Sequence record: SRR31156797_2579 | DNA: 44,008 bases | Reading direction: 5' to 3' (one strand) | In this document: piece by piece, positions 1-44,008 of the stretch | How the letters are laid out: each line of letters opens with the position of its first letter | Numbering within the stretch: the first letter of the stretch is position 1 | The notes under the pieces: generated by a model | Told to the model about the DNA's origin: nothing | Seen by the model: the letters and a program-made list of their open reading frames with translations, nothing else | Databases searched by the model: none | Made by a program: the position numbers and the translations under genes

Positions 1-410
1 CAAATTTTCCTTCTTTGTCATTGGTCTTTTATGACATTTCCTCGATTTATAACTTTTTTCTCATCTTTTCTTGTTATCGGTTTCTACTTTTTCCGATTAT
101 CTCGCTTTCCATTTTATGGTTGTTGCGGTTGTTTAGTTTTGCAACTACCTATTTTGGTCAAAATAAAAACACCTGTTTTGTAGGTGGTGATTATCGTATT
201 TTAGATTTTTATGATTATCTCTTATATTCTATATTTATTTTTATTTTAAGTGTTCTACAACTTAAACATTAAGCACAAAAAGGCTTTAAATCGCCTTTTG
301 TGCATTTCTATTTAAAATTTATTTCCGCTCCTTGCTTCCATTTCCTCTATTTTACTTTTTTAAATATAACTTTCTGATATTCCGCTAACAAAAGAAATAG
401 CTTTAATAAG

Positions 411-2954
411 TTAATACCCTAAATTACGATTTATTGATGCGCCATTTAGTGCATTAATAGTCATGTAACTTGTTCCCTCAAACCTCTCAATTATTTCATC
501 ATTATCCCCTAAGCTAATTATCTTACCAACTTGAATAACTCCATTTTCTTCTTTTAATTTTATAGTCTCTTTTTCTTGCTCATACAACTCCGCATTATAC
601 TTTATGCACCTTTCACCAAAGAAATCCCATACCGGAACTAACATGTATTTGTCAGGATTATCCGGCATTTTTATTCTAGCTAAGCTTAGAGTTATTTCCG
701 TAATATTATATCTTACATATTCAGCTGAAGTATTTGTTTCATACGAATACTTATTTAAGAATTGTTGAACGAAATACTGTTTAATTTCATCAAAGTCTAA
801 TATCTGTGCATTCTCATTAATTACCTCTTGAGTTTCCATCGGCGAAGACCAAAATAACCCGATTATTCCACTATCATCAATGTATATGTTCATATATTCG
901 GGTTTAACAGGTCTTGCTGAAGTTTCGGACTCCATACTTGAATCATTACTCTTTATATATGGAACATACATACCATCAACACAACGAGATACTGAAACTT
1001 TATAACAAGCTCTCTTTGCACCATATCCCTTGTACAAGAAACCATATTCAATACTTGAAATATCCATAGATTCAGCTGGTAATTTATTTAATAATTCATA
1101 AGCAACGCTTTCAACTTCTTGTTTAGATATATCAAAATTACTGCTTTCATCCGCTTCGCTGACAAACATACTATTATTATCAATGTATTCGTCCATTTTT
1201 CCAGTGTTGCTAAATATTACTGATATACTGTTATCTATATGATTTTCAATAACTAAATCGGCTAGTGTTCCTTTATCAAAATCAGCCTGCAGGCAAATAT
1301 ATTCATTTCCCAATTGTGATAGGTTGTTCTTATCAACTGCATTCCTTTCAATACTTTCAGGAGCAGTAGAAATCAATGCTTCCAGTCGTTCTAATTCTTG
1401 ATTCCCAATTTCGGTTAGTTCTTCTAATGTTTTAGCGCCTGAACTCGATGCCATATCAGAGTTTAAGTCTGTCATTTGCATTTTAGTTTTTATTATTTGC
1501 TCATCAATATCTGATTTTGTCATTACATAAGCATATTCGTATACTTCTCTATCTCCAACAAGAGCAGTTACAATTTTAGCTAATTCAGATTCCGAAAACG
1601 TTTTTTGCGTTAAAATTACAACTGGTAATTGCTCGTAAGCCGGAGTTATAATGTCAGCATCAATATTTATCTCAACAGTACCTTCACCGCTATTTACAGT
1701 CTGAGTCCAGTGTTCTACTGATATATCCTGCATTTCTGTATCATCTGCTTCAGAATGCTCTATAGTTGATGTTTCTTTCTCAGCATGAACTGCTTCCATC
1801 AATTCCTCTTTATCTTTATTTTGAACAACTAAATTTTCCGGCGTAGGCTGGCAAGCAGTGGTAAAACATCCTATTATCATAATAATTGTAATTAATACAG
1901 CTATTACTCCAGCTGATATTGTTTTCTTTTCTGGTTTAATAATTTTAATTATCCTCTCTTTCAAATTTGATTTATTTTCACATAATGATGTAACTAATTG
2001 TGGTGATTTTCTTTGATTCGTTAAGCTTGTTACATGATATAAAGCCTCACAATACTTAGCTTTTTGCTTTTTGTTAGAATTCTTTAATACTGTATTATCA
2101 CACGCAAACTCAATATCTTCTCTCATTTTCTTAACACTAAGCCACACAATAGGATTGAACCAATGTAAAGCTTTTACCAAAATAAAGATGTAGTTTTTCA
2201 CAATGTCAATCCTCTTTATATGACATGCTTCATGCAGCAAAATTGAATCAATATACTCATATCTTTTATTATCTACCATATACTTCGGTAAAAGTATTTG
2301 AGGATTAAAAACTCCAAATGTTAAAGGAACTTTGATATATTTAGAGGTAGATATGCAAATTTTTCTCTTAATTCCCATTGAACTTCTAATAGAATCTAAA
2401 AGGTTTAATATTACTTTTTCTTTTATGGGTTTGCTATGCTTTTTCATTAATAATCTGAGCATAACGATTTCTTTAATTGCTGAGAATATAATAGTTATTC
2501 CGCCTGCAATCCATATGATGGTCGCAGCTAACCATAAGTCTAAATTTTGCATGAAATTAATCATTTTATCCAAAAAAGTTGTTTGCTTAGATTCATTGAT
2601 GTTCAAGTCACTAGCAATACCTTCGTTCCCATAATACGGCATATTATTTGTTGGTTCGTAGCTATAATCCATATTAGAATTATTGTAACTAATAGTATTC
2701 GTAGTTTCATCTGATGATACAGCCTGATTAGTCGTTTCTTCTGCTTTCTGGAAAAGCTGATTTATGTTAACTGGGCTTTCAACCATTCCTGGCAAACAAA
2801 GTCTAAGCACAACCAATACCCACATAAAAGATATTATTCTTATATATATTCTATCTTTAGCAATAGCTTTTATTAAAAGTACAATGGCTATTATGATAGA
2901 TGAAAGCAGCGACGCTTTTAAGATATTTACAAAAATTTCTGTAATTACATTCAT
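411..2954 (-). CDS. BlaR1/MecR1-type M56 metallopeptidase signal transducer with a non-penicillin-binding C-terminal domain (DUF6034-like)
   Basis: N-terminal TM helices, HEACH (HExxH) zinc motif, ALHWFNPIVW and EFACD M56 motifs; directly downstream of blaI. Confidence 0.88.
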   Translation of the reverse strand: MNVITEIFVNILKASLLSSIIIAIVLLIKAIAKDRIYIRIISFMWVLVVLRLCLPGMVESPVNINQLFQKAEETTNQAVSSDETTNTISYNNSNMDYSYEPTNNMPYYGNEGIASDLNINESKQTTFLDKMINFMQNLDLWLAATIIWIAGGITIIFSAIKEIVMLRLLMKKHSKPIKEKVILNLLDSIRSSMGIKRKICISTSKYIKVPLTFGVFNPQILLPKYMVDNKRYEYIDSILLHEACHIKRIDIVKNYIFILVKALHWFNPIVWLSVKKMREDIEFACDNTVLKNSNKKQKAKYCEALYHVTSLTNQRKSPQLVTSLCENKSNLKERIIKIIKPEKKTISAGVIAVLITIIMIIGCFTTACQPTPENLVVQNKDKEELMEAVHAEKETSTIEHSEADDTEMQDISVEHWTQTVNSGEGTVEINIDADIITPAYEQLPVVILTQKTFSESELAKIVTALVGDREVYEYAYVMTKSDIDEQIIKTKMQMTDLNSDMASSSGAKTLEELTEIGNQELERLEALISTAPESIERNAVDKNNLSQLGNEYICLQADFDKGTLADLVIENHIDNSISVIFSNTGKMDEYIDNNSMFVSEADESSNFDISKQEVESVAYELLNKLPAESMDISSIEYGFLYKGYGAKRACYKVSVSRCVDGMYVPYIKSNDSSMESETSARPVKPEYMNIYIDDSGIIGLFWSSPMETQEVINENAQILDFDEIKQYFVQQFLNKYSYETNTSAEYVRYNITEITLSLARIKMPDNPDKYMLVPVWDFFGERCIKYNAELYEQEKETIKLKEENGVIQVGKIISLGDNDEIIERFEGTSYMTINALNGASINRNLGY

Positions 2955-2956
2955 TT

Positions 2957-3352
2957 TTAGTCCTCTGTATTATTTATATAATTTTTAAGAATATTGTTTA
3001 TCTCTTCTAACTCTTCATTGCTGACTTTTTCATTTCTTAAAAGCCCTGCCACTAATTGCGGCAATTCTCCACTATAATAACGTTTCAAATGTCCTTTTGT
3101 TTGATAAGCAATATATTCTTCTTTAGATACTATTGGATAATACCAATAAATTCGTTTATCATTTTTGTCTTGCCTTGAAGCTGCTACCCTTTTTTCAATA
3201 AGCCTTTTTAAAAAAGTTCTTACAGTTTCATTCGCCCAACCTTTATTCTTATTAAGTTCGGCTGTTACAGTAGCGCTTTTCACTTCACCAGCTTGCCATA
3301 ATACTTCCATTACTAGCCATTCATTATCTGTTATCGTATCTAGTTTACACAT
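2957..3352 (-). CDS. BlaI/MecI/CopY family transcriptional repressor
   Basis: ITDNEWLVMEVLW, W..ETVRTFLKRLIEK, YYPIVSKEEY motifs; AGGAG RBS; paired with M56 gene. Confidence 0.93.
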   Translation of the reverse strand: MCKLDTITDNEWLVMEVLWQAGEVKSATVTAELNKNKGWANETVRTFLKRLIEKRVAASRQDKNDKRIYWYYPIVSKEEYIAYQTKGHLKRYYSGELPQLVAGLLRNEKVSNEELEEINNILKNYINNTED

Positions 3353-3373
3353 ATAATAAACTCCTTTTAACCA

Positions 3374-3424
3374 GTTACATTCTGTAGTTTATTAAACGTT
3401 ACAACATGTAACGCATTTTGTCAA
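3374..3424 (-). promoter_or_regulatory. blaI promoter with two BlaI-type operators (TACA-N3-TGTA)
   Basis: TACA-ttc-TGTA at 3376-3386; perfect dyad CGTTACA-aca-TGTAACG at 3397-3413; minus-strand TTGACA (3419-3424), 17 bp, TAACGT overlapping the dyad. Confidence 0.8.
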
Positions 3425-3518
3425 GAAGATTTTCCCATAAATTTATTTTGTGCTAAAAAAACACCACCTAGCGGGTGGTTTATATTTCGCACATTCGTGC
3501 TCAATTGGCTAAAGCCAT

Positions 3519-3545
3519 AAAAAAAGACTGCCCATAAGGACAGTC
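3519..3545 (-). terminator. Intrinsic terminator of the sigI operon
   Basis: Minus strand GACTGTCC-TTAT-GGGCAGTC followed by T7. Confidence 0.75.
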
Positions 3546-3572
3546 AAAATATATTTAGGATATACTTAAAAT

Positions 3573-4805
3573 TTAATCATCGTCTTCATCATTGTCTTCA
3601 TCATCGTTGTCGTCTTGACCTTTATTATCTTTATGGTCATTATCTTTATCTTTACTATTTCCCTTACCCTGATTATTGTCTTTATTATTTACATCGTTTT
3701 TATTGTCATCATGGTCTTGGTCAGCATCTTGATCATCATCTAAATCTTGGTCATCATCGTCTTCATCTGCATCGTCTTCATCATCATGACCCTTGCCGTT
3801 ATCATGGTCTTCATCTTTACCCTCATGATCTTTGCCTTCACCACAGTCGTCATCATCGTCATCGTAGCTGTCCTTGACTTGCTCCTTAACCTCTTCATAA
3901 GCGTCCTTGACTTCTTCCATGTCATCTTTATTTTCTTCGGCCTGAATCATGTTTTGATATGCTGCTTGGATTGCATCCTCATCGCCAGATTCTTTTGCAG
4001 CCTTATATTCCTCCTGTGCCAGCTTAAAGGCATCTTTTGCGTCAAAGAAATTATCTTTTGATGTCAAAAAGGCTTTAGTTACCATTGTTGTAACAACCTC
4101 TTTTTCCACCTTCTCCAGAAGCTTTTGCATATCCTCATCTGTTGCATCATCGTCCAGCATGATTTCGATGGAGAGAACTACCTCTTCCTGAACTTCTGTC
4201 ATTTGATCTAGAAGCTCATCAACTACCTCTTCATCTGCTTCTCCAGAATTATCTTCAGCAATAATATTGGCTTCTCCCAGCAGTTTGATGCTCTTTTCAA
4301 CTAATTCCTGAGCTAATTCTTCATTATCACTTTCCTGCATTATTTGAGCTTCCAGAATTCTTCTGTTGGCATACTTAACCATTAGCTCTACTCTGTTTGT
4401 TTCGTCCACAGTCAGTGAAATTCTAATGCTTTCAATCAACAGCTTGATTGGATACAAATAAGAATCAGGTGTAATGCTGATAATCACATCATTTGTGATT
4501 TGCGGAGTAGGTTCAGGTGTAGCGGTAGGCTCTGGTGTTGATTCTGGTGTAACTTGGGGCTGATCAGTATTTTCTGGTGTAGTAGCAGACTCTGCTGTTG
4601 ATTCAGCACTTGTATCTGGTGTAGCAGTTGGCTCTGTACTCACTTCTGGAGTTACCTCAAGAGTAGTCGTTTCTGGGCTAACTTCTGGAGTTACCTCAGG
4701 TGTAACTTGGGGATCAGCTGTAGTTGTTGTATCTGCAAATGCTGTAACCTGCACGATTAACATTAATACTACCAGCATAAATACTACTTTTTTTGAATGT
4801 TTCAT
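3573..4805 (-). CDS. Secreted DUF5667-like protein with Pro/Thr/Glu linker and Asp-rich tail
   Basis: Signal peptide ending AFA; PQVTPE/TPE repeats; ITPDSYLYPIKLLIESIRISLT...YANRRILEA resembles DUF5667; D/N/K/H low-complexity C-terminus. Confidence 0.75.
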   Translation of the reverse strand: MKHSKKVVFMLVVLMLIVQVTAFADTTTTADPQVTPEVTPEVSPETTTLEVTPEVSTEPTATPDTSAESTAESATTPENTDQPQVTPESTPEPTATPEPTPQITNDVIISITPDSYLYPIKLLIESIRISLTVDETNRVELMVKYANRRILEAQIMQESDNEELAQELVEKSIKLLGEANIIAEDNSGEADEEVVDELLDQMTEVQEEVVLSIEIMLDDDATDEDMQKLLEKVEKEVVTTMVTKAFLTSKDNFFDAKDAFKLAQEEYKAAKESGDEDAIQAAYQNMIQAEENKDDMEEVKDAYEEVKEQVKDSYDDDDDDCGEGKDHEGKDEDHDNGKGHDDEDDADEDDDDQDLDDDQDADQDHDDNKNDVNNKDNNQGKGNSKDKDNDHKDNKGQDDNDDEDNDEDDD

Positions 4806-4834
4806 TAATGTACCCTTTCTTTACTTTCATTAGT

Positions 4835-5938
4835 CTAGTTATTATCTTTATCTTTTTGTTTATCCTTTTCCTTATCCTTTTGGACATTATCATTACTATT
4901 TGCATTATCATCTTTATCATTGGTATCTTTTTTATCAATGTTATTATCTTTTTTATCTGTATCATCATCTACAGTCTCGTCATTACTATATTCATCGCTA
5001 TTATCGTCATCTTCATCTTTATCACTGGCATTATCGTTTTCTTCACTTTTATCTTTGTTATTGCCATTGCCTTGACTCATGTCATTTGCTTTATCGTTTT
5101 TATTATCATCAGATGTTATGGCTGTATCTGTATCATCAGTATTATTGCCGTCTTCATTTACTGTTTCCTGATTATCAAATGGCTTATCCTTCTTATCCTT
5201 ATCATTATTTCCTTTATTGTTGTCTTCATTGTTTTCGATTGAGACAAGTAATTCCTGGACAGATTTATTTAACAGCTCATCAATGGAAGTGTCATCACTA
5301 GAAACTTCTTTATATTTCTCAATAAGATTCAGCTTGCCGGCTGTTGTGCATTTTATCTTTGCCTTTTCAATGGTTTCATCATCTACGATTTTAACCTGCA
5401 CTTTTGCCTTTACCTGTACATCGCATAGTGTATCTTCCACGACTTTTTCTGCATTTATCTTTATATTATAGGTTCTGTTATTTCTACTGCTGTTGACTGC
5501 CACAAAGATTGTTTTCTCGTCATATTGGTTCAAATAGCCATCTGTCTTTGCCTGAAGCACTATCATCTCAATAGCCTGTTCATAATCCATGTTCTTTACT
5601 TTAATTTGATTAAGGATTAATTCGCCGTCACTGTTTATTCCCTTTGCGGATATAACATCATTAAAAATATTCATTTTTAGCTCAATACTTGGATTTATAT
5701 CCAGACTGACGTAGCTTTTTGGGGTATTGTATGCGTACACCATTCCTATAACAAACATAACTAATATTATGGCAGCTGATGCAATCATAATTCTTAAAGA
5801 TTTATGACGCTTTATGCTGTGACCAGTATATATCTCTTGACCTATTATATAGTCTTTATTTGGAATGTTAATGAAAACACCATTTTCCTGCAATGCAACT
5901 GCTTTATTGTTGTTTGTCTTTATAATTACTGCTTTCAT
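4835..5938 (-). CDS. rsgI: Anti-sigma-I factor, RsgI family
   Basis: RsgI_N-like N-terminus (AVALQENGVF...IGQEI), one TM helix, YVSLDINPSIEL conserved Asn-Pro site; start overlaps sigI stop. Confidence 0.88.
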   Translation of the reverse strand: MKAVIIKTNNNKAVALQENGVFINIPNKDYIIGQEIYTGHSIKRHKSLRIMIASAAIILVMFVIGMVYAYNTPKSYVSLDINPSIELKMNIFNDVISAKGINSDGELILNQIKVKNMDYEQAIEMIVLQAKTDGYLNQYDEKTIFVAVNSSRNNRTYNIKINAEKVVEDTLCDVQVKAKVQVKIVDDETIEKAKIKCTTAGKLNLIEKYKEVSSDDTSIDELLNKSVQELLVSIENNEDNNKGNNDKDKKDKPFDNQETVNEDGNNTDDTDTAITSDDNKNDKANDMSQGNGNNKDKSEENDNASDKDEDDDNSDEYSNDETVDDDTDKKDNNIDKKDTNDKDDNANSNDNVQKDKEKDKQKDKDNN

Positions 5939-6654
5939 TAATGTTTTCCTCCTTTCATTAATGGTATATATTCTCTGAGATATATGTAATCACCTTTTAG
6001 TATTATTGTGGCTGCTATTATATACTTTCGGTGACGTTCTAATAATTTTCGGGGTATCCTTAGATTTTCTTTAATTTTTTTTATTGGTATTCGTTTATTT
6101 TTCTGCATCTTAATAAATATATCAGGATTTGAAGCAATGAATTCTACGACACTGGCACATGCAGCTTTTGTTTTCTTTGCCTTTGGAGAAGTAGAGACCA
6201 ATTCCTCGAATTCTATGCCGTACAAATTCAATTCTACAATTAGGAATTCAATTTCCTGCTTTAGCGGATTATTATATAAGCAGTCATCATCAGATACATT
6301 TTCATATTGTGATTGCTCTGCTTCAGTCAAACTACTGTATGGAGTTTCTTTGTTCCTTGACTCTTTTCTGATGAAATCAATTATTCGACGTCTGATGACC
6401 CAATTGCTAAAAGAGAGAAATTGACCTTTTTGTGAATCATAGGACTTGATAGCTTCATTAAATCCTAAAAGAGCGATGGACAACTCTTCGCTATCTTTTG
6501 ATATCTGTCGCTTGCATACCTTTGACGCACATGACTTGATAAAGGGAATGTATTCGACAATGAAGTCATTAATATCTTCATTGCCGCTTTGTATGAGTAT
6601 CACTCTCTGTGATATATTGTTTGGTTTTTTTCTATTGTTGTTTTCTTCTTTCAC
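5938..6654 (-). CDS. sigI: RNA polymerase sigma-I factor
   Basis: YIPFI, SIALLGFNEAI, FLSFS..VIRRRIID, RKLLERHRKYII signature; GTG start. Confidence 0.92.
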   Translation of the reverse strand: MKEENNNRKKPNNISQRVILIQSGNEDINDFIVEYIPFIKSCASKVCKRQISKDSEELSIALLGFNEAIKSYDSQKGQFLSFSNWVIRRRIIDFIRKESRNKETPYSSLTEAEQSQYENVSDDDCLYNNPLKQEIEFLIVELNLYGIEFEELVSTSPKAKKTKAACASVVEFIASNPDIFIKMQKNKRIPIKKIKENLRIPRKLLERHRKYIIAATIILKGDYIYLREYIPLMKGGKH

Positions 6655-6837
6655 TTGAAATACCTATCTTTTCAGCAAATATATTACAAATATGTTTCAT
6701 TTGTGTTTAGTATTGATGAATATAAGTATAGCATTTTTCTATTATTTTTTAAGTGGAATTAATTGGCTGGAATCTTATGTGATTTTATTTATTAAGTTAT
6801 TTACATTTAATCTGTGTGATTTTTATATATCAAAGCT

Positions 6838-6860
6838 ATCGCTTCATAGTATCCTTTGGG
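6838..6860 (-). promoter_or_regulatory. Candidate SigI-dependent promoter
   Basis: Minus strand CCCAAA-N13-CGAT about 185 bp upstream of sigI, resembling the AAA...CGWA sigma-I consensus; short motif. Confidence 0.3.
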
Positions 6861-6924
6861 CAATGGGTTCCATTTAGATAATGTGAAATCATAAAAATTA
6901 TTTTTTATTTGAAGAATTCTAATA

Positions 6925-7440
6925 TCAATGTGTAGTGTCATACTCTCCCAATGCTGCAATCTGTACACTGGGAACTTCATCATTTACTATTGCAATCCCT
7001 GTGTATATCATATTGTCATTTTGAATATCTGAGCTCTTAAAGTAATGATTTAATACTGCTGTATTTGTGATAGACATATTCTTACTGGATAGACTATCTA
7101 TATCAGTCCATTCCAATAAACCTTCATCACATTTTTCTGGAACATTCACACCATCTTTTAAATACACTATATAGATATATTGCTGGCGCAGTTCATCTTT
7201 AGTTTTTCTGATAGTTATATATTTTAGTTGAGCTTTTTGGAAATCATCAAAAGTCAGACCGATTTCCTCCATCAGCTCCCTTTTTGCACAATTAAGAGGA
7301 TTACCATTATCTACATCTTCGAAGTGTCCGCCTATTGTAAGCCACATAGGATTGTTAAATACCCTTGACTTAGCTTTATATAGTAATAATACTTGATTGT
7401 TTTTTATAATGTAAATGGCTGATAAGTTTCTTATATTCAT
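6925..7440 (-). CDS. NUDIX hydrolase
   Basis: GGHFE...CAKRELMEEIGL Nudix box; CDEGLLEW. Confidence 0.9.
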   Translation of the reverse strand: MNIRNLSAIYIIKNNQVLLLYKAKSRVFNNPMWLTIGGHFEDVDNGNPLNCAKRELMEEIGLTFDDFQKAQLKYITIRKTKDELRQQYIYIVYLKDGVNVPEKCDEGLLEWTDIDSLSSKNMSITNTAVLNHYFKSSDIQNDNMIYTGIAIVNDEVPSVQIAALGEYDTTH

Positions 7441-7696
7441 AATTACCTCAAAACTAATATTATAATCTATCTGTAATTATAGCATGATTGCATTCTAAAA
7501 GCGGTAGAAATTATTTGCGTTGATTTTTGTATAGAATAAAATATTAGATGACCCATAAAGGGCTGTATAAAGCCATTACTACCATTAAGAGTATTATTTT
7601 CCCATAATATCCATATAAGTTAATTTTAATATGGATTTAATATCAGTACGATAATATGTACAGATATTAACAAGTATATTATATAGAGGAGAATGC

Positions 7697-8695
7697 ATGA
7701 AGAAGTTACTGTTATTATTGCTGATTTTCACTTTGTTATTTAGTGGATGTAAAATGCTCCTGCCAGATGAATACAAGAAGCCTCAGGAGCTGCTGCTAAA
7801 TTATCCTACTGATGCACTTCCCTTTCCTGATGATGCCTTTATATTTTCTCAAGAAGAAAAACAGGGAGAAATTATCGTATGGTACGGAATAAAGCACAAG
7901 GACAAGAACGAAACTCTGGCATTCTATATTAATTATATAAACAATAATAATATCATGGCAGATGTTGAACAGGACTACACAGAATACTTCATATCCTGCA
8001 CAGTAGATAATAATGATTTTGATATCAGAATACAAGACCCAACTGAAATCCAGTCAATAGTATTCGAAAGCGTAACAAAGGCAAAGGTCACATTCTTAAA
8101 AGATGATAATGAACAAATTAACAATTCAAGTCAAGTACAAGACAATATAGTATCTACCGAGTCTACAGCAATCATAGCAGATAGTCCTCTCCAAGAAACT
8201 GCATATATGTATTCAACTCCTGCTCCTACAGCAGAACCTACTCCCACACCAGAACCTACAGCTGAACCTACTCCACAGCAGACATTACAGACAAAGACTG
8301 AAAATAATAAAAATCCTACAGCAACGCCTTTTAATACAGCTGGCAGAGCAATGACCAGAGAGGCATTCGTAGATTTGCTTACAGAGGATACATGGGTTTA
8401 TGTCTTCAGTGTAGATGGACCCAGCGAAATGCCAGAACTGGGTTATAAGGATATTACGCCAAGTCAAAATGAAACATTCATTATAGTCTTTGGTTCAACT
8501 AACGCTAGAATTATTTGTTCGGATATTAATACCAAGGGTATTATTAGGGAAGATGAGTATCAGTTTGGTCTGGATAATTCTAGAGCAATGATGTACATTG
8601 AGACAGTTGAAGTTGGGGATGGAACAGAGTATTATTTATATCATTTCTGCTACATTAATCAGGATGGATACTTAATTCACAGTCTGAAATTGTGA
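7697..8695 (+). CDS. Hypothetical lipoprotein with Pro/Thr linker
   Basis: MKK + hydrophobic stretch + LFSGC lipobox; PTAEPTPTPE repeats; GAGGAG RBS. Confidence 0.75.
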   Translation: MKKLLLLLLIFTLLFSGCKMLLPDEYKKPQELLLNYPTDALPFPDDAFIFSQEEKQGEIIVWYGIKHKDKNETLAFYINYINNNNIMADVEQDYTEYFISCTVDNNDFDIRIQDPTEIQSIVFESVTKAKVTFLKDDNEQINNSSQVQDNIVSTESTAIIADSPLQETAYMYSTPAPTAEPTPTPEPTAEPTPQQTLQTKTENNKNPTATPFNTAGRAMTREAFVDLLTEDTWVYVFSVDGPSEMPELGYKDITPSQNETFIIVFGSTNARIICSDINTKGIIREDEYQFGLDNSRAMMYIETVEVGDGTEYYLYHFCYINQDGYLIHSLKL

Positions 8696-8852
8696 AATCC
8701 AGATACAAGTAATTTATATAATGTTTCTAATTATAACGTTTATACACATTAATATATAGAATTTATTTAATCAATATATCAAGAGCACCATAATCAATTG
8801 GTGCTCTGTTATACGTTGTCTTTCTAAAGACTGCATTTATAGAAATATGTTT

Positions 8853-10016
8853 TTATTTGTCATTCCTCTTACCGATACTTGTAATTTCACTCCAGAAAGA
8901 TTTGAATTCATTTCCTCGCTGACCTTTGGAATTGTATATAAACAGCACTGCCAATCCGATGATAGATATAACTGCCAGAGTTAACAATATACTCTTCCAG
9001 TTGCCTCGATTATCCTCACCTGCTGGTCTTGCAGACTGCTGCTCACCTTGCTGTACCTGTTCCTTACTATCTCCGGTTTCAGCGTCTTTGTCTGCGCCAT
9101 CTGTTACTGTTACGCCCATTTGAGTTGCCAAAACATCTGCCAGCATAACTGCTGATTCCTCAGCTAATTCCTTCTCAATGGTATGAGTTCCCATCTCGAA
9201 TAATATACTTTGAGGCATCAAATCCTGATTATAGCTGCCTTTACCTACGTAAATATCCTTTATTAATCCCGGATATTTATCATCAGCAATCTGCTTAATC
9301 TCTCTGGCAAAGTCCTCGTTAGCTGATTTGTTCTGATTGCTGGCACCTACTACTATCCGTACTTTGCTGACTTCCTCGCCTTCAATTTCTTCCTCATATG
9401 CTTCTGCTGGTACGGCATCACGATGAATATCTGCTAATATAGCAGGACGAGTTTCCTCCATTATGTCAACTGCTGTCTGTCTGGAGCGGCGATACGCACC
9501 AGCATCATGAGGCTCATGTGGAGTTTCGCTTCTGTTTACTTCACAGTTTCTCTCCTTCAATGCTTTTTCCAGCGCTTCAGATACATCGAATACACCACCT
9601 TCCTCCGGCTCAGATTCAGTTCCATCCGTTGGTACATATGATTCGTCTGAATGAGTGCAGTATATCCCTACCTTATTTGAACCCTTTGTGTCCTGCTTTG
9701 AAATTCGGCTTAGAAGATATTGGAATTTACTTTGTTTGTTTTCCAGCACATAATCACCTAGATATTCTTTGAATTCTGCCTGTGCAGTGTAGCTAGTTTT
9801 GTCAACACTGATTACTTTATATCTGTTGTTATCAGAACTGATATATTCATCACCTACATATACATAAGAGCCGATTTCACAAATTATCTCGCCCTGTTCA
9901 TTAAAGATAGTGAAGTATCCTTCTACGTCTTCATACCAATCGTCTGCCAATGCACATGGTACAGATATAAGCATAATCAATACTGATATTATCAAAATTT
10001 TATTTATTATTTTCAT
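8853..10016 (-). CDS. spoIIP: Stage II sporulation protein P (amidase/endopeptidase)
   Basis: IYCTHSDESY, AYRRSRQT, DIHRDA, YNQDL, LFEMG motifs; start moved to ATG at 10016 (MKIINK) after a GGAGG RBS. Confidence 0.9.
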   Translation of the reverse strand: MKIINKILIISVLIMLISVPCALADDWYEDVEGYFTIFNEQGEIICEIGSYVYVGDEYISSDNNRYKVISVDKTSYTAQAEFKEYLGDYVLENKQSKFQYLLSRISKQDTKGSNKVGIYCTHSDESYVPTDGTESEPEEGGVFDVSEALEKALKERNCEVNRSETPHEPHDAGAYRRSRQTAVDIMEETRPAILADIHRDAVPAEAYEEEIEGEEVSKVRIVVGASNQNKSANEDFAREIKQIADDKYPGLIKDIYVGKGSYNQDLMPQSILFEMGTHTIEKELAEESAVMLADVLATQMGVTVTDGADKDAETGDSKEQVQQGEQQSARPAGEDNRGNWKSILLTLAVISIIGLAVLFIYNSKGQRGNEFKSFWSEITSIGKRNDK

Positions 10017-10695
10017 TGTTGTCCTCCACTGAATTCTTTGGTACGAATTCACCATTTTGATACTCATACTCGTATGCTGTCTTTTCCTTGGCAAATCGCT
10101 CTCTGGTTTCGCCTATCAAGTCAGCCATCAGTACAGCAATTAATCCAGATAATATAACTGCATCGAATGCACCTGCACCGCCAAAGCGTATAGGAGTATT
10201 TAAGCCCTGTGTTCTTGATACTATTCCTTGAGTAAGGTCACCAAGCAGTACACCCATCACGCCGCCTATAAAGGCACTTCGTCTGGAGCGTCCCAAAAGA
10301 TATGCGGCAAGTCCTGCCAGCACACCATAGATAAGTATAGGATCCAACACCATTGATTCAGGTTCTTCGGGAAGGATTCTTCCAGCGAAAAATACTATCA
10401 ATCCGCCGCCTATAGCAGCAACTATTGCACGTACTCTCTCCTTTGCTGTGTCTGCCTTTATAAATAAGTAGATGCATAACCCTAAGGGCACTAATGCACC
10501 TCCGATATTAAAGGATATATTATTTCCCAATGAAATATCAGGAATCAGACCGCCTACAAAGACAAGACCTACCAGCAGAAGGGCGACTCTGTCATTCATC
10601 CTCATTCTGTCAAACACTCTATCAGTAACACCAAAAACTATAAGTATTGAAATAGCTATCAGCGAAATAAATCCTATTGACATTTTTATTACCAT
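10000..10695 (-). CDS. DUF1614-like membrane protein
   Basis: Multi-TM; NIGGALVP and FGGAGAFDAVILSG motifs; overlaps spoIIP; alternative start at 10683. Confidence 0.8.
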   Translation of the reverse strand: MVIKMSIGFISLIAISILIVFGVTDRVFDRMRMNDRVALLLVGLVFVGGLIPDISLGNNISFNIGGALVPLGLCIYLFIKADTAKERVRAIVAAIGGGLIVFFAGRILPEEPESMVLDPILIYGVLAGLAAYLLGRSRRSAFIGGVMGVLLGDLTQGIVSRTQGLNTPIRFGGAGAFDAVILSGLIAVLMADLIGETRERFAKEKTAYEYEYQNGEFVPKNSVEDNNENNK

Positions 10696-11115
10696 TCTAA
10701 GTCCCTAAATAACAGGACTTATCCTTTCTTATTTGATTATTATCTTTTCTTCATTCTGTATAGATTATTATTCATTAATAAGTTTTTGGAGATAAAAAAA
10801 AAGTATTCATGTCAATTTTTTGATAATAATTATTTCATTAAGAATTCCATCTTTATTTATATCGTTTATTGACGTATTAAATATTAATTTGCGCTTATTT
10901 AAAAATACAACAGCATTAGTTGGAAAGTGACTAATTTATCAATTAAGATTAAAAAACAAGATAAATATGTATAAACATTAAAAAACACTTGAATAATCTT
11001 AGCTTTAGTCAGATAATAAAAATATAATTATAAAAAATTTCGGATTATACCAATGCCCTTGACGATTAGGCAGGTTTATCCGACTTAGTTAGCCAATTCT
11101 CCAAATATAATTAAT

Positions 11116-11418
11116 GCAAAACGACCTGTCATGAAAATGATGGGTTGTTTTGCGTGATTTTTGTTTCACAAAAATCTATTGGACAAAAGCATTATTCTGC
11201 TTTAGCAAAATGATGCGAAAGTCACGACGCTCTAGAGAGATGCGTCTAGCTGACTCAGGCCGCGATAGTCCAGCAATTTGTTCACCTTGAAAAGGTGAAT
11301 TGATAGCGGTGGAGGTACTCTTAGCAATTTAAGAAAATAAGTTTAACAAATTCATCACGTAGAATTAAATCTATTGGACGATAGCATAATTTACTATAGT
11401 AAAATAATGCGAAAGTCA
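11116..11418 (+). repeat. Composite copy of the modular hairpin-repeat family
   Basis: Consecutive stem-loops. Modules A-B (11156-11224, partial repeat 11367-11418) match the 26.8 kb array; 11217-11309 matches the reverse complement of about 31727-31820. Confidence 0.8.
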
Positions 11419-11532
11419 TTAAGCCCTCAAAAAAATCAATATCAAAAACAATTACACTAACCGCTTAACAAAACAAAGTAACTATTAACATATACGCATA
11501 ATATCAAAAATTTTTTCATGATATCTACCTCT

Positions 11533-11561
11533 TTGAACAATATACATTTACATGGTATAAT
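11533..11561 (+). promoter_or_regulatory. Sigma-A promoter of the surface-protein gene
   Basis: TTGAAC-17 bp-TATAAT with extended TG. Confidence 0.7.
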
Positions 11562-11602
11562 TGTTAATGATTAATATTAAACACTATTTTTACGAGTTAA
11601 TT

Positions 11603-13963
11603 ATGAAAAAGACATTATTTGCAATTATTATTTGTTTGCTGATATTTATTATTCCCGTCTCTGCTTTAGCAGAGGACGGCACATGGGAAGCAGTTGGTAC
11701 TGCAGGTTTTTCAGACGCAGGTGCATGGGAATCATCACTATACGTATATAATGGAATACCCTACATAGCCTATAAAGATTCTGCAAACAGCAACAAAATA
11801 ACTGTCAAAAAATATGATAGTACATGGCAGACTGTTGGTACAGAAGGCATCTCTGGACCTAATTCTCAAAACGTATCTTTATTTGTGTATGACGGCTTTG
11901 TCTATGTCGCATATAGAGACGGCGGCAGCAGTTACAAGCTTAGTGTAAAAAAGTTTGACGGGGCAAATTGGGTTACGCTGGGTACTGAAGGATTTTCAGA
12001 TGCAGATGTTTCCCATGTATCTCTCTACATATACAATGATATACCATATGTAGCCTATATGGACTATGGCGGCAGTAACAGTATGAAAGCTACAGTCAAA
12101 ATGTTCGATGGTACTAACTGGGTGACTGTAGGTAAGGAAAGGTTTTCAACAGACAAAGCTTACTATGTTTCCCTTTATATTAGCAATGGAACACCATATG
12201 CAGCGTATTCCAATAGCGGATCCAATGGACAGGCTACTGTCAGTAAATTTAACGGCTCATCATGGGAAGCAGTCGGTGGTGAAAACATTGTAACAGTAAC
12301 TAGATATTTGTCATTGTACGTAAATAATAACACGCCATATCTTGCATATCCAGACAGTAGTAATGGTTCCAGAATGACTGTAAAGACATTTAACGGCTCA
12401 TCATGGGAAATGCTTGGAAGCTCTCTCTCAGCTGGAAGCTCAACATATCCAAAAATTAGTGTCAGCAATGACACAATATATTTAGGATACAGCGATATTA
12501 CACTTGGCAGTAAAGCAGTAGTAAAGAAGTACAGCGATACAGGGTGGGAAACTGTAGGTACGGAGGGTTTTTCAGCAGGCAAGATATACTATCTATCACT
12601 TTTTGTCGATAATGGCATTCCTTACGCAGGCTATACAGATGCTATGCATAAGTACAAAGCCACAGTAATGAAATTCGTTCCTGCTAATACTCCGCCTTGT
12701 CTGATAAGCGGGAGTACTGGCTGTGACCGTATACATGTAAATAATGAATACTCTCTGAAACTATCTGATATATTTAAAGACGCGGATGGTGATACATTAG
12801 AATACAAAGTATCCATAAACGGAGCTCCTTATATTATTGCAGACGAAAATTACTCATTTACGCCAAACACATTAGGTGATACTGTATTTGTATTTACAGC
12901 CAGCGACGGCATTGATATTTCTGCAGATAGTTATACTTTTACATTGACAGCTGACAATACAATACCAAACAGAATAAATACAGTACCTGAGACAGATACT
13001 GCAAATACCTTGGTCAATGCTCCCTATGAGCTGGATTTATCCTTAATCTTTGAAGATGCAGATAATGATGATTTGACATATCAGGTTTCTGTAGACGGCA
13101 GTTCATTCGTATCAGCCAATGAAATCTATTCATATACACCCACTGCAGCAGGTGATATACAACTAGTATTCCAAGCTCTGGATGCTATGTCTACATCTGA
13201 TGATACATACTCAGTTACTCTAACAGCAATAAATGGTAACCATACTATTACTTATAATGCTAATGGAGGCGTTGGTTCAGGTAGCGAAATCCATATCGCT
13301 ACATCTATGTTTGATTTGAATAATGGTTTGGACTTCATAATGAACAATTATATCATTGATGGCTGGACAATAGACGGCATAGACTATGCGTTAGCTCAAT
13401 TATATACTATGCCGAATCTGGATGTTACTGCATATGCTATATGGGTTGCAGACAGTGATAATGACGGTGTCAGTGATGATGATGAAATCTTTGCAGGTAC
13501 TGACCCAAATAATACTTTTGATACTCCTCGAAAAGGACGTATTACTGTTACTATTTATGATCATAATGATATACCAATATCAAATATTAAATGCGTTCTC
13601 AATTCTACACCAGTACAGTTAACTACTGACTCAAACGGGTATGTATCTTTTGATAATGTTTTGCTGACCAGACATAACCTGTCTGTCAGAGATGACTTCA
13701 GCCAGCTAAGTACATATTACCTAAGCTTTATAAATACGGGTATAAATATGGCAACAATACAAGATAACGCTGAAAGAGATAATGACGGTGCTATATCCAC
13801 CGCAATATCACAATCCTTTATGTCTCTGGATATTATAATCAGATTAAGTGCCGCTAATTTCTGGATATTAGATAGTGCAAGTATAACCAGTATTGAAATA
13901 AATGATGAAAACTACAAATATCTATTCACTAATCCTGATACAGGGGATAACAGCTGTGAATAG
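11603..13963 (+). CDS. Secreted/surface protein: seven ~48-aa repeats (likely beta-propeller), two cadherin-like domains, InlB B-repeat-like domain, Ca-binding DxDxDG motif, terminal NPDTG
   Basis: Signal peptide MKKTLF...ALA; 7x WxxVGxxGFS...PYxAYxD; DADGD/DADND; YNANGG...GW...YAIW; DSDNDGVSDDDE. Confidence 0.8.
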   Translation: MKKTLFAIIICLLIFIIPVSALAEDGTWEAVGTAGFSDAGAWESSLYVYNGIPYIAYKDSANSNKITVKKYDSTWQTVGTEGISGPNSQNVSLFVYDGFVYVAYRDGGSSYKLSVKKFDGANWVTLGTEGFSDADVSHVSLYIYNDIPYVAYMDYGGSNSMKATVKMFDGTNWVTVGKERFSTDKAYYVSLYISNGTPYAAYSNSGSNGQATVSKFNGSSWEAVGGENIVTVTRYLSLYVNNNTPYLAYPDSSNGSRMTVKTFNGSSWEMLGSSLSAGSSTYPKISVSNDTIYLGYSDITLGSKAVVKKYSDTGWETVGTEGFSAGKIYYLSLFVDNGIPYAGYTDAMHKYKATVMKFVPANTPPCLISGSTGCDRIHVNNEYSLKLSDIFKDADGDTLEYKVSINGAPYIIADENYSFTPNTLGDTVFVFTASDGIDISADSYTFTLTADNTIPNRINTVPETDTANTLVNAPYELDLSLIFEDADNDDLTYQVSVDGSSFVSANEIYSYTPTAAGDIQLVFQALDAMSTSDDTYSVTLTAINGNHTITYNANGGVGSGSEIHIATSMFDLNNGLDFIMNNYIIDGWTIDGIDYALAQLYTMPNLDVTAYAIWVADSDNDGVSDDDEIFAGTDPNNTFDTPRKGRITVTIYDHNDIPISNIKCVLNSTPVQLTTDSNGYVSFDNVLLTRHNLSVRDDFSQLSTYYLSFINTGINMATIQDNAERDNDGAISTAISQSFMSLDIIIRLSAANFWILDSASITSIEINDENYKYLFTNPDTGDNSCE

Positions 13964-14101
13964 AAAGAATTATTGTTTACTATATCTGCAGTACTAACTT
14001 ATTATTGTATAATACAAATACTACAGGACTTAAATGATATAGTGATGATAAATACAATCACCAATTTCCAGAGCCACTGTTTTTTGGTCACAGACTATAA
14101 T

Positions 14102-14128
14102 AAAAGTGCCGCCAGCAGGCGACACTTT
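14102..14128 (-). terminator. Intrinsic terminator of hsp20 (possibly bidirectional)
   Basis: Minus strand AAAGTGTCGCC-TGCT-GGCGGCACTTTT between convergent genes. Confidence 0.7.
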
Positions 14129-14153
14129 ATTGGGAGAATATAGAATATATCTA

Positions 14154-14576
14154 TTACTTAATGTCGATTTGCTTTACCAGTTGTGACTCATCGATTTTGG
14201 CAATCTTCACGGTTAGTACACCGTTTTCCAGCTTTGCATCGATATCGTCTGACTTTACATCACGAAGATAAACCTTTCTGCTCATTGAGGAGAATCTTCT
14301 TTCCTTGTGAACATAGTTTTCCTTGGTTTCTTCGTTTTGCTCTTCTCTTTTTACCTCAATGCTTAAAGTATTGTCTCTCATTTGAAGGTTGACTTCATCT
14401 TTGTTAACTCCTGGAAGATCAGCCTCAATTACGTATTCTTTTTCGTTGTCCTTTACGTCCATCCTAAAAGTATCGCCTGAGAAATCCCAGACTGGAGACC
14501 ACATATCGCTAAAAAAGCTGTCGAGCATGTTGGGTGTTCTCTTTGGTCCTCTGCTAAATGGTGTCATGTATGTCAT
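14154..14576 (-). CDS. Hsp20/alpha-crystallin small heat-shock protein
   Basis: DVKDNEKEYVIEADLPG, ERRFSSMSR, AKLENGVLTV; ATG at 14576 lies 9 nt after AAGGAG. Confidence 0.93.
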   Translation of the reverse strand: MTYMTPFSRGPKRTPNMLDSFFSDMWSPVWDFSGDTFRMDVKDNEKEYVIEADLPGVNKDEVNLQMRDNTLSIEVKREEQNEETKENYVHKERRFSSMSRKVYLRDVKSDDIDAKLENGVLTVKIAKIDESQLVKQIDIK

Positions 14577-14600
14577 AATCGTCAACTCCTTTATTTTTTG

Positions 14601-14627
14601 TTAGCACTCTCCTGAGAGGAGTGCTAA
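14601..14627. promoter_or_regulatory. CIRCE element (HrcA operator)
   Basis: Exact TTAGCACTC-N9-GAGTGCTAA between the hsp20 promoter and RBS. Confidence 0.96.
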
Positions 14628-14637
14628 TTACATCTTT

Positions 14638-14665
14638 ATTATACATCTTATTTATGTTATGTCAA
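14638..14665 (-). promoter_or_regulatory. Sigma-A promoter of hsp20
   Basis: Minus strand TTGACA-16 bp-TATAAT. Confidence 0.85.
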
Positions 14666-14991
14666 GGGTTTAAGTGAATTTTCCTAATAATAAAATATAT
14701 AATTACATGCAAAGAGTAATAGTTGATATAATGAGGTATCTTTACTTTTAAAAATGAGCACTCTACCAACTTACTATTTGAGCTGTTGAATCGTGTCCAT
14801 AAATTTTGTGTTTATGTCTAGCATTACTTAAAATATCTATGACCTGCTTTATATCTCATAATGCCAGCACAATGCTTGCAAACTCTGAATTTCTAACTAT
14901 GCTTAACCAATCAGCGACTAACAAACTAAAAACACCCACCACCTGAATGTAAATTCCAGTGATGGGTGCTTTAAGACATTTAATTATCTTC

Positions 14992-15264
14992 TTAGTTAAG
15001 TGAATCCTTGAATGCTTTACCAGCCTTAAAAGCAGGTGAGTAAGATGCTGCAATTTGGATTTTTTCCTTTGTAGCTGGGTTAAAACCCTCTCTTGCTGCT
15101 CTGTGCTTCTTTTCGAATGTACCAAATCCAACTAGTTGAACTTTATCATCATTCTGTAAAGCTTCAATTACTGACTCGCTGAATGCTGCCAGGAACTTTT
15201 CAGCGTCCTTCTTTGTAAGGTCAGCTTTTTGTGAAATCACTGTTGCTAATTCGTTCTTGTTCAT
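14992..15264 (-). CDS. hup: HU family DNA-binding protein
   Basis: MNKNEL...VQLVGFGTF...REGFNPAT...PAFKAGK; AAGGAGG RBS before ATG at 15264; 90 aa. Confidence 0.96.
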   Translation of the reverse strand: MNKNELATVISQKADLTKKDAEKFLAAFSESVIEALQNDDKVQLVGFGTFEKKHRAAREGFNPATKEKIQIAASYSPAFKAGKAFKDSLN

Positions 15265-15393
15265 TAATTGCCTCCTTAAAAATAGACTAGTTGTCCTAGT
15301 CGTATTAGCAGTAACTATTTTAACATAGATATTGCGCATTGCAAGGGTTATTTTAAGATTTTTCAGTTATATTTACTAATATTTGTAATTTGC

Positions 15394-16833
15394 TTACATA
15401 TTATCCTCACTTTGTTTTGCCTGCTCCCAAAAAACATCCATTTCCTCCAATTTAAGCTCTTTAAATGACTTTTTACTGCCTAATATCTTTTGTTCCATAT
15501 AGCTAAATCGTCTTATAAATTTGGTAGTAGTGTTGTTGAGGGCGAACTCTGATAGGACTCCCAGCATCCTGCACACATTGATAACTGCAAAGAGCAGATC
15601 CCCTACTTCCTTTTGTGCAAGTCTAGTGTTGCCTGCTCTGTATTCGGCAATAGTTTCCTCCAGTTCTTCAGCAACCTTTTGGAATGCTCCGTCAATATTA
15701 TCCCAGTCAAAGCCTACCTTTTTGGCACGCTCCTGTACTTTCTGCGCCCTGACTAATGCATTCATATTCTTTGGATATTTCTGCATTATCTCGCCTTCGG
15801 TCTTTTCCTTTCTGTTCGCCTTTTTAATCTCGTCCCAGTTTTGCAGTACTTCTTCACTGCCTTCAACCTCTACATTGCCAAATACATGAGGGTGACGACG
15901 GATTAGCTTACTAGCGAGATTATATATTACATCGTATATGTCAAAGTCTCCCCTCTCCTCCGCAATGGCTGAGTGAAACATGACCTGTAGCAGTACATCT
16001 CCTAGTTCATCAGACAGCTCGTCCATATCATTGTTATCTATAGCGTCCAGAACTTCAGCACACTCCTCTAATAGACATCGCTTTAGACTCTCGTGTGTCT
16101 GTTCTCTATCCCATGGACAGCCCTCTGGCTCACGAAGCCTTGCAAAGACCATCTTCAAATCATATAAATCATATTTTTCTCCAGGTGTCCTCTTTGGCAC
16201 ATAAACACTGGACATATGGTCAATATCTATATCTCTGTCCAGCATATAAATAGGAATTTCCTCTACATTATTTTTACTATATAGTATTACCATATGTTCA
16301 TCTGTATAGTATTTAGACAAAAGTATCTTAATCTGGGATATAGTATATATATCATCAAGTTCATTAATCATCATAGGCACACGGGGGTTTATCATGCTAT
16401 CATCTATTATGGCAGCAGGAATCGTCATCAATCCGTTTGATATATCCTTTGGCAGGCTGCGGCATAACTTTTCCTCATGATATGAAATACTGGGAACTAT
16501 CTCCACGTTATCGTACATCTGGCATATGATATCTACTGTGCCGTCCTCAGTTACTGCACTTGACGGCACTGCATAGACTACTTCGCTAAGCTTTGCCTTT
16601 GATATTATTCCCTTGGCAATGTTGTTCTCCAGATTATCAAAGTCATCTTCCGTTTCATAGTAACTATCCATTGTGGTATAAAATATATTTTCACTATTAA
16701 GGAATTTAGCACCGCTGCATTGCTTAGTCCTCAGCACTATATTAGTTTTATCCTTTAGCAGTTTATATGCCTTTACGGTCATTAGTTCATTGTCAATAGG
16801 TCCTAAGCCTACTATATATATTTTATTGCTCAT
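15394..16833 (-). CDS. mazG: YabN-type tetrapyrrole-methylase/MazG nucleoside triphosphate pyrophosphohydrolase
   Basis: IYIVGLGP N-terminus; GCPWDREQTH, ELGDVLLQVMFH, KLIRRHPHVFG, VGFDW. Confidence 0.93.
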   Translation of the reverse strand: MSNKIYIVGLGPIDNELMTVKAYKLLKDKTNIVLRTKQCSGAKFLNSENIFYTTMDSYYETEDDFDNLENNIAKGIISKAKLSEVVYAVPSSAVTEDGTVDIICQMYDNVEIVPSISYHEEKLCRSLPKDISNGLMTIPAAIIDDSMINPRVPMMINELDDIYTISQIKILLSKYYTDEHMVILYSKNNVEEIPIYMLDRDIDIDHMSSVYVPKRTPGEKYDLYDLKMVFARLREPEGCPWDREQTHESLKRCLLEECAEVLDAIDNNDMDELSDELGDVLLQVMFHSAIAEERGDFDIYDVIYNLASKLIRRHPHVFGNVEVEGSEEVLQNWDEIKKANRKEKTEGEIMQKYPKNMNALVRAQKVQERAKKVGFDWDNIDGAFQKVAEELEETIAEYRAGNTRLAQKEVGDLLFAVINVCRMLGVLSEFALNNTTTKFIRRFSYMEQKILGSKKSFKELKLEEMDVFWEQAKQSEDNM

Positions 16834-16864
16834 CTTTAGCCTTTCGTTTTGTATATTGTATTAA

Positions 16865-17215
16865 CTATTCTCCAACTATTTCAACTACCAGCTTGTGAGG
16901 CAGACAGACAATTGTATCGCCAATATTCTCTGCCGGTTTTGTGTCGACACAGATTAAATTTGGGCAGTTGGCATACACCACATTTACCTGACCGTCCTTT
17001 ATTACTATTTTATTATGATAATCATGTTCATCGCAGGAATCATATTCATATACTTCATCTGTCTCATCTGTTAATGGATACTTTGCTATCTCTTCGCCGT
17101 CTACAGTAATTACTACGTATTTATCCTGACCAGTATCTGCAAAATTCATATAGACAATTGCTCCCAGAGCAATAATCACTATAATGCTAAAAATAATTAC
17201 TTCATTTTTTTTCAT
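16865..17215 (-). CDS. NusG domain II-containing membrane-anchored protein
   Basis: N-terminal TM; ANCPNLICV...GDTIVCLPHKLVVEI. Confidence 0.88.
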   Translation of the reverse strand: MKKNEVIIFSIIVIIALGAIVYMNFADTGQDKYVVITVDGEEIAKYPLTDETDEVYEYDSCDEHDYHNKIVIKDGQVNVVYANCPNLICVDTKPAENIGDTIVCLPHKLVVEIVGE

Positions 17216-17303
17216 AATATATATTATATACTTTTTACAAGTAAATTTGCAAAGTAAAAAATCCTAATATATAATTAATGAAACTAAAATATTATGAGGT
17301 AGT

Positions 17304-18362
17304 ATGAAAAAGATAATAATTTTAATTATATCATTAGTTGTGGTAGGAGTAATAGCTTTGTCTCTGATAAATGCTCCTATTACAATTTCCAGCAATACTT
17401 TTGCTCTAGATACACTAGTTGAAATAAAGATATATGATAAAAATGCTTTCAATGAAAACAAGCTAAAAAGCCTGACTGATGAGAGTTTTTCACTAATACG
17501 TGATTTGGAGGATACACTTAGCCTGTACAAAGATGGCAGCGATATCTACAATCTGATGATTAATGCTGGAAGCGAACCTATTCAAGTAGCTGATATTACA
17601 TATGAAATAGTAGAGGATTCTTTCTATTTCTCTTATTTAACTAATGGACTTTTTGATATTACTTCAGGACCTTTGATTGATTTATGGGCAATCGATCCAC
17701 CCAATGGCCATATCCCAACAGAAGAGGAGTTATCAGAGGTTCTGCCTCTTATAGATTACAGTAATATCTCCTTAATGGAGAATAATGAAATACTCTTAAA
17801 TAACGATAATATGATTGTTAATCTAGGTGCAATTGCAAAGGGTGCAATAGCAGATGAAGTAAAAAAATACTTATTAGAGCAAAACGTAAAATCAGCCATA
17901 ATAAATCTAGGCGGAAATGTACTGACTATCGGAAACAAAATTGACGGTTCTTATTTTCATGTAGGTATACAAAATCCATTTGATGATAGAAATTATTACA
18001 TTATGAATATTCCAATAAATGATATGGCAGTTGTAACCTCTGGGGATTATGAGAGATACTTTGAGGTTGACGGCATTAGGTATCATCACATACTGGATAC
18101 ATCAACTGGTTATCCTGCGGATAATGAAATCAAGCAGGTGACAATAGTCGCTCCTACATCTATTATGGCAGATGGATTGTCTACATCTGTTCTCTTGATG
18201 GGACTACAAGAGGGAATAGCCATAGTAGAGGGACTGGATGATGTGGAGGCAATATTTATTACCAAGGACAAGGAAATCTACATAACCAAAGGTCTGCAAA
18301 GTGGCTATGAATTATCTGAAGATTTTGATGATAGCTTTACTATTATTGATAGTTTGAATTAG
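17304..18362 (+). CDS. apbE: FAD:protein FMN transferase (ApbE family)
   Basis: FDITSGPL, NLGAIAKG, INLGGN, VVTSGDYERYF, YHHILD, ADGLST. Confidence 0.93.
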   Translation: MKKIIILIISLVVVGVIALSLINAPITISSNTFALDTLVEIKIYDKNAFNENKLKSLTDESFSLIRDLEDTLSLYKDGSDIYNLMINAGSEPIQVADITYEIVEDSFYFSYLTNGLFDITSGPLIDLWAIDPPNGHIPTEEELSEVLPLIDYSNISLMENNEILLNNDNMIVNLGAIAKGAIADEVKKYLLEQNVKSAIINLGGNVLTIGNKIDGSYFHVGIQNPFDDRNYYIMNIPINDMAVVTSGDYERYFEVDGIRYHHILDTSTGYPADNEIKQVTIVAPTSIMADGLSTSVLLMGLQEGIAIVEGLDDVEAIFITKDKEIYITKGLQSGYELSEDFDDSFTIIDSLN

Positions 18363-18412
18363 GGTATTTCACTTATACTTTGCAGTAATTGATGATATAA
18401 CAAAGTATATTT

Positions 18413-18931
18413 ATGAATAATAAATTATTAACAATCATTAAAAGGAATAGTGCAAATATGAAAAAAAGAGAAGTACCGCAAGCTGCAATAGAAAGAAACA
18501 AAGCATGGATAAAAGCTGTCTCTGAATCTTTGGGCAAGCAAAATGACAAGAAACTATCTCGCTGTATTATGAAAGCAGCCGGTAAAGAATGTGCCATTCA
18601 AATGCACGAAATCATACACGGACATTTGGAGAAGAAACCCCAATCTGTAGAAGAAATGGTTAAAGCTATCAACATTCGCAGAAAAGAAGTATTAAAAGCT
18701 GATACTTTTTGGGAGTTAAAAGATAATAAAGCTGCATTTAGACTAAATGAGTGTGGCTGTGATATAGTTCAGGCGGGACTTGCAACACCAAATCCTACAT
18801 TCTGTTTATGTTCCGCAGGTGTTTTTGAAAATCTTTTTGCGCCGTATCATAATGGAAATGTACGTGCTGAAATCGAAAAATCTATTGGTAACGGTGATAA
18901 ATACTGCCAATTTACAGTCTACTTTGAATAA
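18413..18931 (+). CDS. Cys-rich hypothetical protein (DUF6144/V4R-like)
   Basis: GKEC, CGC, FCLCSAG, SIGNGDKYCQF pattern; true start may be 18458. Confidence 0.6.
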   Translation: MNNKLLTIIKRNSANMKKREVPQAAIERNKAWIKAVSESLGKQNDKKLSRCIMKAAGKECAIQMHEIIHGHLEKKPQSVEEMVKAINIRRKEVLKADTFWELKDNKAAFRLNECGCDIVQAGLATPNPTFCLCSAGVFENLFAPYHNGNVRAEIEKSIGNGDKYCQFTVYFE

Positions 18932-18967
18932 TATTAATGTAAATATAATATAGACTTATGATATTAT

Positions 18968-19540
18968 TCATTTACTAAACGATTTTAACTTCCATTCTCT
19001 AGCTAGTATAGAATAAAATAACCTGCTAACGTATTTATTATTCATATAAAAATAATCTCTGAATGTACCCTCATATACAAAGCCGCATTTATCGATTACA
19101 CCTTTTGATGCTATATTACTTTCTTTATGACTAATCTGAACTCGGTGAAAATTGACCTCATCAAAGCAAAACTTAAGTACACAATTTACTGCTTCTGTCA
19201 TATAGCCTTTTCTATGAAAATCACTTCCCAAGCAATATTCTATTTCACAGCATTCATTCTTTGTACTTACGAAAAATAGTGCTATTTGTCCGATGCAAAT
19301 ATCAGATTCTTTCTCTATAATAGCCCACCTGTAATAATCTTTATTACTATAGCTTGAAATATATTTATCAAGCAAAGGCTTTAACTCATCCTCAGTTTTA
19401 TATGTTGGCTCTGAATACATAGATTGTATCTTTTCATCACTAATCCAGTATTTCAGCATATCATTAGTGTCACTATATTGAAATTGACGCAATAGCAGTC
19501 TATCTGTTTGTTTACATATCGTTCCAATATTATTAACCAT
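18968..19540 (-). CDS. RimJ/RimL-type GNAT N-acetyltransferase
   Basis: TDRLLLRQF, EIEYCLG..FHRKGYMTEA, NIASKGVIDKCGFVYEG. Confidence 0.9.
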   Translation of the reverse strand: MVNNIGTICKQTDRLLLRQFQYSDTNDMLKYWISDEKIQSMYSEPTYKTEDELKPLLDKYISSYSNKDYYRWAIIEKESDICIGQIALFFVSTKNECCEIEYCLGSDFHRKGYMTEAVNCVLKFCFDEVNFHRVQISHKESNIASKGVIDKCGFVYEGTFRDYFYMNNKYVSRLFYSILAREWKLKSFSK

Positions 19541-19756
19541 GGATGCCCCCTAAAAAATTATAAAGTTAGCAAATGATAACATGAACCAAATAGAAAGTCA
19601 AATGAAATATTTACAATAAATATAATATAAAACTATATTAAAAATCTAAAACATACACACCCCGTATAATAACTATTAAATTAACATTTCAAGTTTTGTT
19701 TTCATATACTACTTCTAGCATTATTATTTAAATTTTGATAATTTTCGGAGGTAATT

Positions 19757-20005
19757 ATGAACTCTCAGATAACACTTTCTCAACTTTCAATTGGCGAGAA
19801 AGCCAGCATAGTAAAGCTAATATCTTCCGGTGAAAACAAGAGAAGAATGCTGGATCTAGGTCTAGTCAATGATACCATAATTGAAGCCTTGTATGTCAGT
19901 CCTTCAAAGGATCCAAAGGCATACTATTTCAAAGGCTGTGTATTCGCACTGCGTTCAGAGGACGCTAATCAGATAATAGTAAAGCCTCTCTGTTTGGGGG
20001 TCTAA
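19757..20005 (+). CDS. feoA: Ferrous iron transport protein A
   Basis: RRMLDLGLV, SPSKDP, ALRSEDA; upstream of feoB. Confidence 0.92.
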   Translation: MNSQITLSQLSIGEKASIVKLISSGENKRRMLDLGLVNDTIIEALYVSPSKDPKAYYFKGCVFALRSEDANQIIVKPLCLGV

Positions 20006-20007
20006 TT

Positions 20008-22152
20008 ATGAAAAGCAAAGACAATATAAACAGACAAAAGATGCTGGATGATTCCTATTTAACAAAGTATGAGGATGAATATGTAGTTGCTCTTGCAGGC
20101 AATCCCAATGTAGGTAAAAGCACAGTATTTAATTCACTGACAGGATTAAAGCAGCATACAGGCAACTGGCCCGGCAAAACAGTCACAAATGCCAGAGGTC
20201 ATTATAAACACAAGAACAAAGATTACATTTTGATAGATTTACCTGGAACATATTCAATGATGTCATCCTCTGTAGAGGAAGAGGTAGCAAGAGATTTCAT
20301 GTGCTTTGGCAATCCTGATGCGACTATTGTAGTAACAGATGCCACATGCTTAGAGAGAAACCTGAATCTGGTGCTCCAAACAATTGAAATGACCAGAAAC
20401 GTTATTGTATGTGTTAACTTAATAGATGAAGCTTCCAATAAAGGCATTTCAATTGATATTAAGCAGTTATCAAATCTATTGGGAGTACCCGTTGTGGCAA
20501 CTAATGCACGAAAAAAAAGAGGGCTAAAAAATCTGACAGATACAGTCCACAGCGTTGCTACACAAACAATAAAACCAAATCCATATAATATAAAGTATAA
20601 TCCAGTAATAGAAACTGCCATTGAGATAGTACTGCCTCGAGTAAAGTCTCTGATAAATTATGACCTTAACCCACGATTTGCTGCGCTGAAACTATTGGAA
20701 GGTGAAGATACTATTCTCACATCAATAGATGATTATTTGGGAATAAAGATGAGAGACGATGAAACTCTGCAATTATCCCTTAAGCAGGCGAACGAGTACC
20801 TAATCGGCAATGGCTATGATAAAGATATTTTTCTGGAAAAGATAGTATCTCAGCTATATAAAATATCAGAAGAACTCTGCAAAGAGACTGTCAGCTTCCA
20901 AAAAAATGAATACAATACAGTATCAAGAAAGATTGATAAAGTACTGACATCAAAAGTATTTGGCATACCTATAATGATTGCGCTGCTAGGATTGGTCTTT
21001 TGGCTGACTATTACAGGAGCTAACTATCCCTCACAGATGCTGGCAGGATTCTTTGAAAATATACAGTACCATCTGACGGATTTCTTCCACTATATCAATG
21101 CTCCCGACTGGCTCCATGGCATGCTGGTATTGGGAATATATCGTACTCTGGCGTGGGTTGTCTCCGTCATGCTTCCGCCTATGGCAATATTCTTTCCTCT
21201 GTTTACTCTCCTGGAGGATTTAGGGTATCTGCCTCGTGTTGCGTTTAACCTAGATAATTATTTCAAGAAATCCTGTGCTCACGGCAAGCAGGCACTGTGT
21301 ATGTGTATGGGCTTTGGCTGTAATGCAGCTGGGGTTATCGGCTGTCGGATAATTGATTCTCCTAGAGAGAGATTGATTGCCATAATTACTAATAACTTCG
21401 TACCCTGCAATGGCCGCTTTCCAACTCTGATTGCAATATCCACCATCTTTATAGGCGGTATGGTGGCGAGTGCCTATCAGTCATTGGTATCTACAGTGGC
21501 TATGGTTTGCGTTATTATCCTAGGGGTTGTGATGACCCTCTTTATCTCCAAGCTCCTATCCAAGACCATTCTAAAGGGATTGCCTTCCTCATTTCAGCTG
21601 GAGCTTCCTCCATATCGGAAACCTCAGGTAGGCAAGGTAATCGTCCGCTCTATATTTGACAGAACATTATTTGTACTTGGCAGAGCAATAATCGTAGCCG
21701 CACCTGCTGGGCTGATCATCTGGATAATGGCAAATATTACGGTAGGTGATATGTCCATACTTGCCCACTGCGCCGATTTCCTAGACCCATTTGCCAATCT
21801 AATCGGCATGGATGGTATAATACTGATGGCATTTATTCTAGGGCTTCCAGCGAATGAAATAGTAATCCCTATTATCATAATGAGCTATATGGCTACTGGC
21901 TCTATGCTGGAGCTGGAGAGCCTTTCAGAGCTAAAAACTCTGCTGGTAAATAACGGCTGGACTTGGCTGACAGCTATCAATGTAATGCTGTTTTCGCTGA
22001 TGCATTTCCCATGTGCCACAAGCCTGCTGACCATAAAGAAAGAGACCCAGAGCCTGAAATGGACGGCAGTGTCCTTTGCTGTGCCTACTATGACTGGGCT
22101 GGTGTTTTGCTTTGTAGTTACTCAGGTTGTTAGGCTTTTGGGGTTGGTGTAG
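20008..22152 (+). CDS. feoB: Ferrous iron transport protein B
   Basis: GNPNVGKS, GNWPGKTV, DLPG, NLID, GFGCN, PCNGRFP, ELPPYR. Confidence 0.96.
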   Translation: MKSKDNINRQKMLDDSYLTKYEDEYVVALAGNPNVGKSTVFNSLTGLKQHTGNWPGKTVTNARGHYKHKNKDYILIDLPGTYSMMSSSVEEEVARDFMCFGNPDATIVVTDATCLERNLNLVLQTIEMTRNVIVCVNLIDEASNKGISIDIKQLSNLLGVPVVATNARKKRGLKNLTDTVHSVATQTIKPNPYNIKYNPVIETAIEIVLPRVKSLINYDLNPRFAALKLLEGEDTILTSIDDYLGIKMRDDETLQLSLKQANEYLIGNGYDKDIFLEKIVSQLYKISEELCKETVSFQKNEYNTVSRKIDKVLTSKVFGIPIMIALLGLVFWLTITGANYPSQMLAGFFENIQYHLTDFFHYINAPDWLHGMLVLGIYRTLAWVVSVMLPPMAIFFPLFTLLEDLGYLPRVAFNLDNYFKKSCAHGKQALCMCMGFGCNAAGVIGCRIIDSPRERLIAIITNNFVPCNGRFPTLIAISTIFIGGMVASAYQSLVSTVAMVCVIILGVVMTLFISKLLSKTILKGLPSSFQLELPPYRKPQVGKVIVRSIFDRTLFVLGRAIIVAAPAGLIIWIMANITVGDMSILAHCADFLDPFANLIGMDGIILMAFILGLPANEIVIPIIIMSYMATGSMLELESLSELKTLLVNNGWTWLTAINVMLFSLMHFPCATSLLTIKKETQSLKWTAVSFAVPTMTGLVFCFVVTQVVRLLGLV

Positions 22153-22215
22153 GATAACTTGCTCTGCACTCTGCAACCTGTAGAGCAATCTACTAACCCA
22201 GCGAAAGCATAATTA

Positions 22216-22244
22216 GGTGATTCCAGAGATGGGGTCACTTTTTT
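22216..22244 (+). terminator. Intrinsic terminator after feoB
   Basis: GTGATTCCA-GAGA-TGGGGTCAC followed by T6. Confidence 0.7.
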
Positions 22245-22300
22245 CATCATAAAATATTCTCATCTTTTACTGCTCTTAAGAAAACATTCCCACCCCCCCC

Positions 22301-22331
22301 TTGACCCTAACGTTACGTTATAGTTTATAAT
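22301..22331 (+). promoter_or_regulatory. MerR-type promoter/operator
   Basis: TTGACC-19 bp-TATAAT with dyad TAACGT-T-ACGTTA (22308-22320) in the over-long spacer. Confidence 0.92.
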
Positions 22332-22337
22332 AAAGCC

Positions 22338-23075
22338 ATGAAAGAATTAATTACAATAAATCAGTTGGCAAAGTTATCAGGTATCACGGTACGGACCTTG
22401 CACTACTATGATGAGGTAAATCTGCTAAAGCCTGCATCTATCGGCGAAAACGGCTACAGACAATATTCCCAAAAGGACATAATGAGACTGCAGGAAATTA
22501 TGACCCTAAAGGAATTGGGCTTTAGCCTAAAGGATATAAAAACTCTGATAGATACTGATGCCCTAAGCCGACAGGATGCCTTTGCGATGCAGAGAGACAT
22601 TCTGGTCAGAAAGCGTCAGAGGCTTACAGGGATAATTAATTCTTTGAATAAACTAATGGAGGATAATGAAATGAGTTTTAATCAATTCGATATGACAGGC
22701 ATTGAGGATGCAAAGAATAAGTATAAAGACGAGGCCGAAAAGCGCTGGGGGCATACTGATGCCTACAAAGAATCTGCCCGCAAGACAAACAAGTACACCA
22801 AGGCTGACTGGGCGGCAATAGAAAGTGAAGCAACAGCAATCTACGATAAGTTTATTGCCAATCTAAAGTCAGGTATACCTACTGAGGATAATGCGGATAT
22901 TGTCAGGCAGTGGCAGGAGCATATCACAAAGAACTACTACAAATGTACCGGTGAAATACTATCTGGCTTAGGTCAGATGTATGTGGCTGATGAACGATTT
23001 ACAAAGAATATTGATAAGAGGTGTCAGGGACTGGCTGAGTATATGGCAGAGAGTATTAAGAAATACTGCGAATAA
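22338..23075 (+). CDS. MerR family regulator with TipAS antibiotic-recognition domain (TipA/Mta-like)
   Basis: GITVRTLHYYDEVNLLKP...GYRQY HTH; EAEKRWG.T.AYKES, GLGQMYVADERF. Confidence 0.92.
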   Translation: MKELITINQLAKLSGITVRTLHYYDEVNLLKPASIGENGYRQYSQKDIMRLQEIMTLKELGFSLKDIKTLIDTDALSRQDAFAMQRDILVRKRQRLTGIINSLNKLMEDNEMSFNQFDMTGIEDAKNKYKDEAEKRWGHTDAYKESARKTNKYTKADWAAIESEATAIYDKFIANLKSGIPTEDNADIVRQWQEHITKNYYKCTGEILSGLGQMYVADERFTKNIDKRCQGLAEYMAESIKKYCE

Positions 23076-23087
23076 TCAAACTGTATT

Positions 23088-23110
23088 AGGGAGCTTTGCT
23101 CCCTTTTTTT
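23088..23110 (+). terminator. Intrinsic terminator
   Basis: AGGGAGC-TTT-GCTCCCT followed by a T tract. Confidence 0.75.
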
Positions 23111-23290
23111 CTATTGATAACAAGTTACCTAAGAACACTGTCCACCATATACAAAACACATATTAAATGATATAATAACTCTGCTTGGCATAACAAAGGA
23201 AAAATAATAATATTATTAGAAATATCTATAATAATCTAAAACAAAACTTATAATAATATATATGATTGCAATAGAGAGGTCAATTCCTAT

Positions 23291-24889
23291 ATGACTCAAA
23301 AAAAGAGAAGCTTCGTCCAAGGAGCAACCATATTAGCTGTCACATCTATGCTGGTAAAGGTCATAGGCATCCTGTATAAACTTCCACTATTTAATATGAT
23401 AGGTTCCGAGGGTGCAGGTCTGTACCTTATGGCATATCCATTTTATACATATCTATTGATGTTATCAACAGCGGGACTGCCACCTACTATATCAAAGTTA
23501 GTAGCTCAAAAGATATCCAACGGTGACAGAATGGGTGCGAAGAAGGTATTCACCACTGCTCTTACACTTATGGCTATTCTAGGAATTGTCTTTTCCATCA
23601 CATTAATTGCAATGAGCTCCTATATATCACAGCAATTTATAGGGGATCCACTATCAAGACTTCCTATTATATGCCTGGCTCCAGCTATTGCACTGGTTTC
23701 AATTATGTCTGCTGTCAGAGGCTATTTCCAAGGTATGCAGAATATGGTACCAACAGCTGTATCACAATTGGCTGAACAAATAGGTAAAGTTATATTCGGA
23801 TTGTATTTAGCACGTCTTATGATGCCGCGTGGTATAGAATACGCTGCCGCAGGTGCGACACTTGGAATAGTGATATCTGAGTTTATTGGATTAATAGTAA
23901 TAATTATCTTCTATATTGCAAAAGCACCAAAAATTAAAATAAAGAAAAGTGCAACAGAACCAACCAGTGCTATTCTGCGTCAGATTGGACAGCTGGCATT
24001 CCCAATATTAATGGGTGCTTCCATTATGCCGTTAGTAAACCTTATAGATACAGGAATAGTTGTAAATCAATTGACAAAAATTGGATATGAGCTGGAGACT
24101 GCCCGTTCCCTCTTTGGTATTGCTGCTGGGTTCGCTAACACACTACTAAATGTTCCCGGAGCTATTTCTCTGGCATTTTGCGTATCAATTGTGCCTGCAG
24201 TATCTGCCTCCATCGCACGAGGTGACAAGGCAAACCTAGAACGAAATATATCTATGGGGTACAGACTATCTATGCTAGTTGGCGTACCGTCAGGTGTAGG
24301 ATTTTTCGTGTTGTCAGAACCAATAATGAACCTGCTCTACGGAAACAAGCTGTCTCCAGAGGGTTTAGTAATCAGCGGTAATGCACTGCAGCTAATCGCA
24401 TTAGGCGTAATATTCCTGTCCATACTGCAGACTTTCAATGGTGTTCTTCAAGGCATGGGCAAAGTATACATTCCGGTAATCGCTCTAGCATCAGGTGCAG
24501 TCACCAAGATAATCCTGTGCTATGTACTGGTAGGCACTCCTGAAATCAATATCTACGGAACACCTATCTCTACATTTGCATGTTACTTCGTAGCATCTAT
24601 AATCGATATAATAATGATCAAGAAGCTGACAGGAATAAAGCTGGAAAAGCGAGCTTTCAGCATTCGTTTAATATTTGCCAGTCTCTTAATGGGCGGAGCA
24701 GCATGGGCAGCCCATTCATTGCTATCTGGTGTAATTGGCTCAAAGATTGCAACAGTTGTTGCTGTGTTAGTAGGCGTTGCAGTATTTTTACTGGATTTAA
24801 TATTGTTCAAAGTCTTCCAAAAGGATGAGCTAAAATCCTTACCTGGCGGTCACAGAATGGTAAAGCTGTATAATGCAATATGGAGCTAA
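23291..24889 (+). CDS. YabM/SpoVB-like MOP-family polysaccharide/lipid II flippase
   Basis: SFVQGATIL, STAGLP..ISKLV, RGYFQG..NMVPTAVSQ..EQ; many TM helices. Confidence 0.9.
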   Translation: MTQKKRSFVQGATILAVTSMLVKVIGILYKLPLFNMIGSEGAGLYLMAYPFYTYLLMLSTAGLPPTISKLVAQKISNGDRMGAKKVFTTALTLMAILGIVFSITLIAMSSYISQQFIGDPLSRLPIICLAPAIALVSIMSAVRGYFQGMQNMVPTAVSQLAEQIGKVIFGLYLARLMMPRGIEYAAAGATLGIVISEFIGLIVIIIFYIAKAPKIKIKKSATEPTSAILRQIGQLAFPILMGASIMPLVNLIDTGIVVNQLTKIGYELETARSLFGIAAGFANTLLNVPGAISLAFCVSIVPAVSASIARGDKANLERNISMGYRLSMLVGVPSGVGFFVLSEPIMNLLYGNKLSPEGLVISGNALQLIALGVIFLSILQTFNGVLQGMGKVYIPVIALASGAVTKIILCYVLVGTPEINIYGTPISTFACYFVASIIDIIMIKKLTGIKLEKRAFSIRLIFASLLMGGAAWAAHSLLSGVIGSKIATVVAVLVGVAVFLLDLILFKVFQKDELKSLPGGHRMVKLYNAIWS

Positions 24890-24912
24890 ACAATATATAC
24901 TACTAAATTTAT

Positions 24913-24941
24913 AGGGATTGCTGTAATGAGCAATCCCTTTT
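24913..24941. terminator. Terminator hairpin between convergent genes
   Basis: AGGGATTGCT-N6-AGCAATCCCT followed by TTT. Confidence 0.65.
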
Positions 24942-24967
24942 GTGTGCAACGAATATTTATCCATTGG

Positions 24968-26560
24968 CTATTCAGTGCTTTGCAAATCTTTTATTACCTG
25001 CTGATACTCAGTCTCGTACATGTTCTTCTTCTCATCGCTTAGTGACTCAGATAATAACTGAATCAATTGAGACCTTCGAAATTCCAGCAGTACCTTGTCA
25101 TTATCATTTGCCATAAATTTCTGTCTCTCTTCTTCCACATCTATTAATTTACCATTTTCCATTCGCAATTCTCTATCTGTCACTTGCTCTAAGAAATACC
25201 TATCGTGAGAAACTACCAGCAGTGTACCATCGAATTCAGCCAGCATCTTTTCCAATGCTTCAAGCACATAAACGTCTAAATAATTAGTAGGTTCATCCAG
25301 TATCAGAATAGAGCAGCCATTGACAATCAGTTGTGCCAGCTTTACCTTACACCTTTCACCACCTGATAATACAATAAGCTTTTTGAATACATCCTGTCGC
25401 CTAATACCCAGATGACCTAATACTGTCCTCACCACATGCTGAGGTTCATTTGCACTTTCCATTATGTAATCCAGTATTGTAATATCGTCATTCATTTCAC
25501 TAATATCTTGACTGAAATATCCAAGAGTATAATTAGGTGAGACAACAGTACCCTGTACCCTATTTACAATCGCATTCAGTAACGTGGATTTACCGGAGCC
25601 ATTACAACCTGTAATTGCAATTCTTTCTCCTCTTGCAATATTTAGACTGATGTCATCCAGCACCAGATTATCACCATATGAGAATGACAACTGGTTTACC
25701 CTGATAGCAGTTTTGCTATTCATCTGTCCAGTATTTGCAACTCTCATTTTGTAGCCAATTTCCTGCTTTGGCTTTTCCTTTTTTTCAAGTCTGCCTAGAC
25801 GCTTTTTGTACTGCTTTGATACAGCACTGACAACGCCTGCCTTTTGTCTAACATCCATCCTGTGCAGTCTGGCCTCGGAATTCCCCATACGCTTTGGCGA
25901 TGATTTCATCCTAGCAGCTTTTTGAGATGTCTCTCTTGCTGCTTGCTCGAGACTATTCTTTGCCACAATATACTTTTCGTATTCCTTCTGCTGATTCTTT
26001 AGGGTCTTTTGCTTTTGCTCTTTGAAGTCATCATAATTCCCACGATAAACTGTCACGTTGCCTTCATCAATTTCCCAGATATAATTGCACACTGTGTTTA
26101 GCAATTTCCTATCGTGGCTGACCAGTAGTATCCCTCCTGCGAAATTCACCAGTTCATTTTCCAGCTTTATAATGCTTTCCTCATCCAGATTACTGCTAGG
26201 TTCGTCGCACAGCAAAATCCTTGATTTAGAGCTTAATGCCTTTGCGATTTTATGCCTCGTAATTTCACCGCCGCTTTTTGGATCGTCTGCTATACCCCAG
26301 ATTTGTTTCTGCCTATTATCAGCTATATTTTCATTTTCATCATTCAATTGTTGAATATATTGGTAGTCATGATACAGCACAGTATATCCCTCAATCGGTT
26401 CAATTCGTCCTGCTATTATATCCAGTAATGTGGATTTACCGCAGCCATTGACACCCACAATACCTACCTTATCACCTGAGTGAAGCTGAAGTGATGGAAT
26501 GTCTAAGAGTTCCTTTTCCCCGTACTCCATCCTTAGATTAAATATGTCAATTAATAAAAT
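24968..26560 (-). CDS. Ribosomal-protection-type (ARE) ABC-F ATPase, Msr/Vga/CplR-like; probable ATT start
   Basis: Two ABC cassettes (GVNGCGKST/SGGE/DEPSSNLD and GCNGSGKST/LSGGE/DEPTNYLD), no TM, linker KRMGNSEARLHRM; SD-like GGGGGTG 5 nt before ATT at 26560. Confidence 0.85.
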   Translation of the reverse strand: MLLIDIFNLRMEYGEKELLDIPSLQLHSGDKVGIVGVNGCGKSTLLDIIAGRIEPIEGYTVLYHDYQYIQQLNDENENIADNRQKQIWGIADDPKSGGEITRHKIAKALSSKSRILLCDEPSSNLDEESIIKLENELVNFAGGILLVSHDRKLLNTVCNYIWEIDEGNVTVYRGNYDDFKEQKQKTLKNQQKEYEKYIVAKNSLEQAARETSQKAARMKSSPKRMGNSEARLHRMDVRQKAGVVSAVSKQYKKRLGRLEKKEKPKQEIGYKMRVANTGQMNSKTAIRVNQLSFSYGDNLVLDDISLNIARGERIAITGCNGSGKSTLLNAIVNRVQGTVVSPNYTLGYFSQDISEMNDDITILDYIMESANEPQHVVRTVLGHLGIRRQDVFKKLIVLSGGERCKVKLAQLIVNGCSILILDEPTNYLDVYVLEALEKMLAEFDGTLLVVSHDRYFLEQVTDRELRMENGKLIDVEEERQKFMANDNDKVLLEFRRSQLIQLLSESLSDEKKNMYETEYQQVIKDLQSTE

Positions 26561-26574
26561 AAAAACACCCCCAT

Positions 26575-26745
26575 AAAAAAGAGCGTCTGAAAAAGCACAA
26601 GAACCTAGTCCCAGCACAAGAAAGTGAGGATAAATGTTTTGCTAGCTTTTGTCAGACGCACAAATAACAACCATTAATATAATGGTCAAAGTTACTATTA
26701 ACATCTACAAAAACTACTTACGCATCCCGCTTCTTGCAACCTCCT
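26575..26745 (-). promoter_or_regulatory. Attenuator-type 5' leader of the ABC-F gene
   Basis: Stem arms 26645-26659 and 26583-26596 followed by a T6 tract just before the RBS; AGGAGG (26740-26745) and micro-uORF ATG-CGT-AAG-TAG (26714-26725). Confidence 0.7.
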
Positions 26746-26770
26746 AGATTAGAATTATTAGATTAAATAA

Positions 26771-26798
26771 AGTATAGCATATGCAAAAATGTTGTCAA
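26771..26798 (-). promoter_or_regulatory. Sigma-A promoter of the ABC-F gene
   Basis: TTGACA-16 bp-TATACT with extended TG. Confidence 0.85.
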
Positions 26799-27000
26799 GC
26801 GTGATTTCCACCCTGTGGAAATCTACTGGCGAAAGACGTATTGCGAAGCAATGCGTTAAAAGCATGATTGTTGCTTTGCAACAATCTATAGGCGATAGCA
26901 ATGTTTTGCTTGTCAAAATGTTGCGAAAGCGTGATTTCCACATAGTGAAAATCTATAGACGAAAGCATTATTTTGCTTAGCAAAATAGTGTGAAAGGGAT
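26799..27000 (+). repeat. Tandem array of three 63-68 bp double-hairpin units
   Basis: Units begin at 26803, 26866 and 26933: GATT..AATC hairpin, TAY-N3-CGAWA linker, second hairpin, RAAAG linker. Confidence 0.88.
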
Positions 27001-27181
27001 GATTGTCCCACAGCAAAAACTTAGCAGCACAAGTCCAATTGCATAGTAATATGATTAATCCTCAATTCTACTCATAGTAAATGAATTATTAACAATATTT
27101 ATTTTTAGTTGTAATTATCTCTATGTACGAATATAATTTATGATATTAGGTCTAAAATATAAAATGGAAAGGTAGCCTTAT

Positions 27182-28006
27182 ATGAAAAAACCTACTCTCC
27201 GTTACAGAATGCTAAAGGGTTTAATTAACTTTTTGATTTCTGCAATTACCAATATCAAGGTTACTGGCTATGACAGCTTCGATAAGGATACCCAGTATAT
27301 AATAGTTGGAAACCACACAGGATGGATGGATCCACTGCTGGTAATCGGTAAACTTCCAAGGCAGTATCAGGCGACGTTACTTGCAGAGATGGCTGGTGCT
27401 GTACAATCAGGCTGGGTTCAGAAGTTCATTAACCTTGGTGATTTAAGAATTATAGGCGTTGACAGAGCAAATCAAAAATCACGAATGGCAAGCCTGCGCC
27501 TAATAAACAAAGCAGTAAAAAACGGAAGCAATCTAATTATTTTCCCAGAGGGCAGAATTAATATTGATGATGATATTATGTATCCGTACTACACCGGCAG
27601 TTTCTTTTGCTCCGTACAAAATAAAGTTGCTATACTCCCTGTTTACATCAGAGGTGCACAGGAGATATATTTTCGTCGCAATATAAATATGAATTTTGGT
27701 GAACCTATACCAGTTGAAAAGGGTGAGAACATTGAGGAAGTTGCCAAAAGAACTTTTATTGCAATGCGTGATAAGGTAAAGCCTGAAGCACCTGTAAATG
27801 AACAAAAGATACGAATTCTTAATCTAACTAAATCATTCCTTGGTGGTTTAGCACCACCGCCGCCAAACGTAGGAGACATGATAGCAGACGGCAGAAAAGC
27901 ACAGACTCTGTTCAATCAGGTTAATGCGGCATCTATTGAGAAGTTTAAGCTGGATGAAGAAGCAAAGAAAAAAGTAAAACTGACAAAGAGCTACACCAAC
28001 GGATAG
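27182..28006 (+). CDS. PlsC-like lysophospholipid acyltransferase
   Basis: NHTGWMD (HX4D), VDR and IFPEGR motifs. Confidence 0.9.
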   Translation: MKKPTLRYRMLKGLINFLISAITNIKVTGYDSFDKDTQYIIVGNHTGWMDPLLVIGKLPRQYQATLLAEMAGAVQSGWVQKFINLGDLRIIGVDRANQKSRMASLRLINKAVKNGSNLIIFPEGRINIDDDIMYPYYTGSFFCSVQNKVAILPVYIRGAQEIYFRRNINMNFGEPIPVEKGENIEEVAKRTFIAMRDKVKPEAPVNEQKIRILNLTKSFLGGLAPPPPNVGDMIADGRKAQTLFNQVNAASIEKFKLDEEAKKKVKLTKSYTNG

Positions 28007-28029
28007 TATAGTTTACAGCGAAGAAGGAT

Positions 28030-28060
28030 AAAAGCGACAGCCAAACAGGCTGTCGCTTTT
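28030..28060 (+). terminator. Intrinsic terminator
   Basis: AAAAGCGACAGCC-N5-GGCTGTCGCTTTT. Confidence 0.85.
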
Positions 28061-28193
28061 GTGTTTTTGAACGACACCTCAAACTCAGATAATAGAGCTA
28101 GTAAATCCAATATCCCTATAAATAATTATATTGATTATATTAAATAGTATTATGTTATACTTTTAGTATATTTAGTAAATAAAGGAGCTATTT

Positions 28194-28799
28194 ATGGAAT
28201 TGACAAAAGTATTTAAAAGCAGAAGATCAGTAAGGAAATATAAAAACAAGGATATTGACGACAATATAATAAATAGTATTTTAGAAGCTGCCAATTCAGC
28301 TCCTTGTACCGATAGCTGTAATTATTACTTTGGAGTTATAAAAGACAATATAATTAAAAATAAGATAGCAGAATCTACAATATACGCCGATTGGGTAAGC
28401 AGTGCTCCAGTAATCTTTGTTTGCTGCTCAAATATTAATTATGATATAAAAGATGATGAACCCAATAGTTATGTTCATAAGGGAATGACTGCAAGATATG
28501 GTACAGAGATTGTTGAATTCTTAATCAGCGCTGCCAATCGAAAAGGCATCAAAACACTAATGCAATCAACACCTATATATATTGCTGCTCAGCATATTAT
28601 ACTTTCAGCTGTTTCACATGGATTAAAAGGATGTCTTGTAGATTTTATCAATCTGGAGGCAATTAATAATATCCTCAAGTTACCTGATAATATATCATGC
28701 GAATTACTTGTGCCTGTTGGTTATCCTGATGAAATTGCTAAGCCTGTTAATTCAAATGATAAAGATAATATCTTTTTTGATACATGGAATAAATCATAA
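28194..28799 (+). CDS. Nitroreductase family protein
   Basis: SRRSVRKY, AANSAP, AAQHIILSAVSHGL, VPVGYP. Confidence 0.9.
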   Translation: MELTKVFKSRRSVRKYKNKDIDDNIINSILEAANSAPCTDSCNYYFGVIKDNIIKNKIAESTIYADWVSSAPVIFVCCSNINYDIKDDEPNSYVHKGMTARYGTEIVEFLISAANRKGIKTLMQSTPIYIAAQHIILSAVSHGLKGCLVDFINLEAINNILKLPDNISCELLVPVGYPDEIAKPVNSNDKDNIFFDTWNKS

Positions 28800-28987
28800 T
28801 TTTATAAGCGTTTTCTGCATTTATATATCTTTAGCCAAAAATTACATAAAATCATTCAAAACAAATCTAATATTTGTTCCTCTATAATATCAAATCTATA
28901 AAATTTTAAAAAAAATCTTGCAATACATTTTTAATCATACTACTATTTATCTCAAGGATATCCTTTATAACAAAAAGGAGAAAAAAT

Positions 28988-29968
28988 ATGAATAAAGATA
29001 GAATTAATGAGCTTGAAAAAACAATAAACAGCGATTATAGCAATATCGCAGGCATCATTGTACAGAAAAACAATATCAAATTATATGAAAACTACTTTAA
29101 TGGATATACCTCCCATAACGCTCTACACGTATATTCAGTGACAAAGAGCATCTTTTCCATTCTAATTGGCATCGCTATTGACAATGGATATATCAAAAGC
29201 GTAAACCAAAAAGTATTGGATTATTTCCCTGATTACATTATTCAACCCGATGAAAAGACAATACAAAAAATAACGATTAAAAATCTGCTTACTATGACGG
29301 CTCCATATAAATACAAGACAGAACCATACGAAAAGTTCTTCGCAAGTCAAAACCCAATTGAAGATGCATTAGATTTGTTAGGCGGAGATAAGCCTATCGG
29401 TGACTTCAATTACTCTGCCGTAGGAGGAACTCACATTTTGTCAGGTATACTTACAAAAGCAACTAAACAGCCAATACTTGCTTTTGCAACTAGTAATCTA
29501 TTCTCGCCTTTGGGAATTAGCGTTCCTCACAATATTGTGCTGCGAAATAAAGAAGAACATTTCACCATAATGAACAACAAAAATACCAGCGGTTGGGTTG
29601 TGGATCCTCAAGGAATTAACACCGCAAGCTGGGGGCTATTCTTTTCACCTGATGATATGACAAAAATCGGTCAATTATATCTAAATGGCGGAGTGTATAA
29701 TGACAAACATATTATATCTACTGCATGGATAAATGAAAGTACAAAAAAGCATAGTCAATGGGGTGAACTCTCCTATGGTTATCTATGGTGGATTATTGAT
29801 GAATCAAAACATATATATGCCGCTATGGGAGACGGGGGAAATATAATCTATATTAATACAAAGAACAAAATAATAGTTTCTATCGCTTCTCTCTATATGG
29901 AGAAACCAAAGGACAGAATAAGCTTTATAATGAAATATATTGAGCCGATATTCAATGATAGAAGATAA
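28988..29968 (+). CDS. Cytoplasmic serine hydrolase, beta-lactamase/CubicO family
   Basis: SVTK (SxxK), LLTM, FNYS, YGYLWW, AMGDGG; no signal peptide. Confidence 0.88.
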   Translation: MNKDRINELEKTINSDYSNIAGIIVQKNNIKLYENYFNGYTSHNALHVYSVTKSIFSILIGIAIDNGYIKSVNQKVLDYFPDYIIQPDEKTIQKITIKNLLTMTAPYKYKTEPYEKFFASQNPIEDALDLLGGDKPIGDFNYSAVGGTHILSGILTKATKQPILAFATSNLFSPLGISVPHNIVLRNKEEHFTIMNNKNTSGWVVDPQGINTASWGLFFSPDDMTKIGQLYLNGGVYNDKHIISTAWINESTKKHSQWGELSYGYLWWIIDESKHIYAAMGDGGNIIYINTKNKIIVSIASLYMEKPKDRISFIMKYIEPIFNDRR

Positions 29969-30250
29969 AGAAATTTAAATCTTCAGCAGATTTATAAGCA
30001 TTATACGAAGCAGATTAAAACATGGTTTGCTTCGTATAAACCATATTATTACCAGTAGACTATTATTGTTATATGAAGTTAACAGCTGCTGAATACTTAT
30101 TATCTTAATATACACATTTAAAAATCACTTTTTATTATCCCTGTATAATATCGGATAAAGCATACAAGATATTTATAAGATTATTAATAAAAAAATATCG
30201 CTAACCAGAAAATCCAGTTTGCGATATTATCTGCGGTGCTTTACCGCCAT

Positions 30251-30327
<77 letters not shown>

Positions 30328-30347
30328 GTGTAAATTTGGTACTACTT

Positions 30348-30376
30348 ATGATATAATATTTCTGAAATAATATCAA
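30348..30376 (-). promoter_or_regulatory. Promoter of tRNA-Arg
   Basis: TTGATA-17 bp-TATCAT about 20 bp upstream of the tRNA. Confidence 0.7.
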
Positions 30377-30409
30377 GGGTTTTGTCAGTCTGTTTTATAA
30401 GAATCAAAT

Positions 30410-30482
30410 TAAACTACTGAGTGGTTTGATTTATCAGCAATTGCATCCCTTCGGGATGCTTCGTGTTTCACGTGAAACAAAA
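30410..30482 (-). repeat. Hairpin-repeat copy fused to parS (copy 1)
   Basis: GCATCCC-TTC-GGGATGCT-T-CG-parS-AAA, near-identical to 31791-31830. Confidence 0.85.
30464..30479. promoter_or_regulatory. parS site
   Basis: Perfect TGTTTCACGTGAAACA. Confidence 0.95.
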
Positions 30483-30627
30483 TATTTCTCCTTTAGAGAG
30501 CGATTATCCCACTTAACAAGCGGCAGCCCAGTGATAGTGTGGCTTTCACTTTAATAAAAGGCATATATAAAACAGTGAAACTACTAAATATCTAACTTTG
30601 TAAACAATCAACTACGAGGTAATTATA

Positions 30628-31584
30628 ATGAAATACATGAAAATCTATATTCACTGCCAGCAGGAGTTGCTGGATACAGCTGGAGCTGTTCTGATAGCCC
30701 ACGATGTTCCCGGCTATGTTACAAACTCCCCCAGCAATCTAGAGCATCTAGATGAAAGCGAAATTCCACCATGGGATTATATTGACGATGAATTAAAGAA
30801 TGAAATAATGTCAGTCAGCAATATAGAATTCTACCTGCCTAATGATAAACAGGGCAAAGAGACTCTGAACGAAATACAAGAGCATATAAACGCATTTGAT
30901 AATGCTGATTCATTCCGTATCAGCGTAGAGAATGTAGACGACAGCACATGGAAAAATAAATGGAAAGAATACTTTAAGCCTTTGAAAGTTGGGAATGCTT
31001 TCTACATAAAACCTTCATGGGAGGAAATAGCCGAGAAACACAGCCGTCATATTATCAAAATGGATCCAGAGAACGCATTTGGTTCTGGTACACATGCTAC
31101 CACAAAGCTATGCCTGATAGAGATTGAGAAACAAAAGCCTGATAATTTAACAGTGCTTGATTTAGGATGCGGCAGCGGAATACTTGGAATAGGTGCAAAG
31201 CTGCTAGGAGCAAAGGGGGTTACATTTGTAGATATTGATAATTATGTTATTGAAACATGCAGACGAAATGCACAGAACAATAATCTTAATATGAAAGCAT
31301 TGGAATTTTACTGTGGTAATATTCTTGAAGATACTGCGCTTTGCGACAAAATCGGCTTTGATAAATACAATTTGATGACAGTTAATATTATGGCAGATAT
31401 TATTATTACTATGATTCCTATGCTAGATAAGCTTCTAAAAAAAGGCGGAGTGATTATCTTCTCTGGTATAATTACACAAAGATTAGATGATGTGCTAGAA
31501 GTATTGGAAACATATAAATATGAAATACAAAGCGTGAATACTATGGATGGGTGGTGTGCTGTGACTGCTAAGTGTAGTAAGTAA
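30628..31584 (+). CDS. prmA: Ribosomal protein L11 methyltransferase
   Basis: WKNKWKEYFKP, DPENAFGSGTHATT, VLDLGCGSGIL, SGII. Confidence 0.95.
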   Translation: MKYMKIYIHCQQELLDTAGAVLIAHDVPGYVTNSPSNLEHLDESEIPPWDYIDDELKNEIMSVSNIEFYLPNDKQGKETLNEIQEHINAFDNADSFRISVENVDDSTWKNKWKEYFKPLKVGNAFYIKPSWEEIAEKHSRHIIKMDPENAFGSGTHATTKLCLIEIEKQKPDNLTVLDLGCGSGILGIGAKLLGAKGVTFVDIDNYVIETCRRNAQNNNLNMKALEFYCGNILEDTALCDKIGFDKYNLMTVNIMADIIITMIPMLDKLLKKGGVIIFSGIITQRLDDVLEVLETYKYEIQSVNTMDGWCAVTAKCSK

Positions 31585-31726
31585 ATATATTTAAGTACAT
31601 GTACTTCTTTTCTACTGTTTTTATTTCTTCACAATAATAAAGATATACTACCACTCCCTAAGAATACATCGAAAGGTGGATACTCTGTTCCATTGTAGAG
31701 TTCTCCAATAGTTACACTATATTTAT

Positions 31727-31830
31727 TCCGCTAACAGTTCACCTTTCAGGTGAACAAACCGCTAGGCTACCGCGTGGTTTATTGGCAGTCGCATCCCTGC
31801 GGGATGCTCCGTGTTTCACGTGAAACAAAA
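31727..31830 (-). repeat. Hairpin-repeat copy fused to parS (copy 2)
   Basis: GTTCACC/GGTGAAC and GCATCCC/GGGATGC hairpins followed by parS; reverse complement aligns with 11217-11309. Confidence 0.85.
31812..31827. promoter_or_regulatory. parS site
   Basis: Perfect TGTTTCACGTGAAACA. Confidence 0.95.
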
Positions 31831-31948
31831 CAAATATATAGCTTATTATACTATTTCTTAAACGAATCTAGTTCATTAAACAAATGCATGGAGGAAAAGC
31901 CTCCATTATAATATAATAAATAATACCCCTAAGGAAAGGCAGCATTAA

Positions 31949-33241
31949 ATGAAGACAAAAACCATAGCCGCTCATACATTAGGCTGTAAAGTTAATCAAT
32001 ATGATACACAGGCAATGCTGGAGATATTTGAAACAGAAGGATATGACATAGTAGAATTCAATGACACCGCTGATGTGTATTTAATAAACACATGTACAGT
32101 TACAGCAATCGCAGATAAAAAATCACGGCAGTTCCTATCCCAAGCAAAGAAGAGAAATCCTGACGCAGTAATTATAGCTACTGGATGCTACAGTCAGAGA
32201 ATGAAAGATGAGATTCTCAAATATTGCGATATTGCAATCGGTACTGACCATCGCAATCAAATAGTGGAAATACTAAATAATTATCAAAACAATCGCAAAA
32301 AGACAGCAAATGTTTCAGATAAAAAGAAGGACTACGAACCCCTCTTTGTAACAAAGCAGCACCAGCACACACGAGCCTTTATGAAGATACAGGAGGGCTG
32401 TAACAACTACTGTGCATACTGCATTATCCCCTCAGTTCGTGGAAATATTCGCTCACGTACTCTGGAGAATATCAGAGTAGAAGCCCAGAGCCTGTATAAA
32501 AACAATGTGAAGGAAATTGTACTGACAGGCATTAATGTGTCCAGCTACGGACTGGATCAAAGCACTCGCCCTACCCTGTTTGATGTTATAAATACCATTA
32601 GCGATACTGGCATCCCCAGAATTCGTCTCGGCTCTATTGATCCGGGAACATTTATTAAAAATCCTGAAATCCTTTCCAGAACAAAAGATGTTCTCTGTCC
32701 ACAGTTTCACCTGTCTCTCCAGTCTGGTTGTGATAAGACACTAAAGGCTATGAATCGATGGTACACAACAGAAGAATACAAGCGTGAAGCAGAACTGATT
32801 ATGTTTCACGTGAAACATTCAAATATCACAACAGATATTATCGTAGGTTTTCCTGGAGAAACAGAGGAGGTTTTTGACGAAACTTATAATTTTGTTAAGG
32901 ATATTGGGTTTGGTAAAATACATGTATTCCCCTACTCCTCCCGCCCAAATACTGCGGCAGCCAAAATGAAAGATGTCGTTCCAAACCACATTAAGAAAGA
33001 CAGAGTTCAGAAGCTGATGGAATTGGGAAACAAACTAGAAAATGATTATATTAATAAATTTGTCGGACAAACTCTGGAAGTGTTATTTGAAAGAAAAATA
33101 GGAAATTATTATCACGGATTCTCAAAAGAATACGTAAATGTCAATGTACAAAGCCAAGAACCACTTGACCACCAGATACAAAAGGTTCAAATTACCCACA
33201 GCGAAAACAATCAGCTGTATGCAATAGTATGTGACCTGTAA
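31949..33241 (+). CDS. mtaB: tRNA t6A methylthiotransferase
   Basis: TLGCKVNQY, INTCTVT, KIQEGCNNYCAYC radical-SAM motif, HVFPYSSR. Confidence 0.95.
   Translation: MKTKTIAAHTLGCKVNQYDTQAMLEIFETEGYDIVEFNDTADVYLINTCTVTAIADKKSRQFLSQAKKRNPDAVIIATGCYSQRMKDEILKYCDIAIGTDHRNQIVEILNNYQNNRKKTANVSDKKKDYEPLFVTKQHQHTRAFMKIQEGCNNYCAYCIIPSVRGNIRSRTLENIRVEAQSLYKNNVKEIVLTGINVSSYGLDQSTRPTLFDVINTISDTGIPRIRLGSIDPGTFIKNPEILSRTKDVLCPQFHLSLQSGCDKTLKAMNRWYTTEEYKREAELIMFHVKHSNITTDIIVGFPGETEEVFDETYNFVKDIGFGKIHVFPYSSRPNTAAAKMKDVVPNHIKKDRVQKLMELGNKLENDYINKFVGQTLEVLFERKIGNYYHGFSKEYVNVNVQSQEPLDHQIQKVQITHSENNQLYAIVCDL
32802..32817. promoter_or_regulatory. parS site inside mtaB
   Basis: Perfect TGTTTCACGTGAAACA, read in frame as MFHVKH. 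Confidence 0.92.
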
Positions 33242-33292
33242 TATATTTTATGATATAATGCATACGGAAAAACAATTGAAAGGATCTTCAAT

Positions 33293-34297
33293 ATGAAAAT
33301 ATTAGTTACCGGCGGAGCCGGATATATTGGTTCTACTACCTGCTCCGCACTGACAGAAAACGGGCATGAAGTAGTAATACTGGACTCTCTCGTCAATGGT
33401 CGTGAAGAATTCGCCAAGAGATATCCGTTCTATCAAGGCGATATAGCAGACAAAGAACTTCTGCAGAAGATATTCAAAGATCACCCAGATATCGATGGAT
33501 GTATTCACTTTGCTGCTCTTATAGTTGTACCAGAGAGCGTAAAGGAACCATATCTATACTACAGAGAAAATGTTGGCAAGTCATTGGAACTTTTCAAAAA
33601 TCTTGATGAGCTAGGCTGTACCCGTGTAATCTTCTCCTCCTCTGCTTCAATTTATGATGTAGTTGAGGGCTTCAAGGTAGACGAGTCCTCACCAAAGAAT
33701 CCATCATCTCCATATGCAAGGACAAAGTTTATGATGGAAATGGTATTAGAGGATGTAAGTAAAGCAACAAATATCAAAGGTTTGGCACTTAGATATTTTA
33801 ATCCAATTGGCTCAGACCCTAAATTTAGAACAGGTCCATATGATCCAGCACCAACCCATGTACTTGGAATAATGGTTGATGTTGCTTTAGGTAAAAGAGA
33901 AATATTCTCAATCACAGGAGTCGACTGGCCTACACGTGACGGTTCTGGTATTCGTGATTATGTTCATGTCTGGGATTTGGCCAGAGCTCATGTACTGGCA
34001 ATGGAGAACTTTGACTCTGCCTTCCAAACTGAAGGCGGCGACTACATGGTTATCAATCTAGGTACAGGAAACGGCGTAACTGTCAAAGAATTAGTTCAGG
34101 CATTTGAGAATGTCTGGGGCAGCGAAATAAACAAAAATGAAGCTCCTCCAAGACCTGGTGATGTAGCAGGTGCATATGCTAACTGCGATAAGGCACAAAA
34201 ACTATTAGGCTGGAAAGCGGAGCTTAGCATTGAGGATGGCATGAGAGATGCTCTGAAATGGACGAACGAAGAGCGGGTAAAAATGCTGGGATACTAA
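33293..34297 (+). CDS. galE: UDP-glucose 4-epimerase
   Basis: TGGAGYIGS, HFAA...ESV, YARTK, LRYFNPIG, RDYVHV. Confidence 0.95.
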   Translation: MKILVTGGAGYIGSTTCSALTENGHEVVILDSLVNGREEFAKRYPFYQGDIADKELLQKIFKDHPDIDGCIHFAALIVVPESVKEPYLYYRENVGKSLELFKNLDELGCTRVIFSSSASIYDVVEGFKVDESSPKNPSSPYARTKFMMEMVLEDVSKATNIKGLALRYFNPIGSDPKFRTGPYDPAPTHVLGIMVDVALGKREIFSITGVDWPTRDGSGIRDYVHVWDLARAHVLAMENFDSAFQTEGGDYMVINLGTGNGVTVKELVQAFENVWGSEINKNEAPPRPGDVAGAYANCDKAQKLLGWKAELSIEDGMRDALKWTNEERVKMLGY

Positions 34298-34500
34298 TAT
34301 ATTTATTTTAAACTAGATAGCTATATTTAATCATAGAGAGGCATAAAGTCTCTCTTTTTATGAAAATATTCTGATAAATCTTTGTTAATAATACAAAAAA
34401 ACCTAAAACTTGGCCTATAAGTAAATATTTTTTCATAAATAATTGAAAGTAAATAGATACTATATTATAATGTCTATGGGAACAAAAGGTAGGTATTAAT

Positions 34501-35121
34501 ATGAAAAGACAGAATAATAAACGTGGATTTACACTAATAGAATTGATTGTTGTAATTTCAGTACTCGCTATTCTTGCAACGGTTGGGGTTTCACTCTATA
34601 CAAGAATATTGCATCGAGCAGAGAATAGCATAGCACTGGGTAACATAAACATAATCAGAAAATTTATAACTGGTACTATCATATCAGAAGAATTTACAGA
34701 AGAAGAAACTTTCACCTACATCCAAAACAAATCTACACCGGAACACTCTGTTAACTATCTATCACGTTATGTAGAGGTTAATTGGGAATATCTCGGTGAA
34801 CCGGGAGATTATGATAATGCTAACTATATTAGTATTGAGAATCCTCAGTCGGATAAAGTCGGCATAGTCAATTGGTCAAATGTTGTTAGCTTATGTAACA
34901 ATAATAGTCTGTATAGAAAACAGGCTCTGTATATCTCAGACAGCAATTATTTGTCATATACTCCAGGCTCACCAAAAACATTTGATCTGGATTATTTCAA
35001 CAGCGCATTGGTCATGTGGTATGACAAAGCAGTTGCTGACCATATATATTTCTACTACGTAAATGAAAATGGTACACAGTCAGATAATTACTATGTTCTT
35101 GATAATCCACACAATGAATAA
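34501..35121 (+). CDS. Prepilin-type N-terminal cleavage/methylation domain protein
   Basis: KRG/FTLIELIVVISVLAIL class III signal peptide. Confidence 0.88.
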   Translation: MKRQNNKRGFTLIELIVVISVLAILATVGVSLYTRILHRAENSIALGNINIIRKFITGTIISEEFTEEETFTYIQNKSTPEHSVNYLSRYVEVNWEYLGEPGDYDNANYISIENPQSDKVGIVNWSNVVSLCNNNSLYRKQALYISDSNYLSYTPGSPKTFDLDYFNSALVMWYDKAVADHIYFYYVNENGTQSDNYYVLDNPHNE

Positions 35122-35134
35122 TAAATAATGTGAT

Positions 35135-35170
35135 TAAAAACCCACAGATATTAAGTCTGTGGGTTTTTTA
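35135..35170. terminator. Intrinsic terminator (bidirectional form)
   Basis: AAAAACCCACAGA-N7-TCTGTGGGTTTTT. Confidence 0.85.
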
Positions 35171-35177
35171 CTAAAAA

Positions 35178-35193
35178 TGTTTCACGTGAAACA
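35178..35193. promoter_or_regulatory. parS site
   Basis: Perfect TGTTTCACGTGAAACA upstream of parA. Confidence 0.95.
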
Positions 35194-35437
35194 AAGACTC
35201 TCATCTTTTCTGATTGTCTTTTTTTAATTAAAATTCACCAAAATATCTTATAAATATCTAAACTTCGATTATTCTTTTGCAGTAAAACTATAGAAATCTC
35301 ATTGAGTATTAACAACTATTTATATATTTAGATATACTATTTTTTATTAATCTCTTTTATTTTACCTATTTATTTTGTATAATAGTCCTTAACGACATTG
35401 ATTAAAAATCTTATAATTGAGGGTAAAGGAGTAATAA

Positions 35438-36199
35438 ATGTCAAAAGTAATTGCGATAGTTAACCAAAAAGGAGGAGTAGGTAAAACTACTACTTCTGTA
35501 AATCTTTGTGCATGTATTGCAACACTAGGGCACAAAGTGCTTTTAATAGATATGGATCCCCAGAGCAACTCCACCAGTGGTATCGGAATAAACAAAGCAA
35601 GAATTAAAAACAGTATATATGACGTTATCATCAATGGTACACCATTAGAGAACTGTTATATGAAAACTATGCTGGACAATTTAACAATCGTTCCATCTGC
35701 AGCTGAACTATCTGGTGCTGAAGTTGAATTAGTAACAGTTATTTCACGTGAAACAAAATTAAAAGAAGCCGTTGACGAAATTCGAGATGATTTTGAATTC
35801 GTCTTTATTGACTGTCCGCCATCTCTAGGTCTATTGACAATCAATGCACTGACAGCTTCAGATAATCTGCTGGTTCCAATCCAGTGTGAATATTACGCTA
35901 TGGAAGGTCTTGCACAATTAATAAATTCTGTTCGTCTGGTACGTCAGCATTTGAATCCATCTCTAAACTTCGAGGGTGTACTGCTTACAATGTACGACAG
36001 CAGAACAAATCTGTCTGACCAGGTTATGACTGAGGTCAAAAAACACTTTAAGGAAAAAGTGTACAAGACAGTAATTCCAAGAAATGTACGGCTGTCCGAG
36101 GCTCCATCATACGGTTTACCAATCACACTATATGACCCTGCATGTACTGGAGCAAAAGCATACCACTCACTGGCTAATGAATTCTTATCACAAAACTGA
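35438..36199 (+). CDS. soj: Chromosome partitioning ATPase Soj/ParA
   Basis: [40 protein letters not shown]. Confidence 0.97.
35740..35755. promoter_or_regulatory. Near-consensus parS site inside parA
   Basis: TATTTCACGTGAAACA (15/16), read as ISRET. Confidence 0.75.
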
Positions 36200-36263
36200 T
36201 TTAGTGAAACCACAATATAGCTTGTGGTTTTATTACTGGTTACCAATCTAGAAAGGTAAAATT

Positions 36264-37163
36264 ATGGACAATAAATCTAGAGGCTTAGGAAAGGGTTTAG
36301 ATGCACTGTTTGAATCATCTCCGGTATTTGATACACCTATTGGTGTAAAGAATGATCAAAATAATGGAGATACTGCGACTGTTTCAATGTATCTGATTGA
36401 TCCTAACCCAAATCAGCCCAGAGCAGATTTCAATAAAGACAAATTAAGTGAATTAGCAGAATCCATCAGAGAGCACGGCATACTACAGCCAATACTGCTC
36501 AAACCTGTTGGTAAGAGATACTTACTTGTTGCAGGTGAGCGTCGATTCCGTGCTGCGAAAAAATTAGGCTTGGAAGAAATCCCAGCAATTATCAAAGAAT
36601 TAGATGACGAACAGGTTGCAGCTATAGCTCTTATAGAAAACCTTCAAAGAGATAACCTGAACCCAATCGAAGAAGCGCTTGGCATCAAGTCATTAATGGA
36701 TGAATTCGGCTGGACACAGGAAGATGTGTCTATAAAAATCGGCAAAAGCAGACCAGCCATTGCAAATACATTAAGGCTGTTAAAGCTCCCGGATTTTATT
36801 GCCAACTATGTCGCTCAAGGCAGACTCACATCTGGTCACGGCAGGTGCCTAGCCAGTATCAGTAATCCTAGTCTGCAAAGAGACCTAGCCCTTCGTGCAA
36901 TGAAAGAAGAGCTGAGTGTCCGCCAGCTGGAGCAATTGGTCAAGGAAGCAAATTCCAGAAAAGAAAAGGATGAAGAGCCTCTGGATAAACCAGAGTCAAA
37001 AGCTATTCCAGAGTTTACAGAGTTCAGAGATAAACTGCAAAAGGGTTTCGGAATGAAAGTAGACATCAAAGGAAATCTCAGCAAGGGCAAGATTACCATG
37101 TCCTATTCCAGCAGAGATGAGTTGGAGAGTCTGTACGAACTAGCAAAAAAGATAAATAAATAA
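36264..37163 (+). CDS. spo0J: Chromosome partitioning protein Spo0J/ParB
   Basis: GLGKGLDAL, QPR, AGERRFRA, IENLQRDNLNPIEEA, GKSRPAIANTLRLL. Confidence 0.97.
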   Translation: MDNKSRGLGKGLDALFESSPVFDTPIGVKNDQNNGDTATVSMYLIDPNPNQPRADFNKDKLSELAESIREHGILQPILLKPVGKRYLLVAGERRFRAAKKLGLEEIPAIIKELDDEQVAAIALIENLQRDNLNPIEEALGIKSLMDEFGWTQEDVSIKIGKSRPAIANTLRLLKLPDFIANYVAQGRLTSGHGRCLASISNPSLQRDLALRAMKEELSVRQLEQLVKEANSRKEKDEEPLDKPESKAIPEFTEFRDKLQKGFGMKVDIKGNLSKGKITMSYSSRDELESLYELAKKINK

Positions 37164-37188
37164 TATATTCTCTTAAGGAGGAGTCATA

Positions 37189-37941
37189 ATGAAAGTTAAA
37201 ATTACATCAGCTGAAATAGCTAAAATGATAGACTATGCAATACTTAAACCACAGATAACAAATGATGAACTAAAGTCCATGATGGACTTAGCAGTACACT
37301 ACGGTGCAGGAACAATCTTCGTCAGACCCAGCGATACTAAATTCGCAAAGCAATACTTATCCAGCACAAATGTGAATCTGGCATCTGTTGTTGGCTTCCC
37401 TCACGGTACAACACTAACCAGTGCAAAAGTTGCTGAGACTAAAGAAATGCTGGATATAGGATGCGACGAACTGGACATGGTGCTAAATATCGCTCAGTTA
37501 AAATCAGGCAATCATGACTATGTATATCTGGACATAAAAGCAATAAATGATTTAATCCATGAAGCTGGTAAAATCTCAAAGGTTATCTTGGAGACATGTT
37601 ACTTAACTGATGACGAGATAAAATCTGCCTGCGAAATCTGTACCCGTGCAGGTGTAGACTTTACTAAAACTTCTACTGGATTTGGTACACAGGGTGCAAC
37701 AATCCATGCGCTAAAAATAATGAGAGCAAACACACCAGATTCAATGGGAGTCAAGGCCTCAGGCGGTGTACGTACTCTGGAGCACGCACTTAGCGCAATC
37801 AGCGTAGGCGTAACACGCCTTGGTTCTTCATCCATAAAAGACATAGTGGAAAAGGCTCGTGAAATCGAAAACAGCAATCCAGATGATTTATATTACGAAA
37901 CTGATGCTGCAAATATTCACGAACTAGGTGATGGATATTAA
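37189..37941 (+). CDS. deoC: Deoxyribose-phosphate aldolase
   Basis: VVGFPHG, ELDMVLN, KVILET, KTSTGF, VKASGGVR. Confidence 0.95.
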   Translation: MKVKITSAEIAKMIDYAILKPQITNDELKSMMDLAVHYGAGTIFVRPSDTKFAKQYLSSTNVNLASVVGFPHGTTLTSAKVAETKEMLDIGCDELDMVLNIAQLKSGNHDYVYLDIKAINDLIHEAGKISKVILETCYLTDDEIKSACEICTRAGVDFTKTSTGFGTQGATIHALKIMRANTPDSMGVKASGGVRTLEHALSAISVGVTRLGSSSIKDIVEKAREIENSNPDDLYYETDAANIHELGDGY

Positions 37942-38133
37942 TACTGATATATTTAATTGAAATGTAAAAGTCGGCAATGCAAATTGTCGGCTTATTTATT
38001 TCCATTTTTACCATGTTCGATTCAAGGCTCTACCCTCTTTCACAGAATTTTTTAAAATAGCCTTTCTAATCATTACAATAACTATAATGCTATTATCCAT
38101 ATATTAATGCAAAGTTTTTATCTCTTTTATAGA

Positions 38134-38901
38134 TTATAAAGTTTTTAATGATTCCAACCTTTTTGCTCGTTCAAATGCTACATGCAAATATTCCTCTGCT
38201 GTTAAATCCTCATAATCCCAATTCATTGCCTCTATTGCAGTAGCTCCTAAATAATTAGCTTGAACAATTTTTCTCATGATTGTATACCAATCAAGTGTTC
38301 CATCAAAGGGTAATCCATGTTGTTTATGACTCCCATTATTATCATGCAAATGTATTGCCATCAATCGTGAACCGTATTCAGATAATAAATCATTTTTAGG
38401 ATAGTATCGATAGTGGTGTCCGCAGTCATAACAAAATCCCACACACTGTGAATCTACTTGCTCAAGTATATATGTTAAGTTATCTAGATTATGCAAATTC
38501 TCAAGTGCAACATTGACACCAAGCTTTTCAGCTTTTTCAGCAATTCTTTTTATTCTATTCAAGCCTATTGTATTGTACGGATAGTTATCATCAGGCAAGT
38601 GTACCACCATTGTTGGAATATTATATTCGACACAATCTACAACACATTTCAAATAGCAATCGACTAGGGATTCACCACATAGATTGTCAAGCCAGAGACT
38701 ATTTTGATTTTCTATTGGAGTATGAATGTTTTCAATAAAAAGACCTGCTTCCCGTGCAATTTTTGGTCCATTGTGATAATCGTTTCGATTAAATCCATCA
38801 CTCCACCATAATAGAACACCATCAAATCCAGCTTGCTTTATCATCTTATAACGTTCCTTTATTGGTATTTTATAGCCAAACCAATCATAAATTGTAATCA
38901 T
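38134..38901 (-). CDS. Xylose-isomerase-like TIM barrel (sugar phosphate isomerase/epimerase family)
   Basis: VALEN, CYDCGH, HLHDN, LPFDG motifs. Confidence 0.85.
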   Translation of the reverse strand: MITIYDWFGYKIPIKERYKMIKQAGFDGVLLWWSDGFNRNDYHNGPKIAREAGLFIENIHTPIENQNSLWLDNLCGESLVDCYLKCVVDCVEYNIPTMVVHLPDDNYPYNTIGLNRIKRIAEKAEKLGVNVALENLHNLDNLTYILEQVDSQCVGFCYDCGHHYRYYPKNDLLSEYGSRLMAIHLHDNNGSHKQHGLPFDGTLDWYTIMRKIVQANYLGATAIEAMNWDYEDLTAEEYLHVAFERAKRLESLKTL

Positions 38902-39415
38902 ATTTCTCTTCCTTTTTTCCTTTATATATTTTATATAATTATAGCCGATGCTTATATAAAACCAAAGTATAAAGTTATCATCTTTAAATTACACAAATGC
39001 TTACTATTTAGCTATTGCTCATTGCAGCCGTCTTTATTTTAAACAAATGTACAGTATAGAATATTTAAATCCCCTGAATGATTTTAGGTTCTTTCTGCCG
39101 TTTTTTCATGCATCTAGCCTATTATCAAATATTTTCATAAAAGAAAATGGAAATAACGCTTACCAAATTAAATGCAATAAAATATTGGAAATAGCTATAC
39201 TCCCTATTGAAATAGCACATATTATTAGTTATAATGTATATTATAACTTCGTTAAATTTTTAACCATCTTAATGTGATTAAAACAATAAATATTGTAAAT
39301 ATTACTTATTGAATATTGATTTTTTATCACAATGATATATAATACTATTAATTTAACATGCTAAAACATTAAAGAAAATATAGCAATGAAGCTGTCAAAC
39401 ACGAAAGGAAGTAAA

Positions 39416-40489
39416 ATGAAAAGAGTTTACAATTTTTCAGCCGGTCCATCAGTCCTGCCTCTGCCTGTACTAGAGAAAGCCCAAAGCGAAATGCTTTCCT
39501 ACTCTACATCGGGGATGAGCGTAATGGAAATGAGCCACAGATCCAAATCCTATCAAGAAATATTTGACAGCACAAAGTCGTCACTTATAAAACTAATGAA
39601 TATTCCAGATGATTATGAAGTTCTGTTCCTACAGGGCGGTGCCAGTACCCAGTTCGCTGCCGTTCCTCTCAATCTGTCAGACAATAAAAAGTGTCTGTAT
39701 ATAGAGAGCGGAGCATTTTCTGCAAAGGCAATAAAGGAAGCAAAGAGATTTGCTGACGCTGAAGTCATCGCATCCAGCAAAGACGACAACTACAAATCAA
39801 TCCCCAAGGAATATACTATAGACCAAAATGCAGCCTATCTGCATATAACATCCAATAATACGATTTTCGGAACAACGTTCAAGGATGTTCCAGATACTGG
39901 TAATGTGGAATTGGTATCAGATATGTCCTCTGAAATATGCGGAGTGCAAAGAGACGTAAAGAACTTTGGTCTAATATATGCAGGTGCGCAGAAGAATTTG
40001 GGTCCTGCTGGTATGACCTTAGTAATAGTAAAGAAATCATTGCTTGGCAAAGAGCTGCAAAGTACTCCTACCATGCTTAGCTATACTGCATTAGCAAAAG
40101 GTGACTCAATGATAAATACCCCTCCTACATATTCAATCTATGTTGCCGGACTAAATTTCCAATACATGCTGGATAATGGCGGTGTTGCAGGTGCAGAGAA
40201 AAGAAACATTGAAAAAGCAAATATGTTATATAATTTCATCGACAATTCCAAGATGTACTCACCTGTTGCAAATAAAGATGACCGCTCAATAATGAATGTA
40301 ACCTTTACCTTGCCAAATGACGATTTAACTGCCAGCTTTGTAAATGAAGCCGCACAAAACGGATTGGTAAATCTAAAAGGTCACAGATCAATCGGCGGTA
40401 TCAGAGCATCTATCTACAATGCAATGGAGCTAGATGGCATCAAGGCACTATGTGAATTCATGGCGAAGTTCGAAAAACAAAACGCATAA
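39416..40489 (+). CDS. serC: Phosphoserine aminotransferase
   Basis: YNFSAGPS, EMSHRS, AGAQKNLGPAG, NTPP, GHRSIGGIRASIYNA; start at 39416 after AAAGGA. Confidence 0.96.
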   Translation: MKRVYNFSAGPSVLPLPVLEKAQSEMLSYSTSGMSVMEMSHRSKSYQEIFDSTKSSLIKLMNIPDDYEVLFLQGGASTQFAAVPLNLSDNKKCLYIESGAFSAKAIKEAKRFADAEVIASSKDDNYKSIPKEYTIDQNAAYLHITSNNTIFGTTFKDVPDTGNVELVSDMSSEICGVQRDVKNFGLIYAGAQKNLGPAGMTLVIVKKSLLGKELQSTPTMLSYTALAKGDSMINTPPTYSIYVAGLNFQYMLDNGGVAGAEKRNIEKANMLYNFIDNSKMYSPVANKDDRSIMNVTFTLPNDDLTASFVNEAAQNGLVNLKGHRSIGGIRASIYNAMELDGIKALCEFMAKFEKQNA

Positions 40490-40504
40490 AATTGAGGTAT
40501 ATTA

Positions 40505-41665
40505 ATGTATAATATTAAAAAATTAAATCCTGTTTCAGAAGTAATAAATAATTACCTGCCCAGTGATAACTATAAAATATCTGACAACTGTAATAATCCT
40601 AATGGCATTCTGGTTCGTTCTGCAAAAATGCATGACTACAAAGTTAATGAAGAACTTCTATGTGTAGCTCGTGCAGGTGCAGGCTACAATAACATTCCGT
40701 ACAAGGAATATGCACAGGAAGGTATTGTAGTCTTTAACACTCCTGGTGCAAATGCAAATGGAGTAAAGGAGCTAGCTATGTGTGCACTGCTATTAGCATC
40801 TCGTGATATATATGCTGCTATAGCGTGGGTGAATACTCAGAAAGAAACTCCGGATATTGAGAAGCTGGTAGAAAAACAAAAGAAAAAATATGCCGGAAAT
40901 GAAATAGCTGGAAAAATCATGGGGATAGTAGGCGTTGGTGCAATTGGTGCAATGGTAGCAAATGCCTCTCATGGTATGGATATGGATGTCATGGGCTATG
41001 ATCCATTTATGACAGTAGAATCTGCTATGACATTGTCTAGAGATATAAAGAGAGTTCACAGCACAGATGAGATATTTAAGAATTCAGACTATATTTCACT
41101 GCATTTGCCTCTGCTGGACGCAACAAAGCATACCATTAACAAGGATACACTAGAAAAATGTAAAGACGACGTGGTAATAATAAATCTCGCTCGTGGTGAG
41201 TTAGTCAATGATGACGATATGCTGAATGCATTAAAATCAGGCAAAGTAAAACGCTATGTAACTGACTTTCCAAATAATAAACTAATTGGTGAAGATGGTG
41301 TAATAGCGATTCCTCACCTTGGAGCATCTACTAAGGAAAGCGAAGTCAACTGCGCAATCATGGCTGCCAGACAAATACGAGACTACCTAGAAAATGGCAC
41401 TATTAAAAATTCAGTTAACCTACCAAACTGTGACCTGCCTCGCTCTGGTAAATATCGCCTGACTATAATCCACAAAAACATAACAAATATGGTTGGTCAG
41501 ATAACTGGTACATTAGCTGATGAAAATCATAATATTACAAATATGATTAATAAGTCTCGAGAAGACTTAGCATACACAATGATTGACTTGGACGACAGTC
41601 CAACGGATAGATGCATTGCAGCTCTGTGCAAAATTGAAGGGGTTATCAGAGTACGTCATATCTAA
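40505..41665 (+). CDS. serA: D-3-phosphoglycerate dehydrogenase with C-terminal ACT-like domain
   Basis: RAGAGYNNI, GVGAIG, NLARG, PHLGAST; follows serC. Confidence 0.93.
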   Translation: MYNIKKLNPVSEVINNYLPSDNYKISDNCNNPNGILVRSAKMHDYKVNEELLCVARAGAGYNNIPYKEYAQEGIVVFNTPGANANGVKELAMCALLLASRDIYAAIAWVNTQKETPDIEKLVEKQKKKYAGNEIAGKIMGIVGVGAIGAMVANASHGMDMDVMGYDPFMTVESAMTLSRDIKRVHSTDEIFKNSDYISLHLPLLDATKHTINKDTLEKCKDDVVIINLARGELVNDDDMLNALKSGKVKRYVTDFPNNKLIGEDGVIAIPHLGASTKESEVNCAIMAARQIRDYLENGTIKNSVNLPNCDLPRSGKYRLTIIHKNITNMVGQITGTLADENHNITNMINKSREDLAYTMIDLDDSPTDRCIAALCKIEGVIRVRHI

Positions 41666-41776
41666 TAAAAATTGTACAAAAATAAGCTATAGCATGCATT
41701 ATTGGGCTATAGCTTATACTATATTTGATATATTCCATTTTATGTCATAATTAACAGGTGTTTTTGAAAATTTGCC

Positions 41777-41805
41777 TTGACATATGCTTCTGTCATGAGT
41801 ATAAT
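41777..41805 (+). promoter_or_regulatory. Sigma-A promoter of greA-lysS
   Basis: Consensus TTGACA-17 bp-TATAAT. Confidence 0.9.
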
Positions 41806-41940
41806 ACGTAAATCACTGACAGACAGTTGCATTAGCTGTCTGTTGCAGTGTACATCGAGAAAATTTATCAGACTAGTAATATTTTTCTTCCTCGATGTAT
41901 AATATATTACTTATAAGAAGGAAAAAAAGGGGATAATACT

Positions 41941-42417
41941 ATGACAGACAAAGTTATATATCTAACAAAAGAAGGTATAAAAAAACTTGAAGATCGCCTA
42001 GAGTATTTAACATCAGAAAAAAGAACTGAAATTGCTGATAGAATCAAAGCCGCTATAGCACTGGGTGATTTATCAGAAAACAGTGAATATATCGAAGCAA
42101 AAAATGAACAGGCCTTTTTGGAAGGCGAGATTGTGGACATTGAAAGAACTCTGCGTCATGCAGAAGTCATTCACACAGAGGACATAGACGGGTCAACAGT
42201 AATAATTGGTGCTGTAGTTGAAGTAGAAGATGTTGATATGAAGAAGAAAATCAACTATACTATAGTAAGTGCAAATGAAGCAGATCCATTTGCCGGTAAA
42301 ATATCTAACGAAAGTCCAATTGGTGTAGCACTTCTAGGCAAGGCACTAAACGACATTGTGGAGATTACCACACCTAGAGGAGATAAACGCCTAAAAATAT
42401 TAAAAATCCATAGCTAA
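41941..42417 (+). CDS. greA: Transcription elongation factor GreA
   Basis: GDLSENSEY..AKNEQ, EADP..GKISNESPIG. Confidence 0.97.
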   Translation: MTDKVIYLTKEGIKKLEDRLEYLTSEKRTEIADRIKAAIALGDLSENSEYIEAKNEQAFLEGEIVDIERTLRHAEVIHTEDIDGSTVIIGAVVEVEDVDMKKKINYTIVSANEADPFAGKISNESPIGVALLGKALNDIVEITTPRGDKRLKILKIHS

Positions 42418-42440
42418 CAGATAGAAAGGCTTAATAAAAA

Positions 42441-43922
42441 ATGGCAGATACAAAAGAAACCCAAGTTAATCTTAAGCAGCTGATACAGGTTCGCCGCGAC
42501 AAGCTAAGTGCATTGCAGGATACAGGTAATGACCCTTTCCACAATACGGAATTTGACATTAACAATTATTCAGTAAATATTCTAGATAATTTCGATGAAT
42601 TAGAGGGCACAAATGTATCTATCGCAGGCAGAATGATGAGCAAACGTGTAATGGGAAAGGCAAGCTTTGCTCATGTTCAGGATACTAAAGGCAAAATCCA
42701 GATTTATGTCAAGAGGGATTTGCTGGGCGAAGATGAATATAAGGCTTTTAAGAAATATGACATCGGCGATATAGTTGGTGTAAAGGGTAAGATATTCCGT
42801 ACTCAAAGAGGTGAGATATCAATAGAAGCTGTAAGTGTTACACTTCTATCCAAGTCATTGCTGCCATTGCCGGAAAAATATCATGGGCTAAAGGATTTGG
42901 ATTTACGCTACAGGCAAAGATATGTTGACCTAATTGTAAATCCTGAAGTTAAGGAAACGTTCCAAAAGCGTTCTAGGATTATTACAGAAATCCGTAACTT
43001 CATGGACAGCAGAGGTTTCCTAGAGGTTGATACTCCTGTACTGCACAATCATTCAACCAATTCTGCCGCAAAGCCATTCAAGACTCACCACAATGCATTG
43101 GATATTGATATGTACCTGCGTGTGGAGACTGAGCTTGCATTAAAGCGACTGATTATCGGCGGTATTGACAAGGTATATGAAATGGGCAGAATCTTCCGCA
43201 ACGAAGGCATGAGCCCAAGGCATAATCCTGAGTTTACATCTATTGAGATTTATGAGGCATATACCAATCTTGAGGGCATGATGAATCTGACCGAAAGCCT
43301 ATTTACCCATATTGCAGATACTGTAATTGGTTCTCGTGAGCTTGAATATCAGGGCGAGACTATCAGCCTTGCATCTCCGTTCAAGAGGCTTACTATGATA
43401 GAAGCCGTAAAGGAATATGCAGGTATTGATTTTGCTGAGTTTGAGCTGGATGATGAGAAGGCAAAAGCCGTTGCTAAAGAGCATCATATCACTATAGATG
43501 ATAGTGCTACATGGGGCAGCATACTAAATGAGTTCTTCGAGGAAAAAGTAGAGGAAAATTTGGTTCAGCCTACATTTATCTATGATTATCCTGTCGAGGT
43601 CAGCCCGCTTGCCAAAAAGCATATTGACAGACCTCATATGACACATAGATTTGAAATCTTTGTTACACGTCGTGAGTTGGGGAATGCTTTTACAGAGCTG
43701 AATGATCCAATCGACCAAAAGCAAAGATTTGAAGCACAGGCAAAGGCAAAATTTGGTGATGATGAGTATACCATTGATGAGGACTTTGTCACAGCTATGG
43801 AATATGGAATGCCTCCTACAGGCGGTGTAGGAATTGGTATCGACAGGCTGATAATGCTCTTTACCGACGCACCTAGTATCCGTGACGTGCTGTTCTTCCC
43901 TACTATGAAGCCTAAAGAATAG
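42441..43922 (+). CDS. lysS: Lysine--tRNA ligase (class II)
   Basis: PLPEKYHGL, RYRQRYVDL, FRNEG...HNPEFT, GMPPTGGVGIGIDRL. Confidence 0.98.
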   Translation: MADTKETQVNLKQLIQVRRDKLSALQDTGNDPFHNTEFDINNYSVNILDNFDELEGTNVSIAGRMMSKRVMGKASFAHVQDTKGKIQIYVKRDLLGEDEYKAFKKYDIGDIVGVKGKIFRTQRGEISIEAVSVTLLSKSLLPLPEKYHGLKDLDLRYRQRYVDLIVNPEVKETFQKRSRIITEIRNFMDSRGFLEVDTPVLHNHSTNSAAKPFKTHHNALDIDMYLRVETELALKRLIIGGIDKVYEMGRIFRNEGMSPRHNPEFTSIEIYEAYTNLEGMMNLTESLFTHIADTVIGSRELEYQGETISLASPFKRLTMIEAVKEYAGIDFAEFELDDEKAKAVAKEHHITIDDSATWGSILNEFFEEKVEENLVQPTFIYDYPVEVSPLAKKHIDRPHMTHRFEIFVTRRELGNAFTELNDPIDQKQRFEAQAKAKFGDDEYTIDEDFVTAMEYGMPPTGGVGIGIDRLIMLFTDAPSIRDVLFFPTMKPKE

Positions 43923-43949
43923 GAAATAAAATCAAATATTGTATTTATT

Positions 43950-43977
43950 AAGCTGTTGAGAAATCGACAGCTTTTTT
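43950..43977 (+). terminator. Intrinsic terminator after lysS
   Basis: AAGCTGTTGA-GAAA-TCGACAGCTT followed by a T tract. Confidence 0.8.
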
Positions 43978-44008
43978 GTATGGGACTCTGTCCCAAACCC
44001 TGCTTAAG

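Follow-up and report, generated by a model that had tools for sequence, protein, structure and literature searches.

An apparent patchwork of two folded repeat modules in a clostridial intergenic spacer, one of them from a lineage-restricted family usually found behind tRNA genes

The hairpins found around 11 kb in a 44,008-nt stretch of DNA (record SRR31156797_2579; hereafter the window, at its full length) give the impression of a patchwork built from two repeat modules, not of a single RNA gene. The first module, A-B, represents a lineage-restricted, strand-polarised family of two-hairpin units of about 70 nt, which in related genomes usually follow directly after a tRNA 3' end, on the same strand as the tRNA, also within rRNA spacers. 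Sequence comparison points to a second module, C-D-E, that appears in this genome alone. With slightly better than even confidence, we read the 11-kb locus as a composite copy, in which a repeat unit of the tRNA-trailer type and a module private to this genome have come together in a single spacer, next to a terminator-like hairpin. The initial annotation had described a single element of about 380 nt, linking all modules of a repeat family, and had explained it either as an independent structured non-coding RNA or as a modular non-autonomous mobile element.

The window is a chromosome piece from a low-GC, Clostridia-type bacterium; it lies near parAB and carries SpoIIP, SigI/RsgI and four parS sites. 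The nearest genomes found, G066 and G548, show 93% identity in ParA, 74-76% in LysS and 47-50% in PrmA, and they are included in a family set of 23 Clostridia-type genomes reached via DUF1614 matches titled 'Bacillota bacterium'. The spacer of the 11-kb element is ORF-free, as had been reported, and measures 865 nt; it is flanked by a divergent DUF1614 gene and an 800-aa ORF. Contigs from DNA run X1 match this region at roughly 4x depth, and the run may represent the source sample. At the cut-offs used, DUF1614, SpoIIP and the ABC-F gene gave no match in five near relatives, which thus yielded no orthologue of the 11-kb spacer, and the DNA upstream of the DUF1614 relatives (58-60% identity) is unrelated to that of the window. 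The genes mazG and murJ, adjacent and co-directional in G066 and G548, lie 6.4 kb apart and opposed here (15394-24889), therefore the window is rearranged. Elsewhere in the window, a 9-9-9 inverted repeat just upstream of the Hsp20 gene (14601-14627) is a perfect match to CIRCE, the HrcA operator. A short open frame (<90 aa) at about 19750-20007, directly before feoB, is by its position probably feoA, and a MerR-type promoter layout (a long spacer with a dyad) precedes a MerR/TipAS gene at 22300-22337. A replication origin at 11 kb was considered and rejected, with DnaA-box matches showing no excess in the window and none falling in the spacer.

Table 1. Coordinates of hairpins, repeat units and promoter candidates in the window
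Feature	Position	Strand	Remarks
Weak sigma70-like promoter candidate	10989-11017	+	9/12
H0, imperfect hairpin	11041-11082	+	z=-1.80; family membership not supported
H1, long hairpin with GAAA loop, followed by a T-rich tract	11114-11155 (stem-loop 11116-11153)	+	17 bp, three G-T pairs
Module A, 11-bp hairpin with bulged T and 3-nt loop	11152-11179	+	6/11 pairs change on both sides in five copies
Module B, hairpin with conserved 4x4 purine-rich internal loop	11181-11223	+	AAAA/GAAA here; GAHA/GARA in the family
Hairpin C	11226-11246	+	Alignment and fold
Module D-E: hairpin E (GAA triloop, 11281-11299) on top of a long stem with a TTTG bulge	11261-11309	+	Apparently private to this genome
Second A-B unit, with truncated A	11357-11418 (partial A-B 11367-11418)	+	R2 40.3 bits, E=7e-7
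Promoter candidate of the downstream 800-aa ORF	11533-11561	+	10/12 plus TG
A-B array, three units in tandem (period 63-67 nt)	26799-26998	+	Between divergent genes
Partial copy, C-type hairpin and parS	30427-30482	-	88% identical to 31775-31830 (56 nt)
Second C-D-E module	31726-31807	-	Antisense to flanking prmA and mtaB-like genes; abuts parS at 31812-31827

All the hairpins and promoter-like hexamers named in the initial annotation are in place (Table 1), and H1 has the stem, G-T pairs and loop attributed to it. In total the window holds five A-B units, none near a tRNA. The first unit, at 11152-11223, comprises two hairpins in about 70 nt; the second shares 85% identity with it over 53 nt, and the other three form the array at 26.8 kb. 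The significance of local alignments was judged against 1000 dinucleotide shuffles. The proposed match between A-B and the array was borne out, with a local score of 66 against a shuffle maximum of 38.5, and A-B aligned to the second unit with a score of 71 (shuffle maximum again 38.5). No A-B follows the window's one tRNA, a tRNA-Arg, or its counterparts in G066 and G548; zero A-B units were found in 80 kb around parAB in each of these two genomes. A 22-nt AT-rich stretch outside the modules is common to both A-B-bearing spacers (11474-11495 and 26687-26708; 20/22 identical, E=0.001 among spacers), and is possibly an operator or a chance likeness.

In a plain MAFFT alignment of five A-B copies, 95.8% of cells are paired and 10 of 25 pairs are compensatory. 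A model built only from the five non-tRNA copies (R1) found matches in 7 of the 23 family genomes at E<=0.5, the best of them behind tRNA genes. The refined model R2 (E<=0.05) gave at least 73 matches in 8 of the 23, a floor because only 150 candidates were scored per genome; the individual counts, each also a minimum, are 30 in G552, 14 in G551, 9 in G119, 5 in each of G548 and G550, 4 in each of G066 and G549, and 2 in G556. The remaining 15 genomes gave no R2 match among their 150 scored candidates. Over 69 distinct rows, which are related to one another and were fitted to the model, changes on both sides are seen at each of the 25 pairs, and pairing extends to 93.8% of cells, against 35-47% in slid controls. 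On its 5' side the internal loop of B reads GACA in 44 rows, GAAA in 19 and GATA in 4 (67 of 69 together); on its 3' side GAAA occurs 40 times and GAGA 15 times. The stem sequences of A-B turn over, and the pairing and the 4x4 GA-rich internal loop are retained. The alignment contains 69 G-T cells versus 22 A-C cells, so one strand is the folded strand. GNA triloops are a trait of DNA hairpins and favour DNA folding; the terminal loops of B include about 20 such triloops and 17 GNRA tetraloops among the 69 rows, and this mixture does not settle between folding as RNA and folding as DNA.

Beyond this family, a strict A-B pattern run over 241 million metagenome records returned two matches, a genuine intergenic A-B (locus L060) and one in a coding region. 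The A-B pattern matched 0 of 151 genomes of the order, in a pattern mode run without a positive control. R1 and R2 each matched 0 of 151 genomes of the class with 33 candidates scored per genome, and a B-core pattern that recovers only 8 of 84 known units, also without a positive control, matched 0 of 401. These blank samples suggest that the A-B family is narrow in range. BLAST of the 11-kb element and L060 against plasmids and phages gave no match, and viral scans returned nothing real, the matches checked being chance hits without the A-B fold or lying inside coding sequence. At L060 (1461-1596), one A-B unit sits within a different frame whose ends are inverted, and frame and unit together fold at z=-4.38 on the plus strand and -1.27 on the minus strand. 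For the idea that this A-B is inserted into a widespread clostridial repeat, no empty version was found. No description of the A-B family was found in the openly accessible main texts searched (the supplements of PMC2267715 may hold an unnamed family), and A-B is apparently a folded repeat family not previously described.

The location of A-B in the relatives was assessed on 79 units in 52 clusters, that is, on 84 matches after removal of three rows from the window, of L060 and of an antisense shadow in L086. A same-strand tRNA lies within 250 nt upstream in 33 of the 52 clusters (57 of the 79 units), and an antisense one in none; roughly estimated, a few percent of intergenic positions would show such linkage by chance. 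The 33 include three that represent second copies of rRNA operons, and collapsing them leaves 30 of 49. A-B occurs inside the 16S-23S spacers of G119, G551 and G552, and once after 5S, in G551. At L086 and L119, neighbouring tRNAs are on opposite strands and each is followed by its own A-B in its own sense; the polarity of A-B therefore tracks the tRNA rather than the replication strand. The tRNA CCA is usually followed first by a terminator-like hairpin, then by a short hairpin and finally by A and B; with the terminator-like hairpin between tRNA and A-B at most tRNA loci, transcription of A-B would require read-through. Copy number varies at one and the same site: an orthologous tRNA-Val site carries 2 copies in G550, 9 in G551 and 1 in G552, and one orthologous gene end carries 1 in G119 and 4 in G552. 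Rfam matched only tRNA, rRNA and 6S over 40 of the relatives' loci.

A copy of the tRNA 3' end (>=14 nt) was found in 4 of the 33 tRNA-linked clusters, each time of 20-21 nt. Such re-copying is seen in trailer units at L094/L095 (G552:C7 304.8-305.7 kb), L086, L135 and L139; three of these units have a 10-13-nt segment complementary to the T-arm region of the tRNA, and a tandem period of 347 nt is seen among them behind a tRNA-Arg. The 19 clusters without a tRNA include several antisense to flanking ORFs, as is L060. Some non-tRNA copies lie within duplicated flanks (L150/L151 in G119 and L096/L141 in G552, about 86-96% by tblastx), suggesting that they ride on larger duplicated or mobile segments.

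The match between C-E and the reverse complement of the spacer at 31.7 kb, the other half of the modular claim, was confirmed with a local score of 59 against a shuffle maximum of 30. Hairpin E forms the end of a longer stem that spans 11270-11307 and carries a TTTG bulge, which the 31.7-kb copy keeps through a compensatory change relative to the 11-kb copy; the foot of the D-E stem reads GTAG at 31.7 kb and ATAG at 11 kb, and the two C hairpins align chiefly in the 3' arm. A C-D-E model found, within the window, only these two copies and an incomplete one at 30.4 kb, and matched 0 of the 23 family genomes, with the limited sensitivity of a model made from two sequences. The prmA-mtaB spacer is 364 nt here versus about 146 nt in G066 and 64 nt in G548. 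The relatives keep parS in it and lack C-D-E, in a comparison where divergence (PrmA 47-50%) hides the junctions. Similarly, the tRNA-Arg-prmA spacer is 300 nt here versus about 80 nt in G066 and G548, whose 77-83-nt orthologous spacer lacks the partial copy. Since the relatives' spacers are shorter and without C-D-E, and none of the 23 genomes gave a match, C-D-E would most simply be a gain in this lineage, with loss in the sister genus as the alternative. The four parS palindromes (30464, 31812, 32802 and 35178) are perfect, and one lies inside the mtaB-like ORF. Two of the four have the same C-type hairpin beside them; in the relatives parS stands directly at the prmA stop codon without such a hairpin.

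Compared with the other two loci, H0 plus H1 scored no better than 344 and 992 of 1000 shuffles, therefore the element is not made solely of family modules. H0 had no match elsewhere in the window or in the family loci, and as a fold it is not significant, 12 of 200 shuffles being equally good. A degenerate tRNA in H0 was rejected: Rfam gave none, and by eye there is no T-loop and no acceptor pairing. H1 is the sole terminator-like site of the spacer and occupies the position where relatives carry the short hairpin before A; homology with that hairpin was not supported, a profile of 20 relatives' hairpins giving no match to H1. The upstream promoter has the reported hexamers (TTGAAT-17-GATAAT), but it scores low and its kind is present at chance density, with seven promoter-like sites in the region against a shuffle mean of 7.0. 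A candidate for a separate promoter of the downstream gene is present, as proposed.

These findings bear on the reading of the 11-kb stretch as an independent structured RNA of about 380 nt, driven by the 10989 promoter and built of domesticated repeat modules. The spacer is long and ORF-free, the 396-nt stretch folds better on the plus strand (z=-6.07) than on the minus strand (z=-4.24), the G-T pairs and GAAA loops face the plus strand, H0 is preceded at a distance of about 25 nt by a promoter-like site, and in E. coli small RNAs do arise from three tRNA-linked repeats (PMC8144298). We nevertheless consider such an RNA improbable. The predicted fold is a chain of local hairpins with low-confidence long-range pairs, the promoter is of chance quality, and the terminator-like H1 would stand near the 5' end of the transcript. 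Rfam gave nothing at its cut-off (best psRNA14, 34.6 bits versus 60), and the layout from H0 to the second A-B was not found as a whole in relatives, only parts of it recurring elsewhere; the genus of the nearest relatives gave short AT-rich matches only, the best at E=0.007. Thus the RNA half of the earlier proposal gained no positive support. The other half, a modular non-autonomous mobile element, stood as far as modularity is concerned: A-B is dispersed and tandemly expanded here and in relatives, and two of them lack C-E in the orthologous spacer. Mobility was not borne out. At the ends tried, the true ends being uncertain, A-B has no terminal inverted repeat of >=8 nt, and in place of a convincing target duplication there are only A-rich 7-nt direct repeats. 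Y1 transposase does not track the family, occurring in 5 of 8 carrier genomes and 6 of 15 non-carriers and not being found in G551, G119 and G548.

The same results weigh on the idea that A-B and C-D-E are single-stranded DNA hairpin elements of the REP/BIME kind, moved by an HUH transposase or by an integrase favouring tRNA 3' ends and terminators, with the 11-kb locus as a mosaic. GNA triloops occur not only in B but also in E and in the parS-linked C hairpins, and the bulged T of A, the GTAG foot of the 31.7-kb stem, the presence of C-D-E here and not in relatives, the few re-copied tRNA 3' ends and the single A-B inside the different frame of L060 all fit this picture. Nevertheless, it seems rather unlikely to us: besides the Y1 distribution and the missing end signatures, six Y1 loci of carriers had no A-B nearby at E<=0.02, the tRNA-strand polarity is strict, and A-B sites common to different family genomes point to inheritance more than to frequent jumping. 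A bolder reading makes A-B self-propagating, homing to the 3' ends of stable RNA genes via a single-stranded intermediate, with the invariant 4x4 GA loop being recognised by a host-encoded or mobile enzyme; A-B would then be a SINE-like tRNA-trailer element and the 11-kb locus a promoter-driven escapee with a captured second module, which we find decidedly doubtful. Least credible to us, and highly unlikely, is a host-selected RNA signal whose GA loop binds a protein or directs the processing of tRNA and rRNA precursors, the orphan arrays at 11 and 26.8 kb titrating the factor. The loop is indeed near-invariant while all stems covary, several genomes retain units at orthologous tRNA sites, and units occur in rRNA operons. 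Against this, 15 of the 23 family genomes gave no match among the candidates scored, the tRNA-Arg of the window and of its two nearest relatives does without A-B, and copy number is free to vary from 1 to 9.

The composite reading of the 11-kb locus draws on a proposed origin of A-B as a tRNA trailer. The seed model contained no tRNA-linked copy, and yet its top matches in relatives were tRNA-linked. A-B would be a structured trailer of stable-RNA transcripts, with its fold kept at the RNA level; slippage or unequal recombination may have raised its local copy number, with occasional copying into other spacers, the copies of this genome sitting away from tRNAs. At 11 kb, one copy would have landed beside C-D-E and the terminator-like hairpin, where its effect may be local at most, such as termination or stabilisation of an RNA end. 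A pure trailer view has to contend with the tRNA-free units of the window and of 19 of the relatives' 52 clusters, and maintenance at the RNA level with the terminator-like hairpin before most tRNA-linked copies and with the GNA triloops. The 380-nt element itself is less remarkable than first proposed. The A-B family, by contrast, offers dozens of diverged copies with a fully covarying fold and one invariant loop, as well as natural contrasts between tRNA-linked and orphan copies, between one and nine copies at the same site, and between carriers and non-carriers in one family; the questions of RNA versus DNA and of function versus parasite are therefore testable.

Among known systems, a CRISPR array was rejected, as the units are wholly repeat and vary with covariation, and no cas family was among the Pfam matches listed for 36 ORFs. 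REP/BIME elements with their RAYT transposases (PMC3733652) share with A-B the short imperfect palindromes in mosaics and strand-specific mismatches that are kept; A-B has no conserved GTAG or CGTC tag, with GTAG in one D-E copy and ATAG in the other, and is not associated with a Y1 transposase by distribution or position. The tRNA-linked repeats of E. coli (TLR, rtT, rrA/B/F) have been known since 1978, their function and mode of spread being almost unassigned (PMC8144298). Like these, A-B is non-coding and comes in tandem, with one to several units at a locus, behind tRNA genes and inside rRNA operons; the location agrees for most clusters in relatives and for none of the window copies. The TLR hallmark in that account, an 18-19-bp copy of the upstream RNA 3' end, is matched in only the four clusters described above and in zero window copies, and A-B also differs in its 19 non-tRNA sites and its covarying two-hairpin fold with the conserved 4x4 GA loop. 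The pneumococcal BOX element, boxA-(boxB)n-boxC (PMC3049150), resembles A-B in being modular, intergenic and lineage-restricted, and in having modules that fold independently and vary in tandem copy number. According to the same source, BOX has terminal inverted repeats and target duplications, of which none were found for A-B, and its enrichment is between convergent genes, that of A-B behind tRNAs. Because A-B departs from a defining trait of TLR and from one of BOX, we file it under neither class, and describe it as a BOX/TLR-like modular repeat.

Follow-up and report, generated by a model that had tools for sequence, protein, structure and literature searches.

A covarying two-hairpin intergenic repeat family in a clostridial-type spore-former

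Introduction

Proteobacteria have provided most of what is known about structured intergenic repeats, which have hardly been studied in Clostridia. The proteobacterial REP and BIME elements are short, hairpin-forming and intergenic; they stand alone, head to tail or as inverted pairs, and their subfamilies keep the fold. They number tens to hundreds per genome, together with a RAYT (Y1 transposase) gene that copies typically flank. Head-to-tail, tandemly reiterated REP clusters are described in the available excerpt of a REP survey (PMC3733652), a text in which a term search returned neither "Firmicutes" nor "Clostridi". Excerpts of two further papers report IS200-type TnpA (Y1 transposase) as strongly represented in Clostridia (PMC6006769) and place group 1 RAYTs there too (PMC6006769, PMC5581495). 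Stem-loop sequence clusters, 6 for C. perfringens and 14 for C. tetani, are tabulated in the available part of PMC2267715.

Pneumococcal BOX elements are modular, with distinct terminal modules and a middle module that is tandemly repeated. In type III toxin-antitoxin systems a small structured RNA is encoded as tandem direct repeats ahead of a gene; these ToxI-like repeats are near-identical, about 35-45 nt long, and precede a ToxN-type toxin gene. CRISPR repeats are near-identical and separated by unrelated spacers, and cas genes usually accompany them. The uup motif is a tandem candidate structured RNA found upstream of ABC-F genes.

Here we report a repeat in a 44,008-nt stretch of DNA (SRR31156797_2579), called the window throughout. 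It is a low-GC chromosome segment (31-41% G+C) in which a Pfam scan found genes of a clostridial-type spore-former, among them SpoIIP, SigI/RsgI-like, ParA/ParB, GreA and LysS. The repeat resembles REP and BIME elements in its intergenic hairpins and, by analogy, in probable recognition as a folded single strand. It differs from them in having a unit of two hairpins, ~65 nt long, with a purine 4x4 internal loop; in its tag, which in REPs is GTAG (or CGTC), whereas here hairpin A is preceded on the reverse strand by GTA plus G in the first array unit only and by ATA plus G in 9 of 10 copies; and in its setting, a clostridial-type spore-former with no RAYT in the 44 kb. Unlike a REPIN, in which two like REPs are inverted and form one long hairpin, the sole inverted pair that we found joins different subtypes. 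With the stem-loop families of C. perfringens and C. tetani and the pneumococcal BOX and RUP elements, compared by description, the repeat shares the character of dispersed, foldable intergenic repeats in low-GC Gram-positives; its units are without the terminal modules of BOX.

The remaining likenesses are to tandem systems. Small tandem hairpins beside an ABC-F gene recall the uup motif, but cmscan gave no credible match, and the array lies on the other strand, upstream of the promoter predicted for the ABC-F gene. The units differ from ToxI-like repeats in being ~72% alike and 63-68 nt long, and in being followed by an acyltransferase gene, not one of ToxN/AbiQ type. A sequence-only reading of this DNA had held that the array is not CRISPR, and we agree: only short segments are conserved, those that vary are palindromic, and Pfam scans found no Cas family.

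Unit architecture

Three head-to-tail units, U1 to U3, of 63, 67 and 68 nt, lie on the + strand within a 565-nt spacer between an ABC-F ATPase gene and an acyltransferase gene (Table 1). In each unit, hairpin A is followed by a conserved linker and then by hairpin B, which is broken by a 4x4 internal loop and ends in a short closing helix. Re-reading of the sequence bore out the coordinates and sequences that the sequence-only reading had given for these double-hairpin units. Hairpin A is, as it had stated, a 9-bp stem with a 3-nt loop, perfect in U1 and U2, with one mismatch in U3, and with 9 bp again in the copy near 11 kb. Hairpin B has a stem of 10-12 bp containing 2 G-U pairs in each of U1-U3, which matches the two G-T wobbles per copy noted before. 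The 4x4 loop reads GAWA on its 5' side and GAAA on its 3' side (AAAA in U1); in U1 a 10-bp stem surrounds a GCGAAGC loop, and the internal loop is GAAA/AAAA. The closing helix was correctly described as GC/GC in U1 and U2 and GAC/GTC in the 11-kb copies, and in U3 it is weak, with one pair only.

The family consensus is ~65 nt long, with an invariant hairpin A foot (GATT/AATC), the linker CTATWGR and a closing helix of 2-4 bp. The linkers of U1, U2 and U3 match ATCTAYWGRCRAWAG at 0 mismatches, which nothing else in the window does; at up to 2 mismatches the motif has 10 window sites, against a shuffle mean of 3.14. U2 and U3 are 72% alike and are both still paired, and TRF did not report the array. 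A coding reading was rejected, since these unit lengths would break any reading frame. To the right of U3, the possible decayed start of a fourth unit attains a score reached by 5-18 of 300 shuffles, which is weak support, and a left-hand remnant is unsupported, its score being reached by 63-218 of 300. Apparent resemblances to DnaA-box, RAT and attC sequences are not kept across copies.

Contigs of run X1 in Logan end at 26889 and 26925, inside the array around U2, so the repeat breaks short-read unitigs. Among public runs X1 is the one DNA run found to contain the stretch, and no RNA run is listed as containing it. A comparison of runs X1 and X2 with 26740-27060 at 80% likeness returned these two X1 contigs, no further copies, and nothing from X2.

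Table 1. Coordinates of the repeat units and associated features in the window
Feature	Position	Strand	Details
Long hairpin abutting C1, 17-19 bp, three G-T pairs on the + strand	11112-11155	+	Terminator-like, T-rich tail
C1, solitary full copy	11152-11224	+	R1 84.5 bits, E 7e-17
Hairpin A of C1	11156-11176	+	9 bp
G+C-richer 134-nt stretch between C1 and C2, own hairpins	11225-11358	+	No Rfam match beyond chance level at E<=10
C2, linker and hairpin B, hairpin A missing	11359-11417	+	Covariance model 46.6 bits, E 3.6e-7
ABC-F ATPase gene	24968-26617	-	
Predicted strong promoter, ABC-F gene	26771-26798	-	11/12, TG-extended, TTGACA-16-TATACT; consensus match only
Array of three units	26799-26996	+	
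Unit U1, 63 nt	26799-26861	+	R1 54.4 bits, E 2.9e-10
Hairpin A of U1	26803-26823	+	Arms 9/9 complementary, 3-nt loop
Unit U2, 67 nt	26862-26928	+	R1 87.7 bits
Hairpin A of U2	26866-26886	+	Arms 9/9 complementary, 3-nt loop
Hairpin B of U2	26898-26924	+	GAUA/GAAA loop
Unit U3, 68 nt	26929-26996	+	R1 71.7 bits
Hairpin A of U3	26933-26953	+	One C.A mismatch on the + strand
Hairpin B of U3	26965-26991	+	
Possible decayed start of fourth unit (TGATTGT..., pairing lost)	26997-27025	+	Weak; z 1.9-3.7
Predicted promoter, acyltransferase gene at 27182	27109-27137	+	10/12; consensus match only
Acyltransferase gene	27182-28006	+	PF01553 Acyltransferase (Pfam scan)

Further copies in the window

A covariance model built from the four full window copies (R1) finds exactly five places across the 44 kb at E<=0.002. 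Its further matches are the reverse strands of these five and two weak ones left unconfirmed by R2, a model built from all 10 copies: 38060-38110(-) and 39080-39159(-) have E 0.05-0.07 with R1, whereas with R2 the first has E 0.72 and the second is absent, and neither is counted. A hairpin-A-like site at 24916-24935 proved to be an ordinary terminator.

The two copies outside the array lie 15 kb from it, upstream of an ORF at 11561 and of the best promoter-like site of that gene, itself a consensus match only. C1 is complete, with hairpin A, hairpin B and the GAC/GTC closing helix. C2, a fifth window copy that adds to those of the sequence-only reading, lacks hairpin A and is 85% identical to C1 across 53 nt. 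The locus as a whole is composite, comprising a long hairpin, C1, the 134-nt insert and C2. The insert forms two hairpins without defects; it also has a CCGC...GCGG helix enclosing GATAG/GATAG, which is reminiscent of the hairpin B loop.

The long hairpin may or may not be part of the repeat element. It has a sub-threshold psRNA14 match (34.6 bits against a gathering score of 60), and no + strand gene lies upstream of it. A weak promoter-like site at 10989-11017 suggests that it could be the end of a small transcript.

Relatives and distribution

Five more copies occur on four contigs (L010, L012, L014 and L015) of one metagenome, LQAI01. The pattern used to scan metagenome contigs fixed only unpaired and stem-foot bases and did not require pairing. 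It matched 7 stretches, of which four are true members, all from LQAI01 (R1 E<=1.3e-7), and the other three are not; the fifth LQAI01 copy, beside one of the pattern matches, was found through the covariance model alone. Because the pattern is blind to pairing, the new but paired inner stems of the four pattern-matched copies are independent evidence for the fold. Hairpin A was given 11 N in this pattern, whereas 13 are needed for the window units; the pattern therefore leaves the window itself unmatched and reaches only relatives with a 19-nt hairpin A, so the metagenome yield is a lower bound.

Searches elsewhere gave no members. A pattern for the linker and hairpin B, which recovers 4 of the 5 window copies, had raw matches in 2 of 401 genomes of a phylum sample and in 4 viral stretches, with a best R1 E of 0.085, and 0 true members among those genomes and viral contigs. 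R2 found none in 150 genomes of one order or in 150 of one class, where 33 candidates were scored per genome under stricter filters and with lower sensitivity. A blastn search of plasmids gave no match. Searches by order and family found no close relative of the source organism, the best LysS identity being 63%; in the 401-genome sample the best identities were 47% for SpoIIP and 60% for full-length LysS, and an ABC-F search of genome contigs gave only partial matches of 23% and 50%. Within the collections searched, the distribution of the family is, on these sequence matches, narrow and lineage-restricted.

Additionally, the sequence-only reading recognised no family here, and Rfam 15 gave none on either strand for the window loci or their homologues. 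Over the whole window its sole match at gathering score is a tRNA; for both strands of 26600-27200, cmscan with a cut-off of E 10 returned two chance-level snoRNA matches only, and the four homologous loci gave 0 matches at E<=0.1. A word search of the literature, blind to sequence, found no description of this unit.

Covariation and strand preference

The stems of the repeat covary. In a 10-copy alignment (A3) that was fitted to the model and is hence biased towards structure, standard pairs occupy 94.7% of 209 cells (198), compared with 78.5% in shuffles, and 14 of 24 pairs have changes on both sides (34 cells). In none of 500 shuffles is the percentage of paired cells, the covariation score or the number of double changes as high as observed, and pairing falls to 30-39% when the partner is slid by 1-3 columns. 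Covariation extends to every one of the three helices; the helix closing the 4x4 loop, of 2-4 bp, takes part as well, its middle pair being GC, AU or CG. The compensatory changes preserve the fold of one strand, and we conclude that the units form a real, statistically supported and apparently undescribed structured repeat family.

These results uphold the covariation predicted by the sequence-only reading and its argument for selection on a single-strand fold, as copies of another organism carry new stems that are still paired. Its statement that linkers are conserved while stems covary needs amendment. Linkers are conserved and inner stems vary, but the stem feet are as invariant as the linker, and mean column identity is 0.82 in unpaired (n=17) and 0.80 in paired columns (n=35). 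Stem feet, linker and internal loop make up what is invariant, and only inner stem positions vary.

Pairing might also be maintained in a palindrome that duplicates and has no function, if templated (snap-back) correction of quasi-palindromes at replication restored the stems. Hairpin A fits this mechanism, its stems being perfectly Watson-Crick in most copies as would be predicted. However, hairpin B retains G-U pairs, there is covariation in the closing helix across the 4x4 loop, unpaired motifs are invariant between two organisms, and the copies are dispersed; this explanation is already disfavoured, and we consider it highly improbable.

The strand on which the fold is read is less sharply defined. 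As RNA, the + strand of the array folds at -84.8 kcal/mol (z -6.78; 0 of 200 shuffles as good) and the - strand at -66.9 kcal/mol (z -4.05), whereas under DNA parameters the values are -41.9 and -39.0 kcal/mol, a difference of 2.9 kcal/mol. With RNA parameters the element strand gives the better fold in all ten copies, although in four the margin is <=1.6 kcal/mol. The stem cells of the 10-copy alignment comprise 184 Watson-Crick, 14 G-U, 4 A-C and 7 other combinations; of the 209 cells, 198 are paired when the element strand is read and 188 would be on the reverse complement, and the G-U cells are clustered in two columns and thus reflect few independent events. The earlier proposal that the + strand is read therefore stands as to its direction, with 14 G-U against 4 A-C cells, but the preference is modest, DNA parameters barely separate the strands, and it does not discriminate RNA from single-stranded DNA.

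Much of this is what a structured RNA would show. Such a module, made from the element strand, would bind a protein (less likely a ligand) through the GAWA/GAAA loop and linker, its tandem copies multiplying sites so as to regulate in cis as a leader, to stabilise RNA or to act as a sponge for protein. In its favour are the covariation of all three helices, the excess of G-U over A-C cells, the better folding of the element strand under RNA parameters, the invariance of the unpaired purines, and pairing strongly kept between neighbours that are 72% identical. We treat this protein-binding RNA module as the main rival to the reading that we favour, and as possible but somewhat doubtful in the light of the genomic setting.

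Setting and behaviour of the copies

The predicted ABC-F promoter reads leftwards and ends 1 nt left of U1, and beyond the last recognisable unit, 84 nt to its right, comes the promoter-like site of the acyltransferase gene. The array is thus between two predicted divergent promoters and, if these are real, outside both predicted 5' UTRs. Under these predictions neither neighbour would transcribe the array, a consensus search found no + strand promoter-like site ahead of it, and the units are followed by no terminator, which argues against an RNA module, as does the lack of an Rfam match.

All ten copies are intergenic and foldable, and their six loci take varied forms: the head-to-tail array, a full and a truncated copy around an insert, an inverted pair, and three solitary copies. 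At both window loci the copies have the orientation of the gene downstream. The solitary copy of L012 is likewise sense, with a PhoU gene on one side and a response-regulator gene on the other. These three loci directed at a downstream gene fit the RNA module, but the downstream genes (acyltransferase, TSP3-repeat protein, response regulator) share no function. Against it, too, the copy of L015 is antisense to two co-directional genes, lying between the 3' end of secA and the next ORF, and that of L010 is convergent with a periplasmic-binding-protein gene. The ORF after secA has no Pfam hit and resembles, in its motifs, the start of prfB.

The pair on L014 is adjacent and inverted (1426-1490(+) and 1499-1563(-)), and its members belong to different subtypes with unlike B stems. 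L014 1406-1504 is 93.9% identical to L010 4-102 over 99 nt, and the two stand beside unrelated genes, so a recent duplication or transposition is indicated; such a pair at unrelated loci would be unusual for a regulatory RNA. An informal reading of the loci showed no target-site duplication or terminal inverted repeat. The copies behave as dispersed repeats rather than as a leader RNA. On two of these contigs genes are each split into two frames (the AIM24-family gene at L014 535-1220 and the response-regulator gene at L012 2-701), and these are frameshifts or assembly errors of low-coverage metagenome contigs.

The unit multiplies at the DNA level, through tandem duplication, dispersal to unrelated intergenic sites in either orientation, an inverted pair and truncated copies. 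The units might be derived, structured ends of a larger mobile element, of IS200/IS605 type or similar (a MITE or palindrome-associated element), with the coding part elsewhere in the genome. IS200/IS605-family transposases read a hairpin together with a conserved flanking single-strand motif, an architecture that the units fit, and the 11-kb locus is composite. IS200-type TnpA is also well represented in Clostridia in the excerpt cited above (PMC6006769). However, a Pfam scan of 36 window ORFs showed no such gene, no left/right-end asymmetry or cleavage motif is definable from 10 copies, and elements of this kind do not usually take the form of head-to-tail tandem units. We regard this origin as unlikely.

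A proposed REP/BIME-like reading

We favour, giving it about an even chance, the reading that this is a lineage-restricted REP/BIME-like structured intergenic repeat, read as a single strand by a putative protein. By analogy, the units are probably a clostridial counterpart of REP-type elements. In this proposal the fold and the invariant unpaired bases would be recognised by a protein, either a single-stranded-DNA nuclease of HUH/Y1 type that mobilises copies or a hairpin-binding host protein, and only copies that keep the fold would persist or spread. Effects on neighbouring genes would be secondary, arising from a cruciform or hairpin between divergent promoters or from hairpins in co-transcribed copies.

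The density and behaviour of the copies support this REP-like reading, with 5 copies at 2 loci in 44 kb and 5 in LQAI01, in mixed orientation and including a 94% identical pair. Where the sequence-only reading had left a REP-like single-stranded DNA element and a non-coding RNA both in play, the context now leans towards the former. Other observations run against it. Among the 36 window ORFs scanned there is no transposase, whether Y1/HUH or another, and the suggestion of a RAYT or TnpA(Y1) gene flanked by copies thus found nothing in the window. The known copy number is small (5 in 44 kb). Additionally, fully paired neighbours only ~72% alike, G-U cells exceeding A-C cells (14 against 4) and a purine-rich loop are usual in functional RNAs.

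Membership in REP proper is not supported. The argument that the reverse complement of hairpin A begins RTAG is weak, as the reverse strand reads GTAG in 1 of 10 copies and ATAG in 9 of 10, and the 36 ORFs include no Y1 transposase. More tentatively, and with less confidence than in the REP-like reading, we suggest that the unit could be an undescribed protein-recognition module composed of the GATT/AATC foot, the CUAUWGR linker and the loop-E-like GAWA/GAAA 4x4 loop. It would be read either on RNA, as multivalent platforms or sponges, or on single-stranded DNA by a clostridial HUH/Y1 enzyme.

If the single-stranded DNA/HUH case were true, Bacillota would gain a first REP-RAYT-type system acting on a substrate of two hairpins, and a Y1/HUH enzyme or an RNA-binding protein that reads the unit would have a new substrate architecture. 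Otherwise, the family is still useful for annotation and a cause of breaks in assemblies. A genome-wide census and a search for the reader protein are directly feasible, given its clear consensus, strong covariation and usable covariance model.

Other features of the window

Beside the array, the sequence at 26588-26563 forms a hairpin that, with its T-run, is terminator-like and falls within the first 55 nt of the listed ABC-F ORF (GTG at 26617). Its position suggests that the ABC-F gene has a leader of ~150-200 nt with an attenuator, and a later true start. Such a leader resembles that of antibiotic-responsive ABC-F genes.

Gene orientation and GC skew switch at ~18000-27000: to the left most genes are on the - strand and the skew is negative, whereas to the right most are on the + strand and it is positive. 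The cumulative skew is lowest at 26-30 kb, a pattern that is origin-like; the window contains neither dnaA nor dnaN, and ParA/ParB lie at 35438-37163.

At 8219-8282, a 332-aa ORF without a Pfam family contains an in-frame, Pro/Thr/Glu-rich tandem repeat of 18/30 nt. The region 411-6654 (-) encodes a BlaR1-like sensor fused to DUF6034, together with a BlaI-type repressor, and a SigI/RsgI-like sigma/anti-sigma pair adjoins these genes.
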